Positions 1-64,000 of a stretch of DNA of 64,000 bases are shown here, piece after piece. Source of the stretch: Candidatus Binatia bacterium (GTDB lineage Bacteria; Desulfobacterota; Binatia; Bin18); contig OY761159.2 of the NCBI GenBank assembly GCA_963664395.2, positions 2,368,001 to 2,432,000 of the forward strand, in the 5' to 3' direction. How positions within the stretch are numbered: the first letter of the stretch is position 1; each line of letters opens with the position of its first letter. A program made the position numbers and the translations under genes. A model generated the notes under the pieces. That model made no database searches. It was not told where the DNA came from and saw only the letters and a list, made by a program, of their open reading frames with translations.

Positions 1-306
1 GACGGTCGCTACCGCTGGCACTGGGACCCGAATCTTATGAGCCCAGCCCGCTTTCGGCGCGACCCCGAACGGCTCATGGCGGCGGCCCGTGGGTTGCAGC
101 GAGTGCCAACGCTGCTGATCCGAGGAAAACTGAGCGATGTGATCAGTGACGAAACGACCCAGGAATTTCTCGATGCCGTGCCGCATGCCAAATATATAGA
201 CGTGTCTGATGCCGGCCATATGGTAGCCGGAGATAAAAACGATATCTTCAGCACAGCCGTGATCGAATTCCTGGCTGATATCAAGACGCAAGCGCCGGCA
301 GCTTAG
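1..306 (+). CDS. alpha/beta hydrolase, C-terminal part (5' end outside window)
   Basis: Frame open from base 1: DGRYRWHWDP...PTLLIRGKLSDV...AGHMVAGD, with the catalytic His motif of alpha/beta hydrolases. Confidence 0.85.
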   Translation, partial: DGRYRWHWDPNLMSPARFRRDPERLMAAARGLQRVPTLLIRGKLSDVISDETTQEFLDAVPHAKYIDVSDAGHMVAGDKNDIFSTAVIEFLADIKTQAPAA

Positions 307-330
307 GCAAATTGCGATTCTGTGTAGCCG

Positions 331-405
331 CCCGTCATTCCTGCGGAAGCAGGAATCTAGGCCCCCGCCGCCCGCTGGATGCCGGATCACGTCCGGCATG
401 ACGGG
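331..405. repeat. REP-like double-hairpin palindromic element
   Basis: Outer inverted repeat cccgtcat/atgacggg with two internal hairpins; 375-405 is the exact reverse complement of 24409-24439. Confidence 0.8.
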
Positions 406-535
406 AGCCCCCTGCACGAAACTCGTCGTTGGGTCGCATAAGTGCTTGCCGGAAAATCTTGGCTTTCGCAATGGAGCCAGCTAGGCTAGGAGCCTGCTCG
501 CCGCGCGATTTATTGTGGGACAAAAGGAGAGCCAT

Positions 536-958
536 ATGGAAAACAAGCCGGAAAAAACGGCGCTGCAAGACGATTACTCCTACCGGGCGGTTGATGCCTA
601 TAACACCCGGATGTACCTCCTTCCAGTCCTGGCCGACCCTCAGCGACGCGCGGCGCTCATTGCCGAGCATCGCGCCCGGCCGATTTACGCAGCCGCCCAG
701 CCCGGCAAGCCGGCACCCATGGACAGCCCGGACCTGGCCCGTTTGCTGGACCGCCTGCGGGTCGTACCGCAGCAGGACAAACACGTTATTGTCGAAACGC
801 GCCCCTGGGAGGAATATCGCATTGGTGTTCTGCCTGGAGTGCGGGGCAGGGCTGTTGAAATTACGGACGAAGCCTATCCGACTCGTGAAGACGCTGAGCA
901 TGCGATTTTCCTCAAACGCCTTGGCGCATTACTCGAAGCGTACGGAATTGAAGAGTAA
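536..958 (+). CDS. dmfA1: N,N-dimethylformamidase small (alpha) subunit-like protein
   Basis: AGGAGA RBS before ATG 536; LIAEHR..P, SPDLARLL and EDAEHAIFLKR motifs; directly upstream of the large subunit. Confidence 0.7.
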   Translation: MENKPEKTALQDDYSYRAVDAYNTRMYLLPVLADPQRRAALIAEHRARPIYAAAQPGKPAPMDSPDLARLLDRLRVVPQQDKHVIVETRPWEEYRIGVLPGVRGRAVEITDEAYPTREDAEHAIFLKRLGALLEAYGIEE

Positions 959-978
959 TCAGCCGAAGGAGATGATGC

Positions 979-3354
979 ATGACGACACTTGGTATCACAG
1001 GCTATAGCGACCGTATTTCTGTTCAGCCCGGACAGACGATTAAATTCCATGTCCACTCCGAACGCAGCGAATCCTACCGGGCCGATATCGTGCGGCTCAT
1101 CCATGGCGATACCAATCCTGACGGTCCCGGCTACAAAGAAGAAGAGATTGAGGCCGGGGTGAGTGGTGAATATCCGGGGCGTCATCAAGCCGTCCATGCC
1201 GGCTCGTATATTTGTGTTCCACACGATGCGCGGTTCGATATCAGCAGTTTTACCCTGATGGCACTGGTCTTTCCCACCACGCCAACCACAGGCGTACAGG
1301 GAATAGTCACGAAATGGTCCGGGCCGGATGAAACGGGCTATGGCCTGTTTATTGACAAGCAGGGTGAGCTGGCCGTGTGGATTGGCCGGGGGAAGGGCGT
1401 GGTCGAACAGGTTTCCTCGGGTAAACCGCTCTTCCGCAAGGTGTGGTATCTGGTGGCTGCGAGCTTTGATGCGGCCAGCGGTCACCTGACCCTGGTGCAA
1501 GAGCCGATTGTGACCAGCACCAATACGGGACACGGTATGCGCTTCATCCATCCCATCGAAGAAACCCGTGCCACCGTCGAGCTGCACGCCTCTCCCCAAG
1601 CACCCGCCGCGAATGACTGTCCGGTGCTGATTGCTGCGGCAACCACCCGGGCGCATTCAGGCCGGCGTATTTGTGGTGGGCACTTCAGTCATGTGCACTC
1701 ACCGATAGAGATTCCGGAACACGAAGCCAAGTTCAACGGACGGATAGAGCGCCCGGCTATTGCCAATCGTGTGCTTAACCGGGCGGAAATCGAACGCATC
1801 CTGCGAGGTCCCCGGCCCCTCCCCGCTGACCTGCGGCCGGCTGTTGTCGCGTCCTGGGACTTTGCGGCCAATATCGTTCCGAATGCCGCCTCAACCCAGG
1901 TGCTCGATGACTCCTTGCACCGCCTGCACGGTCACTGCATCAATATGCCGGCGCGCGGCATGCCCGGTCATAGCTGGACTGCGGACCATATGAGTTTTAC
2001 TGCCGCGCCGCAGGAGTACGGGGCGATTCATTTTCATGACGACGCCGTCGACGACGCACGCTGGGAGATTGATTTTGCGCTGACCATTCCCGAGAGCATG
2101 AAAAGCGGGGTGTATGCCGCTCGGTTGCGTTTGGGCGGCCTGGACACGCCCGGCAACGAAGACTACATCCCGTTCTTCGTGCGTCCTCCGGCGGGCAGAC
2201 CAAGCGCCCGGATTGCGGTTATTATTCCGACGGCCAGCTATATGGCCTATGCCAACGAAAATCTCAGCGCGGATTCGCAAGTCGCCCAGCTCCTGACCGG
2301 TCGCGTGCCACTCATGCAGCCTGGAGACCTCTTACTCCAGGAAAAGGACGGCTACGGCTATGGCACCTACACCGTCCATAGTGACGGCTGGGGGGTGCAA
2401 ATCTCGTCGCGGCTGCGGCCCATTCTCAATATGCGGCCCAAATACACGCACGTGCTGTCGCCGTCAGTCTGGCAACTGAACGCAGACCTGCATCTGACCG
2501 ACTGGCTTGAGGCCATGCAGTTTGACTTTGATGTGCATACGGATGAAGACCTGCAACGTGAAGGGGTCGAACTGCTCAAGCAATACCGCGTCGTGCTGAC
2601 CTGTCATCATCCCGAGTATTGCTCGGAAGAGATGCTGGACGCCTACGAAGCCTATCAGCAGCAAGGCGGACGCTGGCTCTACCTGGCGGCCAACGGTTTT
2701 TACTGGTGTACGGTGTTTCACCCCGATAATCCCGCTCTCATCGAAGTCCGTAAAGGCGACAATGGCACGCGCGCCTGGACCATCAACCCGGGGGAATACT
2801 GTAATGCCTTTGATGGAAAACACGGCGGTCTGTGGCGAGTCCGGGGCCGAAACATGAGTAAGCTGACCGGCGTGAGTTTTACCTCGTTCGGTCTGACAGC
2901 CTCCAGCTATTACCGCCGGGCTCCGGACAGTGTACGGCCGGAATGTGCCTGGATGTTTGAAGGCATAGGTGAAGACGAGCCGATTGGGAATTTCGGTCTG
3001 GTCGGCGGGGGAGCCGCCGGGCTGGAGCTCGACCGCTACGACCTGGAACTCGGCACCCCCCATAACGCCTTTCTGCTCGCCCACTCTGAGGGGCATAATG
3101 ATATTTTTGTGACGGTCTCAGAGGAATCGACGTTCAACGCACGGGGCTATTTTGCGGCCGGCGGCACCGGCGATCAGAATCCCTATATCCGGGCGGACAT
3201 CGTCTACTTCAAAACGCCAAATGACGGGGCGGTGTTCTCGGCCAGCTCCATGGCCTGGTGTGGGAGTCTCTCCCACAATAATTATGACAATAATGTGTCG
3301 CGTCTGACCGCAAATGTGATTCGCGGCTTTCTCCAAGACGGGCCGTTGCCGTAA
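979..3354 (+). CDS. dmfA2: N,N-dimethylformamidase large (beta) subunit
   Basis: GYSDRISVQPG, LIHGDTNPDGPG, YMAYAN, HHPEY, ANGFYW, GLELD and WCGSLSHN motifs; 791 aa. Confidence 0.9.
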   Translation: MTTLGITGYSDRISVQPGQTIKFHVHSERSESYRADIVRLIHGDTNPDGPGYKEEEIEAGVSGEYPGRHQAVHAGSYICVPHDARFDISSFTLMALVFPTTPTTGVQGIVTKWSGPDETGYGLFIDKQGELAVWIGRGKGVVEQVSSGKPLFRKVWYLVAASFDAASGHLTLVQEPIVTSTNTGHGMRFIHPIEETRATVELHASPQAPAANDCPVLIAAATTRAHSGRRICGGHFSHVHSPIEIPEHEAKFNGRIERPAIANRVLNRAEIERILRGPRPLPADLRPAVVASWDFAANIVPNAASTQVLDDSLHRLHGHCINMPARGMPGHSWTADHMSFTAAPQEYGAIHFHDDAVDDARWEIDFALTIPESMKSGVYAARLRLGGLDTPGNEDYIPFFVRPPAGRPSARIAVIIPTASYMAYANENLSADSQVAQLLTGRVPLMQPGDLLLQEKDGYGYGTYTVHSDGWGVQISSRLRPILNMRPKYTHVLSPSVWQLNADLHLTDWLEAMQFDFDVHTDEDLQREGVELLKQYRVVLTCHHPEYCSEEMLDAYEAYQQQGGRWLYLAANGFYWCTVFHPDNPALIEVRKGDNGTRAWTINPGEYCNAFDGKHGGLWRVRGRNMSKLTGVSFTSFGLTASSYYRRAPDSVRPECAWMFEGIGEDEPIGNFGLVGGGAAGLELDRYDLELGTPHNAFLLAHSEGHNDIFVTVSEESTFNARGYFAAGGTGDQNPYIRADIVYFKTPNDGAVFSASSMAWCGSLSHNNYDNNVSRLTANVIRGFLQDGPLP

Positions 3355-3503
3355 GTTCGAGGGATAGCTTCAGAGCGGACAGCGGGATGGTAGAGCAACC
3401 GATAGGGTGGAGCGGTATCAGTCATCCCAGGCCGCTGTTTCCTGAGTGGTTGCAGTAGTGCATCACTTGTGGAGAACCATACTCAAGAAGCGGAAATCCT
3501 CAG

Positions 3504-4094
3504 ATGGCAACACGGACGAAACCGCTAAAACGCTGCGCCTGGGCCAAAAACGAACTGGCGATTCAGTACCATGACGAGGAATGGGGCATGCCGGTGCACG
3601 ACGACCGGACGCTGTTCGAGTTTCTCATCCTCGAAGGGGCGCAGGCTGGCTTGAGTTGGGACACCATTCTCAAGAAGCGCGCCCACTATCGGACCGTCTT
3701 TGATCACTTCGACCCCGTGCGGGTCGCCGGCTACACCCCGCGCAAAGTTGAGCGGCTGCTGGCCGACCCCGGCATCGTGCGAAACCGGCTGAAGGTCGAG
3801 TCCGCCATAAAGAACGCCAAGGCGTTTCTGGAGGTCCAAAAAGAAGAGGGGAGTTTTGACGCCTATATCTGGCAGTTTATTGATGGTCAGCCGCGCCGGA
3901 ATACGTGGCGTTCACTTCAAGAGGTCCCGGCGCACACCGCGCAGTCGGACGCGATGAGCAAAGCCCTGAAAAAACGCGGCTTCTCGTTTGTGGGATCAAC
4001 AATTTGTTATGCGTTCATGCAGGCCACCGGCATGCTCAACGATCACACCACGGACTGTTTTCGGTATGGGGAGGTCTTTCCCCTCTCCCCTTGA
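3504..4094 (+). CDS. tag: DNA-3-methyladenine glycosylase I
   Basis: RCAW, YHDEEWG, LEGAQAGLSW, GIVRNRLK and NDHTTDC motifs. Confidence 0.95.
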   Translation: MATRTKPLKRCAWAKNELAIQYHDEEWGMPVHDDRTLFEFLILEGAQAGLSWDTILKKRAHYRTVFDHFDPVRVAGYTPRKVERLLADPGIVRNRLKVESAIKNAKAFLEVQKEEGSFDAYIWQFIDGQPRRNTWRSLQEVPAHTAQSDAMSKALKKRGFSFVGSTICYAFMQATGMLNDHTTDCFRYGEVFPLSP

Positions 4095-4117
4095 GGGAGA
4101 GGGCCAGGGTGAGGGGG
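4081..4117. repeat. REP-like hairpin (ccctctccc...gggagaggg...gggtgaggg family) between convergent genes
   Basis: Visible inverted repeat; a related copy lies at 37029-37087. Confidence 0.7.
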
Positions 4118-4127
4118 TTCTTTCCTC

Positions 4128-5138
4128 TTAGCCCGTAATGACGATCTTGCCAAAATGCGTGGCGCTTTCCATGAGTTTCAGGGCTTCCTGAGCTTCCTCA
4201 AACGGATACACCTGATCAATCACCGGCTTGATCTGATTCACGGCCATGGCCGTATTCATATCTTCAAACATTACGCGTGAGCCAACATAGACACCTTGGA
4301 GTCGCAGGCTCTTCATCAGTACCGGAATAGGATTCACCTCACCATCTGTGCCGGCCAGAATACCGATCAAGCCAATAAAGCCGCCGACCCGCGCGGCCTC
4401 CATCGATTGCACCAGCGTCCCGGCCCCGGCCACTTCGACCACCTGATCGACCCCGATACCATCGGTGAGTTCCAACACCTTTTTGCCCCACTCTTGTGTG
4501 GTCCTGTAATTAATAATTTCGGATGCACCGAGCTGTGTGGCGCGTGCGAGTTTTTCGTCACTGCTCGATGTAATAATCGTGCGCACCCCGGCGGCTTTGG
4601 CAAACTGAAGGGCGAAGATCGAGACGCCACCGGTTCCCAGAATCAATATCGTGTCACCGGCTTTCATATTGCCCAGCGTGACCATGCTCTGCCAGGCGGT
4701 AACTGCGGCGCAGGGCAGGGCGGCGGCGTCTTCATACGTCATATAATCGGGGATTTTCACGACGCCGTCTTCGTGCAAGACGACCAGTTCGGCCCACATG
4801 CCGTCCAGGGCTCCGCCGAGCGCCGAGGCCCCATGGGCCGCGTCCGGCCCACCGGCCAGCCAGTTCTGAAAGAAAATACCGGCGACTCGGTCGCCCGGTT
4901 TGACCCGCGTTACACCTTCGCCAGTGGCAACCACCTCGCCCGCGCCATCGGACAACGGAATGAGGGGAAGATTCAGCCCTCGCATCCCGCCGTGTTTGAC
5001 TGTCATGAGGTCACGATAATTGAGTGAAGTCGCTTTGACCCGAATAGCAATCTGACCGTGACCGGGCTGCGGGTCGGACTGGTCGGTCAGGGTTAAATTT
5101 TCAATGCCGAATTCCTGATTGATTTGCCATGCACGCAT
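4128..5138 (-). CDS. NAD(P)-dependent medium-chain dehydrogenase/reductase (zinc-type ADH-like / quinone reductase)
   Basis: SLNYRD, PLSDGAGEV, GTGGVS and HFGKIVI motifs. Confidence 0.9.
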   Translation of the reverse strand: MRAWQINQEFGIENLTLTDQSDPQPGHGQIAIRVKATSLNYRDLMTVKHGGMRGLNLPLIPLSDGAGEVVATGEGVTRVKPGDRVAGIFFQNWLAGGPDAAHGASALGGALDGMWAELVVLHEDGVVKIPDYMTYEDAAALPCAAVTAWQSMVTLGNMKAGDTILILGTGGVSIFALQFAKAAGVRTIITSSSDEKLARATQLGASEIINYRTTQEWGKKVLELTDGIGVDQVVEVAGAGTLVQSMEAARVGGFIGLIGILAGTDGEVNPIPVLMKSLRLQGVYVGSRVMFEDMNTAMAVNQIKPVIDQVYPFEEAQEALKLMESATHFGKIVITG

Positions 5139-5161
5139 GTCAGTAACTCCTTATTTATATT

Positions 5162-6178
5162 TTATGCGGAAAACGCCTTGACTATCGAGCGCCAGCGAGC
5201 ATCGTTTACGCCCGGACGGTCGGGATGATAGAAGGCCACCCGGTCGAGCAAGCCGTCGTATTTTTCTTTGAGCATGGCCGGGACTTCAGCCGGGGAGCCG
5301 GTCACCGCGTACTCGTCCAGCATCTCATCGGTCACGTCGTTGGCCATGGCCTGCCATTCGCCCTTGGCCGCTTTGGCGTTCAGGCTGAGACAGGCGTCGC
5401 CCCAGCCGTGGACGTCCAGCACCGGTTTATACGTTCGGGTCGAGGCATAGAACGCAATCTGCATGCGCACCTTTTCGCGCATGGTATCCATTTCTTTTTG
5501 CGTGTCGCCCATAATCACAAAAGACGAGCTTGCGACCACAAGGTCTTGTCGGCTGCGACCGGATTTCCGCGCCCCCTCTTCAATCTGGGGAATCACCCGT
5601 TCGCGCAGAAATTTCGCGGAATGAAACGGGTGAGCGTGAAAGCCGTCGCACAGCTCGCCCGCCAAACGGCACATATACGGGTTGACCCCGGCAATATAGA
5701 TGGGAATCTGCGGATGGTCGATTTTTTCTGGCGAAAAGGCCGGGGTCATGAGCGTATGCTGATAAAACTCGCCCTGAAAGTCCAACGGCGTACCGTTTTG
5801 CCAGCAGTCCCAAATCGCCCGCAGGGCCAGAACAATCTCGCGCACCTTCGGCCCCGGCGATTCCCACTTTACACTATACCGACGTTGGTTATGGCCTTTG
5901 ACTTGGGTGCCGAGTCCCAGCACGAAGCGCCCGTTTGAGGCGCGTTGCAGGTCCCAGGCCGTATAGGCCAGCGACATCGGACTGCGCGGAAACGCCAGGG
6001 CAATCGCCGTGCCGAGTGTGAGCCTGGTGGTTGTAGTCGCCGAGACGGCGAGCGAAAGAAAGGGGTCGTGCTGGTTCTCCATGCTCCACGCCCCGTCAAA
6101 ACCCATGTCCTCGGCAGTGCGCGCAATCGTAATCGCTTCGTCGAGTGAGCGGGCCGTCAGTAAGCTGTCGAGTTTCAT
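5162..6178 (-). CDS. LLM-class probable F420-dependent oxidoreductase (MSMEG_2256-like)
   Basis: HDPF, AFPRSPM, GRFVLGLGTQVKGH and FYASTRTY motifs. Confidence 0.85.
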   Translation of the reverse strand: MKLDSLLTARSLDEAITIARTAEDMGFDGAWSMENQHDPFLSLAVSATTTTRLTLGTAIALAFPRSPMSLAYTAWDLQRASNGRFVLGLGTQVKGHNQRRYSVKWESPGPKVREIVLALRAIWDCWQNGTPLDFQGEFYQHTLMTPAFSPEKIDHPQIPIYIAGVNPYMCRLAGELCDGFHAHPFHSAKFLRERVIPQIEEGARKSGRSRQDLVVASSSFVIMGDTQKEMDTMREKVRMQIAFYASTRTYKPVLDVHGWGDACLSLNAKAAKGEWQAMANDVTDEMLDEYAVTGSPAEVPAMLKEKYDGLLDRVAFYHPDRPGVNDARWRSIVKAFSA

Positions 6179-6304
6179 ATGTATCCTTCTCCGTTTCGTG
6201 GCGGGATCGTCTGCGTGACCAGGTCGTAGCGGATCGGACGTTGCAGCCGCGTTCTTATCAGTTACCCGCCGGATGTCCAGAGTAGGTCTCCGCGGCCGCG
6301 ATTC

Positions 6305-7159
6305 TTAATGGGGACTGGGGGGACTGAAAGACGGGCGCGCGAAACGTCGGTCGAGTTCCTGCTTCGCCTGTTTTCTGAGCTGGATGCAATTTCCATAGCG
6401 CCAACCGGCCCTGAGCCAACTCCACACGCCCCCTTGCTGAAAAGGGTTCATGGCTTGGGCAAATCCCAGCACGCCGGATTGCGGCTTTTCGATTTGCAGC
6501 AAGGCCGGGAGATTTTCCAGCACCGGCCCTTCGAGCGTCACACGGGCGCCGGTTCTTGTGTTTTCCAACACCAGATTGAGCGCATAGTCCCCTTCCAGCC
6601 CTGGGATATCCTTCCCGTACAGGCGCAACTCGGGAGGGTGGCGGTGTTCTTTGTCCGCCTGCGGGTCGCGCTCCTCCGGTTCCACGAACCGCACCCAGTC
6701 CAGCTCTCCGGTGGTGGACAGCCGATACTCCTTCTCTCCGCCCTGATCGGACGCGACATGGACGTAGCGGGTGAGAACCGGTCCGGTGATTGCCTGCTGC
6801 GTCTTCACGGCGACCAACTGCAAAGCCAGTCCGAACGGGTCGCCGTACCACTCGGACGGAAGCGCCAGCCGCTTCTTCTCAATGAGAAGAGAAATGCCAT
6901 TCGGCCCGGGTGGCCCGGCGATCCAGCCCACATGTACGTTGGCCAGCACGAGCGCTTCGTACCGGTCATCCGGCGAACGTTTCTCGAAGAAGGCGTATGC
7001 CTGCCGATACGCGCCGTAGCCGTGGCCGAGTTCGGAGCAGAGATGATCAAAACGCAGTGGGTGATCCCGGTCGAAGACCGCCGGCCCCACATATTGCTGG
7101 CCCAAAGCGATACTTGCAGACAATATGAACAAAGCCGTGATGGTAATAATCTTGGGCAT
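6305..7159 (-). CDS. hypothetical secreted protein
   Basis: Likely start MPKIITITALFILSASIALG (signal-peptide-like); 284 aa; no family recognised. Confidence 0.55.
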   Translation of the reverse strand: MPKIITITALFILSASIALGQQYVGPAVFDRDHPLRFDHLCSELGHGYGAYRQAYAFFEKRSPDDRYEALVLANVHVGWIAGPPGPNGISLLIEKKRLALPSEWYGDPFGLALQLVAVKTQQAITGPVLTRYVHVASDQGGEKEYRLSTTGELDWVRFVEPEERDPQADKEHRHPPELRLYGKDIPGLEGDYALNLVLENTRTGARVTLEGPVLENLPALLQIEKPQSGVLGFAQAMNPFQQGGVWSWLRAGWRYGNCIQLRKQAKQELDRRFARPSFSPPSPH

Positions 7160-7269
7160 AGTGTGCGGCGGGCAGGGTGCGAACCCTACGCTTGAATTTT
7201 CCAGGTCTGTATCTATTTGTACAGGCGTTCGGACTGGAACTGAACCCACTTTCTGCGAGAAATCAACGT

Positions 7270-8514
7270 CTAGGGTTTTGCCAGTCTCTCTCCCTCTAAG
7301 GAATCGACTCGGCGTAACTGCGGAAAGATGCGGACCCATAGACCAACAACGGCCAGGGTGCCGAGTCCGCCCAGCACCACTGCGGGCACAACCCCAAGCC
7401 AGGCCGCGGTGACGCCAGACTCAAATTCTCCGAGTTCGTTTGACGCGCCAATAAAGACCGACTCGACCGCACTGACCCGGCCGCGCATCTCGTCCGGCGT
7501 TTTCACTAACACCAGGACCCGCCGAATGACGACGCTGATCATGTCTGACGCGCCCAGGATCGTCAGGACCAGCAGCGACAGCCAGAGATTGTGAGACAGC
7601 CCAAAGACGACGATGGACAGCCCGAAGACCCCGACCGCCCACAGAAGAATCGCGCCCGCATGCCGCTGAATGGGCCGGCGGGCGATGAGCAGCGCCATGA
7701 CCAGCGCCCCAACTGCCGGAGCGCTTCTCAGCAGCCCGAGCCCCCAGGGACCAACATGCAGAATATCCCGCGCATAGACCGGCAGCAGGGCGGTTGCTCC
7801 GCCCAACAGGACGGCAAACAGGTCGAGTGATACGGCACCCAGGACAACCGGCTGGCCCCGGATAAAAGAAATTCCAGCCACAACAGACTCCCAGGTGGCC
7901 GCCTTCTGCTCTCTCTCACGTTGCTCAATACGGATGGTGCTCACTAAAAAAACGGAAAGAAGAAACATCAGGATACAGCACCCATACACCGTCTCCGGTC
8001 CAATGGCGTAGAGCAGCCCGCCGATGGCCGGGCCGACAATGGTCGCGACCTGCCAGGCGGACGAGCTCCAGGCCGCGGCATTGGTAAAGAGGCGCGGTGG
8101 CACGAGATTGGGCATCAGGGCGACAGAGGCCGGAAACTCAAAGGCGCGCGCCGTCCCGAACAGGACGAGTACGCCAAAGAGGAAGAGCGTATTTGTTCCG
8201 CCTTGCAGCGTAAACGTCAAAAAGAGCACGGCGCACAGCGCCTCAACAATAATGCACAGCGCCATCACGGTTCGTCGGTCATACCGATCAGCGACGTGAC
8301 CGGTAATCAGCGCCAGGCCGAGCGATGGGAGAAATTGCGCCAGGCCGACCAGGCCGAGGTCGAGCGGCCTGCGCGTCAGATCATAGACCTGCCAGCCAAT
8401 GGCCACCGCCTGCATTTGAATGGCCAGGGTGACACACAGCCGGGCGCTCCAATAGCGTTGGAAGCTGGGGTAGGTAAAGGTAGATTCTGAAGGATAGGCT
8501 GTCCGTTGTTCCAA
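7270..8514 (-). CDS. MFS transporter
   Basis: Many hydrophobic segments; GHVADRYDRR motif A; MRGRVSAV and SNELGEFESG. Confidence 0.9.
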   Translation of the reverse strand: MEQRTAYPSESTFTYPSFQRYWSARLCVTLAIQMQAVAIGWQVYDLTRRPLDLGLVGLAQFLPSLGLALITGHVADRYDRRTVMALCIIVEALCAVLFLTFTLQGGTNTLFLFGVLVLFGTARAFEFPASVALMPNLVPPRLFTNAAAWSSSAWQVATIVGPAIGGLLYAIGPETVYGCCILMFLLSVFLVSTIRIEQREREQKAATWESVVAGISFIRGQPVVLGAVSLDLFAVLLGGATALLPVYARDILHVGPWGLGLLRSAPAVGALVMALLIARRPIQRHAGAILLWAVGVFGLSIVVFGLSHNLWLSLLVLTILGASDMISVVIRRVLVLVKTPDEMRGRVSAVESVFIGASNELGEFESGVTAAWLGVVPAVVLGGLGTLAVVGLWVRIFPQLRRVDSLEGERLAKP

Positions 8515-8740
8515 AAAATCCGCCTGTCCTCAATATACGGTAAACTCCATAGCGGTTGCACTCGGTCTCGAAAAAAGAGGAGTGTAGACACGAACGGAGA
8601 GAGCGTCAATGAAGCCGGCGCTTGGCGACTGGACTCGCTCAGGGCATAGTAACAAGCATGTTTCAGAAAAGAATAAACGCGCCCTCCAAACAGACAAAGC
8701 TGTTGGCGTGTTTATTCTTTTAACCGGAAGAGGGGATTCC

Positions 8741-9526
8741 ATGTCAGAACCAGTCCTAGTGGTTGAGAAAATCGATGGTCTCGCAACCCTGACCTTAAAC
8801 CGCCCAAAGGCGATGAATGCCTTGTCTCGTGCACTCCGGCTCGAAATTGTCAGAGCCTTTGAGTCGTTGCAAAGCGACTCGGATACCCATGTCGTTATTT
8901 TGACCGGAGCCGGTCGGGCGTTCTGTGCGGGCATGGACCTCAAAGAGCTGAGCCGGACGAGTGCACCCTTAAAAGAACCGGAACCGACAACGGGCAGTAT
9001 GGATGTGGTTCGGGTCATGGAAGCGTTTGACCGGCCCATTATTGGTGCAATCAACGGCTTTGCCATTACTGGTGGATTTGAGTTGGCCCTGGCCTGCGAT
9101 GTGTTGATTGCGTCCAGCGACGCGCGTTTTGCCGATACGCATGCCCGAATGGGGGTGATGCCGGGTTGGGGCCTGAGTCAAAAACTCTCGCGGGTGATTG
9201 GTATTTACCGCGCGCGGGAGTTGTCTCTGACCGGAAACTATCTGTCCGCAGAACAAGCTGAAGCGTGGGGACTGGTGAACCGGGTTGTTGCGCCCGACGA
9301 ATTGCTGCCTCACTGTCAAGCCTTGGCAAAAGATATGCTGTCGTGTCTGCCCGAAATGCTGCGCAACATGAAGCGCGTGATTAACGAAGGCTACGCCCGG
9401 ACGCTCAACGACGGGCTCCAACTCGAATCAACCGCCTGGCGTGAACAGGTCCGTGGAGTCACTCCAGAGGCGATTGCCACCAGGGTAGAGGGGGTGAAAC
9501 AGCGGGGCCGGACGCAGACAGGGTAG
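8741..9526 (+). CDS. enoyl-CoA hydratase/isomerase family protein
   Basis: TLNRP, FCAGMDL, GGFELALACD and FADTHAR motifs; RBS before ATG 8741. Confidence 0.92.
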   Translation: MSEPVLVVEKIDGLATLTLNRPKAMNALSRALRLEIVRAFESLQSDSDTHVVILTGAGRAFCAGMDLKELSRTSAPLKEPEPTTGSMDVVRVMEAFDRPIIGAINGFAITGGFELALACDVLIASSDARFADTHARMGVMPGWGLSQKLSRVIGIYRARELSLTGNYLSAEQAEAWGLVNRVVAPDELLPHCQALAKDMLSCLPEMLRNMKRVINEGYARTLNDGLQLESTAWREQVRGVTPEAIATRVEGVKQRGRTQTG

Positions 9527-9533
9527 ATACGCC

Positions 9534-9555
9534 GGGCGGACACGGGGGTCCGCCC
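9534..9555. repeat. GC-rich hairpin (gggcggac-N6-gtccgccc), REP-like or bidirectional terminator
   Basis: Perfect 8-bp inverted repeat between convergent genes. Confidence 0.55.
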
Positions 9556-9561
9556 CTGCAG

Positions 9562-10437
9562 CTAGACCCGCCCAATAACCGTGTCCCCAATCTCTTTGAC
9601 GTAATCCGTAATTTCCGTCTCAGTGGCGTTGAGTGTGAACAGTGCGTCACCTTTGGGCGGGAAGAGTGAAATCAAACGATCGACGCCCAGGTCGGCAAAA
9701 CGTTTGGCCGCGTCGAGATTGATCCGTCCAACTGGAGTGACGCTGATTTCCAGCTTGCCCAGTCCGCTCGGTCGGTCGTTTTGCTCCTGTGCGGCCCTCA
9801 GGCCATCAAGGCATTTTTTGGTTCCATCGACATCGAGGGCAAAGCCGTACCAGCCGTCGCCATGCGTCACGGACCGCTGGAACGCCTGGGGTGTCATGCC
9901 GCCAAAAACAACCGGCGGGCCGGGCTGTTGGACCGGCTTGGGGAATGCCTTGACTCCACTAAAAGAGGCAAACTGTCCTTGGTAGGATGGATTGTCCTGA
10001 CTCCAAATTGCCCGCATGGCCTCAACGTAATCGAGCGTGCGCGGTCCTTTATGACTGAACGGGGCTCCGAGGGCGTCAAATTCCGGCCTGAGATAGCCAA
10101 TGCCGACGCCAAAGATCAGACGTCCATTTGACAGGACATCCAGGCTGGCCATCTCTTTTGCCAGCACCAGCGGATTACGCTGCGGCAGGATAATAATGCC
10201 GGTTCCCATGCGGATGGTTTTGGTCTGACCGGCCAGAAAGGCAAAGGAAATATTGGGGTCGAGCATGGGATAGGTTGGCGGCAAGGGCGAAGGCGGCTGC
10301 TGTGGGTCCGGCAACACAACATGCTCGCCCGCCCAGACGGATTCAAACCCCGCAGCCTCGGCTGCCTGCGCTATCCGTGCTGATGCGTCCGGCGTACTGC
10401 ACGGTCCCATATTGATACCAAAGAGTCCGAGTTTCAT
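9562..10437 (-). CDS. LLM-class probable F420-dependent oxidoreductase (Rv2161c-like)
   Basis: GFESVWAGEH, RNPLVLAK, LDVLSNGR and PKPVQ motifs. Confidence 0.88.
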   Translation of the reverse strand: MKLGLFGINMGPCSTPDASARIAQAAEAAGFESVWAGEHVVLPDPQQPPSPLPPTYPMLDPNISFAFLAGQTKTIRMGTGIIILPQRNPLVLAKEMASLDVLSNGRLIFGVGIGYLRPEFDALGAPFSHKGPRTLDYVEAMRAIWSQDNPSYQGQFASFSGVKAFPKPVQQPGPPVVFGGMTPQAFQRSVTHGDGWYGFALDVDGTKKCLDGLRAAQEQNDRPSGLGKLEISVTPVGRINLDAAKRFADLGVDRLISLFPPKGDALFTLNATETEITDYVKEIGDTVIGRV

Positions 10438-10463
10438 GTCTTCCCTCCTTAGACCACGCCGCG

Positions 10464-11336
10464 TTATCTCTCCGGCGCTAACGTTTCAATCGCCCGCTCG
10501 TCCGGTACCATACCACCCTTGGGGCTCAGCGGCATGATACACACGTGTGACGCCCCGGCCTCATAATAGGCAGCAATCCGCTCGCGAATTTTTGCCGCGT
10601 CTCCCCAGGCAATGACCGCGTCCACGAGTCGGTCACTGCCGCCGTTTGCCGTGTCGGCGTCGGTAAAACCGACTTCTTTGAAGCGTTGGACGTAGTGATC
10701 GATTTGGAGATAGGTCTGCATATAACTGCGGGCGGCGGCGCGGGCTGTATCCGCGTCCGACTCCAGCATGACGCCCAACTCGGCACACAGCCACGGTTCC
10801 GGTCCGAGTGCCTTTCGGATTGCCGTAATCTGTTCAATCACCGTGAAATAGGTATGCGTCCCCTGGGTCTGCGTTGCGGCCAGGGCAAGCATCTTGGGCA
10901 TCATCCCGGCCAGCACGACAGGCGGGTCGTTTTGCGGGGCTGGTGCGGCGTACGGTACGGCTTTCATCTTGGTCAGATATTCGCGCGTGAAGCTGAGGGG
11001 CTTGCCATACGGAATGCCGCGCCGGGCGTTGCCCTGCGCATTACTCACGCCCAGGCCGAGCACAAAGCGGTCGCCGTATAACTCGGCGAGCGTCCGGGTG
11101 GCATTGGCAATCGCAATCGGCTCATACGCATAGGTCACCACAATACCGGTGGCGATGACCAGACGCTCGGTTTGGCTCAGCAGATAGGAGGCAAACGAAA
11201 AGCTTTCGCGGCCCAGGGTCTCGGGAAACCACAGGGCGCTATAGCCGAGCTGTTCGACTTTACGGGCGAGCTGGCCGGTCTGTTCGCCGGTGAGGCCATC
11301 CAGAAAGGTAAAAACGCCGGGAGGCTGGAGGTCCAT
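10464..11336 (-). CDS. LLM-class probable F420-dependent oxidoreductase (MSMEG_4141-like)
   Basis: LGYSALW, RFVLGLGVS, GGSDRLVDA and AGASHVC motifs. Confidence 0.85.
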   Translation of the reverse strand: MDLQPPGVFTFLDGLTGEQTGQLARKVEQLGYSALWFPETLGRESFSFASYLLSQTERLVIATGIVVTYAYEPIAIANATRTLAELYGDRFVLGLGVSNAQGNARRGIPYGKPLSFTREYLTKMKAVPYAAPAPQNDPPVVLAGMMPKMLALAATQTQGTHTYFTVIEQITAIRKALGPEPWLCAELGVMLESDADTARAAARSYMQTYLQIDHYVQRFKEVGFTDADTANGGSDRLVDAVIAWGDAAKIRERIAAYYEAGASHVCIMPLSPKGGMVPDERAIETLAPER

Positions 11337-11352
11337 ATAATGCTCCTGTGGA

Positions 11353-12378
11353 CTAGCGAAAGGCCGGAATAACTTTGCTGGTAAACAGCTCCAGATGGGG
11401 CTGAATCCAGCTTGCCGGCAGACCCGGCGGGAGCGTCCACGAATAATAATGCGTCAGCGGGGTCTCTAGGGCATAGTCACGGATCATCTGAATGCAGGTG
11501 TTCACATCTACTACCTGAAACAGGCCCGATTCACGTAATGCCGCTGTATCCGGCACCTTTGGAAACAGGGGCATGCCGGCCTTTTCCGACCACTCGGCAT
11601 AGGCGTTGACCTGATAGCGGACGTGTTCGGCGGCTTCGTTCCAGGTCTTGTCCGGGTCTTCGGACGGAATCAGCCAGAAATAGCCACCCGCGAGGCGAAT
11701 ATCCGTGGTGGACTTCCCGACTTTCTCCAGGGCGGTCACATAGCGTTCATACGCCTCTTTCAGCGGGCCGACGCCGATGTAGCCGTCGCCATATTTTGCC
11801 GCCCGGCGGAGTGCCGGTGGGGTGAAGCCGCCGACCCAAATCGGTGGCCGGGGTTGCTGAATCGGCTCCGGGGTGAGTTTGGCTTTGGTCACCGTGTAAT
11901 ATTTCCCCTCAAACGTCAGGGTTTCGCCCTCCCACAGGCGCCGAATGATTTCGAGGCCCTCATTCGTGCGGGCGCCGCGTTCTTTGCTCGAAACCGCGAA
12001 GCTCTCAAACTCCTCGACTTTATACCCAACGCCCACACCTAGCTCGAACCGGCCACCCGAAATCACGTCCACCGTAGCGGCATCTTCAGCCAGTCGGACC
12101 GGGTTGTGAAAAGGCAGCAGCACCACACTCGTCCCGATATGGATTTTCTTGGTCCGAGAGGCAATCGCGGCGGCAATCGGCATCAGCGCGGGAGAATAGC
12201 CATCTTCGATAAAGTGGTGCTCGGACAGCCAGATATCGTCAAAGCCGTTCTCCTCTCCCCATACGATCTGATCGATGATTTCGTTGTAGAGTTGGTCATA
12301 GGGACGTTTCCAGGCGGGCGGGTTGCGAAAGTCGTACCACATGCCAAAGCGAATTTTCGGATTTCCATTTTCACTCAT
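11353..12378 (-). CDS. LLM-class flavin-dependent oxidoreductase
   Basis: WLSEHH, PVRLAEDAATVDVISGGRFELGVG and PPIWVGG motifs. Confidence 0.9.
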   Translation of the reverse strand: MSENGNPKIRFGMWYDFRNPPAWKRPYDQLYNEIIDQIVWGEENGFDDIWLSEHHFIEDGYSPALMPIAAAIASRTKKIHIGTSVVLLPFHNPVRLAEDAATVDVISGGRFELGVGVGYKVEEFESFAVSSKERGARTNEGLEIIRRLWEGETLTFEGKYYTVTKAKLTPEPIQQPRPPIWVGGFTPPALRRAAKYGDGYIGVGPLKEAYERYVTALEKVGKSTTDIRLAGGYFWLIPSEDPDKTWNEAAEHVRYQVNAYAEWSEKAGMPLFPKVPDTAALRESGLFQVVDVNTCIQMIRDYALETPLTHYYSWTLPPGLPASWIQPHLELFTSKVIPAFR

Positions 12379-12510
12379 CGGACTGTCCTCCTTGTGCAAT
12401 CGACGCTGCATCTTATGGTCTCAGTTTGAAAATGGAAAGCGGACGCTGCTACAATTGATTCGTCAGGTAGCGTCTCTTCGCTCTGGAGAATCCCGGGCCT
12501 TCCCGCCTAG

Positions 12511-12539
12511 TTGACGGGTCGCGGGGTTCTATGTATAGC
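12511..12539 (+). promoter_or_regulatory. putative sigma70 promoter of the ferredoxin-NADP+ reductase gene
   Basis: TTGACG-N17-TATAGC upstream of ATG 12605. Confidence 0.45.
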
Positions 12540-12604
12540 AAACGGGTTTCACGAGAGAAGAGCGCTGGAGAGAAGACGCTCTCTCTCCTTGGGAAAGGTA
12601 TGGC

Positions 12605-14017
12605 ATGACGGATCAGATTGGCTCTGAAACAAACCCCCTCCGCGTCGCTATTTTTGGCTCGGGACCGGCCGGATTCTACGCTGTTGGCGAACTGCTTCGG
12701 CAAAAAGATATTGCTGTTCGGGTTGACCTGTTTGACCGCCTGCCGACTCCCTATGGGTTGGTCCGGGGCGGCGTGGCACCGGATCATCAAAAAATTAAAG
12801 CGGTCATTCGACAGTACGAGAAATTTGCCAATCGGCCCGGCTTTCGCTTTTTCGGAAACGTGATCTTTGGTGAAGATCTCCGGCTGGCCGACACCCTGGC
12901 CCACTACCATCAAGTCCTGTTTTCGACCGGAGCGGAATCCGACCGGCAGCTCGGCATTCCGGGGGAAGACCTGGCCGGCAGCGACCCGGCGACGATCTTT
13001 GTCGGCTGGTATAACGGGCACCCTGATTGCCGCGATCTCAACTACGATCTGAGCGAGGTCGAACGTGTCGCCGTAATCGGAAACGGCAATGTGGCCATGG
13101 ATGTCGCCCGTATTCTGGCCCGCTCTATTGAAGAACTCTCAAAAACGGATATCGCCGACTATGCGCTCGGAGCGCTCAAGAAAAGTGCGGTCAAGGAGAT
13201 CTATCTGCTGGGCCGACGGGGGCCGGCGCAAGCGGCTTTTACCAACCCCGAGATTCGGGAACTGGCGAAAATGCCGATCACCGACCTGGTCGTCGAGCCG
13301 AAAGACCTCGAACTCGACGAGGCGAATGCCGAGTTCCTGGCGCAGGCCACAGAGCCGGTGCATCGGCGCAATATGGATATCCTGACGGCCCAGATTCCCA
13401 AGGGCGAGGGAACGGCCCCCAGGAAGATTCGGGCGCGATTTTTTGTTTCTCCGGTCGAACTTTACGGGACCGATCATGTTGAGGGTATGAGGCTCGAAAA
13501 AAACCGTCTGGTGAAGGATGATAGCGGGACGCTGCGCGCGCGCGGAACCGGAGAATACGAGGAGCTGCCGAATATTCATATGGTCTTTCGCTCCATAGGC
13601 TATAAGGGCCATCCGCTGAAAGACGTTCCGTTTGACGAGCGCGCCGGGATTATTCCGAATCAAACCGGTCGGATCATCGACCCGGAAACACAGGCGCCTA
13701 TTGAGCGGCTGTATGTTGCCGGCTGGATCAAGCGTGGGCCGTCTGGAGTGGTGGGTACGAATAAGCCGGACTCGATTGAAACCGTCGGGCTCATGCTGGA
13801 AGACCTGCAACAGGGTAAAGTGCCCAATACTATCCACGCCAGCGAAGAGGCAATTTCTGCTCTGCTGGCGGAGAAGGGTGTCCGCTACGTCTCTTTTGCT
13901 GACTGGAAATATCTGGATCAGATAGAAGTCGAGAACGGGAAAAAAGTGGGCAAGCCGCGTGAGAAGATGACGACCGTCGCGGAGATGCTGACCGCACTCG
14001 ACGCCAGAGGGGCATAG
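12605..14017 (+). CDS. fprA: ferredoxin--NADP+ reductase (FprA/adrenodoxin reductase type)
   Basis: GSGPAG, GLVRGGVAPDH, FVGWYNGHP, GNGNVAMD and GWIKRGPSG motifs. Confidence 0.92.
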   Translation: MTDQIGSETNPLRVAIFGSGPAGFYAVGELLRQKDIAVRVDLFDRLPTPYGLVRGGVAPDHQKIKAVIRQYEKFANRPGFRFFGNVIFGEDLRLADTLAHYHQVLFSTGAESDRQLGIPGEDLAGSDPATIFVGWYNGHPDCRDLNYDLSEVERVAVIGNGNVAMDVARILARSIEELSKTDIADYALGALKKSAVKEIYLLGRRGPAQAAFTNPEIRELAKMPITDLVVEPKDLELDEANAEFLAQATEPVHRRNMDILTAQIPKGEGTAPRKIRARFFVSPVELYGTDHVEGMRLEKNRLVKDDSGTLRARGTGEYEELPNIHMVFRSIGYKGHPLKDVPFDERAGIIPNQTGRIIDPETQAPIERLYVAGWIKRGPSGVVGTNKPDSIETVGLMLEDLQQGKVPNTIHASEEAISALLAEKGVRYVSFADWKYLDQIEVENGKKVGKPREKMTTVAEMLTALDARGA

Positions 14018-14057
14018 TGCTTTTCAGTACGATTCATAACAAAAAGGAGCAGGCCGC

Positions 14058-15035
14058 ATGAAAGCTATTCGTATACACGAGTTTGGTGATCCGGAGGTGT
14101 TGCAGCTCGAAGAGGTCGCGGACCTGACCCCTGGGGCGGGTCAGGTCGTGGTGCGCATGCACGCGGTCGGCGTCAATCCGGTTGAGACCTATATTCGGTC
14201 CGGCATCTATCCCAAACCGCCCACGCCGTTCACGCCTGGTTCGGACGGGGCCGGTGTGGTCGAGGCTGTGGGCGAGGGGGTAGACCGGGTTGCCGTGGGC
14301 GACCGGGTGTATCTGGCCGGTTCTCTCAGCGGCACGTATGCCGAACAGGCGTTGTGCAAACAGGAGCAGGTGCATCCGCTGGGCGAGCAGGCGTCGTTCG
14401 CCCAAGGAGCTGCGGTTTTTGTGCCCTATGCTACTGCCTATCAGGCACTCTTCCACTGTGGTCATGCCGCACCTGGCGAAACGCTTTTTGTACATGGGGC
14501 CAGTGGTGGGGTAGGCATCGCCGGGGTACAGCTCGGCCGGGCCGCCGGCATGACGGTGATCGGAACCGCGAGTACGGAACGCGGGCGTCGGCTCGTGTCC
14601 GAACAAGGCGCGCAGCATGTTCTCGATCATAGTGCCGTGTCGTATCTGGAAGAGGTGAAGACCCTGACGGGTGAGCGGGGCGTTGATGTTATTTTGGAGA
14701 TGCTGGCCAACGTCAATCTCGCCAAGGATATCGACCTGCTCGCCATGCGCGGACGGGTGGTTGTCATCGGCAATCGGGGCGAGAAGAACCAGGGCACGAT
14801 CGAGATCAATCCCCGGGCGGCCATGATGCGGGACGCCGCCATCATCGGCATGACCTTACGCAACGCCACGCCGCAGGATCATGTTCGTATCCACTCAGCC
14901 CTTGTGGCCGGTCTGGCAAACGGCACGCTGCGGCCCGTAATCGGACAGGAACTCCCTCTGGCCGAAGCCGCCCAGGCCCACCGCGCCGTAAGCGGGACAG
15001 GCAAAGCCTACGGGAAGGTGGTGCTGATACCGTAG
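14058..15035 (+). CDS. qor: NADPH:quinone reductase (zeta-crystallin family)
   Basis: GVNPVETYIRSG, HGASGGVG and GKVVL motifs. Confidence 0.88.
   Translation: MKAIRIHEFGDPEVLQLEEVADLTPGAGQVVVRMHAVGVNPVETYIRSGIYPKPPTPFTPGSDGAGVVEAVGEGVDRVAVGDRVYLAGSLSGTYAEQALCKQEQVHPLGEQASFAQGAAVFVPYATAYQALFHCGHAAPGETLFVHGASGGVGIAGVQLGRAAGMTVIGTASTERGRRLVSEQGAQHVLDHSAVSYLEEVKTLTGERGVDVILEMLANVNLAKDIDLLAMRGRVVVIGNRGEKNQGTIEINPRAAMMRDAAIIGMTLRNATPQDHVRIHSALVAGLANGTLRPVIGQELPLAEAAQAHRAVSGTGKAYGKVVLIP
14972..15035 (+). repeat. direct repeat copy 1 (64 bp, 3' end of qor)
   Basis: 61/64 identical to 15847-15910 by manual alignment. Confidence 0.95.
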
Positions 15036-15151
15036 AGCGGCGCCTCATCTTTCCCATCCGTCGCCTCACTAGCTGGCTAACGACACCCTCAATGACAGCC
15101 TGAAACGGAGAATTTCAGGGATGACCATATAGGCTTGCCCTAGGCGAATTT

Positions 15152-15174
15152 GCTATATACCCTGTGTATATAGC
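15152..15174. promoter_or_regulatory. putative VapBC autoregulatory operator
   Basis: Perfect inverted repeat GCTATATAC-N5-GTATATAGC just upstream of the vapB RBS. Confidence 0.7.
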
Positions 15175-15191
15175 TCAGGAGGGTGTTTTCA

Positions 15192-15425
15192 ATGCCTATT
15201 GGTTCTGTATTTGTTAATAACCGTACCCAGGCGGTCCGGTTACCCGCCGATACTCGTTTTCCGGACGAAGTGAAACAAGTCAATGTTCGCGTTGTCGGGA
15301 AGGATAGGGTGTTATCTCCCGTGGATAGCGCATGGGACAGCTTCTTTTTCTCTGAAGAGCGTGTGAGCGATGATTTTCTGGAAGAACGGGCGTCCCACGA
15401 GCAAGCTGAGCGGGAAGCCTTTTGA
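15192..15425 (+). CDS. vapB: VapB/VagC antitoxin (AbrB fold)
   Basis: VFVNNRTQAVRLP motif; AGGAGG RBS; stop overlaps the vapC start. Confidence 0.92.
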   Translation: MPIGSVFVNNRTQAVRLPADTRFPDEVKQVNVRVVGKDRVLSPVDSAWDSFFFSEERVSDDFLEERASHEQAEREAF

Positions 15426-15829
15426 TGTTGAAATACATGCTCGATACCAATATTGCCATTTATGTTATCAAGCGCCGCCCGATAGACGCCCTGGATGCCT
15501 TTAACCGGCACGCCGGCCAGTTGTGTATCAGCTCAATCACGCTGGCTGAGTTGATGCACGGCGTAGAAAAAAGTGCCAGACCCGATCACAACCTGCGGCA
15601 GGTTGAAGACTTTGTTTCCCGTTTGGTTGTGCTTGAGTATGGGCATAAGGCGGCTGCCCATTACGGAGATATCCGGGCAGCGCTGGAACGGAAGGGGAGG
15701 CCCATCGGCGTAAACGATTTACATATAGCGGGTCACTCTCGAAGCGAAGGATTAACCCTGGTCACCAATAATCTGAAGGAGTTTGAGCGGGTGGAATGCC
15801 TGCGGCTGGAGAATTGGCTTTCATCTTGA
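15425..15829 (+). CDS. vapC: VapC PIN-domain toxin
   Basis: YMLDTNI, ITLAEL, IGVNDLHIAGH and LVTNNLKEF motifs. Confidence 0.95.
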   Translation: MLKYMLDTNIAIYVIKRRPIDALDAFNRHAGQLCISSITLAELMHGVEKSARPDHNLRQVEDFVSRLVVLEYGHKAAAHYGDIRAALERKGRPIGVNDLHIAGHSRSEGLTLVTNNLKEFERVECLRLENWLSS

Positions 15830-15846
15830 GGATAAAAAATCCAAGT

Positions 15847-15910
15847 CCAGGCCCACCGCGCCGTAAGCGGGGCGGGCAAAGCCTACGGGAAGGTGGTGCT
15901 GACACCGTAG
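15847..15910 (+). repeat. direct repeat copy 2 (duplicated qor 3' end)
   Basis: 61/64 identical to 14972-15035, including the TAG stop. Confidence 0.95.
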
Positions 15911-15935
15911 CGCTACGCCCCTTTCTACTCAGGCT

Positions 15936-17414
15936 CTACCGGCTTACTTTTATCAGACGATAACCCTGCGGCGGCTTTGGGTTGTCTGCCTTGTCTACCG
16001 TCCAGTGCGGGGGCAGGGCCGGCAGGGGCGGTGGCGTGTCACTACAGCCTGAGTCGCTGCCGTCGATACGCCTATCAAAGTCATTGTCGATCCCGTCGGT
16101 GCAAGCAGTCGATGAGGCAACAGACTCGGGGTCGGGGCGCGACAGAGCGTTGCCCCACTCCTCAGGGATGCTCTCCCACAGGTGATCGAAAAAGGATTCG
16201 AAGCTTGTAGTCAATTGGGGTGACTTGAGCACGAGCGTATTCTCGTCGTTCTCGAATTCTCCAGCCCTGGTCCAATTCATCGACCCGACCACAACTGCAC
16301 GTCCGTCGATAGCCGCAGCCTTCATATGCATCTTGCCGCCCCAGTTCTCGACTTTGACGGGAATGCCTGCCGTGCGCAGCAACTCGTGCTTGGAATACTC
16401 ATTCCGGGCAGAGGTCGCGTCAACGATGACCCGTATGTCAACGCCTCGGCCGTGCGCTGCGATCAGTTCCGCGGTCACGAACTTGTTGGTCAGATAGAAC
16501 ACGGCCAAGTCAATGCGCTGCCGAGCACCGGCAATGAGTGTCTGTACGCCTTTACGCATGGCCTTGTCCTGCGGTGAGAACCAGACTTCGACCTGAGTGT
16601 CGTTCAGTTCCAGACGATCTACGCCGTTGCCCGTTTTCAACTGGTGATAGCGGTCGGCCCACATCTGCTCAAACTCTTCAGTATACACATCGGCGAGTTG
16701 GGTCGAGTCGATTACAGCCGCAACGTTGGCGTTATAGCCGCCCGTGCCGGAGTCCGACAGGTTGCACGAGCCGGTCCAGACCCAGCGCCCGTCCACGATG
16801 AAAAACTTGTTGTGCATGATCCGGTTGGTCGTGCTTTCATCGAACGGTTCCCGACCGGCGTGTGCCGCCACGAGCCAGCGATCACCCAAGTCGTAGGCCA
16901 GGCATTGTAGCGGCCCCTTGAAGCCTTCCGGGCGGGGACAGGAGGGCTTCCGAGGTTTCCAGTCGTTTCGTTGGTCCAGGATCGTTTCGGCGTCGAAATC
17001 GTTGCGGATATTCTTGAGCCGGCGGACCCATAGATCGGTGGACGTATAATAATTCCCGCCGTCTCGCTGACGATCTACTACGCCGCGCACGGCCACCCCG
17101 CGTTCTTGGGCGGCAACCAGGGCTTCCAGAAGTTGTGTTTGCTTGCGCATCCCATACACCGCAAAGTCGATGGAGCTTTGCGCACCTTGGATCAGTTCCA
17201 GTAAGCGAACACAAATAGGGGCCTCGCAGCGGTCACCGGGAGTTGCGAACCGAAGTGGGTCAGTAAACAGCAATTCGACCGGTTGCTTATCTGCATGAAG
17301 CGGCCGCTCCGGCGTGCATGCGGCCCAGACTCACAGGGGCATAATCGCGGCGAGGCACGTGAATCGGACTATACAGCGCAAGCCAATCCTTGAATTCTGT
17401 TCGTGCAGTCTCAT
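15936..17414 (-). CDS. phospholipase D-family protein (two HKD motifs), probable lipoprotein; in-frame TGA in the signal region (pseudogene or sequence error)
   Basis: HNKFFIVD and HMKAAAID motifs; in-frame upstream ATG 17414 gives MRLH...LAAIMPL*VWAAC with TGA at 17331-17333. Confidence 0.8.
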
Positions 17415-17634
17415 GGCGCTCTTCCAAAATCGTCTCTTCAGCGAAGAGGAAGAAATAGACGCTGTTGGCGACGAAGAGTCAAGCACGTAAGGGGCGCGCG
17501 ACGACTACAGAAGAGTGGGGTCTCCTATCGGAAAGCCCAGCGACCGGTGTAGTCTAAAAACGGTGTGAAATATCCATCAAGCTGTGGTGCTGCCCTGATA
17601 GCGGCTTACCGTTGGAATGAATTTGAGCAATTTT

Positions 17635-18225
17635 TTAGGTCTTTGCTACATGTCTAGGTCTGTGGCCTTCAATACGCATAACTTTACCTTCACGTATGAG
17701 CAAACCCAATATACTGTATGATAGGTAATCTTTTTGATTGCCTTGATAATCACTCCGTAAGCCAAGCAGGCTTGCCGCATCAGAATTTAGAATACCAGCC
17801 GGATTCGCTTTTGCTAATTCATATACTGATGATTTCAGCAACCCAAGACCAAGTTGGGCTCTTTCAACGGCCCCCTGGGGCACAACAACACCAGGGCGTT
17901 CTTTTCCCGCCGTACCACTCGGTACAACAGCGTTCGTTAAAATACCTTCTGTTTCCTCGGTCCCGAACGCTGAGATAAGCTCAGATTCCAATTTTAAAGC
18001 CTGAATTTCTGTTAGATCATCTATCAGAATATCGACCAATGGCTCCATTCCAGAATTTCTTATTCTCTTAATCCGGGTGTACTTTCTTGTATTGTCTGGT
18101 TTTACCAGATGATCAAATGCTCTACTTCCCGTTCCTTTCCCGATATAGAATGGCTGCGCAGGATTCGAGCTTGGATCTTTTAGAGCATAAACATAATAGA
18201 AATTTGTAGCCATAATCTTTCCCAT
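17635..18225 (-). CDS. GIY-YIG nuclease-domain protein
   Basis: YYVYAL...FYIGKG..SR...H...E...LTN pattern; visibly AT-richer than the flanks. Confidence 0.8.
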   Translation of the reverse strand: MGKIMATNFYYVYALKDPSSNPAQPFYIGKGTGSRAFDHLVKPDNTRKYTRIKRIRNSGMEPLVDILIDDLTEIQALKLESELISAFGTEETEGILTNAVVPSGTAGKERPGVVVPQGAVERAQLGLGLLKSSVYELAKANPAGILNSDAASLLGLRSDYQGNQKDYLSYSILGLLIREGKVMRIEGHRPRHVAKT

Positions 18226-18399
18226 TCAGCCTGCAAGCTTTGTGTCACCTGTAACAATATCCTGGGCGTCCGTCAGGCATATGGCAAACAGCGTGACAAG
18301 CGAATCAGTGCAGTCTTCATACTGATCCGCGGTTTTTGACTGCGTTGGTCATGAATCGATCGGGAGCGGAGGGGTGGGCGGATAATACCGGGCGGAAGG

Positions 18400-19686
18400 T
18401 TACTGGCCCATGCGTCCAAAATCAATCTGGATATTGGAATAAACCTCGCTCAGGCTGGAGATGTGCTCCCAGGGGACGCCTAAGCCTTCGCGGCTATTCC
18501 CCATCATGATGGGTTGCAGATCTTCGACGGCAAGCGGCTGGGCATCGGTGAAGACGAGTACGCCGGCCGCGGTAATCTGGGGCTGGTCGAACTCGATGAA
18601 TCGATCCGTCTCCCAGATAGCATCCTGCATCGTCAGCATCAGCATCTTTGTTTCGCCCGGTTGGAGCAGTCCGTCGGGCTCCACCTGCATCGCCGGAATC
18701 TCGCTTTGCGTATCCGGATAGAGATCGTGTGTGGCGGGATTAATGAAAGACAAATAACTGGTCGTGAACTTGCGTAAGACCACCGCTTGATCCGAGGTGT
18801 TGGTCGCTTCAACCTGCATACTCATGGACCGCTTGGTTGTGTTATAGCGCAACTCTTTGACCGTAGTCTGGACGGCACTCGGATGGGACAGACTGGACAG
18901 GTCCCACATTCTGGCCGTCTGGTGTGGAATGATCGGCGGGCGCCCCGAGTTCGTGACCCACAGCCCTCCGACAATCAGGACAACCAAAACCACCCCGAAA
19001 ATAAGAGACGTTCGACGATCAGCGGGAGTGATTTGTTCCTCATCAACGCCTTTCAACAGGAGCGCGTAACGGACGAGCAGCGGCCGTCTGGCCCAATAGC
19101 CGAGCCAGGCGAGCCCAAGAATCCCGAACACGACATGCCAGCCGACAACCCGTCCAAACCCGTAGTGCTCCAGGTCTATGGTCTCACCGGTTGCCGGAAT
19201 CTGTACGGTATAGGACGGCGGGGCGTCACCCGGAACAACTGTGATCCACTTGGCCGGACCAACCAGCCCGCCCGTACCGGACAGATTGACCATTGGATGG
19301 ATATGATAACGGCCCGGCTCTCGCGCTTGGAGGATCATCTTAAAATCGTAGATCCCTCCTAACTCGACATTAAACGCGTTCTGGATAAAGCGATCATTCA
19401 CCCAGCGTTCGCGTACGGCGAGTTTCGGGCCCGGAACCAGGATACCGATCCACGCCAACTCCGGCGTGGTCAGTATCCGCGGCCAGGAATTCATCACTCT
19501 GAACTTGCCGGTGACGGTCATGGTCTCGTTAACGGCGAGTCGCTCGTGCGAGAACTCCACATTAAAAAATGAGACCCCGCGCATGCGGACAAAGGGTTCG
19601 AGGTTGTGCTCACCATGAGCCTGGGCAACGGGCGCATAGACAAACGAAGCCGCAGCAAGGCCGAGGGCCAGGATGACAGAAATCAA
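18400..19686 (-). CDS. pmoB: copper membrane monooxygenase subunit B (PmoB/AmoB family); true start may be 19748 via a frameshift
   Basis: Signal peptide ending AQA-HGE; YHIHP (CuB HxH); two TM helices between two beta-rich domains. Symbol denotes family, not substrate. Confidence 0.92.
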   Translation of the reverse strand: MISVILALGLAAASFVYAPVAQAHGEHNLEPFVRMRGVSFFNVEFSHERLAVNETMTVTGKFRVMNSWPRILTTPELAWIGILVPGPKLAVRERWVNDRFIQNAFNVELGGIYDFKMILQAREPGRYHIHPMVNLSGTGGLVGPAKWITVVPGDAPPSYTVQIPATGETIDLEHYGFGRVVGWHVVFGILGLAWLGYWARRPLLVRYALLLKGVDEEQITPADRRTSLIFGVVLVVLIVGGLWVTNSGRPPIIPHQTARMWDLSSLSHPSAVQTTVKELRYNTTKRSMSMQVEATNTSDQAVVLRKFTTSYLSFINPATHDLYPDTQSEIPAMQVEPDGLLQPGETKMLMLTMQDAIWETDRFIEFDQPQITAAGVLVFTDAQPLAVEDLQPIMMGNSREGLGVPWEHISSLSEVYSNIQIDFGRMGQ

Positions 19687-19770
19687 AACACCCCCCTCCC
19701 CGGTCCTCGGTTCGGCCGCCCGACCCGGCCAGCAATACTCCTGTTCATCCTTTAATCCAGTAAATCCTGG

Positions 19771-20514
19771 TCAGGTTTGGCGCAGGACTTTCTGCAGCGG
19801 CATAACGCCGAGCGCTTTTCCTATCCCGAGGCCAACCCAATACATGATGGTGCAGGTAATGCCGGCCATTAACACGCTGATCCAGATACGCTGACCCAGG
19901 AAGGCTTGCAGCGTGCCTTCATCAATCCGTCGCAAGTATTCCGGTGTTTGAGGGCGGATGAAGTAATAGCCCATCAGATCGGCAATGGTAAATGTCTTGC
20001 CAAAAAGAGTAACCGGCTGGAGGAAGGGCATGAGCATCAGCCAGTTGACGGGATAAAAGAGAAACCCCCATAAAAATCCGCCAAACAGACTCGTCACCAA
20101 ATAGCTGCGTGACCAAAAGAGAATCAGGTCAAGCGCCAGCGCCATCGGAATGGTCGTCGCCGGCCAGACAAAATTGAGCGGATAATACTCCAAGCCGTAA
20201 AAGCTGAATATCCGACTCAGCCAGGCCCCAATCAAAACGAACACCGCGGTAAACGTGGCACCCAGCGGCAGGCGCAGATAGTACCAGGCCAGATAGTGGC
20301 CCACCGCGGTCACCAACATGGCGGCGCTCGGGCCGGCGATCGGCCACCACAGCTTGTCTTTCCAATCAACCCAGAAATCCCAGTCGCCCATATAGAGCAT
20401 GCGACTGACGTGGGGGATGACGGTGAAAAAGCCGACCAGGGCCAGGAGCAGCATGACATCAAAGACCTTGGCCATCTTGTGATGCCCAAGCGCGGCAAGT
20501 TCTTCGGCCTTCAT
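19771..20514 (-). CDS. pmoA: copper membrane monooxygenase subunit A (PmoA/AmoA family)
   Basis: GDWDFWVDWKD, RLPLGAT, YPLNFVWP, LFYPVNW and TPEYLRRIDEGTL motifs. Confidence 0.95.
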   Translation of the reverse strand: MKAEELAALGHHKMAKVFDVMLLLALVGFFTVIPHVSRMLYMGDWDFWVDWKDKLWWPIAGPSAAMLVTAVGHYLAWYYLRLPLGATFTAVFVLIGAWLSRIFSFYGLEYYPLNFVWPATTIPMALALDLILFWSRSYLVTSLFGGFLWGFLFYPVNWLMLMPFLQPVTLFGKTFTIADLMGYYFIRPQTPEYLRRIDEGTLQAFLGQRIWISVLMAGITCTIMYWVGLGIGKALGVMPLQKVLRQT

Positions 20515-20559
20515 GATTCCCAGCTCCTCCCCGAGGGCAGTGCGTGGTCCGCCGGGGGG

Positions 20560-21366
20560 CTAGTTCGCCTCGGTTGATGCCATTGCTCCCAGGTTTTCAA
20601 AAATGCGCGGCACGGTCTTAAACAGCAGCGCAAACCCGGCAAAAAAGAAATATGTCGCCCAGGCAAACGGAAAATGGTAGGGCTGCACAAACAGTTCTTC
20701 GGTAATCCAGCTTGAGTGTCCCAGCTCATTAAACGCCACATTGGCGAACAGGAACCAGCCGCCGGCCGGAAACAGCAGATAGCAGATAGGGATGCCTTTG
20801 CCCCCTTCACCGACATACAGATGGTGTAAACGGTTATAGGCGTACCAGGAGCTGACGCCGGTCATGATGAGCAACATGGGAAAGGTATAGAAGAAGAGGG
20901 GAATGTGGCTGGGCGTAAAGGCCGTATCGCGCACCACGATTTGATGCCACGAGGCGTCTTGCTCGGCAAAATAGCTGACCCCAAAGCCGAACATGGCTGC
21001 CACCGCAACCGTGGCCCACAGCTTGCCGATGTGATTCAGCTCGTGCTCGGGGTCGATGCGCCCCAGTTCTTTTTTCTGAACGGCGCAGAGCGAACAGGGT
21101 TTGCGATAGGACGTAAAGCCGATGATGGCGGTAGCTATGAGGACTGCCCATTCGACATACAAGAGGCCCAGCCAATACGTCGCAAATTCGGGTGTCGTCG
21201 CATCCAGACCAACCGGGAACCACCATTTGCCCTGCCACAGTCTGATGAGAACCAACGACAGCAGCCCCAGGCCGGCGCCGATGAGCAGAAAACGCATGAA
21301 CGGCATCTCGCCGTGTGCGGGCTGCACCGCTCGCACTTCGGCCGTTTCGACCACTGGGCTTTCCAT
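20560..21366 (-). CDS. pmoC: copper membrane monooxygenase subunit C (PmoC/AmoC family)
   Basis: EQDASWHQ..VRDTAFTPSH (CuC D/H/H) and NELGH...EELF..PYH (CuD N/H/H). Confidence 0.95.
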   Translation of the reverse strand: MESPVVETAEVRAVQPAHGEMPFMRFLLIGAGLGLLSLVLIRLWQGKWWFPVGLDATTPEFATYWLGLLYVEWAVLIATAIIGFTSYRKPCSLCAVQKKELGRIDPEHELNHIGKLWATVAVAAMFGFGVSYFAEQDASWHQIVVRDTAFTPSHIPLFFYTFPMLLIMTGVSSWYAYNRLHHLYVGEGGKGIPICYLLFPAGGWFLFANVAFNELGHSSWITEELFVQPYHFPFAWATYFFFAGFALLFKTVPRIFENLGAMASTEAN

Positions 21367-21555
21367 TGTTGCTACCTATGTGGCTGCCATCGGAGGTCCC
21401 TCCCTGTAAGTTGCCGCTCAGCCCCAAGGCTCCTGTACATGATCCCTGTATCGGACGACCCCGGAGCGATAATAATGCTATGTATGGAATATCAACCCTG
21501 TACCACATATTCTCCAAAATGTGCAAACGCTGAAACGCCAGATTGAGAAAAGAAA

Positions 21556-21942
21556 ATGGCAAGCAAAGGCCGGCCTTTTCGGACCGTCTCTTTTGAGGGT
21601 TTTGAGATTCTGGTGGGGAAAGGGGATGTGCAGAACGACCGGCTGACCTTCGACATTGCAGAGCCTGAAGACTTTTGGCTGCATGTGGTCAACGTCCCCG
21701 GCAGCCATGTTGTGGTACGCAATCCCGACCAACTCGCCGAACTGCCGCCCGACGTATTGCAGCACGCGGCCCGGCTTGCGGCCTGGCATTCCAAGGCGCG
21801 CGGCAGCCGGGGCAAAGTGGAAGTCCATATCTGCCGAGCCGCGGACGTATCCCAGCCGTCCGATTTTCCGCCCGGCAAGGTGCTGTTGCGCCGCTGGCAG
21901 AGTCTCAGAGTCTATTCGCTTGAGCCTCCCGACGAGTCGTAA
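21556..21942 (+). CDS. NFACT-R RNA-binding domain protein (DUF814-like)
   Basis: ILVGK...NDRLT, DFWLHV..PGSHVV and AARLAAWHSKAR motifs. Confidence 0.85.
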   Translation: MASKGRPFRTVSFEGFEILVGKGDVQNDRLTFDIAEPEDFWLHVVNVPGSHVVVRNPDQLAELPPDVLQHAARLAAWHSKARGSRGKVEVHICRAADVSQPSDFPPGKVLLRRWQSLRVYSLEPPDES

Positions 21943-22054
21943 TGGTTGTTCAACTCTACCTCGAAGGCGTCCCCTGCCCGCCAGGTGAAACATATTCGTC
22001 AGCCGCGCGATACACGAATGCTATACTGTCCGGCGCGGTCGCCCCTGGAGAAGT

Positions 22055-22186
22055 TTACCCCTGCGGGACACGAACACTCATGGCCTCGTCGACCGCAGCT
22101 ACGACGGCTTCGGCCAGGGGTTCGTCGGCCCCGGCCTCCCTGAGCGCCTTGACGGCTTTGTTGGTGTCGAATGCGAGCGCAGGCAT
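22055..22186 (-). pseudogene. 43-aa fragment resembling the N-terminus of DUF1640/CCDC90-like coiled-coil proteins
   Basis: Manual translation MPALAFDTNKAVKALREAGADEPLAEAVVAAV...; below the ORF-track cutoff. Confidence 0.5.
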
Positions 22187-22319
22187 GTGCTTCCTGTTAC
22201 TTCAAGCGGTCCACCCCGCCAATGGTGAGTGTCTACCCCCGTACCAATCATTTCGGAAATGAACTTGTCGGCTGACGCTCGGCTTAACCGTCATTCGGGA
22301 CTACAGAGATCGGCACCTC

Positions 22320-23909
22320 TCATTCTCCCAGGAAATGTTGGATGAGTGTCCAGGCTGCTTCCTCCAGAGCGTCGACTCCGTTAGAGTTCGTGGTGAGGAG
22401 TACCGCAAAGTCCTTGTTTGGGGCAACATACACACGAGCGTGCGAATAATGAGGGTACCACCCCCCCACATGGTGTAGTAATGGTCCGTCCGCCCAGCTT
22501 CGCTCCGCCCCAAACCATCCCAGGGCGTAATTGGCTCCCAAATAGATACTCAGGTCACGGTTAAAGTTTTCTGATGCCCCGGGTTCGTCCTCCACGGGGG
22601 TATGCAGTTTTCGGAATGTCTCGGGTTTGAGAAAATGACTTTCTCCTCGGGCGCCGGCGAGATGCAGGGCAACAAATTTCCCCCAATCCTCAATCGAACT
22701 GTGAACGAGCGCAGCCGGTCCAACTGGAGACCTAATTTGCTCAATAGCAACAGTGCTTGGTTCAACCGGCGTACGCCCAATATGCCCGTGAGGTTGGGAG
22801 TTTGTCTCGAGGTTTTCTGGCGGGCCAAAGTCTGCCGACGCCATCCCAAGCGGGACAAAGAGCCGTTCGGCCATGAGTTCTTCCCACGACTTGCCAGTGG
22901 CGGCCTCGGCTATCGCTCCGGCGATAACATAGCCGGCGACCTCTGAATATTCCCAGCGTGACCCTGGCGGGACTTCTGGGGCTTGTTGTAGCACCAACTC
23001 AACCATCTGAAGGCGTTGCTCAATTATCGTCCCAGTCAGAGGATGCTCAGGATCGATCAGATCCTCAGCCGGCAACCGAGGCAGGCTGGAGCGATGGGCG
23101 AGCAACTGCTCAACGGTCACGGCCTGCCACGCAGCATCAATTGTACCGAGCAGGTCGGGGAATGCTTCGCCGATAGTCGTCTGCCAGGAGAGGACTCCCT
23201 CTTCCACAAGCAGGGCAATCAGCGTGGCGGTCATGGCTTTGCTACATGAAAAAAGCCGCCAGCGGTCCTGCACCGTCACCCGCTCGGGGGAGCCGACACG
23301 TCGCACCCCAACAGCGCCCAGACCAATCAGTTCCCCAGCGTGGACAATGCCGCCCGCCAGGGCTGGAAGCTCGTACTTCTGACGAATCGGCTCAAGCAAG
23401 TCATTCAGGTTCTCTGGCCCAACCCCCTCCCTGGTCATCTCCAACTCCAGATGTTGGGTACTCTGATTCCACGCAAACGTTGAGGTCTCGCCTGTTGCGG
23501 GGAAATCCGGGACACTAACCTGTGCGCTCGCCCCTCTCACGAACGGCTCCCCCAGGGTCACCACTGTAAACGTACTCCGGGCAAACTCTACGCCATTATC
23601 GTAGGCCACCGCGGTGTGTTCGCCATCGTCCAGATTCCCCCAATTCCAGATGGCCACAAAGCCGACATCTGCGTCGCCACAGGCACCTGCATCAAGGACA
23701 TCAGTCCGCTCGTTGCCATATAGCAAGGGAATCGGGTCCCCACCGTAAAAACGGATCGTGAGATCTCCGTTGGCCTTACACTTCCAGCCTGAGATGACTC
23801 CGATACCTGAGTAGTTTAAGCCGTCGCCAGGATTCTCTAGCGTTGCAGTATGGGCCAGAGACGGAGCCAAGAGAGCGAAGACAATACAGATGCGGATCAG
23901 GGAATACAT
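22320..23909 (-). CDS. secreted serine hydrolase (beta-lactamase/AmpC-like fold) with an uncharacterised N-terminal domain
   Basis: Signal peptide; SCSK (SxxK), LLAHRS, WEYS and YALGW motifs; about 140 extra N-terminal residues. Confidence 0.85.
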   Translation of the reverse strand: MYSLIRICIVFALLAPSLAHTATLENPGDGLNYSGIGVISGWKCKANGDLTIRFYGGDPIPLLYGNERTDVLDAGACGDADVGFVAIWNWGNLDDGEHTAVAYDNGVEFARSTFTVVTLGEPFVRGASAQVSVPDFPATGETSTFAWNQSTQHLELEMTREGVGPENLNDLLEPIRQKYELPALAGGIVHAGELIGLGAVGVRRVGSPERVTVQDRWRLFSCSKAMTATLIALLVEEGVLSWQTTIGEAFPDLLGTIDAAWQAVTVEQLLAHRSSLPRLPAEDLIDPEHPLTGTIIEQRLQMVELVLQQAPEVPPGSRWEYSEVAGYVIAGAIAEAATGKSWEELMAERLFVPLGMASADFGPPENLETNSQPHGHIGRTPVEPSTVAIEQIRSPVGPAALVHSSIEDWGKFVALHLAGARGESHFLKPETFRKLHTPVEDEPGASENFNRDLSIYLGANYALGWFGAERSWADGPLLHHVGGWYPHYSHARVYVAPNKDFAVLLTTNSNGVDALEEAAWTLIQHFLGE

Positions 23910-24006
23910 AAAGACTTCCTCGTAGTACTGATAGAGAAACGGCTTACTCTACCCAAAGATATAAGCTCACTATTTATACGGGGTTATTCGGATCATTCCA
24001 GCCTTG

Positions 24007-24026
24007 TACCTTTGTACATAAAGGTA
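24007..24026. promoter_or_regulatory. putative operator overlapping the XRE start codon
   Basis: TACCTTT-N6-AAAGGTA inverted repeat; no RBS before ATG 24026 (possibly leaderless). Confidence 0.45.
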
Positions 24027-24343
24027 TGGACAGAAAAATTCAGGTCGGACGGCGGGTCAGAAATCTGCGTAAACTCCGCAAACTCTCTCAGGAAGCGCTG
24101 GCTGATAGAGTGTCAACGAGCGCCAAATATCTCAGCCGGATCGAGATAGGAAACGAGAACCCTACCATAGACCTGCTGTTTCGGCTGGCGGATGGCTTGA
24201 GTGTCGAACCCTACGAAATGTTGTGTTTTGAAGAAGGTGAGCCGGTACGCCAATTACGGACAAGAGCGGCGAAGCTCATAGACGAAGTTCCAGACAAGGA
24301 CATCGCGCGGGTTGTCGGACTGCTCGAAGCCGTACTGCACTAA
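24026..24343 (+). CDS. XRE-family HTH transcriptional regulator
   Basis: LRKLRKLSQEALA...YLSRIEIG..NPT motif. Confidence 0.9.
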   Translation: MDRKIQVGRRVRNLRKLRKLSQEALADRVSTSAKYLSRIEIGNENPTIDLLFRLADGLSVEPYEMLCFEEGEPVRQLRTRAAKLIDEVPDKDIARVVGLLEAVLH

Positions 24344-24408
24344 GAGCGGAATCCGAAGCTCTGAAAAATCTAGCCCATTTTACGATAGGCTCTCGCCACG
24401 CAGGGGGC

Positions 24409-24486
24409 CCCGTCATGCCGGACGTGATCCGGCATCCAGAGGGCAGGGGGCCGAGAGCCTGGATTCCGGCCTGCGCCGGAATGACG
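24409..24486. repeat. REP-like double-hairpin element (same family as 331-405, opposite orientation)
   Basis: cgtcatgccggacgtgatccggcatcca...tggattccggcctgcgccggaatgacg. Confidence 0.8.
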
Positions 24487-24541
24487 TTGCTGGTGGATAC
24501 ACAGCATCGTAAAGTGCCCTAGCCGTATAGATTACCCCCGT

Positions 24542-27500
24542 TCAATCCCCGAAGGCTTCCTCTTCTTTTATTGGGGCTGGGACCGGAGGCGATTCTTGCG
24601 CCGGCTTACGGCGAAAAATTCGGCGTGGCAGGTTTCTCAGGGCCGGCATCGTGCGCCCTAGCCACGATTCGAGATCATCGAACAACGAATAGGCGACCGG
24701 GGTCACCAGCAAGGTGATCAATAGGCATAAACTCTGTCCGCCAATCACAACGACCGCAATGCCACGATGACTTTCCGCGGCCGGGCCCTGGCCGACCAGA
24801 ATCGGAATCATGCCGGCCACGAGGGCTAAGGTCGTCATCAGAATCGGGCGCAGGCGTTCTTTGTTGGCCCGTAGAATGGCCTCGTCGCGCGGCAGACCTT
24901 CGGCCCGCAAATTGATCGTATGGTCAATTTGCAGGATCGAATTTTTCTTCACAATCCCGAATAACAAGAGCATACCCAGAATCGCGAACAAACCTAAGTG
25001 CTGGCCGGCGATATACAGCGCCAGCAAGGCAAAGGGCACGGCCAGCGGCAAGGACAGCATGATCGTAATGGGGTGGAGAAAACTTTCAAACTGCGCGGCC
25101 AGGACCATATACATGCCGATGAGAGACAACAGAAAAGCAAACTGAAAGCTTTCCATCATCTCTTCAAACATCTTGCCCATGCCGGTCACCCCGGTGGTAT
25201 AGCCCAGCGGTAGGCCCATTTTCTCGACCTCGGCATCAATGTCTGCAATCGCGTCACCGAGCGCCTTGTCTTTGGCCAGGTTGCCGGTAACCGTAATCTG
25301 GCGCTGTCGGTCCTGGCGGTCAATTTGCACCGGACCAGTGCCTGGAATCAGATCGACAACATTACTTAATATGACCTGCCCAACAGACACCGACGGGATC
25401 GCGACCTGTTGAATCACCTCTGGTCGATTCCGACTCTCAGGCGTCAGGCGCAGGCGCACATCGTATAATTCATCGCCTTCGCGATAGGTCGTAATTTTCT
25501 CACCCGCGATCATAATACGCAGGGTCGAAGCAATATCCGCCGCCTCAATGCCGAGATCGGAAGATTTCTGTCGGTTCAGATGGACTTGGAGTTCGGGGCT
25601 CCCACCCTCGAACGTCGAGTCCACATCTCGCAGACCCGGCATGCGCTGTACGCGGGTTTTCAAATCTTCGGAATATCGTTGCAGCGTCAGCAGGTCCGGG
25701 CCGCGCAAGTTGTAAGAGACATCGACATTCTGGATCCCTCCACCACTGACCGGCAGTATCTGGTCTACACTAATGCGGAGGTTGGGAAAGCCTTGTATCT
25801 TCTCACGGGCCAAATCCATGATCTGACTCTGGTGGAGGGTCCGTTCCGAGTAATGCACGAGGGTGACGACAATTTTTGACTTGGTGACCGATTCGCCTAC
25901 GGTTGAACCAATCTCGGTCAGCAGATGGTTCACACCCGGAAGGGGATGAATTTCTTCCTCAATCTGGCGTGTCACGGCTTCAGTTTGGGCCAACGAATAG
26001 CCGGGCGGTGTCTTGATATTGATTTCAAACTCCCCCCGGTCGTCGCTGGCCATCAGGCTGGGGCGGACAAGACCTGCAATAAAAGGGGTAGAAGCAAACA
26101 CGCCCAGGGTGAGGCACACAATCACCCAGCGGTGGCGCATCGACCACTTCAGCATGGCCATATACGAACGATCAATGAGCCGGTAGAAGCGTGACTCGCG
26201 TGAGGAATGGGCCTGACCGGCAGCGTGCCCGTCAAGGTGTTTGGGCAGAAAGCGTGAGCACAGCATGGGCGTGAGGGTAAAGGCGACCAGCAGCGAGACC
26301 ATGATAGAGAACGCCATGGTAAACCCAAAGCTGCTCAGCCACATGCCGATGATCCCCTTGAGAAAGCCCACCGGAATGAAGATGACAACCAGAGACAAGG
26401 TTGTGGCGCTGACGGCCAAGCCGACCTCGGCCGTAGCGGCGCGCGCGGCTTCAAAGGCGTTCATGCCCTTTTCTTCGATATAGCGATAAATATTTTCCAG
26501 TACGACAATCGCGTCATCAATGACAATGCCCACGGCCAAAGTGAGCGCCAGCAGGGTGACACGATTGAGGGAATATCCGGCCGCGGCCAGCAGGGTGTAG
26601 GTCGAGATGATGGAAACCGGAATAGCGATGGCGGCAATGAGGGTTGAGCGCAGATTGCCGAGAAAGAAATACACAATAATGCTGGCAAACAGCGAGCCCA
26701 GGATGAGGTGCTGCTCGACCTCGTGCACCGAAGCTTTGACAAAATCCGACTGATCGCGCGTCACCAACGCTTCGACACCCGGCGGCAGGAGTTGCTGAAC
26801 ATCAACCAGGCGCTCCTTGACCGCTTCGACCGCGGCTACCGTGTTCGACCCGGACTGTTTGCGAATGATAAGAGACACGGCGTTCTTGCCGTCGTAGCGG
26901 GACAATGAGCGGGGCTCTTCAACGCCGTCTTCGACGCGGCCAATATCGGCCAGGGTGATAGGCACGCCGTCATTGGTGGCGACCACGATATCTTCGAACT
27001 CGCGGACCGATTTGACCCGTCCGAGCGTCCGCAGGATGGTCTCGCCGCTCTCTTGGGTGATGCGGCCGCCCGGAAATTCGACATTCTGCTTGGCCAGGGC
27101 CTCGGCGACGGTCCGGATTGCCAGCCCGTAGGCCTTGAGACGGTCGGGATCAACCAGGATATGAATTTCCCGTTTCCGCCCGCCTATTACATCGATGGCG
27201 CCGACTCCGGTCACCGACTCCAGCGGCTCTTTGACCTGATTCTCTGCGATTTCGGTCAGTTCTTTCAGACCGCGAAAGCCTGAGACGGTAATGGTGGCAA
27301 TAGGCGTGGCATCAATGTCGAACTTCTCGACAATCGGCGGGTCGGCATCTTCGGGCAGGTCGGCCAGGACCGTGCCCACCTTGTCGCGAACTTCCTGAGC
27401 GGCAATGCCGAGGTCTTTCTCCAGGACGAACTGCACAATAACTTGGGATAACCCCTCACGGGTGACTGACCGCAGCTCATCAATCCCGCTGACCGTGTTG

Positions 27501-27712
27501 ATGGCTTCCTCAATGACCTTGGTCACCTGGGCTTCAATCTCCTCCGGGCCGGCACCGGGCAGGGTGGTTGTCACCGTCACCACCGGCATTTCGACCTTGG
27601 GCATCAATTCCAGGGTGAGACTCTTGTAGGAAAACCAGCCTGCCACCACGAGCACTCCAATAAGCATGGTGGCAAAGACGGGCCGGCGAACACAGACATC
27701 GGCAAGAATCAT
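24542..27712 (-). CDS. RND efflux permease (AcrB/AcrD/AcrF family)
   Basis: RRPVFA, GIVIDDAIVVLENI, GIVKKNSIL and RLRPILMT motifs; 1056 aa. Confidence 0.95.
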   Translation of the reverse strand: MILADVCVRRPVFATMLIGVLVVAGWFSYKSLTLELMPKVEMPVVTVTTTLPGAGPEEIEAQVTKVIEEAINTVSGIDELRSVTREGLSQVIVQFVLEKDLGIAAQEVRDKVGTVLADLPEDADPPIVEKFDIDATPIATITVSGFRGLKELTEIAENQVKEPLESVTGVGAIDVIGGRKREIHILVDPDRLKAYGLAIRTVAEALAKQNVEFPGGRITQESGETILRTLGRVKSVREFEDIVVATNDGVPITLADIGRVEDGVEEPRSLSRYDGKNAVSLIIRKQSGSNTVAAVEAVKERLVDVQQLLPPGVEALVTRDQSDFVKASVHEVEQHLILGSLFASIIVYFFLGNLRSTLIAAIAIPVSIISTYTLLAAAGYSLNRVTLLALTLAVGIVIDDAIVVLENIYRYIEEKGMNAFEAARAATAEVGLAVSATTLSLVVIFIPVGFLKGIIGMWLSSFGFTMAFSIMVSLLVAFTLTPMLCSRFLPKHLDGHAAGQAHSSRESRFYRLIDRSYMAMLKWSMRHRWVIVCLTLGVFASTPFIAGLVRPSLMASDDRGEFEINIKTPPGYSLAQTEAVTRQIEEEIHPLPGVNHLLTEIGSTVGESVTKSKIVVTLVHYSERTLHQSQIMDLAREKIQGFPNLRISVDQILPVSGGGIQNVDVSYNLRGPDLLTLQRYSEDLKTRVQRMPGLRDVDSTFEGGSPELQVHLNRQKSSDLGIEAADIASTLRIMIAGEKITTYREGDELYDVRLRLTPESRNRPEVIQQVAIPSVSVGQVILSNVVDLIPGTGPVQIDRQDRQRQITVTGNLAKDKALGDAIADIDAEVEKMGLPLGYTTGVTGMGKMFEEMMESFQFAFLLSLIGMYMVLAAQFESFLHPITIMLSLPLAVPFALLALYIAGQHLGLFAILGMLLLFGIVKKNSILQIDHTINLRAEGLPRDEAILRANKERLRPILMTTLALVAGMIPILVGQGPAAESHRGIAVVVIGGQSLCLLITLLVTPVAYSLFDDLESWLGRTMPALRNLPRRIFRRKPAQESPPVPAPIKEEEAFGD

Positions 27713-27728
27713 ACGCTCTCCACAGGGC

Positions 27729-28855
27729 TCACTGGGCTTGAACGGTCGTATTCTCTTGAGCCTGAACGGCCTGAGCTTGCACGGTCATCCCATCAGCCAA
27801 ACGATTGAGGGCGCTGACAGCTACCGTTTCTCCGTCAGAGAGCCCTGTGGCAATTTCTATCCACTCCCCGTCCTCCATGCCCGAGGTGACACTTCGCGTG
27901 AGGTCACGACGTTATCCTGGACAATAAACACGCGCTCAACACCGGCAAAGCGCGTCAGGCCGGTTCGTGGAATGAAGAGGGCGTCTTCTTCTCCGAGCAC
28001 GCCGGTAATACGCGCAAAATATCCAGGGCGGAGTTTTCCATCCGGATTTGGGATCTCGGCTTCAATCAGGAGTGAACGTGTCTTGTGGTTCACCCGGGCG
28101 GCCATGCGGGTGAGGATCCCTTCAAAAACTTGTCCGGGCAGGGCTTCGACTTCAACCCGCAGCGACATGCCAGTCTCGGCCACCGCCGCAAATCGTTCCG
28201 GAACAGGGGAACGCAGCTTGAGGGGATGAACCACGACTAATTCAAGCAGGGGTGAGGCATCCTGCTTGTATTCGCCGGGATTCACAAAACGTTCCTGGAT
28301 AAAACCGTTGACTGGCGAAACAATACGGGTATCGCGCAGGCGTTTCCGAGCCAACGCAAGAATTTTTTCTGCGGTCCGTACTTTTGCCTCCGCTACTGCA
28401 TAGTCAGCTTCACTGATATCCAGCCGTTGCTCGGGAATCAGTTTTTCCGCGGCTAACTCCTTTACGCGTGCATGTTCAGCTCGTGCGCGGATGAAATTCG
28501 CTTCCGCTTGTTTGAGCGCACTTTCCTGCACTTCGACCTGCAGGGCAAGTTCTTCTCCCTCCATCTCCGCGAGCAGTTGTCCCTCTTCGACCTTGTCACC
28601 AAAGTCAACGTGGACCCGCTGGACATAGCCTTCCTTCTTATTTGACAGAATGACGCTCTCCTTGGCGAACAGCGCTCCCTGTCCCTGTCCGGTGCGCTGG
28701 ACGGTGCGCATGACGGGCTGAGTCACCTGTACGGTCAAGGCCGGTGGCAGGGCGGCGTCTTCCGGGGTTTTGGCCTCCGAGCCGGATGATTGACAGCCGG
28801 GCAAGAGACTCAGCAGAAGAAACGCCTGTCCGAGCATGAACACACACTGCTTCAC
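27729..28855 (-). CDS. RND periplasmic adaptor (MFP), lipoprotein; frameshift near 27890
   Basis: Lipobox LPGC; LRPGYFA; C-terminus continues in another frame (VTSGMEDGEWIEIATGLSDGETVAV...) to TGA 27729-27731. Confidence 0.85.
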
Positions 28856-29496
28856 GATACTGGCTCCTTATGGTTCTGATTCAGCACCCCGTTGAAAAAC
28901 AGATCGAGCAAAATACTGGCGTCCTCGGCGACCGGTCGCGCCGTCAGCCCCAACGTCCGTTGCTGAAAGCAGCCTCGAATCGCCTCGTTGAGGGCAAAGG
29001 CTGAGGCTTCGACATTATGGGGCCGAAAGACGCCCACACGGACGCCGTCCTGGATGATTTCTTCAATAAAATGGATATGGACAAGATACAGGTCGAGCAT
29101 ATGCGCCGCTTCCGGATGATTGGGTGAAGCGGCCAGAAAGTTCCGCTCCAGCAGCAGGGTCTTGAAGAAATCGCGATACGTATCGCTCAGTTCAAGGCTG
29201 GCCTCAATCAGACGTTGGAGCTTTTCAATCGGAGTCAGCGCCTCAGCGACTTGAGCGCGTAATTGACTGGTGAAATTCTGTATTCCCTGCTCCACAGCAG
29301 CGGTGAAGAGCCCATCTTTGTTCTGAAAATACAGATAGATGGTCCCCTTAGCGATATCAGCTTCCTCCGCAACGCGTTCAACCGTGGCCCCCTGAAACCC
29401 GTATAGGGCCACGACCCGGCACGCGGCATCCAAAATTTCACGGACTCGGAACTCGCGGAGTACATTCTCTTTTCTTGTGGCTGAACTTTTAGTCAT
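28852..29496 (-). CDS. TetR/AcrR-family regulator
   Basis: ILDAA...GATVERVAEEADIAKGTIYLYF HTH. Confidence 0.93.
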   Translation of the reverse strand: MTKSSATRKENVLREFRVREILDAACRVVALYGFQGATVERVAEEADIAKGTIYLYFQNKDGLFTAAVEQGIQNFTSQLRAQVAEALTPIEKLQRLIEASLELSDTYRDFFKTLLLERNFLAASPNHPEAAHMLDLYLVHIHFIEEIIQDGVRVGVFRPHNVEASAFALNEAIRGCFQQRTLGLTARPVAEDASILLDLFFNGVLNQNHKEPVS

Positions 29497-29516
29497 ATGA
29501 CTGACTATACAGTCAT
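29497..29516. promoter_or_regulatory. putative TetR operator
   Basis: ATGACTG-N6-CAGTCAT perfect inverted repeat abutting the tetR start; a second small palindrome CGAACGGTTCG at 29536-29546. Confidence 0.6.
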
Positions 29517-29601
29517 TCTGCATGCAGTACAATACCGAACGGTTCGTGCTGCGTCTGTCTCTATAAAGAGGTGAGTGTATGAGGGCGAATCGGCCTATGG
29601 T

Positions 29602-32600
29602 TCAGGCGGCCCAACCCGCGGACAGCACCTCGGCCTGTTCCAGCACAGTCCGCGTCGCTCGTTCCTGCTTGTCGGGTGGATAACCGTGTTTACGCAGAAT
29701 GCGCTTGACCAGGCGACGCAGGTTGGCGCGGACATTCTCGCGCAGCGTCCAGTCTATGGTAACGTTGTTGCGTACCGTCTTCACCAACTCACGGGCGATA
29801 TCGCGCAGGGTTTCGTCGCCAAGCACCTGAACCGCGCTATCATTCGTTTCGAGCGCGTCGTAGAACGCGACCTCGTCTTCCGACAGGCCGAGTTTGTCGC
29901 CGCGCGCGCTTGCCTCGCGCAACTCCTGGGCAAGCTGGATCAGCTCTTCAATCACCTGCGCGGCTTCGACGGCCCGGTTCTGATAACGCCGCAGGGTTTG
30001 TTCCAGCATCTCGGCGAACGACCGCGCTTGGACAACGTTTTTCCGGCGGCGGACAGCGAGTTCGCCTTTCAATAATTTCTGCAACAGTTCGACCGCGAGG
30101 TTGCGCTGCGGCATATCTCGCACCTCGGCCAGGAATTCATCCGACAGGACCGAGATATCGGGCTTGTCCAGCCCGGCGGCGGAGAAGATGTCGATCACTC
30201 CTTCCGACGCCACCGCACGCGAAACGATCTGGCGCACCGCGTGGTCCAACTCTTCCTCGGGACGGGCATCGCCGGACACTCGTTTGGCGAGACTCCCCCG
30301 GACGGCCTGAAAGAACCCTATCTCGTCTCGAATGTGCAGCGCGGCTTCATGCGGGACGGCCAGGGCAAATGCCTGAGACAATTCTCGTACTGCGGCCAGG
30401 TAACGATCCTTGCCGTTCTCCTGGGCCAGGATATGTTCTTGCGCCGCCGGCAACAGGGCCAGCCGTTCCACCGGTGCGCCGGTGATCCATTTCGAGCGGT
30501 CAAAGCCGTGGAACAGATCGCAACAGACCTCATATTTCTCCCGCATCACGTCTACCGCTTGCTCCTGGTCGAATGCGGTTTCTCCAGTGCCGCCGCTCTG
30601 AGTGTAGGTCGCCAATGCACGTTTCAGTTCATGCGCCAGACCCAGATAATCCACTACCAGCCCGCCCGGCTTGTCCCGGAACACACGGTTGACCCGAGCG
30701 ATGGCCTGCATCAGGCCGTGGCCGCGCATGGGCTTGTCCACATACATGGTGTGCAGGCTCGGCGCATCAAAGCCGGTCAGCCACATGTCGCGCACCAGTA
30801 CCAGGCACAGCGAGTCGCCGGGGTCGCGGAAGCGTTTGGCCAATGCCTCGCGCTGCGACTTGGCGCGAATATGTGGCTGCCAAGCGGGAGGGTCGGATGC
30901 CGAACCGGTCATCACGACTTTAATCTGTCCCTTGTCATCTTCCTCCCGATGCCAGTCCGGGCGCAGCCGCACCAACTCACGGTACAGCTCGATGCAAATG
31001 CGCCGACTCATGCAGACGACCATGGCCTTGCCGTCGAGCGCTTCCAGGCGCTGCTCAAAGTGGGCGACGATATCCTGAGCGATCAGCTTCAAGCGCTTTT
31101 CAGTGCCGACAATCGCCTCAAGTTGCGCCCATTTGGTTTTAAGCTTCTCCTGACGAGCGATCTCCTCGCCTTCGGTTGCTTCCTCGAAGCCGGGATCAAT
31201 GTTCGGTCGCTCGCTCTCGTCGAGTGAGAGCTTGGCCAGCCGACTCTCGTAGTAGATTGGCACGGTAGCTTTATCCTCGACCGCCCGCTGAATATCGTAG
31301 ACGCTGATGTAGTCGCCGAACACGGCTCGGGTGTTGGCATCCTGCAACTCAATCGGCGTGCCGGTGAAGCCGACAAACGAGGCATGCGGCAAGGCGTCTC
31401 GCATATGCCGCGCGTAGCCGTCGATGAAGTCGTACTGGCTGCGGTGGGCCTCGTCGGCAATGACTACGATGTTGCGCCGCTCCGACAGCAATGGATGCTG
31501 GCCATCTTTCTCCTCTGGGAAGAACTTCTGAATGGTGGTAAAGACCACGCCGCCCGACTCGACGGCGAGCTTGGCGCGCAGGTCGGCCCGGCTTTCTGCC
31601 TGCATTGGCGGCTGGCGCAACAGGTCACGACAACGCGCGAACGTGCCAAAGAGTTGGTCGTCCAGGTCGTTGCGGTCGGTCAACACCACCACGGTCGGGT
31701 TCGCCATCGCCAGCTCACGGACGATGCGCCCGGCATAGAAGGCCATCGTCAGGCTCTTGCCCGACCCCTGGGTGTGCCACACCACGCCGATGCGCCGGTC
31801 GCCAGGCTCGCCTCCGGGTTTGCGGCCCGACTCATAACGGCCAAACCGCTCGACAACCTGCCCGGCCGCCAATTCCAACTCCGTAGCGCGTAGCGTCTCA
31901 GTAACGGCAACCCTGACCGCGTGGAGCTGGTGATAGCCGGCCATTTTCTTGACCAGGACGCCGCTGCCGTCATCCTCGAACACGATGAAGTCGCGGACCA
32001 ACGAAAGAAAGCGTCCCGGTAGGCAAACGCCTTCGAGCATGACCTGCAATTCGGGCATATGCGAGTCGGCCAGTGTTTCGCCCGAGATCGTGCGCCAGGG
32101 CTTGAACCATTCCCGCCCGGCGGTCAGCGTACCAATACGAGCTTCGACCCCGTCCGAGACCAGCAGCGCCGCGTTCATGCTGAACAGCGTCGGCAGTTCG
32201 GCCTTATAGGTTTGGAGCTGTTGCCAGGCGGTCCAGATGGTCGCGTCTTCGTCTGCCGGGTTCTTGAGTTCGATGACCCCGAGCGGCAGGCCGTTGACGA
32301 ACAGCACCACATCGGGCCGGCGCTCGTGCTTATTCTCAACAACCGTCAACTGATTGACCGCCAGCCAGTCGTTATTGATGGGAGTGTCGAAATCAATCAC
32401 TCGCGCCTGCGCGCCACGTACCGTCCCGTTGTCCGTGCGATACTCTACGGTCACGCCGTCTACGAGCATGCGGTGAAAGGCACGGTTGCGGGCCTCAGGT
32501 GTTGGCCCGTCCGGGTGGGTCAGCTTACGAAAAGTGTCGTCCAGGGCTTCGGTCGGCAGGTTGGGGTTGAGTAGAGCGAGGGTATCGCGCAGCCGCCGTT

Positions 32601-32742
32601 CCAGCACCACCGCTCCGTAGTCGCTGCGCTCTGCACTCGGCGTATCGGGCGCGATGTCGGGGCCGTGGGCGATGCTCCAGCCAAGGCTTTCGAGCCAGGC
32701 CAGGGCGGCCTCTTCGACAGTGGATTCGGTGAAGATTGTCAC
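29602..32742 (-). CDS. hsdR: type I restriction endonuclease subunit R
   Basis: RPD...IELKN nuclease motif; [14 protein letters not shown] and QAIARVNR; probable GTG start at 32742. Confidence 0.95.
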
Positions 32743-32747
32743 TGTAG

Positions 32748-33251
32748 TCAAATAAGGAAGTCGCGTTTTACCCAAAACAGTGAGATAAGGAGAATGATAT
32801 GGAGGACAACAAAGGCTATCGGAATCCACTTTTCTATGCGAGTTACGGCACTATAGGATGGCCCACGACCCTCTCCGGCCAACTGCCACTCATAGGCATA
32901 CAGCGCAACTGGTAAATGTTCTTCGAGTTGGTGGATTATTTGGAATTTGACAGTATTCAGGTCTCTATGGGACTGAATGATCTGGTACCAAAGCCAAGAG
33001 ACCAGGATGCCGAGTATCGGAACCAGCGTCGCCCAATAGCTCTGTACGGAACCTTCAGATTGAATGCCGTATAGGGTAACGAGCGCGATGTTGAGTGTGA
33101 GAAGATATCGACTCGAAGCCACCCGTCGTGCGCTGACATTCTCGGCTGACTGTACATACATCTTATATTGCTCAAGGAGGTCCGTGCCGAAGGAATCACC
33201 ATACGTCTCTTTCGTGTAATGAATCAGACACCCATTCGACTGCTGGGACAT
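32748..33251 (-). CDS. small integral membrane protein, putative effector paired with the TIR protein
   Basis: About three hydrophobic helices; LEQYK.YV.SA..S.RR, KF.II..LE..LP...Y..EW pattern. Confidence 0.65.
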
Positions 33252-33255
33252 CAGG

Positions 33256-33645
33256 CTATCTCTCTCCGTTAATCAGTCGTCTCAGGTCTTCCCATTTCCA
33301 TCTGTACATATTGTCCGAACTACGTGCCGACCTTGGCTTTTTGCAAGTCTTGCGCCTCCGGCCTTTCAGCAGGAAGTACGGCTTTTTTTCCTCATGTAAG
33401 ATAGTGACCTCTGCTGTCACTCCAGCCGCATCATGAGTATGTTCTCCGCAGATGACGATAGTAAGGTCGGTTCTGCGTATAATATCCCGGACTTTCTTCT
33501 TCCACTTTTCGGTTATCGGCTCCCTCAAAGACCAATCCGTGATGCTGAATGGCGAGTCCTGGTCCTTTGCTTGCCCAACCAAAGACCCCCGGAGGTTATT
33601 ATCGTGGTCAAAGTCGAAACTGATGAAGACACTTTTCGTAGCCAT
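33256..33645 (-). CDS. TIR-like domain protein (DUF1863/MTH538, Thoeris ThsB-like)
   Basis: VFISFDFDHD, DWSLRE, IVICGEHT and GVTAEV (Glu at the expected catalytic position). Confidence 0.85.
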   Translation of the reverse strand: MATKSVFISFDFDHDNNLRGSLVGQAKDQDSPFSITDWSLREPITEKWKKKVRDIIRRTDLTIVICGEHTHDAAGVTAEVTILHEEKKPYFLLKGRRRKTCKKPRSARSSDNMYRWKWEDLRRLINGER

Positions 33646-33654
33646 GACTCAACC

Positions 33655-35112
33655 TCATTTCCTTAGAGATGCCCGATTCGACAATTTCATCACAAGATTA
33701 GAAGCATAGTCTTTCGTACTCTCTCTTTTAACTGTGATCCTCACGGGAACGATCTTTTTGGCTGGACTCGATAGGTTTTCGGCGTGAATTTCGCATTCAA
33801 TCGCACCCTGAATTTCATCTTGGTCACTAGCGGCGAAGATTTCGAACTTAAAGCACTTTTCAGCAATTCCATGACGCCATTGTTCACATTCCAGCCTAAA
33901 CGATTCCACCGGTATCAGAGGTTGATCGGGTTTATAGTAGAAAGCATCAGGGTCACGTGAGTGAAATCGCGTCATATCTGGATTGAGTGATGGCGGGAGA
34001 CGGAACAACGAATCAGGGACGTCGCGATAAGCCAAATCGGTAATCCGTCGGCTCTTCGGTGGTTCCGGTGGTCCCGGAAGGGGCCTGTCGAGTATTCTCC
34101 GCCTTTTTGAGTGTTCGTTGTCTTCTGGTTGCGGAGGACAGATTTTGAAATTTCCCTTTGATGTAATAACTACCAGGGCGTTCTTCCCTGGCCGACTTCC
34201 TTTATTTGTTACGACAAAGCGGAAAACCGGCGCCCCTGCTTCGCGTAGTAATGCCCGATGCAGATTGGATAGTACCTTTTTGCACTTTTTTATCCACGCC
34301 GGATATTCCTCTTCTCTGTATTTATCGATATCTCCCTCTGACGGAGGACTATACAATCCACTCATTTCGCGTATGTCTCCAAACGTAGAGACTCTACCGG
34401 TCCGTCCGTAAGAACCGAACGTCACGATGGGGAATTTGTCTTTTAACTGGTCCATAAACGTGGATATTTCACGTTCGTTCAGAGGTCCAAAGGGACATGG
34501 GACCTCAAGAACGTCGATTTCGCTTTCGTTGTCGTCCAAACACTTAATCTGGAACTCAGGCTCAGTTTTCCTCAAGCGAGTAACTTCTTCTTTTAGGCGT
34601 CGATTTTCTCTTTCTTTCTCATTACTTTCGGGCGGTAGCAACCAAGCGTCTTGGATCTTAACAAATGGTAAATCAAGACTTCTCGCCGTCATCATTGGGC
34701 CAGTATCATGAGTGAGTAGCCGGACATCCGCCTCAGGATGCTGCTGCTTGTATTGATGCAGAAAGCCGACAATCTCATCGTCGGCTTTGGTGTAATCAAG
34801 ACGACCTTTCACCTCTGGACTGGGGACACTGGATGACTCTAGCATCAGCTTGACTTGTGGACCCTTTTCCCGAATGACGCTGCAATCCTTTTCAATGATG
34901 CTTCGAAATAGGGAGGAGGTCTTGCGAGCGCGTTGGGCAACTCGGCCGTTCCCGCGATGTTTTTGCTGGTCTATCTCCCGTTGAACCGTGCGGCAAACAA
35001 TCAAATGGACCTCTTCAAAATCTGCCCACTCTGACCAGTCGAGTTCTTCCAGAGGGCGGCATTGAATGAACAAGTTCGTATCAGGAAAGAAGGAGAGGAT
35101 ACGTGTTGTCAT
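33655..35112 (-). CDS. PIN-domain protein with coiled coil and unknown C-terminal domain
   Basis: FPDTN, VQREID, ADDEI and LLTHD give the PIN acidic tetrad. Confidence 0.8.
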   Translation of the reverse strand: MTTRILSFFPDTNLFIQCRPLEELDWSEWADFEEVHLIVCRTVQREIDQQKHRGNGRVAQRARKTSSLFRSIIEKDCSVIREKGPQVKLMLESSSVPSPEVKGRLDYTKADDEIVGFLHQYKQQHPEADVRLLTHDTGPMMTARSLDLPFVKIQDAWLLPPESNEKERENRRLKEEVTRLRKTEPEFQIKCLDDNESEIDVLEVPCPFGPLNEREISTFMDQLKDKFPIVTFGSYGRTGRVSTFGDIREMSGLYSPPSEGDIDKYREEEYPAWIKKCKKVLSNLHRALLREAGAPVFRFVVTNKGSRPGKNALVVITSKGNFKICPPQPEDNEHSKRRRILDRPLPGPPEPPKSRRITDLAYRDVPDSLFRLPPSLNPDMTRFHSRDPDAFYYKPDQPLIPVESFRLECEQWRHGIAEKCFKFEIFAASDQDEIQGAIECEIHAENLSSPAKKIVPVRITVKRESTKDYASNLVMKLSNRASLRK

Positions 35113-35137
35113 TCTTACTTCCTCTTTGAGAATCGTT

Positions 35138-36532
35138 TCACACCCCCACCCGTGACTCGCCAGAAATGAGCTTGGGCAACAGCGTGTCTCGCAAGGTAGC
35201 AAGAGTTCGGGATTTCTCTGCATTCCGAGAAGCGAGCAAAAAGAAGGGCTGAACTATCTTGCCAAACACTTTCGAGACCTTACCTCTGCCGGGAAGTGGT
35301 AGCCGGTAATTTGAGAGGGCGCTTACAGGGACTCGCTGGCGGCCGCTCGAACCCGTCATACTTTGAATGGCAAACTCGCGGAAGCCAGCGCTCCGTGCGA
35401 GACAATAGGCAAATTCATCAGGAAGCGGAGGTTTAGACCGCATGACAATATACTCGGTCGAGCCCCACCCGACCGTATCTTTCTCCAAGAAATCGACATG
35501 CGCCGTCTTCCCGTTTTCCAGGCACGGCGTAATACGGGCGACAAGGGTATCTCCGTTGGCAAAACGCGTTCCCGAACCAAAAGGCCGATCTACCACCGTG
35601 TTCGGTGTATGACCTTTCGTTGGCATGTTTGCCATATCGAGATACGGGGCTACTTCTCCTTTTCGGAGAGGCCGCGTCGGATTGATATCAATTGCTTCAG
35701 GAAGTGGCTTTACCTCCCACCCCGCCGGTATCTCACCCAACTCCGAATCGACAAAGTGGTCGGGGAATAACGCCGCAATGCTTGGGTCCATCCGGTCAAG
35801 ATATGCACGGGCGCGTTCCACGGTCCAATCAAGGGGGGCGAGATTGGCGGCGTGACGCTTGAGGGCGGCTTTGGCATGAACGGGGTCGAAGTATATGAAC
35901 CAACTCTTGAAGAGCGCCCGCGTCATCTCTTCGAGTGTTTCGTTCATGCGGCGGTTGAGTTCGATCTTGTCGTCCAGGGTTCCAAGGATGTGGGCGATGG
36001 TGTGTTGTTCGGGGAGGGGTGGAATAGACAGGCTGAAATTTGGGATGTCCACGCACTTCAAACTGTCGAATATGGCTCCAACATTGATATACATTCTGAC
36101 TTGATCCCACCATTGAGGACCACGAACAAGCCATCGGAGAAATGGCTTTAACACCTTTGTTCCGTCAGACCGGAGTAAGACCAAGTTTTGTCCCAGCGCA
36201 AATTCAAAATCCTCTGGGACATTTCCGGTTTCGCCAGGATTGCATCGTCGAGACAGCACGATATCGTAGGGTCTGGGGTTCGCCTTCCGTGTCCATTCCT
36301 CGAAGTGTTCACGAGTTATGCGGCGAGCACCGTTAAGATCAATCCGACCATCCTTAACCTGTGGGATTGCAACGTAGGGAAAGCCACTTTCTGAAGCTGG
36401 TGGAGTGCGGTGCTCGCAGTCAATCAGCGAAATTCCGGCCTCACGGAGCGAAAGAACCGGCCACCCACCTTCGGACCCCACTTTTTTCACTCCTTTCCGA
36501 ACCACTGCGTTTGTCATGCGGCCCTGCGTCAA
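35138..36532 (-). CDS. hsdS: type I R-M specificity subunit S
   Basis: PPLPEQHTIAHILGTLDDKIELNRRMN and LRDTLLPKLISGE conserved regions; two TRDs; start uncertain. Confidence 0.93.
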   Translation of the reverse strand: MTQGRMTNAVVRKGVKKVGSEGGWPVLSLREAGISLIDCEHRTPPASESGFPYVAIPQVKDGRIDLNGARRITREHFEEWTRKANPRPYDIVLSRRCNPGETGNVPEDFEFALGQNLVLLRSDGTKVLKPFLRWLVRGPQWWDQVRMYINVGAIFDSLKCVDIPNFSLSIPPLPEQHTIAHILGTLDDKIELNRRMNETLEEMTRALFKSWFIYFDPVHAKAALKRHAANLAPLDWTVERARAYLDRMDPSIAALFPDHFVDSELGEIPAGWEVKPLPEAIDINPTRPLRKGEVAPYLDMANMPTKGHTPNTVVDRPFGSGTRFANGDTLVARITPCLENGKTAHVDFLEKDTVGWGSTEYIVMRSKPPLPDEFAYCLARSAGFREFAIQSMTGSSGRQRVPVSALSNYRLPLPGRGKVSKVFGKIVQPFFLLASRNAEKSRTLATLRDTLLPKLISGESRVGV

Positions 36533-36727
36533 TTCGACGCCCGATGAAACACCAAAGCGTCCACGATGTCGCCGGTACTCGGCGCTTCCTTGCGGCGTAA
36601 ATCCGGTTTCTCATGCTGTCCTTCCCAGTCCTCGGTTCCAACATCCAGTTGGATTTTGGTGACTGAGATACGATCTGGCGCTATGTCGTCGAAGCCGCCT
36701 TCGTAGCCGTTCACGACCACGCGCAGG

Positions 36728-38461
<1,734 letters not shown>

Positions 38462-38571
38462 GTGCTGTTTCTCCCGTTCTCGTCACACCGACGCGGCTTG
38501 ACCCTGATCCGCCTTGACTGAGCCGGTGCGTATGGGCTGTGTTTGAATATGCAGGCAGGGACACGGCGGTG

Positions 38572-39360
38572 CTATTTCCCCTCAAAGCGGGGGCGGCGTT
38601 TTTCCATGAACGCTTTTACCCCTTCTTGGTAGTCCTGGCTCCCGAAGCAACGGGTTGACCAAGTCTTGACGGCATCCATGTCGCGCAGGGTGGCCGCTTT
38701 GGCACTCTCTCGGACGAAAAACTTGTGGGCCGCCACACTCAAGGGAGCGTTATCAGCCATCTTGAGCGCGTATTCACGGGTATAGGATTCAAGCTCGGCC
38801 TTGGGCAGGACGCGATTGACCAGACCCATATGGGCCGCCTCTTCGGCGTTATAGACCCGGGCGGTCATAAGAATCTCGGCCGCGTTGGAGACTCCGACGA
38901 TATGGACGAGCCGTTCGACCCCCCGCTCAAGTGGATAGGCAATACCCAGACGGGCGGCCGGAATCCCAAAGCGGGCATCATCGGCACACAGCCGCAGGTC
39001 GCACATGACGGCCACCGAACAGCCCCCGCCCATGCAGAAGCCATGAATCATGGTGATGACCGGCTTTTCCAAGCCGGCGAGCGATTTTAGCGCTCCGTCT
39101 ACCGCCTGGTTATAGCCCCGCGTTGTCTCAGCCCCGGAGCGGACCTTGCCAAACTGCGAAATATCGGCACCTGAGACAAAGGCTTCCTCGCCCGCGCCGC
39201 GCAGGAGGAGGACGCGGAGATCATCATCGGCGGCGACCTCGGCGACGAGTTGTGGCAGGGTGTGCCACATGTCAAGGTCAACCGCATTGCGACGCTCGGG
39301 TTTGTTGAAGACAATCCAGGCTAAAGGGGGCTCTTTGTGAAGAAGGAGTGTGTCTGACAT
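38572..39360 (-). CDS. enoyl-CoA hydratase/isomerase family protein
   Basis: AFVSGADISQF, GFCMGGG, FGIPAARLG and DYQEGVKAFMEKRRP motifs. Confidence 0.92.
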   Translation of the reverse strand: MSDTLLLHKEPPLAWIVFNKPERRNAVDLDMWHTLPQLVAEVAADDDLRVLLLRGAGEEAFVSGADISQFGKVRSGAETTRGYNQAVDGALKSLAGLEKPVITMIHGFCMGGGCSVAVMCDLRLCADDARFGIPAARLGIAYPLERGVERLVHIVGVSNAAEILMTARVYNAEEAAHMGLVNRVLPKAELESYTREYALKMADNAPLSVAAHKFFVRESAKAATLRDMDAVKTWSTRCFGSQDYQEGVKAFMEKRRPRFEGK

Positions 39361-39639
39361 CGCGAGCTCCTGTGTTTTTTCTTTTGCGCGGTTGCGTCCG
39401 CCAACCATAGCGCTCTGGCTGGGGTGTTGTCCATTGCTGTGTCTCTTCGCTCGCCCTCACCCGGAATGTTCCGGCTGCCTGGTATTCCTTCTCTATCCAG
39501 TGTATCATCACGATAAAAGAAGTTGACTTTTAATGCGCCCTTTCTCTAGCAGAAATATTCTTTCACAAACTTCATACGACCCCCTGCCGTAGTGACACAC
39601 GTTGCGTAATTTTAGCGGCAGGAAAGACAGGGGGAAAAC

Positions 39640-40713
39640 ATGGCAGATGGCTGGCAAAATAAAGGAGGCGCTTCGCCTAGCGAGGAACTCCTCCAAGGTC
39701 TTGAAGACCTGAAACGGACCATACAACGTTTTACCAAAGGGGCTGGTGTCTGGCTAATCGTCGCCGCCCTTGCGCTGTTGTGGCTTGGCTCCGGTTTCTA
39801 TGTGGTCGGTCCGAGCGAACAGGGTATCGTGCTGCGTTTTGGCGCAGTGGTGAATGAAATGGGCCCTGGCTTGCGCTTCCATATGCCGTGGCCGATTGAA
39901 AAACATGTTGTGGTGGATATTGCGCGGGTGCGCAGCTCCCAAGTCGGCTACCGTCCGTCGGCAGCAGCACCGGGACGGAGCGGTGGGAGCGGTACCCGTA
40001 CAATTCCACAAGAAGCCTTGATGTTGACCGGAGACGAAAACATCGTTGAGGTCAACCTGGTGGTGCAGTATCGCATTCAGGACCCGGTCAAATATCTTTT
40101 TGGTGCCTATGAGCCGGAGGGAATGCTGCACTCATCGGCAGAGGTCGCTCTGCGCAGTGCGGTTGGCGGGAATACGATTGACTACACGATGACCGACGGC
40201 CGGCTTGAGGTGCAGGAGCAGGCCAAGAGCGCGCTCCAGGGACTTCTGGACGTGTATCAAACCGGCCTGTTCGTCACCGAGGCCCGCCTGCTTGCCGTCG
40301 ATCCTCCCAATGAAGTGCGGGATGCCTTTAACGATGTCGTCCGGGCCCTGGAAGACCGAGACCGCCTGCGCCAGGAGGCTGAAGGCTATCAGGAAGACGT
40401 CGTGCCCAAGGCGCGGGGTGAGGCGGCCCAGATGATACAGCAAGCAGAAGGGTACAAGGCGCAGCGGGTCATCCGCGCCCAAGGTGACGCCGAGCGTTTT
40501 CTGCGCATCCTGGCCGAATATGAGAAATCCAAGGCGGTGACACGCGACCGGCTCTACTTGGAAAGTGTCGAGCGGATCATGCCCACTATGGAAAAATTCA
40601 TTATGGATGCACAGAACAGCGGGGGTGTTGTGCCCCTGTTGCCGCTGAAGGATCTTGGCTCAGGCGCGGCCGCGGCCGCGGCCGGTGCCGTGGTGAGTCA
40701 GGAGGCGAGATAA
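39640..40713 (+). CDS. hflK: FtsH protease modulator HflK
   Basis: SPFH domain; MLTGDENIV, VPKARGEA and VTRDRLYLE motifs. Confidence 0.95.
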   Translation: MADGWQNKGGASPSEELLQGLEDLKRTIQRFTKGAGVWLIVAALALLWLGSGFYVVGPSEQGIVLRFGAVVNEMGPGLRFHMPWPIEKHVVVDIARVRSSQVGYRPSAAAPGRSGGSGTRTIPQEALMLTGDENIVEVNLVVQYRIQDPVKYLFGAYEPEGMLHSSAEVALRSAVGGNTIDYTMTDGRLEVQEQAKSALQGLLDVYQTGLFVTEARLLAVDPPNEVRDAFNDVVRALEDRDRLRQEAEGYQEDVVPKARGEAAQMIQQAEGYKAQRVIRAQGDAERFLRILAEYEKSKAVTRDRLYLESVERIMPTMEKFIMDAQNSGGVVPLLPLKDLGSGAAAAAAGAVVSQEAR

Positions 40714-41580
40714 ATGGTACTGCGATTAGTTGTCGGGCTGGGTTTAGTCCTTGTCTTTGTGGCTGCCCAAGCTGCTTTCACTATTGGTGAGTGGGAGCAG
40801 GGGATGGTGGTGCAGTTCGGGAATCCCAAGCGTATCATTCAGGAGCCCGGTTTATACTTTAAGTTGCCGATGGCCCAAAATCTGGTCCGCTTTGAAAAAC
40901 GTGTCCTCACGACAGATGCCCGCGAGTCCGAATACATCACGCTCGATAAAAAGCGTGTCCTGGTGGACCATGTTTCCCGCTGGCGTATCGAAGACCCCCT
41001 CCAGTTCTACCGGAGTGTACGCGACCGCCGCCGGGCCATGGCCCGGCTGGATGACATTATTTCCGCCCGTCTCCGGCAGGAAATTGCCACGCACAATTTT
41101 CTGGACCTGATCCGCGAGAAACGCGAAGACATTATGGCTATTGTCACCAGGGATACGCGCGAGACCGCGAAGTCTTTTGGGATTGAAGTCACCGATGTCA
41201 GGATCAAGCGGCTCGATCTGCCTGAAGCAGTGCAGGCCAGCGTGTTTGCGCGTATGCGAGCGGAGCGGGAACGGATTGCCAAGCGCTACCGGGCCGAAGG
41301 GGAAGAGCAGGCGCAGCATCTCCGGGCGGTCGCTGACCGGGAGCGTGAAGTGATCCTCGCCACGGCGTATGAGTCGAGCGAAAAGCTGAAAGGCGCGGGC
41401 GATGCCGAGGCAACGAGTACGTATGGGCAGGCGTTTGGGCAGGATGCAGAGTTCTATGCCTTTACGCGTCGGCTCCAGGCGTATGAGAAAATTCTGAGCA
41501 ACGACACGACTTTGATCTTGAATACCGACTCGGAACTCCTGAGCTATTTGCAGGGGCCGGGGCAGGGCCTGAGCGAATAG
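40714..41580 (+). CDS. hflC: FtsH protease modulator HflC
   Basis: PGLYFKLP, TLDKK, DVRIKRLDLP and RMRAER motifs. Confidence 0.95.
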   Translation: MVLRLVVGLGLVLVFVAAQAAFTIGEWEQGMVVQFGNPKRIIQEPGLYFKLPMAQNLVRFEKRVLTTDARESEYITLDKKRVLVDHVSRWRIEDPLQFYRSVRDRRRAMARLDDIISARLRQEIATHNFLDLIREKREDIMAIVTRDTRETAKSFGIEVTDVRIKRLDLPEAVQASVFARMRAERERIAKRYRAEGEEQAQHLRAVADREREVILATAYESSEKLKGAGDAEATSTYGQAFGQDAEFYAFTRRLQAYEKILSNDTTLILNTDSELLSYLQGPGQGLSE

Positions 41581-41594
41581 GCGAGTCGGGGGAC

Positions 41595-41861
41595 ATGCCC
41601 GGACTTTTTCGGCTGCTGCTTTTTCTCGGGATTGGATACCTGATTGTTTCAGGCATCCGACGGCTCTTTCTGCCGGCTGCCGCGTCGAGCCAGAAGCAAG
41701 CCGCACACACTACGGACCTGGACAGCGTGCCCTTAGTCCAAGATCCTCAGTGTGGTCGTTTTGTTCCGCAGAACGAAGCGATTGTGGTGTCACGGCGCGG
41801 TCGGTCCCAAACGCTCTATTTCTGTAGTGAAGAGTGCCGCGCCGCCTACAAGGCTGCATAA
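41595..41861 (+). CDS. membrane-anchored YHS/TRASH-domain protein
   Basis: N-terminal TM helix; QDPQCG...YFCSEEC. Confidence 0.8.
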   Translation: MPGLFRLLLFLGIGYLIVSGIRRLFLPAAASSQKQAAHTTDLDSVPLVQDPQCGRFVPQNEAIVVSRRGRSQTLYFCSEECRAAYKAA

Positions 41862-41872
41862 GGTCCCGACCC

Positions 41873-42787
41873 TTACCGGAATGCCGGAATGATCTCTTCC
41901 CCGATCAGGCGTGTATTTTCGTCAATATAGTCCGTTGGGCAGGCCGAGGGCAGGATGACCGTTTTCGCTCCCGCGTCAATATACTCCTGAAGGCGCTTGC
42001 GACATTCTTCGGGCGTTCCGGCGAGCGCGTATTTGCCGATCAGCTTGGAAAAATCCTGGGCATATTGTTTGCCCAACCGGCTTGCCGCCATCTCCCGACC
42101 TTTCTCGCCGTCCGCATGGGTGGCCGTAAAGATAAACACACCGGGATTAAACGATTCGACATCCCGCCCGTACTCTGTGCGCAGACTTTTGATCTTCTCA
42201 ATACTGTCGTGCAATTGTTCGGGCGTATACATATACGGCAGCCAACCGTCAGCATATTTTGCCGTGCGTTTCATGGCCGGTTCCTTCCGGCCCGCAACCC
42301 AGATGGGCGGACGCGGTTTCTGAACGGGCGCCGGCTCAATACTGACTTCATTCAGCGTGGTGTACTTCCCCTCAAAGGACACGGTTTTCTCGGTCCATAA
42401 GCGACGGATCACTTCGAGGGCTTCGTTGGTACGTGAGCCGCGCTGATTCACGGGCACGCCACACGCCTCGAACTCTTTTGGGAACTCTCCGCCAATGCCC
42501 ACGCCAAAGTTGTAGCGTCCATTTGAGGCCACATCGAGCGCGGCCCCCATTTTTGCCACAAGTGCGGCTGGATATAACGGCAGGAGGACGATGGAGCTGA
42601 GCAGTTTAATCTTCTGTGTTGCGCCGGCCGCAACCGAGAGTGAAATGAATGTGTTGCCGACCGGACCGTGAAACATGACGTGTTCGCCGCAACCGAGGAA
42701 GTCAAAACCTAAGTGCTCTGCACGCTGGGCAAACTCTCCAATATGGTCCATTGTTGGCAAAGCCGTCCCAAATTCAACATCTCCCAT
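41873..42787 (-). CDS. LLM-class flavin/F420-dependent oxidoreductase
   Basis: GEHV, LDVASNGR..GVGIGGE and PPIWVAG motifs. Confidence 0.88.
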   Translation of the reverse strand: MGDVEFGTALPTMDHIGEFAQRAEHLGFDFLGCGEHVMFHGPVGNTFISLSVAAGATQKIKLLSSIVLLPLYPAALVAKMGAALDVASNGRYNFGVGIGGEFPKEFEACGVPVNQRGSRTNEALEVIRRLWTEKTVSFEGKYTTLNEVSIEPAPVQKPRPPIWVAGRKEPAMKRTAKYADGWLPYMYTPEQLHDSIEKIKSLRTEYGRDVESFNPGVFIFTATHADGEKGREMAASRLGKQYAQDFSKLIGKYALAGTPEECRKRLQEYIDAGAKTVILPSACPTDYIDENTRLIGEEIIPAFR

Positions 42788-42872
42788 ACGTCCTCCTACC
42801 GAAGTGATGTTCCCTCATATCTGTGAACGCGGAAAAGAATCAAGCCGTCCCTGGGCCGTCTCTATTCGTGCG

Positions 42873-43211
42873 CTACTCCTCCGACTTTTTGTCCATCCTC
42901 TGCCACACGCCTTTATTGCGTAGGTGTTTGACATCCTGGGCGGTCTGTTGCACCCGGATACCCATTGCGCCCAGGAGTTCAGTGCTCATATCCGCGGTAA
43001 TCTGATCTTTGACGCTGCCGTTGCCGTGTGGGTCGGCGTTCATAAAGGCTTCTATTTGTTCGCGCGGCAGACCGGTTTCGATACATAAGTCAAGGAATTG
43101 CAGCAAGCTGAGTTGCCCGCGCTGCCGGGTGTATATCTCGTGTAAGCGTTGGCAGCCTTCACATATGCGTTTGAACCACCCCGCGCCCTTCCGGCAGTAT
43201 GAGCATTTCAT
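42873..43211 (-). CDS. hypothetical protein with an N-terminal CxxC...CxxC zinc ribbon
   Basis: MKCSYC...CEGC. Confidence 0.65.
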   Translation of the reverse strand: MKCSYCRKGAGWFKRICEGCQRLHEIYTRQRGQLSLLQFLDLCIETGLPREQIEAFMNADPHGNGSVKDQITADMSTELLGAMGIRVQQTAQDVKHLRNKGVWQRMDKKSEE

Positions 43212-43306
43212 TACCACCAGCCTAACGGTTCGCCCGGAGGGGAACAACGGCAGGGCCATACGACCCGTGTTTGCCCCCCACACCAATCCACGCTACACCC
43301 CCCAGT

Positions 43307-44023
43307 ATGTCTGCCACCGCGCTGGTGATCTTTGCCAAATGGCCGCTGCCCGGACAGGTCAAGACGCGCCTGTGTCCGCCGCTCCGGCCTGACCAAGCCG
43401 CAGAACTGGCGCGCTGCTTTCTCCTGGATACGGTTGAACGGGTTTCCCGACTCGAAGAGGGGCGGGTCTGGGTTGCCTTTACCCCGGCTGATAGCGAGCC
43501 TCGCTTTCGGGCGCTGCTGCCTGCCTCCGTCCGTTACCTGCCGCAACGGGGTAATGATCTTGGTGAGCGTGAGCTGAATATCTTTGTGGATCTGTTCGGG
43601 AAAGAAGTGAAGAGGGTGGCGATTATGGGGAGTGATATTCCCTCCGTGCCGCTCGCCTATCTCCGCTTGGCCTTCGACCTGTTGAAGACCCCGGGCTGTG
43701 ATGCCGTCTTCGGCCCGAGTAGTGACGGCGGCTACTACTGTATCGGCGCACAGGCCGGCCATGCCGCGCTGCCAGCCCTGTTTGAGGATATTGAGTGGAG
43801 TACGGCAAAGGTCATGCAACAGACGTTGGGACAGGCCCGCTTGCATAACATGAATGTAGGCCTGATCCCATGCTGGTACGATGTGGATACAGTAGAGGAT
43901 GTACGGAAACTGGCGGAGCAGTTGAGGGAAACGCGGCATGGAGACGCTGCCCCACGAACCCGGAATTTTTTAGAACGAATCGCTCCTACTCTTTATCGGT
44001 GTGGTGTTCCAAAGCCCGGATAA
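43307..44023 (+). CDS. DUF2064/TIGR04282-type GT-A-fold transferase
   Basis: FAKWP.PG.VKTRL, QRG.DLGER, GSDIP, GPSSDGGYY and DVDT motifs. Confidence 0.88.
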   Translation: MSATALVIFAKWPLPGQVKTRLCPPLRPDQAAELARCFLLDTVERVSRLEEGRVWVAFTPADSEPRFRALLPASVRYLPQRGNDLGERELNIFVDLFGKEVKRVAIMGSDIPSVPLAYLRLAFDLLKTPGCDAVFGPSSDGGYYCIGAQAGHAALPALFEDIEWSTAKVMQQTLGQARLHNMNVGLIPCWYDVDTVEDVRKLAEQLRETRHGDAAPRTRNFLERIAPTLYRCGVPKPG

Positions 44024-44627
44024 TGAAATCTGCGGTTCCCGTCTCACCCCACACGCTTGAGTCGAGTTGGAGATTATACCCGTCTGAGTCGCGCCATTCG
44101 GCCTGGTAGAACTTGTGGACATAATCCGTCCGCAGTTTATCCATCCCGGTGATGCGGCGTTTGGCCTCGTCTGTGGTGAGTCCCTCCACTTTCATAACGC
44201 GCTCAATGCGGGCGTCGAGCGAGGCAAAAACAAAAACATGGAGGGTCTTGGGCCTGTTGGCCAGAATGCAGTTTCCGCCGCGTCCGACAATAATGGTGCT
44301 GCCCTCCTGCGAGACCTCTTCGATTAGCGTGCGGGTCAGGCGCGCGAGTTGGCTGTCTTTGAGACGCAACGGCGGGGGGATGTTATACGCAATTTCAAAG
44401 CCGCCCACGCCAAATGATTCGACGACACGTTCGATAAACGATCCCACTCGTTCATCTTTGGTTTCAATGTAATCCTTAGAGACATGTTGCCGGGACGCAA
44501 TCGTTTGGACAATTTCTTTATCCCAGACTTTCCAGTTGAGGCGTTGTCCAAGGTCGCGGGCAATCAGGCTCCCCCCACTGCCATACTGATGGGACAAGGT
44601 GAGAAGGGTAATGGGCGTACTCATCAT
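43986..44627 (-). CDS. cytidylate kinase-like family protein
   Basis: TLSHQYGSGG P-loop-like motif; IIVGRGG. Confidence 0.85.
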   Translation of the reverse strand: MMSTPITLLTLSHQYGSGGSLIARDLGQRLNWKVWDKEIVQTIASRQHVSKDYIETKDERVGSFIERVVESFGVGGFEIAYNIPPPLRLKDSQLARLTRTLIEEVSQEGSTIIVGRGGNCILANRPKTLHVFVFASLDARIERVMKVEGLTTDEAKRRITGMDKLRTDYVHKFYQAEWRDSDGYNLQLDSSVWGETGTADFIIRALEHHTDKE

Positions 44628-44747
44628 TCGTTCCTTCCTCGGAGTCTTCTCGCAATTCTGATGAAAGGCGGACTCTCAGCGCGGCTATTCTAGGAGGAGG
44701 TGCGTAGGGCTGTCAATTCTTGTTGGTCTTATTGAGGAGCTTTATGA

Positions 44748-44787
44748 TCTTGGTCTGTCTTGGTCTGTCTTGGTCTGTCTTGGTCTG
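44748..44787 (+). repeat. tandem repeat (TCTTGGTCTG)x4
   Basis: Four exact copies upstream of the OmpA-domain gene. Confidence 0.9.
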
Positions 44788-44888
44788 ACCCTACCAGACT
44801 AGCGTTTGAGAACGGAGGCGCTTAATGAGTAAACGCGCCCTCCAACAGGCATGTAGATGTTGGCACGTTTACTCATTATAGTACTGAC

Positions 44889-45929
44889 GTGCTTATCGCG
44901 CTTGCTACTGTTCTGTGCGGGTTTGTGTGGGGGACGATTCACGGCCAGATCTGGCTGCAACTGAACGTCCGGTGGATGGCGCTGGCCGCCCGGTCCCTTC
45001 AAGGTGTTCGCAAAAGGCCGAATCGTCGCGTGGAAGCCGTCCTGCCTACGTCCTTTACCGCCTCGCATAAATTTCTGGCGGCCCTCTTCGGAACCGTAGT
45101 GACGGGTGGAATTCTCGCTGTCCTTGCATCCAACTGGTCTTTCCTGGCGCTGTACCCGATTGGACTGTTTGCCGGTTTCTCCCCCGCCCTTATTCAAACG
45201 TATTGGCGTGCGTCTGCTCTGGTTGGGGTAGTGATGCTTATTGGAGTGACGGGTGGGCTGCTCTATGAGAATGAAGGCCCTGGCGGTCCTGTCAGTTCAG
45301 GCGATAGTGGCGATAGTGGCGATAGTGGCGATAGTGGCGATAGTGGCGATATGAGCAGTGCTGGTAAGCATGGCGGTTCTGTCGATTCAGGCGATAGTGG
45401 CAGTCCTGTCGGTTCTGGCGAGCAAGTCCGCGTGTCAGAGATGGCGGGCGGGCAGGAGTTGCCCAATCAAGACGCAGGGACACAACCGGCCCCGCCTTCG
45501 TTACCCCCACCGACTTTTGTAGAAAAGGGAGAAGACGCTCCGGAAGAGGTTCCAGAAGACGCTCCGGAAGAAATTGCCCACATTAGCCTGCCGGGTATTC
45601 CTTTTTCTTTTAACGACCAAACGATTCAGCCCGAACACCTGACGGAGCTGAATGAGGCGGTTCGTATTCTCAACGACAACCCGAATATATCTGTCCTGAT
45701 TGAGGGCTACTCTGATGCGGTTGGCTCCGAGTCGTTTAACCTGGAACTCTCGCGCGACCGGGCGGAAATTGTACGAGAGTATCTGGTGGAGTACGGGATT
45801 GCAGCCGAGCGCCTCCGAGTAGTTGGGCGAGGAGAAATTGACCCCCTCGCCCCGAATGCCAAAGATGATGGCTCGGACAATCCGGAAGGCAGAGCCATGA
45901 ACCGCCGCGTCGAACTCTCGGTTGAATAG
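44889..45929 (+). CDS. membrane protein with a C-terminal OmpA-like peptidoglycan-binding domain; true start possibly 44857 via a frameshift
   Basis: N-terminal TM helices, low-complexity linker, EGYSD...NLELSRDRA and NRRVE motifs. Confidence 0.85.
   Translation: MLIALATVLCGFVWGTIHGQIWLQLNVRWMALAARSLQGVRKRPNRRVEAVLPTSFTASHKFLAALFGTVVTGGILAVLASNWSFLALYPIGLFAGFSPALIQTYWRASALVGVVMLIGVTGGLLYENEGPGGPVSSGDSGDSGDSGDSGDSGDMSSAGKHGGSVDSGDSGSPVGSGEQVRVSEMAGGQELPNQDAGTQPAPPSLPPPTFVEKGEDAPEEVPEDAPEEIAHISLPGIPFSFNDQTIQPEHLTELNEAVRILNDNPNISVLIEGYSDAVGSESFNLELSRDRAEIVREYLVEYGIAAERLRVVGRGEIDPLAPNAKDDGSDNPEGRAMNRRVELSVE
45300..45350 (+). repeat. coding tandem repeat (GGCGATAGT)x5.7 encoding (GDS)n
   Basis: Five exact 9-mers plus a partial copy. 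Confidence 0.9.
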
Positions 45930-45973
45930 GCGTGCTGATTACACCGTCCGGTGAAAAAAGGACAGCATTATTT

Positions 45974-46840
45974 CTATGCTCCGCCGGGCAGGGAGATGGG
46001 AATCGTCTCTGCCAACGCTGGAGTTTTCCCTTCTTCGTCTGAAAAACGTCCCGCGGCGATAGTGTCATCGTGAGAAAACGAAACCCATAAATTTTTCTGT
46101 CTGGCCTCAGCGTAGAGCCGTTTTTTAGCGGCGATGGTGACTAACGGGTCAGTGTCATACGCCGCATTCCAGGCGAGACGCAGGTGAGCTGTCGTAGGAA
46201 CAATATCGGCGAAGTGAATCAAGCCGGTTCCACCCGTTTCAACAATGACACATTGGTGCGGGCTGGTATGGCCGCCTGAGACGGTTGTGCGCACCTGAGC
46301 AGTCAGTCTCGTATCACCGTCGATGAGTACAATGTGCTCAAGCGGCTCAAGGCATTCCGGGGCGTGGCGGTAGGCCGCGGCAATACGTTCGTCCGGGGGA
46401 TGGGTGGCCAACTCCCACTCCGCCCGTTGCATAACAACACGGGCGTTGGGAAAAACCGGGGTGATCGTCCCGTTGTCCGCTTTATCAATGACGCCGCCCA
46501 CATGATCAAAATGCAGATGGCTCAGCACGACGTGCGTCACGTCTTCCGGGGCGTAGCCGAGGGCGCGCAACTGGCCAGTCAGGCCGTCTCCGCGCCGGGG
46601 CGTAAAAAATTGTTGCTCACGCGTACTCAGACGATTCCCGATGCCGGTATCAACGAGTATGAGTTCACTCCGAGTCACAATCAGCGGGCAGGTCAGACTC
46701 ATGGTAATGCGTCCGCGTTCGTTGGGCTGCTTCTCCCGTTGCCAGATTTCACGCGGGACAATGCCGAACTGCGCGCCGCCGTCGTCCCACCACAGCCCGT
46801 CGTTCAAAAAGTGAATGGTGATACCACCGGCTTTCAGCAT
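45974..46840 (-). CDS. MBL-fold metallohydrolase (YtnP/AHL-lactonase-like)
   Basis: DGGAQFGIVP, LVDTG, SHLHFDH and GHT motifs. Confidence 0.88.
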   Translation of the reverse strand: MLKAGGITIHFLNDGLWWDDGGAQFGIVPREIWQREKQPNERGRITMSLTCPLIVTRSELILVDTGIGNRLSTREQQFFTPRRGDGLTGQLRALGYAPEDVTHVVLSHLHFDHVGGVIDKADNGTITPVFPNARVVMQRAEWELATHPPDERIAAAYRHAPECLEPLEHIVLIDGDTRLTAQVRTTVSGGHTSPHQCVIVETGGTGLIHFADIVPTTAHLRLAWNAAYDTDPLVTIAAKKRLYAEARQKNLWVSFSHDDTIAAGRFSDEEGKTPALAETIPISLPGGA

Positions 46841-46990
46841 GGGGCCGACTATAGCCGAGCCAAAAAGGGAAGACAAATGCACGCCCTGGTTTGAGATGAC
46901 AGTGATGGCGCTCTCCGCTTCAGCGCTTCCATTTGCACGGCTTTTGAGGCAGAAGGGTAGAGAGACCTGCTCACAAAGAAGGATGGTCGT

Positions 46991-47305
46991 ATGCCGGGCG
47001 TACATGACCGTGGGGGCTGGCCCGATGCCGGGCCTATCAACAAGGCCGAACATGAACTGTCGTTCTGGGAGAAACGGACCGATGCCTTACTGGTGCTGCT
47101 GAGTAGTGCGGCCAGGCGCGTTGTCCGTGTCGATGAATTGCGTCGGGCAATCGAAAGCCTTCCGTCTGAGGCATATGAAACAATGAGTTATTATGAACGC
47201 TGGATAATCGCGATTGAAACGCTCCTGATTGAAAAGAGCGTCCTGACCAAAGCTGAAATTGACCAAAAGGCTGAGGAGATTGTGGAGCAGCGGAAGGAGG
47301 AATAG
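46991..47305 (+). CDS. nitrile hydratase beta N-terminal-like protein (thiocyanate hydrolase beta, ScnB-like)
   Basis: HDRGG, WEKR, DELRRAIE and YYERW motifs. Confidence 0.85.
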   Translation: MPGVHDRGGWPDAGPINKAEHELSFWEKRTDALLVLLSSAARRVVRVDELRRAIESLPSEAYETMSYYERWIIAIETLLIEKSVLTKAEIDQKAEEIVEQRKEE

Positions 47306-48091
47306 ATGGGACGCCTCGATGGCAAAGTCGCATTCATTACCGGGGCGGGTTCAGGTATTGCCCGCTCTGCCGCCCGGATTTTTACTCAAGAGGGGGCGAA
47401 GGTAGCCATTGCCGAACTCAAGCCCGAGCTCGGACGCGAAACCGAACGCCTGGTCCGTGACGCTGGTGGAGATGCTGTTTTCATAGAAACCGATGTCACC
47501 ATCGAGGAGAGCGTGAAAAACGCTATCCACCAAACGGTGGCGCGCTACGCGACGCTCGATATTTTGTACAACTGCGCGGGCGGGTCAATTGCTGAAGATA
47601 CGACGGTGACTGAGGTTGATATGTCGGTCTGGCAGCATACCCAGTCGCTCGATTTGCTGGGCCCGTTTCTGTGCTGCCGGCACGGGATTCCTGAACTCAT
47701 CAAGGCTGGTGGTGGCGCGATTGTCAATATGTCCTCCGTCGTCGCTTTACGGGGATCGTTTCCTCTTCACGTCTACACCGCAGCCAAGGGGGGCGTCATT
47801 TCTTTTACCCAGGTGTTAGCCGGGACGTATGCCAAGGATAAGATTCGAGCCAATGCGATTTGTCCGGGCGTTATTATGACCGACCGGGTGCGGCAACGCC
47901 TGGGTGTCGATACGCCGCACCCGGCCGGCCAGTCCGGTGTCGTCAACCTGGAATCACAACTGAAGAAATATCCGTTCTCTGTGGGCGAGCCTGAAGACAT
48001 CGCCCGGGTTGCACTCTTTCTGGCCTCGGACGAAGCCCGTATGATGACCGGCGCAGTCGTGCCGGTTGATGGCGGGCTGTCGGCCTACTAG
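47306..48091 (+). CDS. short-chain dehydrogenase/reductase
   Basis: TGAGSGIA, YTAAK, NAICPG and VDGG motifs. Confidence 0.93.
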   Translation: MGRLDGKVAFITGAGSGIARSAARIFTQEGAKVAIAELKPELGRETERLVRDAGGDAVFIETDVTIEESVKNAIHQTVARYATLDILYNCAGGSIAEDTTVTEVDMSVWQHTQSLDLLGPFLCCRHGIPELIKAGGGAIVNMSSVVALRGSFPLHVYTAAKGGVISFTQVLAGTYAKDKIRANAICPGVIMTDRVRQRLGVDTPHPAGQSGVVNLESQLKKYPFSVGEPEDIARVALFLASDEARMMTGAVVPVDGGLSAY

Positions 48092-48100
48092 GGACGAGCG

Positions 48101-48403
48101 GTGACGACGAAGTACAAGCCCGGCGATCGCGTTCGCATCCGAGTCGCCAGCCCGTCCGGTCATTTCCGGACGCCGACTTATATTCAAGGAAAAATTGGCG
48201 TCATCGAGGCCGTCCATGGCGCGTTCCGCAATCCCGAGACGCTGGCCTATGGTGGAGACGGACTCCCGAAGCAAGCGCTCTATTTAGTCCGCTTTGATCA
48301 AACCCATATCTGGGAACACTATGAATCCGCCGCTCGGTATCAGAATGATCGGTTATTGATCGATATGTACGAACACTGGCTGGAGCCAGCTCCCGAGGAG
48401 TAA
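48101..48403 (+). CDS. nitrile hydratase beta C-terminal SH3-like protein (thiocyanate hydrolase alpha, ScnA-like)
   Basis: GDRVR, HFRTPTYIQGK, LY.VRF and YEHWLEP motifs. Confidence 0.85.
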   Translation: MTTKYKPGDRVRIRVASPSGHFRTPTYIQGKIGVIEAVHGAFRNPETLAYGGDGLPKQALYLVRFDQTHIWEHYESAARYQNDRLLIDMYEHWLEPAPEE

Positions 48404-48406
48404 ACG

Positions 48407-49036
48407 ATGCACGAACACGATGTGCCTGACCCGCACCTTCCTCTTGAAGAGACTTCCGAGCTGACCTATTACGAGCAGCGGGTAGAAGCCATTCAAGCCC
48501 TGCTGATCGAAAAGGGACTGATGAGCGCGGATGATGTTCGGCGCGCGGTCGAAGATATGGATGCCCGCTCTCCGGCAGTTGGGGCGAGGGTGATTGCGCG
48601 CGCCTGGGTCGATCCGCACTTTAAGCAACACTTACTTGCCGACGCCAAGGCGGCAATTGCCACCCTCGACATTGACGTGGACACCTGGAGTACGCTTATC
48701 GCTGTAGAGAATACGCCGACTATCCACAACGTGGTGGTGTGTACCCTGTGTTCCTGCTATCCCCGTTCTCTCCTCGGGGTGCCGCCCGACTGGTATAAAA
48801 GCCTGAGCTACCGCGCCCGGGTGGTGAAAGAGCCGCGGACCGTCCTCAAGGAATTTGGTCTGGAGTTAGCGTCCGATATGGAAGTCCGCGTGTACGACAG
48901 TACGGCCGATATGCGCTACTTGGTGATACCGCAGCGGCCAGCCGGAACCGAGGGACTGAGCGAGGCTGCGCTCGCCGAGTTGGTCACGCGAGACAGTATG
49001 ATCGGCGTCACGCCGGCCCGGGAGCCGCAGAGATGA
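48407..49036 (+). CDS. Co-type nitrile hydratase alpha / thiocyanate hydrolase gamma (ScnC-like)
   Basis: VVCTLCSCYPR metal-binding motif; ARAWVDP and RYLVIPQRP. Confidence 0.93.
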   Translation: MHEHDVPDPHLPLEETSELTYYEQRVEAIQALLIEKGLMSADDVRRAVEDMDARSPAVGARVIARAWVDPHFKQHLLADAKAAIATLDIDVDTWSTLIAVENTPTIHNVVVCTLCSCYPRSLLGVPPDWYKSLSYRARVVKEPRTVLKEFGLELASDMEVRVYDSTADMRYLVIPQRPAGTEGLSEAALAELVTRDSMIGVTPAREPQR

Positions 49037-49056
49037 AAGGGAAGCCTTTACCCTGC

Positions 49057-49941
49057 TTAGTTTGATTTTTTTACTCGCTCTGCAAAAGCGCGCATTTCCT
49101 CAATGACGGCATCGGTCTCGTCGCTCAGCGGCAGCATATAGAGCACGTCAACGCCGCCGGCGCGATACTCGTCCAGCTCTTTGTCACCGGTTCTATTGGA
49201 CAGGGCCAGCGCGCTAATCTCCAATTCGTTAAAATCGCGCCCGGCGGCGTCCATAAGCCCCTTGATCTGCTCCAGCAGGCCGGGAATCCGCTCGGGCAGG
49301 ACCAGGCCACAGTGCCAGCCATTGCCGAAAGCGGCCACGCGCCGTAACGCCGGCTTGGATTCTCCCCCAACCCAGATAGGGGGATGGGGCTTTTGGAGCG
49401 GACGGGGCAGGACGTTGACGTCTTCCTGCAACTCGACGAATTTCCCGGAAAAACGGGGCGAGTCTTGCGTCCACAAGGCTTGCATCATGGCAATATATTC
49501 GCGCGTGCGCGCCCCCCGTTCTTTGAAGGGGATGTTCAGCAGGCGGAATTCGTCTTCCAACCAGCCGACCCCAATGCCCATGATAAAACGTCCGCCGGAC
49601 AGCACATCAATAGTTGCCACACGGCGTGCAACGTCAAAGGGATGCCGGTACGGCACGATTACGACGCTAATCCCGAGGCGTATCCGCTCAGTAATCGCAG
49701 CCAGAAAGGCCATGGTGTCGAACGGGTCCAGCCAGACCATTTCGGTGTAGACCGCATACGGCGTCTTGCCGCCAACATATTCGTCGTAGGGCCAGGGGGC
49801 GGTAATCTGCTTGGGAATGACAATATGATCGCCAATTAAGAGCGAATCAAAGCCAAGTTCTTCTGCGGCGGCGGCTACTTTTTTGAGCGAGTCGCGTTGG
49901 GATACGGACGCGCCGCCGCCAAGCTGAATGCCATATTTCAT
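49057..49941 (-). CDS. LLM-class probable F420-dependent oxidoreductase (Rv2161c-like)
   Basis: GDHIVIP, IDVLSGGR..GIGVGW..EF and PPIWVGG motifs. Confidence 0.88.
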   Translation of the reverse strand: MKYGIQLGGGASVSQRDSLKKVAAAAEELGFDSLLIGDHIVIPKQITAPWPYDEYVGGKTPYAVYTEMVWLDPFDTMAFLAAITERIRLGISVVIVPYRHPFDVARRVATIDVLSGGRFIMGIGVGWLEDEFRLLNIPFKERGARTREYIAMMQALWTQDSPRFSGKFVELQEDVNVLPRPLQKPHPPIWVGGESKPALRRVAAFGNGWHCGLVLPERIPGLLEQIKGLMDAAGRDFNELEISALALSNRTGDKELDEYRAGGVDVLYMLPLSDETDAVIEEMRAFAERVKKSN

Positions 49942-50042
49942 TAGGCCCTCCTTTTTGTATTCAATTTTGTATTCAATCCGTTCCGTCAGTGTGATAACGG
50001 AAAGACCACGCCGGAACAAGAAGTAGAAACGAAGCAATCTCT

Positions 50043-50700
50043 GTGACGAAGATCATGCACGAACCGGATGTCACCCTGACCGATTATGCAGTAACGCTTG
50101 AGTGTGGGCTGTTTGTCTATTGGCTGCTCGTCCATGGCCAGTCGGATAACCCGCTGCGCCTCTGGTTTGCCGATCTTTTTTGCCTCAATCGGTATGGCGG
50201 CCCTCAGTGGCGGAACGGTTCACGGTTACTTCCCCGGCGAGGGAAGCGTTGGCCATAGCGTGCTCTGGGGAGCGACCTTAATTGCGATTGGAGTCACCGC
50301 GCTGTGCGGCTGGATTATTGGAGCGCAGCTCTATTTCTCGGAAAGCGTAGCTGTGTGGATCAGGCACGGCGCTGTTGTGCTCTTCGTCCTCTACTGCGGG
50401 GTTGTTCTGTTCGTCTCGCACAATTTTCTCATGGCGATTGTTTACTACCTGCCCGCAACGGTTTTTCTTTTCATTGTCTATGGTCTGGTGTATCAGCAGG
50501 GGCGCGAGCCGGCGGTCCTGATCGGTCTGCTCGGACTCGTCCTGACCTTCGTTGCCGCAGGAATACAGCAAGCGCAGTGGGGCCTCCACTCCATATATCT
50601 GCCGGTGTCCCTGAGCCATAACGCCCTCTACCATGTGGTCCAGGCGGTGGCGTTATTCTTCATGTATTGGAGTGCGCGCTGGTTGGTTCTCACGCGTTGA
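50043..50700 (+). CDS. multi-pass membrane protein (DUF6962-like); frameshift near 50170
   Basis: EPDVTLTDY in one frame joins ...GGTVHG...HNALYH in a second frame. Confidence 0.6.
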
Positions 50701-50744
50701 TCTTCCCCCATCATTCAAACGCCGGAAATGCTACAAAGGCAGGT

Positions 50745-51873
50745 ATGGAACTCACCCGCCTTTTCACCGAAAAGCCTGACTGGGCCACAGCGTGGCTGGT
50801 CCAGGTTTTTGGCATTGTTTTCCTGACCCTCGGGCTGCATTTTATTTTGCGGCGGTTCCTCAACCGCTTACAGCACAAAGCCCTGGACTCGCGGGCCTAT
50901 TGGGACGATGCGTTCGTCAAGGCCCTGCAAAGACCGCTGGCTTTTCTGGTGCTTTTTATCGGTCTGAGTCTGGTCCTTGATATTGTCCGGCATCATTTCG
51001 AACTTGCACTTTTTACTGCGCTTGGTCCCTTTCGTATGCTGGGGGTAGTACTCCTCTTTGCCTGGTTTTTGATGTGCCTCATCAGAGAAGGGGAAGAGGC
51101 GATTATCGTAAAATATGAAGACAAAGGCGAAGCATACGACCGCGCCACTATGGATGCAATTACCAAGTTGCTGCAGATGTTTGTCATAATCACAGCGACG
51201 TTGGTCGTCCTGCAAACGCTGGGGGTGAGTGTATCCGGAGTGCTGGCGCTTGGCGGTATTGGTGGTCTGGCCATCGGCTTTGCCGCCAAGGATTTATTGG
51301 CCAATTTTTTCGGCGGCTCTGATGCTCTATCTTGACCGTCCGTTTGCGGTGGGGGACTGGATTCGCTCCCCGGACCGCGAGATCGAGGGAGACGTTGAGC
51401 AGATCGGCTGGCGACTGACGCGCATTCGCACCTTTGATAAGCGACCGCTCTACATCCCGAACGCGATCTTTACCACGATCGCCGTGGAGAATCCCTCGCG
51501 CATGTCGAACCGTCGCATCTACGAGACGATCGGCCTCCGCTATGACGATGCCAGCAAGATGGAGCCCATCGTCCGGGCGGTTGAGCAGATGTTGCGTGCC
51601 CATCCCGAGATCGATACCTCGCGGATTCTGATGGTCAATTTCAACGCCTTTGCGCCGTCGTCCTTGGACTTCTTTGTCTACACGTTTACCAAGACGACGG
51701 ATTGGGCCCACTACCACGAGGTCAAGCAGGACGTGCTGCTGAAAATCCTGGAGATTATCGAGTCTCACGGCGCACAATCCGCCTTCCCCACCTCCACGAT
51801 TCATGTCCCTGAAGGACTATCGGTTCAGCCCGCCGGGAATGCGGAAGAGCTGCTGCCGCCTGGACGGTGTTAG
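50745..51873 (+). CDS. mscS: small-conductance mechanosensitive channel; frameshift near 51318
   Basis: GIGGLAIGFAAKDLLANFFGG in one frame continues as LMLYLDRPFAVGDWI...IPN...AFPT in a second frame. Confidence 0.85.
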
Positions 51874-51925
51874 GCCAGCGGGATAACGTTAGCTGCGTAC
51901 TCCACTAAAAGGGAGCGGCTCGACC

Positions 51926-53911
51926 ATGACTCTTGTTCTCAACAAACCCAAACTCGATAACCTTGCCAGCGATATTTGGAAATCCGCAGAACGGCTGCGT
52001 GGGAAGTTTAAGGCGTATGAGTATCAGAACGTCATCTTGCCAATTATTGTGATCCGTCGCCTGGAATGCGTATTGATCGCCTGGCGCGAGGCCAAGCGGG
52101 CGGAGGTACAGGTCAAACGGTCCAAGCTGACGGAGAAGAAACTCGGCGCTCTGGTCAAAAAACTTGAGTTGAACCCCAAGCAGTCTCCGTTTTCAAACAA
52201 GACGGCATGGACGTTGCGCACGGTCTACGAGGAAGATCACATCCTGCTCGAAGAGAACTTCCGGGCCTACATCAACGGCTTCTCTCAGAATGTTGACGCT
52301 ATCATCGAGCACTTCAATTACCGGGCGACCATTGGACAGATGGTCAAGAACAACCGGCTGGCGCCGATCCTGAGCCAGTACAAGGAACTGGAACTTGGCC
52401 CGGATAAGCTCTCGCCGTTGGAGATGGGCTACATCTACGAGGAGTTGCTGCGGCGGTTTTCAGAACAAAGCGGCGAGGAAGCGGGAGAACATTTCACCCC
52501 GCGTGAAGTAATCCGGCTGATGGTAGAACTGCTCGCCATCCCCATCCCCGACCGGCACGTCTCGATCTATGACCCGGCCTGTGGAACGGGTGGCATGTTA
52601 TCCGTGGCCAAAGAACATTTGCTTGACCGTGCAACCACGCCGGAAGAACGGGCCAATGTCGAAAAATACCTTACTGTCAACGGTCAGGAAATCTCACCGA
52701 CGAATTACGCTATCTGCCAGGCTGACTTGCTGATTAAGAACGACCAGCAGGTCACGGTCCATCTCGGCAACTCGCTTATTCCGCACGATCCCCACAGCAA
52801 AGAGCTGGGTGATCAATTCCCGGAACGCACATTTCGTTTTGACTTCATGCTGTCCAATCCGCCGTTTGGCGTGACCTGGGGCGGCAAGGACGGTTACGAA
52901 AAGGAAGCCAAGAAACTCCAGAAGACTCGCTATCAAGCGGGTATGCCGCGCGTGAACGACGGTGCCTTGCTCTTTCTGCAAACCATGCTGGCCAAGATGA
53001 AACCTGTTGGTCAGGGCGGCAGCCGCATCGCCATTATCTTTAACGGCTCACCGCTATCAAACGGCGATTGCGGTTCGGGGGAGAGTGAAATCCGCCGCTC
53101 GATTCTGGAGCATGACTGGCTCGACGCGATTGTCATGTTGCCGGACCAGCTTTTCTACAACACCGGCATTTTTACCTACATCTGGCTGCTGCGGAACGAC
53201 AAGCCGACTTCACACAAGGGGCGGGTGATGCTGATTGATGCCCGCAAGCAGTTTGAGAAAGAGCCCAAATCCTTTGGCAACAAACGCAACCGTATGACGG
53301 ACGCGCACCGAGCCTGGATCAACGAGCTGTACCGGAACGGCCGGCAAGCGGGCGACACGGACGAACACGTGAAAATTTTCCGGCGCGAGGACTTTGCCTA
53401 TCACAAGGTCAATGTTGTCTTCTGGCAATATGACGAGCATGATCGTCCGGCCACGATTACCGAGCCGTATGAGAAGACCTTCTCAGCCGCGAATCTCAAG
53501 AAAGAGCAAGAATTTTACGATAGCGAGCTGACCTTCCGTCTCCGTGTCAGACTTGGGGATGGGGGCGAAACCATCCGTACCCTCACGTTGACGCCAAAAG
53601 ACAACGCCACCAAAAAGTTCAAAGCGTTAATGGCGGACAAGCCGGAAGTTGTCTCAGTCGAATGGACGCACCGGCATTATGTAAAGGACGATGAGTACAT
53701 CCCCTACGGCGAAGACATTGAGGCGTTTCTGAAACGCGAAATCGCCAGGCCCATCATTCGCTGGAAAGACCGCCCACAACTCGGCTACGAGATTCTGCCC
53801 AACAAGTATTTCTACCGCTACCAGCCCCCGACGCCCGCGAAGAACCTGCTGGCAGAGTTTTGGAGGCTGGAAAAAGAAGCGGAGAAAATGTTGGAGGGGC
53901 TGGCGAAGTGA
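51926..53911 (+). CDS. hsdM: type I R-M methyltransferase subunit M (second system)
   Basis: GEHFTPREVI, DPACGTGGML, NPPF and LFYNTGI motifs. Confidence 0.95.
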   Translation: MTLVLNKPKLDNLASDIWKSAERLRGKFKAYEYQNVILPIIVIRRLECVLIAWREAKRAEVQVKRSKLTEKKLGALVKKLELNPKQSPFSNKTAWTLRTVYEEDHILLEENFRAYINGFSQNVDAIIEHFNYRATIGQMVKNNRLAPILSQYKELELGPDKLSPLEMGYIYEELLRRFSEQSGEEAGEHFTPREVIRLMVELLAIPIPDRHVSIYDPACGTGGMLSVAKEHLLDRATTPEERANVEKYLTVNGQEISPTNYAICQADLLIKNDQQVTVHLGNSLIPHDPHSKELGDQFPERTFRFDFMLSNPPFGVTWGGKDGYEKEAKKLQKTRYQAGMPRVNDGALLFLQTMLAKMKPVGQGGSRIAIIFNGSPLSNGDCGSGESEIRRSILEHDWLDAIVMLPDQLFYNTGIFTYIWLLRNDKPTSHKGRVMLIDARKQFEKEPKSFGNKRNRMTDAHRAWINELYRNGRQAGDTDEHVKIFRREDFAYHKVNVVFWQYDEHDRPATITEPYEKTFSAANLKKEQEFYDSELTFRLRVRLGDGGETIRTLTLTPKDNATKKFKALMADKPEVVSVEWTHRHYVKDDEYIPYGEDIEAFLKREIARPIIRWKDRPQLGYEILPNKYFYRYQPPTPAKNLLAEFWRLEKEAEKMLEGLAK

Positions 53912-55272
53912 GCGTTGTTACGCCTAATGAACCGTGGCTGAACGGTTACGCCAACAGGATGGGAGTTGTCTCGTATTCGCAATGTAGCGGCGGAACTGTC
54001 ACCAGATTATTCGACTAGCGGGAAACCAAAGTTCGATGACCTATTGTACCGTCGTGCCGATGGAACTTATCTCCGAATCCGGAAAGATTGACACCACGAT
54101 GTCAGTGCCATTCGTGGACGTGATGGATGGATTGAATACTTTTTGAAGCAGGTTCGACCGTACTTTTCGCTAAGATTACGCCCTGTATGGAAAATGGAAA
54201 AGGTGCATTTGCTTAAGAACCTTCCAACTCGTTACGCAATTTGGCAGTACTCGAATTCCACGTCTTGCCTACTCGCACGCTGTTGATGCTCTCTACTACT
54301 ACACATTCAATACTTTCCGAGCTTACGCTGCGAAATATGTTTGGTGCAGCAGGGCAGTTGCGTGTCATCGAGATTTCTGAAGCTCACACGCCTCTTTCTT
54401 CCTTCCACTGCCGGAACAAGAACGAATTGCCGCGTATCTGGACGCAAGCTGCGCGGCGATTGACGCGGCGGTGGATATAAAACGTCGCCAGATTGAAACG
54501 CTGGACCGCCTCCTTCTTTCCAGCAGTCCAGCAGGCCACAACGCAAGGATTGGAGCCGTGCGAGGAAACGAAGCTATCGGGTATAGATTGGCTTCCTCGA
54601 ATTCCCGCCCATTGGAGCGCGCAACAGATTAAGCGGCGTTGTGAGATACTTCGTGGGAAATTTACCCATCGCCCTAGAAACGACCCGGCGTTTTACGGCG
54701 GTGACTATCCCTTTGTTCAGACCGGAGATATCTCCGCAGCAGAAAAATATATCCGCAGTTACTCCCAAACGCTAAATGAGCTTGGCCTCGGCGTCAGCAA
54801 GATGTTCTCAAAGGGGACACTTGTGATGTCTATTGCTGCCAACGTTGGTGACGTAGCGATCCTCGACTTTGAAGCATGTTTCCCTGACAGTATGGTGGGA
54901 CTCGTGCCAAATCACCATACGCATTTGGATTTTCTCTATTACCTGATGCGCGCCATGAGGGGTATAATGTATCGCTCTGCCGTGCTTACGACGCAGCTCA
55001 ACCTGAACTATGTTCGGATAGGCACTAATTTCGCCCCATTTCCACCGAAGGACGAGCAAGAAAAGATTGCCGAATTCCTGGATGCAAAGTCCGCAGAGAG
55101 CCGCAAGACTAAGGCGATCCTAAACAAGCAAATCGAAACCCTCACCGCCTACCGCAAATCTCTCATTCACGAATGCGTCACCGGCCAGCGTCGGATTTCG
55201 GAGGCGGATGTGCGACGTGTAAGCCAAGATTCGGGGCTGGATCAAGACTTGCTGGTGGAGGCGGGGGTATGA
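53908..55272 (+). pseudogene. hsdS: type I R-M specificity subunit S; 5' half broken by multiple indels
   Basis: Fragments FAKITPCMENGK, GSTEFHV and LPEQERIAAYLD lie in shifting frames; intact 3' TRD ending YRKSLIHECVTG. Confidence 0.8.
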
Positions 55273-55550
55273 GTGTCAGGCCCAAACGAACGGGCAGTCA
55301 GAAACTACGGGCCAGGGCCAAGAAGGCTCAGCCGAGCGTGCCAGTCACGTCGGAACGGTTACTGACCGACCTGCGGGACCTGATTCTGGCCGCTCGCCAG
55401 GACGTAGCGCGGGCGATTGACTCGGGTCTGGTCGCGCTCTATTGGCAGATCGGCCAGCGCATCCGCCAGAATATTCTTCAGGAAGAACGGGCGGAATACG
55501 GTAAGGCGATTGTCGTATCACTGGTACGACAATTAAGCTGGACGCATTGA
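55269..55550 (+). pseudogene. truncated DUF1016/YhcG N-terminal fragment
   Basis: LYWQIGQRI...RAEYG...RQLSWTH followed by a stop. Confidence 0.75.
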
Positions 55551-55559
55551 GAAAGCTGT

Positions 55560-58487
55560 TTGATGCCACCTCAGAAAGCTCCGGAACTGACGTTTCAGCA
55601 GCATATCGCCGACTATCTGGTTCGTGAGCATAAATACGACGTACTCGAACAGACCGAGATTACCGATGCTGAACACTGTATCGTTGAGGGGCATCTCTGG
55701 AAATTCCTTCAGGCTACCCAGGCCGACACGCTCCAAAAACTCACAGACGACTATGGGACGGACGCACGGGAAGAGGCATTCCGGGCTCTGCGGAAAGAAC
55801 TTGAGCACACACCACTCTGGATGATCCTGCGGCGTGGCCTCCAGGTCCGGGGACTGGAGTTTCATCTTTACTACCCGAAGCCGAGATCGACCGAGAGCGT
55901 TGCCACGAAGAAGCACGCCGGAAACCGCATCACCTTTCGTCCTCACTTCTACTTTGGCGAGACGAATCAGGAAATTGACTTTGTCTTCTTCCTCAACGGT
56001 CTGCCCATCGTCGCCCTGGAAGTCAAACACGAGAAGAACCAGAACGTGCATAACGCCGTAGCCCAATTTGCCGCACGCGACCATACCAAGCGAATCTTTC
56101 GGTATCCCTTCCTCTATCTGGCCGCGGATACAAGCGAGGTCATGGCTGCAAGCGACCCACGCCGGGCCGAGAACTTTCGCTGGCATAATATGGGGCTGAC
56201 AAATGTTCCGCAGAACCCGAACGAATATCCGGTCGAGTTTCTCCATCGGGAAGTTTTATCGAAGGATCACTTATTGGAGATGCTCTCGTTCTTTCTCATT
56301 CGTGTGCCAAAATACGAGGCGGACGACGAGCATCCGGAACGTACAGCCTTCACGATTCTGCCGCGTTATCACCAGAGCCGCATGGTGCGTAAGGTCGCCG
56401 ACGATGTATCCGCGCACTTCGCTGCGACCGGCGACATCGGACGCAAGTATCTGATCGACCATTCTGCCGGTAGCGGCAAGACGCTGTCTATCTGCTGGCT
56501 GGCCGACCGGCTGCACAGCCTGTTCAAGCCGGGAACGAACGACAAGCTGGTGGATATCGTCTTCATTCTTACTGACCGGAAATCGCTCGATACGAATATC
56601 CGCCAGGACATCGAGAAGTTCTCACACTTGCGAGATGTCGTTGGCATTGCCACGAAGGCTAATGACCTGCCGCGCTTTCTGAAAGAACGCACATCCATCA
56701 TTGTGACAACACAACAGAAGTTCGTCTGGGTGCTGGAGGAATTGGAAAACATTCCCAATTTGCAGGCCCTCCGGGTGGCGTTTCTTATTGACGAAGCCCA
56801 CCGCTCGCAGGAAGGTCAGATGGGCGCGGCTATTCATGTACCCTTTCGTCAGTCCAACGCCCCTGACAGCGAAGACGCCGAAGACAACCAAGACGAAGAA
56901 GAGAAGATCGCCGAGATTATCCGTGCGCACGACCGAAACCAACTCTTTGTCGCCTTCACCGCCACACCTGCGCCAGCCACGGTGACGCTGTTTGGTTCGC
57001 CGTTCGATACGTATACCGAGGCTGAGGCAATCGCTGAAGGCTACATCGTTGATGTGGCGTCAAGTATCATCTCCTACAAGACGCTCTACAATTTGTACTG
57101 CCCTATCGTGCCAAAGGTGGACGAGGAAAAACTCTATCCGAAAGGCGTTGTAGCAAAGGCGCTCCAGAACGTCGCCTACCAGGACGATGGGCTCATTCAG
57201 TACAAGGCGGAGGTGCTGCTCCGTATTTTCGAGAAAGACGTCCGCCCGCTCATCAACGGGCGCGCCAAAGCAATGATTGTGGCGACCTCCCGCGTTGCCG
57301 GGCTGCGCTATTTCAGCATCATCAAGGAGAAGCTTAAGGAGCGTGGCGCCGACTATAAGGTGCTGTACGCCTTCTCGGACTTTGTGCAGCCGGAAACCAA
57401 TGAATCAATCCGGGAACATGCGCTCAACGAGCTGAAGGACGGCGAACTGATCGAGGACCGATTTGAGGGTGACGCTTATCGGCTGATGATCGTCGCGAAC
57501 AAGTTTCAAACGGGTTTTGACCAACCGCTGCTTGCCGGCATGTTTCTCGATAAGCCTGTTGTGGACCGCAATGCAGTGCAGACGGTATCGCGGCTGAACC
57601 GCTGCCACGAGGGGAAAAAGGCTGTCGTGGTGGTGGACTTCACCAACAACGCCACAGCCATACTGAAGGCGTTCGCCAAGTACCGAAAGGGAACACCGTT
57701 CGAGCCCGACGAGCCGGACTGGGAATTATGCGTTAGATTGCGTCAGGAAATCCTTGCGGTGGGCGTTTTCACGCAGAACGATGTCGCCAATCTTGTCAAT
57801 CAGTTGACAGCGGGAACGGATGCCCAAGTCCAATTCACTGTGAACGCCCTGCGGGTGCGGTTCCAGGAACAGCTTCCCTCGCTTGAGGAGCGTAAGACGT
57901 TCGTCTATCGACTGGCTCGTTTCGTTCAGAGCTTTTATTTCCTGACCCGCTTTTTCACCTATCCCGATGACGTGAAAGAGTTTGCCACCTTCGCGGAATA
58001 CGTCGGGCCACAACTCATCAAGCAAGGCCCCGTTTCCGAACTGATGAAGCAGATTCGCCAAACGGAGGTTGTGAAGGCGGCAGTCGAATACCAGGGCGAG
58101 GTGCGGAGTGGCGGCGAGGTGACGCTCAAACCTGGTACAGGAAAGAAGGGATCAGGCTTACCACCGGAAAAAGTCTCCGTACAAGACATGATTGAGGAGA
58201 TACGGGCGCAGTTCGACATCAGTGACGAGGAGGCGCTGTACATCAAGCAGGTCGTTGAGGAGAAGGCCATTGATCCCGGCATTCGCCTCACGGTCCATGC
58301 CCACCGCGAGGATAAGGTCTATCTCGAAGGCTCGTATCGTGGCCAAGTGAACAGCGAGATACAAGACAGTTATGAAGAACTCGCTCGATATGAAGAACTC
58401 GCTGACCCTCAATATATCGACACGGGTGGGATTTTCGACATCATGGCAGTGACTGTGATTCAGAGCCATTTGAGGGAAGCAGCGTAA
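55560..58487 (+). CDS. hsdR: type I restriction endonuclease subunit R (second system)
   Basis: NGLPIVALEVK, HSAGSGKT, DEAHR, KFQTGFDQP and QTVSRLNR motifs. Confidence 0.93.
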   Translation: MMPPQKAPELTFQQHIADYLVREHKYDVLEQTEITDAEHCIVEGHLWKFLQATQADTLQKLTDDYGTDAREEAFRALRKELEHTPLWMILRRGLQVRGLEFHLYYPKPRSTESVATKKHAGNRITFRPHFYFGETNQEIDFVFFLNGLPIVALEVKHEKNQNVHNAVAQFAARDHTKRIFRYPFLYLAADTSEVMAASDPRRAENFRWHNMGLTNVPQNPNEYPVEFLHREVLSKDHLLEMLSFFLIRVPKYEADDEHPERTAFTILPRYHQSRMVRKVADDVSAHFAATGDIGRKYLIDHSAGSGKTLSICWLADRLHSLFKPGTNDKLVDIVFILTDRKSLDTNIRQDIEKFSHLRDVVGIATKANDLPRFLKERTSIIVTTQQKFVWVLEELENIPNLQALRVAFLIDEAHRSQEGQMGAAIHVPFRQSNAPDSEDAEDNQDEEEKIAEIIRAHDRNQLFVAFTATPAPATVTLFGSPFDTYTEAEAIAEGYIVDVASSIISYKTLYNLYCPIVPKVDEEKLYPKGVVAKALQNVAYQDDGLIQYKAEVLLRIFEKDVRPLINGRAKAMIVATSRVAGLRYFSIIKEKLKERGADYKVLYAFSDFVQPETNESIREHALNELKDGELIEDRFEGDAYRLMIVANKFQTGFDQPLLAGMFLDKPVVDRNAVQTVSRLNRCHEGKKAVVVVDFTNNATAILKAFAKYRKGTPFEPDEPDWELCVRLRQEILAVGVFTQNDVANLVNQLTAGTDAQVQFTVNALRVRFQEQLPSLEERKTFVYRLARFVQSFYFLTRFFTYPDDVKEFATFAEYVGPQLIKQGPVSELMKQIRQTEVVKAAVEYQGEVRSGGEVTLKPGTGKKGSGLPPEKVSVQDMIEEIRAQFDISDEEALYIKQVVEEKAIDPGIRLTVHAHREDKVYLEGSYRGQVNSEIQDSYEELARYEELADPQYIDTGGIFDIMAVTVIQSHLREAA

Positions 58488-58491
58488 CGAC

Positions 58492-59154
58492 ATGTCCAAA
58501 GGCATCAACAACATTCCCGCCCATGACCGTCCACGCGAGAAGTTGCTACGCAAAGGGGCAGCCGCACTAAGCGACCAGGAATTGTTGGCAGTGTTACTCG
58601 GTAAGGGTACGCCTGGGATGGACGTGATGACGCTCGCCGGTAAGCTGGCTCGGGTCATTGATGAGAAAGGGCTCGGTGTACATGCCGAGGACCTGACCAG
58701 TTTTAGTGGTGTGGGTGACGCGAAAGCGACCTTGATCCTGGCGGCAATTGAATTTGCCCGGCGACGCATCAAGCCGGAAGGAGCAAAAATTGAGACACCC
58801 GCTGACCTGCTGCCCCACGTGCGTCATTACGCCGACCGCAGGCAGGAGCATTTCCTTTGCGCCAGCATCAATGGGGCAAACGAAATTCTGAACATTCGCG
58901 TCGTCTCCATCGGTCTGGTCGACCGGACGCCTGTCCATCCGCGTGAGGTATTTGCCGAGGCATTATCCGACCGTGCCTCCGCGATCATCGTTGCTCATAA
59001 TCATCCGAGTGGCGGCCTGGAGCCTTCGGCTTCCGATGTTGAAGTGACCGGACAGCTCAAGGCGGCAGGAGTCGTAATGGGCATCAGCCTTTTAGACCAC
59101 ATCATTTTTAATCAGCGCGGGTACTTCAGCTTTCTCGAAGCGGGGCAGCTATAG
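58492..59154 (+). CDS. radC: RadC-family JAB domain protein
   Basis: RPREKL, VHPREVF, HNHPSG and LLDHII motifs. Confidence 0.95.
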   Translation: MSKGINNIPAHDRPREKLLRKGAAALSDQELLAVLLGKGTPGMDVMTLAGKLARVIDEKGLGVHAEDLTSFSGVGDAKATLILAAIEFARRRIKPEGAKIETPADLLPHVRHYADRRQEHFLCASINGANEILNIRVVSIGLVDRTPVHPREVFAEALSDRASAIIVAHNHPSGGLEPSASDVEVTGQLKAAGVVMGISLLDHIIFNQRGYFSFLEAGQL

Positions 59155-59314
59155 ATATTCCTGGTATTCTTCAGTAGCGGGCATTGGAGCGGGGCTGAAG
59201 AGCTATGGATCAAAGGGCAGGTGCTGTCTGATTTGAGAGAGTCGGGTTTAACCGACAAGTTTGACTCGTGTTAGGAGGCAGGATATCCGTTTCATTAAGA
59301 AGAGGGGGAGAGAG

Positions 59315-59845
59315 ATGCCAAAACAAATCCGCCGAATTGTGACCGGCCACAATGCTGAAGGAAAATCGGTCATTGCTGAAGATGCCGTTGCCACGAGCAT
59401 TCTAGATCTCGAAGCAGTGCCGGGACTGCGAGCCACTGATCTATGGGAGACGACAACTGCGCCTGCTGACCTGTCCGGTGATGCCGACCCGGTTGATCGT
59501 CCTATGCATTTGGAACCTCGGCCGACCGGGACAATCTGCCGCGTCGTCGAGTTTCCGCCTGATGCGGCCTGGCAAGACCGGATTGATGCGAGCGAAGTCT
59601 TTTCCTCCATGGAGGCGGGTCATGCCGCCGATGCTACCAGCTCGAACCCGATGATGCATAAAACCGCCTCAGTAGACTACGCCATCGTCCTGTCAGGTGA
59701 GATATGGGCGGTCATGGAAGAAGGTGAAACTTGCATGCAGGCCGGGGATGTCCTCATCCAGCGGGCGACCAATCATGCCTGGAGTAATCGTTCAGCCGAG
59801 CCAGCTCTGGTGGCTTTCGTTTTGGTTGGAGCACAATCCGGGTAA
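59315..59845 (+). CDS. cupin domain protein
   Basis: RRIVTGH, MHKTASVDY and QRATNHAWSN motifs. Confidence 0.88.
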   Translation: MPKQIRRIVTGHNAEGKSVIAEDAVATSILDLEAVPGLRATDLWETTTAPADLSGDADPVDRPMHLEPRPTGTICRVVEFPPDAAWQDRIDASEVFSSMEAGHAADATSSNPMMHKTASVDYAIVLSGEIWAVMEEGETCMQAGDVLIQRATNHAWSNRSAEPALVAFVLVGAQSG

Positions 59846-59968
59846 ATAGAGGCGCTGCCGCTAGAGGCTGAACAGCATTCTTCAAGGGCTTGAATTGCGA
59901 GGCAGGTGTAAACCCTTGACGCTGTCCCTCCAGGCTGTGTAGACATCAGAAGACAGCCGGGAGGGGAG

Positions 59969-61021
59969 ATGCGGTTCACATCCGAGCAGATTGACGTTGA
60001 CGATTACCACGCTGCGGTTGAGCTGTTCTTTGAGCGCGGCTGGACCGACGGTTTGGCTATTGTTCCGCCGACCGAAGAACTGGTTGCGGCCATGATCGCG
60101 GCCTCGGGACGTAAGCCGCACGAGGAATTGGGTGAGATCCCCCCGGCGCAAGGTATCGCCACGATTGAAAAGCTGGCGATTAATAGTGTCATGGCCGGCT
60201 GCCGGCCCGAGTATTTCCCGGTTATCATTGCTGCGGTCGAGGCCCTGCTGGAGCCCGAGCACAATCTGAACGGCGTCCAAACAACCACCCACTGCTGTGT
60301 CCCCTTAACCATTGTCCACGGCCCGATTGCGACCCAACTCAAGCTCAACGCCAGCGATGGGGTGTTTGGCAACGGCTTTCGGGCAAATGGGACCATTGGC
60401 CGCGCCATCCGTCTGATTCTGTGGAATCTGGGCGGGAGCATTCCGGGCGAGGTGGATAAGTCAACCCAGGCCCACCCCGGCAAGTGGAGCTTCTGCATTG
60501 CGGAAAAGGAAGAGGCAAACCCCTGGGAGCCGATGCACGTGGAGCGCGGCGTCGAAGCCGGCAAAAACGCGGTGACCGTGTTTAGCTGTGAGGCCCCCCA
60601 CTCGGTGTTATGCTACGGCACGGTCAAACAGATGCTGGCGTCACTGGTCAGCTCGCTCAGCGGCTTGGGCAGTAATAATGTCCAAGCCATGGGGGAAACG
60701 CTGGTTGTGCTGAATCCCTGGCAAGCGCGGCAGTTTCATCGGGAGGGTTGGTCCAAGCCTGAGATTCGGGTGTATCTATGGGAGCACGCGCGGGCCAGAC
60801 TGGGGGACATTCGGGCCGTGGACGCCCTGGGGATATCGGACCAGTTCTGGCCGAGCTGGGTGGAGAAGGATAATGACGACTACCGGGTGCCCATTACCGA
60901 ACGACCGCGGAATATCCATATTGTCGTCGCCGGAGGAGAGACGTATTTCGCGGCGGTCTGTCCGGGTTGGGGTGGACTCGGTGGATTTGCCGTGACGAAG
61001 GAAATTCGACAGATTCAGTGA
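59969..61021 (+). CDS. conserved hypothetical protein, partner of the UGSC selenoprotein
   Basis: GWTDGLAIVPPT, AINSVMAGC.PEY and RANGTIGRA motifs; GGAGGGG RBS; function unknown. Confidence 0.75.
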   Translation: MRFTSEQIDVDDYHAAVELFFERGWTDGLAIVPPTEELVAAMIAASGRKPHEELGEIPPAQGIATIEKLAINSVMAGCRPEYFPVIIAAVEALLEPEHNLNGVQTTTHCCVPLTIVHGPIATQLKLNASDGVFGNGFRANGTIGRAIRLILWNLGGSIPGEVDKSTQAHPGKWSFCIAEKEEANPWEPMHVERGVEAGKNAVTVFSCEAPHSVLCYGTVKQMLASLVSSLSGLGSNNVQAMGETLVVLNPWQARQFHREGWSKPEIRVYLWEHARARLGDIRAVDALGISDQFWPSWVEKDNDDYRVPITERPRNIHIVVAGGETYFAAVCPGWGGLGGFAVTKEIRQIQ

Positions 61022-61029
61022 GGTGTAAC

Positions 61030-61626
61030 ATGCGTGTACTCAGCCCCGTCGGAGTCCGACGGCAATTTGCAGAAAAGAAAGTCGATAATCACGCTGAGGG
61101 CTGTGTGATTGGACTAGTGAACAATGGCTTTGGCAATGAGATCGCCGGGATGTTTTTTGAACGACTCAAGGAACTCTTAGAGGCGAAGCCGGTCGTGAGC
61201 GAGGTGTCGATCTGGCGCAAGCCGGTGTTTACCCGTCCTTCGCCCGAGCAGTTGATTGACGAGGTTGCCGCCGCAGCGCAGCAGGCTGTTGTCGGCCTGT
61301 GTGCCTGAGGGTCGTGTACGTCGGGCTGTATGCTCGACTCGGCAAAACTGTGGAAGCGGGGCGTGCGCGCCGTTGCCGTGACGTTTGATACGTTCCTGGT
61401 TGCGGCCCAAGATCAAGCCAAAGCCATGGCCATGCCGGATATTCCCATCGTGGTCATCCCGCACATCAAGGCCGGGGAAAAGCCTGAAGACTTTCGGGGT
61501 CGCGCCGAAGAAGCACTGGCCGAGATTGCCGCGCATCTGGAACTGGACGGACCGCAGTTGCAACCCGCTGCGTCCAGGGTAATAGAGAGCGGACGAGAGG
61601 AGAGAGTAGTCCATGCCGAAACTTGA
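61030..61626 (+). CDS. UGSC-motif selenoprotein (Sec at TGA 61306-61308)
   Basis: ORFs ending at 61308 and starting at 61330 share a frame; joined they read VGLCA-U-GSCTSGCMLD; SECIS-like hairpin follows. Confidence 0.85.
61320..61338 (+). promoter_or_regulatory. putative bacterial SECIS hairpin
   Basis: GUCGGGC/GCUCGAC stem with a UGUAU loop (G at loop position 2), loop about 18 nt after the UGA. Confidence 0.65.
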
Positions 61627-62005
61627 AATCGTTGATCCCTGGGGCTTTGACCAGCGCTATACGTTCTCGCCCGCGGTGCGCAAAGGCAATCTGTTGTTTA
61701 TTTCCGGTTTGACCGCGTTCAACGCCAAGGGAGAAATTGTTGGCGAAGGCGACATTGTGACCCAGACGCGCGAGATCTTTCAGAAGATCGGCAAGATTCT
61801 GGACGCCGCCGGAGCGAGCTTTGACGATATTGTGAAGACCGTGGACTACATCACCACCAAGGAAGGCTATCGCGGTACGGCCGAGGTCCGTCGCGAGTTT
61901 TTCAAAAACGGTTTCCCCGCGGCAACCGGGATAGTGGTCAAAGAGCTGCTGCGCCCGGAAGCGCTCATAGAAATTGATGCGATTGCCGTACTGGATGAGA
62001 AGTAG
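61613..62005 (+). CDS. RidA/YjgF/UK114 family protein
   Basis: FSPAVRKGNLLFISG, R.EFF...PAAT and IEIDAIA motifs. Confidence 0.9.
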   Translation: MPKLEIVDPWGFDQRYTFSPAVRKGNLLFISGLTAFNAKGEIVGEGDIVTQTREIFQKIGKILDAAGASFDDIVKTVDYITTKEGYRGTAEVRREFFKNGFPAATGIVVKELLRPEALIEIDAIAVLDEK

Positions 62006-62470
62006 ATGACAACCAAATACTTTGAAGATTTCGCGCTGGGCGAGGTGTTTCGCTCGCCGGCCAAGACCCTGACCGACGCCCATTTTCTGTTCTTCGCCGG
62101 CATGACGGGCGATAACCATTCGATTCACTATGACGACGAGTACGCCAAGGCCACGCGCTTCGGCAAACGGGTCACGCACGGCTTGTTGGTCACATCTATG
62201 GGCGCGTTGGGCGCGTCCGCACTGTCGCCGCTGGTCGAAGAGTCGATGGTGGCCTTTCTGGAGCAGTCTTCCCGATTTCTCAAACCGGTCCTGATTGGCG
62301 ATACCATCCGACCGGAGCTTGAGGTCAGCGAGCTCATCCCCAAGACCGAGGTCGGCGTCCTGCGGCTCAAAACGCGTATCACCAATCAACGCGATGAAGT
62401 CGTGCTTGAGGGCACGCATGCCTATCTGATCAAGAAGCGGCCGCAGACCGAGCAAGCGTCTCGTCCGTGA
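62006..62470 (+). CDS. MaoC-family (hotdog) dehydratase
   Basis: YFEDF, FAGMTGDNHSIH and FLKPVLIGDT motifs. Confidence 0.9.
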   Translation: MTTKYFEDFALGEVFRSPAKTLTDAHFLFFAGMTGDNHSIHYDDEYAKATRFGKRVTHGLLVTSMGALGASALSPLVEESMVAFLEQSSRFLKPVLIGDTIRPELEVSELIPKTEVGVLRLKTRITNQRDEVVLEGTHAYLIKKRPQTEQASRP

Positions 62471-62485
62471 AAAAAGGAGAGCCTC

Positions 62486-64000
62486 ATGGCCTACGATGTC
62501 GTGCTCAAAGGGGGAACCGTTATCGACGGAACCGGACGGGAGCGGTTTGCCGCAGACGTAGCGCTGAGCGGAGATCGGATTGCGGCGGTTGAGGCCAACA
62601 TTCCGTCACATCAGGCGGCCACCAGCCTCGACATTGGCGGGCTGATCGTGTGCCCCGGGTTTATCGACCATCATACCCATTACGACGCCCAGATTCTCTG
62701 GGACCCGCTGGCAACCTGTTCGTCCTGGCACGGGGTGACTTCCATTATCATGGGTAACTGCGGGGTTGGTCTGGCTCCGTGCAAGCCCGCCGACCGGGAA
62801 GCCCTGGTGGGTGATCTGGTCAATGTTGAGGGCATGTCACTGGAAGTGCTGCAACGCGGGGTTGACTGGTCCTGGCAGGGCTTTGACGAATACCTCAATG
62901 CAATCGGCCAGCGCGGGCTGGGTATGAACGTCGGCATGATGCTGCCGCTCTCGCCGTTGCGCCAGTATGTGCTCGGAGAGGAGAGCAAGGAGCGGGCGGC
63001 AACGGAGGCCGAGATTCGACAACTCAGCGGGCTCTTCCAGGCGGCTATGGACGCCGGCGCCTTTGGTTTTTCCACAACCGTCTTACCCCAGCACCTGGGG
63101 TTTCAGGGCCGACCGTTACCGTGCCGGATGGCCAGCCGCGACGAATTGACGGCCTTGTCCGGCGTGCTCAAAAAACTCGGCCGGGGGAGTATCGAGATTG
63201 CCCTGACGCGCAGTCCGGGGTCTTTGTCTGATGACGAATATGACCTGCTGACCTTTCTGCTGTTACACAGTGAACGGCCGGTGACGTGGCTGGGACTGCT
63301 GCAAAAGCCGGAGGCGTCACCCGATGCCTGGAAGGCTGCGGTCAATCGGGTGGTGCCGCTGTTTGACCGGGGCTATCTGCCGCTGGGGCAGGTGCCGTGC
63401 CATTACAAGAGTGCCCGCTTCAGTCTGAAGCGCCCGTTTATCTTTGGCAATTTCGATTGCTGGAAGCCGATCTTCGACCGACCCTTGGACGAGCAGCAGC
63501 GTATGTGTGCCGACCCTGCCTTTCGGGCCGCGTTTCGTGCAGAGCTGAAACAGCCGCGTATTTTCACCGGACAGTGGGAGCAGCTGAGCGTGTTCACGGT
63601 CAACAAGCCGGAGTTGCAACCCCTGCTGGACAAGAGCCTGGCCAGCCTGAGCCGCGAGCGAGGGAAAGACCCGCTTGAGTTGTTTTTTGAGCTGGCCCTC
63701 AACGACGATCTGGACATGCAGTTCTTGTACGAGTTCGGAGAGGTCAATGGAGACATGCTCACCCATCCGCATACCCTGGTCGGTTTGTCCGATGGCGGGG
63801 CACACGCCGATATGCGCTGTGAGGCGGGCTACTCGACCTATCTGCTCGGAACGCTGGTACGCGACAAACAGATGTTGCCGCTCGAAGAGGCTATCCGTAA
63901 GTTGACGTCCGTGCCCGCCCAGGTTTTTGGCGTCCCACTGCGCGGGACGGTCGCTGCGGGCATGATCGCCGACCTGGTGGTCTTCGATCCCGAGAGCGTC
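62486..64000 (+). CDS. N-acyl-D-amino-acid deacylase family amidohydrolase (runs off the window end)
   Basis: Manual translation MAYDVVLKGGTVIDGTG...PGFIDHHTHYD...GNCG...SDGGAH; AGGAGA RBS; absent from the ORF track because there is no stop. Confidence 0.9.
   Translation, partial: MAYDVVLKGGTVIDGTGRERFAADVALSGDRIAAVEANIPSHQAATSLDIGGLIVCPGFIDHHTHYDAQILWDPLATCSSWHGVTSIIMGNCGVGLAPCKPADREALVGDLVNVEGMSLEVLQRGVDWSWQGFDEYLNAIGQRGLGMNVGMMLPLSPLRQYVLGEESKERAATEAEIRQLSGLFQAAMDAGAFGFSTTVLPQHLGFQGRPLPCRMASRDELTALSGVLKKLGRGSIEIALTRSPGSLSDDEYDLLTFLLLHSERPVTWLGLLQKPEASPDAWKAAVNRVVPLFDRGYLPLGQVPCHYKSARFSLKRPFIFGNFDCWKPIFDRPLDEQQRMCADPAFRAAFRAELKQPRIFTGQWEQLSVFTVNKPELQPLLDKSLASLSRERGKDPLELFFELALNDDLDMQFLYEFGEVNGDMLTHPHTLVGLSDGGAHADMRCEAGYSTYLLGTLVRDKQMLPLEEAIRKLTSVPAQVFGVPLRGTVAAGMIADLVVFDPESV

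Follow-up and report, generated by a model that had tools for sequence, protein, structure and literature searches.

A divergent second copper membrane monooxygenase operon in a Candidatus Binatia bacterium

Copper membrane monooxygenases (CuMMOs) have already been published from Binatia, including sponge symbionts. Two papers describe CuMMOs in Binatota, two per genome in some cases, and pmoA transcription by a sponge symbiont (PMC8262859, PMC9999580); the passages on these transcripts in PMC9999580 do not name the paralogue, and the sponge Binatota pmoA is read there as methane oxidation. According to a 2026 preprint, Binatia CuMMO clades sit with hydrocarbon monooxygenases and come without methanotroph modules (10.64898/2026.02.02.703227), and Nocardioides CF8, which has the same enzyme type, is described in PMC8262859 as oxidising C2-C4 compounds and not methane. 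Binatia count as possible oxidisers of methane or alkanes in soils and marine sponges largely on the strength of genes annotated as pmoA.

The described systems that come closest to the locus analysed here are the hydrocarbon monooxygenase (HMO) of actinobacteria, the pXMO of methanotrophs and the pMMO of known structure. HmoCAB of Mycolicibacterium chubuense NBB4 is encoded on plasmid pMYCCH.01, with a gene for an NDMA-dependent methanol dehydrogenase nearby; HmoCAB of Mycobacterium dioxanotrophicus was also compared. The pXMO (pxmABC) on plasmid pRS11DPr1 of Methylomagnum ishizawai is a divergent extra CuMMO beside a main one, and pXMO, like pMMO2, has been suggested to be a condition-specific isoenzyme of methanotrophs. 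For pMMO, the structures PDB 3rgb/7s4h and 6cxh/7s4l were used, which we take to be those of Methylococcus capsulatus Bath and Methylotuvimicrobium alcaliphilum 20Z.

The window, as we call the whole 64,000-nt stretch of Candidatus Binatia DNA that was analysed, contains three co-oriented and contiguous genes in the order C-A-B on the minus strand, separated by 45 and 84 nt (Table 1). Gene order and the three Pfam families are those of HmoCAB, and order and subunit lengths are common to pMMO, whereas pXMO is arranged A-B-C and falls in a different clade. All three genes are full-length, with Pfam scores far above the gathering scores: 150.6 bits for XmoC (positions 17-238 of 245 in the AmoC profile), 207.5 bits for XmoA (8-230 of 238 in AMO) and 331.3 bits for XmoB (1-364 of 380 in Monooxygenase_B). 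An SD-like sequence, GGGGAGGAG, was found 5' of xmoA. The upstream region of xmoC, presumably its promoter and 5' leader, gave no match to the sigma-70 consensus, the promoter and terminator scan did not rise above the level of shuffled sequences, and Rfam models found nothing within positions 17000-25000. The GC content of the operon (0.54-0.57) is similar to that of its surroundings, so the compositional sign of recent horizontal transfer is absent.

Table 1. Features of the xmoCAB locus, in window coordinates.
Feature	Position	Strand	Remarks
FNR-like flavoprotein	12605-14017	+	Pfam and NCBIfam
PIG3-type NAD(P)H:quinone oxidoreductase	14058-15035	+	Pfam and NCBIfam
PLD	15936-17273		Pfam
GIY-YIG	17635-18225		Pfam
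xmoB	18400-19686	-	428 aa; TTG start; Pfam Monooxygenase_B
xmoA	19771-20514	-	247 aa; Pfam AMO; usual marker gene
A189f-like primer site GGCGACTGGGATTTCTGG	20371-20388	-	one mismatch to primer
xmoC	20560-21366	-	268 aa; Pfam AmoC
Intergenic region 5' of xmoC	21367-21555	-	189 nt; common to the divergent NFACT-R gene
NFACT-R (RNA-binding domain)	21556-21942	+	Pfam NFACT-R_1; divergent neighbour

Alignment to the solved pMMO chains located the CuB, CuC and CuD ligands of pMMO in the window copy. In XmoB, the CuB ligands are His24, His128 and His130, the latter two forming an HxH motif. His24 directly follows a signal peptide (residues 1-23, ending in VAQA before HGEH) and matches the first residue of mature PmoB (chains 11ll, 3chx) in the alignment, so that the mature N-terminal His of the B subunit is common to both enzymes. 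The CuC ligands (Asp137, His141, His154) and CuD ligands (Asn213, His217, His231) were found in XmoC by alignment to PmoC of 6cxh/7s4l. They are invariant in 13 of 13 relatives, as are the CuB ligands in all 12 relatives with an unsplit xmoB. Hydropathy analysis revealed two hydrophobic helices in XmoB (177-195 and 221-249), and a C-terminal tail of about 45 residues, kept within the clade, extends past residue 383, where the alignment to PmoB stops. In XmoB, Ser39 and Arg63 stand in place of the two residues (presumably His48 and His72 in Bath numbering) that make up the bis-His site in Bath PmoB. Two motifs that an initial annotation had pointed out as departures from the methanotroph consensus, PHVSRM and WKDKLWW, were both located in XmoA; in the comparison with PmoA of PDB 1yew/6cxh, PHVSRM replaces the HIHAM stretch of Methylococcus capsulatus Bath PmoA, which thereby reads HVSRM. 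With its three subunits and their copper ligands, xmoCAB is, as judged from sequence, a member of the CuMMO superfamily, and the annotated C-A-B operon with all three ligand sets was confirmed by ORFs, Pfam and alignment to the solved chains.

The same annotation had called the enzyme divergent and of an atypical clade, and the comparisons agree, placing it outside every characterised clade. XmoA and XmoC score well below the cut-offs of the NCBIfam pmo/amo equivalogs (TIGR03078-80, NF041557, NF041640 and NF041641 were used): 223.5 against 290 (AmoA_BACT) and 207.4 against 318 for XmoA, and 159.5 against 319 and 142.3 against 281 for XmoC, the pMMO models TIGR03080/TIGR03078 included. XmoB exceeds AmoB_BACT by 6.6 bits (342.6 against 336) and stays below TIGR03079 (270 against 395). 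Taken subunit by subunit, the window copy would thus not be classed as a pMMO or AMO equivalog. Among named relatives, XmoC is most similar to NBB4 HmoC (42.2%; 41-43% across actinobacterial HMO C subunits, 29-40% for others), and the 44.5% identity of XmoA to NBB4 HmoA is among the highest values, whereas XmoB is 32.5% identical to HmoB and 36-38% to proteobacterial B subunits. Identities to the Methylomagnum pXMO are 38% (A), 36% (B) and 35% (C), and the CuMMO of ethylene-using Haliea reaches 41%. The best full-length match outside the window copy's own cluster, in a search of 1.84 billion representatives, is 45% identical.

In both the XmoA and the concatenated CAB trees, inferred without SAR324 and Nocardioides CF8 sequences, the window clade has a stem ~1.1 substitutions per site in length, and it is separated from the other Binatia clades with a support of 100. 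Its deeper position differs between them: the XmoA tree places it in a polytomy on the HMO side, whereas the CAB tree attaches it, with weak support (SH-aLRT 81), to the proteobacterial pMMO/pXMO side, and the AU test spoke against an exclusive clade with three actinobacterial HMO operons (p 0.027). The phylogenetic check proposed in the initial annotation therefore gives the window copy a clade of its own, apparently a deep and narrow branch, but its siding with HMO or pMMO/pXMO varies with the tree. Sequences from Binataceae and soil MAGs belong to two other clades, and the second CuMMO of the same genome (see below) is found in one of these. When the literature names are mapped onto our tree, the window copy probably lies outside the Binatia clades 'TUSC' and 'putative pmoA Binatales'.

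The distribution of the operon is narrow. A phylum-wide search (2 of 401 genomes) proved too sparse and was replaced by searches at class and family level, in which XmoA at least 80% identical was found in 31 of the 55 genomes of one family, in two genera. Four metagenome proteins are 53-57% identical, and everything else reaches ~47% at most; a scan of metagenome contigs for this 53-57% sister group yielded one 1.7-kb contig, which is a member of the window clade itself (82% in XmoA). None of the 31 clade members in the family has internal stop codons, and dN/dS against relatives is 0.07-0.20 for xmoC, 0.045-0.125 for xmoA and 0.06-0.17 for xmoB, demonstrating that the operon is under purifying selection. 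The inactivating lesions that would have marked it as a relic were thus not observed, and the relic reading was rejected on dN/dS and intactness. Two departures from this pattern were seen: xmoB is split into two ORFs in one relative (L010), and the operon is cleanly deleted from a closed genome of the same genus (G537), which keeps a stretch matching 21343-21564 together with the FNR-like and quinone oxidoreductase genes. The deletion indicates that the operon is non-essential, at least in this one strain. Three g256 genomes also lack it.

The FNR-like and quinone oxidoreductase genes are convergent with xmoB in the window. In 13 related loci, the quinone oxidoreductase gene was found in 12 and the FNR-like gene in nine, the rest ending at a contig or locus edge, and the NFACT-R gene lies 5' of xmoC in 12, directly adjoining it in five and ~3.3 kb away in seven. 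These three generic genes make up the conserved flanks. The GIY-YIG and PLD genes, which had been named as neighbours along with NFACT-R and are indeed present, turned out to be strain-variable inserts outside the conserved context when related loci were compared. None of the genes pmoD, copCD and hao, and no gene for a PQQ dehydrogenase, was found next to xmoCAB in searches of the window ORFs and with profiles, matching the earlier observation that pmoD/amoD, copCD, hao and methanol dehydrogenase are missing there. The locus accordingly differs from pMMO in having no adjoining pmoD, and from the NBB4 locus in having no adjoining dehydrogenase of the NDMA-dependent kind.

The term 'stand-alone', as used in the initial annotation, fits the locus but not the genome. 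The recommended genome search for further xmo copies revealed one second CuMMO cluster with the order C-A-x-B, followed by genes for a multicopper oxidase and a PQQ alcohol dehydrogenase. This second copy shares the organism, the family and ligand-bearing subunits with the window copy, but the two are only 38% (A), 34% (B) and 32% (C) identical, and the window copy has neither the additional 119-aa gene between A and B nor the downstream oxidase and dehydrogenase. The second copy has many relatives at 60-80% identity and is present in 9 of the 10 genera of the family, and its type is widespread in Binatia, Chloroflexota and Dormibacterota and occurs in some Actinomycetota. Both copies were found in 28 of the 31 genomes of the window clade, the three exceptions being fragmented assemblies. 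Four full-length PQQ dehydrogenases of the methanol/ethanol family scored above the cut-off in the genome, one of them in the second cluster; in answer to the search for xoxF/mxaF, one of the four is xoxF-like and followed by a MoxJ-like/cytochrome c gene. Moreover, pqqC and a glutathione-dependent formaldehyde dehydrogenase are encoded, and Fae was not found in the genome, which is 95.9% complete. The description of the genome as heterotroph-like could therefore not be upheld.

Evidence at the RNA level was obtained from RNA-library contigs of three studies, which are 95-99% identical to the operon and cover xmoC and xmoA as well as a portion of xmoB, although DNA carry-over is possible. Both the C-A and the A-B junctions are spanned, and one contig (X5 record 28) extends from 20492 to 21496, ending 130 nt 5' of the xmoC start. 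Cover was absent over 16670-18337 and 22091-23341; both stretches are strain-variable and hence do not serve as a silent control. The operon is apparently expressed, which answers the transcript check suggested at the outset, subject to the same reservation about carry-over.

We propose that xmoCAB encodes a working accessory CuMMO, the second isoenzyme of this Binatia bacterium. That it is a functional CuMMO is very probable, the activity itself being predicted. If the known structures of pMMO and AMO are a guide, the three subunits would assemble into a membrane complex. Export of XmoB and cleavage behind AQA would leave His24 at the N terminus as a CuB ligand along with His128 and His130, and the CuC and CuD sites of XmoC may serve O2 activation and hydroxylation of a small hydrophobic substrate. 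The resulting alcohol would then be passed on to periplasmic PQQ dehydrogenases whose genes lie outside the locus. As the likeliest substrate we suggest a gaseous hydrocarbon of short chain length, with a C2-C4 alkane or alkene more probable than methane; ammonia is unlikely. The C2-C4 leaning derives from the equivalog scores of A and C, the likeness of XmoC and XmoA to HMO, the HMO side taken in the XmoA tree and the substrate range given for Nocardioides CF8 in PMC8262859; the CAB tree, the AU test, the AmoB_BACT score and the proteobacterial likeness of XmoB speak against it. The initial annotation had suggested short hydrocarbons or a substrate not yet tried, and the former is now favoured, but the sequence alone does not give the substrate. 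Taken as a whole, with the C2-C4 preference included, we hold this explanation tentatively, at a little under even confidence.

The window copy could instead be a true pMMO of a methanotrophic bacterium and supply XoxF-type dehydrogenases with methanol made from methane, which is the assumption made for sponge Binatota. In favour of this, it has every pMMO ligand, its top hits in the PDB are pMMO chains, the CAB tree groups the clade weakly on the pMMO/pXMO side, and PMC9999580 reads the sponge pmoA in this way; with its xoxF-like gene and MoxJ/cytochrome c neighbour, pqqC and formaldehyde dehydrogenase, the genome seems equipped to handle methanol and formaldehyde, which keeps methane among the candidates. 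We nevertheless consider it unlikely, as the window copy falls outside every verified methane-oxidising clade, the scores of A and C fall far short of the equivalog cut-offs, Fae was not found, and the preprint places Binatia CuMMOs with hydrocarbon monooxygenases (10.64898/2026.02.02.703227).

Another candidate substrate is a volatile from the host or from seawater, for instance ethylene, isoprene or a C1 compound with halogen or sulfur; the retention of so divergent an isoenzyme alongside an HMO-like copy would then make sense. The long isolated stem in only two genera, the co-occurrence of both copies, the clade-specific motif in the XmoA pocket region and XmoB tail, and the identity to the Haliea enzyme are all consistent with such an unusual substrate. 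It is a purely inferential proposal, with a catalytic core like that of pMMO, generic conserved flanks and no linked genes pointing to such a pathway, and we regard it as rather unlikely. Less probable again, though combinable with any of these substrates, is that both copies act on the same compound and the window copy is specific for certain conditions (O2, Cu or substrate affinity). The pair of paralogous operons carried by 28 of the 31 genomes, the linkage of only the second copy to the oxidase and dehydrogenase genes, and the dispensability in G537 fit this idea, but the 34-38% identity between copies goes far beyond the need of a kinetic variant, and the expression data do not separate the paralogues. 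That the window copy is an ammonia monooxygenase, or else a functionless relic in decay, is highly improbable despite the AmoB_BACT score, the deletion in G537 and the split xmoB, given the scores of A and C far below AmoA/AmoC cut-offs, the genes intact in 31 genomes at dN/dS 0.05-0.2, the presence in RNA libraries and, as a weak point, the lack of a match to multihaem HAO-type proteins (PF13447), for which the control also matched nowhere.

One Binatia group hence carries two very different CuMMO operons, neither in a verified methane-oxidising clade, and methane-sink claims for symbionts hinge on which of the two is expressed and what it oxidises. It is conceivable, if doubtful, that the accessory enzyme proposed here represents a third Binatia CuMMO lineage, not singled out in the literature searched and confined to two genera with close relatives in sponge metatranscriptomes, which acts on neither methane nor the C2-C4 alkanes of HMO. 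If this were true, part of the 'pmoA' signal from which methane oxidation by sponge Binatota is deduced would stem from a different process. The window xmoA may escape the primer pairs in common use, as the annotated A189f site has its one mismatch (assuming our version of the primer sequence) and no A682r-like site was found at up to 3 mismatches. The clade is a tractable subject for heterologous expression, with 31 genomes, RNA-library contigs and a strain that has naturally lost the operon.

The stretch carries a real and intact operon for a copper membrane monooxygenase (CuMMO), which is probably active. A co-oriented C-A-B trio with CuB, CuC and CuD ligands had been proposed from the sequence, and its presence was confirmed by the ORFs, full-length Pfam matches and ligand alignment (see table). 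The three genes form a head-to-tail array with intergenic gaps of 45 and 84 nt; xmoA and xmoB are each preceded by an SD-like, G-rich stretch. All copper ligands were mapped. His24 of XmoB is the counterpart of mature PmoB residue 1 and directly follows a typical signal peptide ending in AQA. By hydropathy, XmoB has the signal peptide and two further helices, like PmoB. The bis-His site of the Bath enzyme is not conserved, with Ser39 and Arg63 in its place. XmoA and XmoC scored far below the curated cut-offs of the NCBIfam pmo/amo equivalogs, and XmoB scored 6.6 bits above the AmoB_BACT cut-off and below that of TIGR03079. The XmoA motifs PHVSRM and WKDKLWW and the single mismatch to pmoA primer A189f, all listed in the initial annotation, were found in the sequence. 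No A682r-like site was detected when allowing up to 3 mismatches; the sequences matched are those we take to be A189f and A682r.

Features of the window, its source genome (G000) and a related genome lacking the operon (G537)
Feature	Location	Strand	Description or basis
xmoC	20560-21366	-	ORF, 268 aa; Pfam AmoC, full-length
xmoA	19771-20514	-	ORF, 247 aa; Pfam AMO, full-length
xmoB	18400-19686	-	ORF, 428 aa, TTG start; Pfam Monooxygenase_B, full-length
CuB ligands	XmoB His24/His128/His130		alignment to solved pMMO/AMO chains
CuC ligands	XmoC Asp137/His141/His154		alignment to solved pMMO/AMO chains
CuD ligands	XmoC Asn213/His217/His231		alignment to solved pMMO/AMO chains
VapBC pair, PLD (DrmC-like) and GIY-YIG (PD-T4-3-like) island	15140-18225		between xmoB and conserved quinone oxidoreductase
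Two type I restriction-modification loci	29602-38461; 51926-58487		
Nitrile hydratase alpha/beta pair	48101-49036		
Second CuMMO cluster (L106)	G000:C1:4297152-4305398 (L106 5153-13399)	all genes co-oriented	C-A-x-B order
G537 deletion site	L103 (G537:C1:459000-478999) 4456-4919		syntenic with window 18406-21564

A word-indexed search with XmoA returned matches at 91, 80 and 75% identity, followed by four full-length metagenome proteins at 53-57% and then by matches of at most 46%. When 1.84 billion cluster representatives were searched exhaustively with HMMER, 23 clusters were obtained at E <= 1e-30, with a best full-length match of 45% beyond XmoA's own cluster. Identities (A, B and C subunits) were 44.5, 32.5 and 42.2% to HmoCAB of M. 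chubuense NBB4, 38, 36 and 35% to Methylomagnum pxmABC, and 38, 34 and 32% to a second copy in the same genome (xmoC2-A2-B2). Unlike for the window operon, relatives of this copy at 60-80% are numerous, and come from Actinomycetota, Dormibacterota, Acidobacteria-labelled and other MAGs.

In a tree of 103 XmoA rows (quick IQ-TREE, SH-aLRT support only), the window grouped with 13 related loci (97), with the four metagenome proteins as sister (100), on a stem 1.1 substitutions per site long. Together they fell into an unresolved polytomy with actinobacterial HMO, two single rows and a large Binatia/Chloroflexota/Dormibacterota clade containing copy 2; pXMO, Haliea-like and USC-like proteobacterial sequences were on the opposite side. 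The concatenated C+A+B tree, with 41 rows chosen from 94 CuMMO-bearing loci plus the window, again gave a stem of 1.1 (100), and placed the clade weakly on the proteobacterial side (81), the backbone being very weakly supported (15). An AU test disfavoured grouping the clade exclusively with three operons of Actinobacteria (p 0.027, log-likelihood difference 14.1). The trees are limited by the absence of SAR324, Nocardioides CF8, canonical gamma/alpha pmoCAB, AOB and AOA sequences. We conclude that the window clade is an independent deep lineage, the placement of which differs between trees.

The clade is deep and narrow, and its host group, Binatia, is already known for CuMMOs. The text of Murphy et al. 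2021 reports them in the Binatota orders Bin18 and Binatales, in CAB and CAxB/CAxxB layouts, with two copies in two genomes, and distinguishes two clades among them, named TUSC cluster 2 and Actinobacteria/SAR324 cluster (PMC8262859). According to a 2026 preprint, Binatia clades group with hydrocarbon monooxygenases and lack methanotroph modules (10.64898/2026.02.02.703227); Binatota are listed among phyla with HMO in a 2025 paper (PMC12533140), and pmoB/pmoC are described from a deep-sea sponge Binatia MAG in another 2026 preprint (10.64898/2026.03.04.709506). In the literature text searched, tree figures aside, no mention was found of the window paralogue as its own clade. As substrate we tentatively favour short-chain hydrocarbons ahead of methane, with a compound outside the usual CuMMO substrates as a further possibility.

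The operon had been described as stand-alone, which holds at its locus but not genome-wide. In the assembly (5.04 Mb, 14 contigs, 95.9% complete), AMO and AmoC each match exactly twice. The second cluster encodes, in order, a 190-aa unknown, xmoC2, xmoA2, a 119-aa gene without Pfam or NCBIfam match, xmoB2, a 190-aa unknown, a multicopper oxidase, a Cu-oxidase-like protein and a PQQ dehydrogenase, with an Fe-ADH upstream on the opposite strand. Four PQQ methanol/ethanol-family dehydrogenases exceeded the TIGR03075 cut-off, one directly followed by a MoxJ-like/cytochrome c gene, and pqqC is present, as is a gene for a glutathione-dependent formaldehyde dehydrogenase; xmoCAB is therefore stand-alone at its locus only. 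Fae was not found in this 95.9% complete genome. The multihaem HAO-type family gave no match, but the control likewise matched nowhere.

AMO-family matches were present in 88 of 401 class-wide sampled genomes, including one unpublished genome (G595) on which no result given here relies. XmoA of at least 80% identity was found in 31 of the 55 genomes of the window's family: 26/28 in its own genus, 5/8 in a second genus and 0/19 in eight others. None of the 55 had an XmoA between 80% and 46%. Copy 2 co-occurs in 28 of the 31 carriers, the remaining three being fragmented assemblies, and its type is found in 9/10 genera of the family. Pairwise dN/dS against relatives was 0.07-0.20 for xmoC, 0.045-0.125 for xmoA and 0.06-0.17 for xmoB, with two distant pairs saturated and the split xmoB of L010 left out. 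The latter (6744-8125) consists of two ORFs of 213 and 266 aa, possibly a frameshift or sequencing error. The closed, 100% complete G537 genome of the same genus lacks the gene. A clean deletion of ~2.68 kb (window ~18660-21342) took out xmoA entirely, most of xmoC and four fifths of xmoB, fusing the final 84 xmoB codons to the very start of xmoC and the sequence upstream of it. Judging from the low dN/dS and this clean deletion, the operon is maintained yet dispensable.

The 13 related loci (L003-L015), taken from the best 80 of 577 CuMMO-A loci in a one-genome-per-species scan, encode XmoA 80-94% identical to that of the window, with flanking genes at 75-96%. Eight are labelled Candidatus Binatia, one Candidatus Binatota, one Thermodesulfobacteriota and three "uncultured Enterobacteriaceae" MAGs, which are taken to be mislabelled. 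Given these labels and the similarity of the flanks, the genome of the window belongs to Binatia. Their conserved frame is RND pump ... NFACT-R / xmoC-A-B / quinone oxidoreductase, FNR-like gene (NFACT-R 12/13, quinone oxidoreductase 12/13, FNR-like 9/13), absences coinciding with locus ends. The GIY-YIG and PLD genes noted earlier as neighbours are present in the window but do not belong to this frame (GIY-YIG 1/13, full PLD 0/13); VapB or VapBC occurred in 4/13. PADLOC likens the PLD to DrmC-type nucleases and the GIY-YIG protein to PD-T4-3. The island genes are strain-variable inserts, most relatives lacking the island. On the other side, ~3.3 kb separates NFACT-R from xmoC in 7/12 relatives (L004-L008, L011, L012, about 1700-5045), and NFACT-R adjoins the RND pump in L009, L013 and L015. 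The beta-lactamase-family gene has an orthologue in none of the 13 loci, the sole match being weak (43%, L007). Together with an HTH regulator (window 21948-24539) it is absent from another strain; RNA contig X3 record 23 passes from 21948 to 24539 with 31 letters of other sequence in place of the interval.

Part of the stretch was present in 12 RNA-labelled runs of five studies (P1, P2, P4, P5, P8), and contigs from four runs of three studies, one run labelled sponge metagenome, were compared to the window. At 95-99% identity they covered xmoC, xmoA and part of xmoB, bridged both intergenic gaps and extended 130 nt 5' of xmoC; strand and level are not readable from them, and DNA carry-over is possible. 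Transcripts of pmoA have been reported from a sponge Binatota symbiont, in text that does not name the paralogue (PMC9999580). A GC-rich palindromic element (…GGATTCCGGCCTGCGCCGGAATGAC…) at 24410-24490 had a summed contig depth of 200-1350 in all four runs, in contigs with loose ends on both sides. Its 25-mer has one exact copy in the genome, and no Rfam match was obtained. It is probably a repeat common to other organisms of those samples.

Elsewhere in the 64-kb window are genes for enoyl-CoA hydratases, the two type I restriction systems, a nitrile hydratase and six luciferase-like (flavin or F420-dependent) monooxygenases, the last at 5162-12411, 41873-42787 and 49057-50037. None of the genes in this remainder is connected with the use of C1 compounds or alkanes. 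In the first restriction-modification locus, a ThsB-like TIR gene, an 8xMP membrane protein gene and a PIN-domain gene sit between hsdR and hsdS. An MscS-type channel gene (50667-51873) apparently comprises two overlapping ORFs, with MS_channel_1st at 50667-51335 and the 2nd and 3rd domains at 51229-51873, a split that is a frameshift or assembly error.
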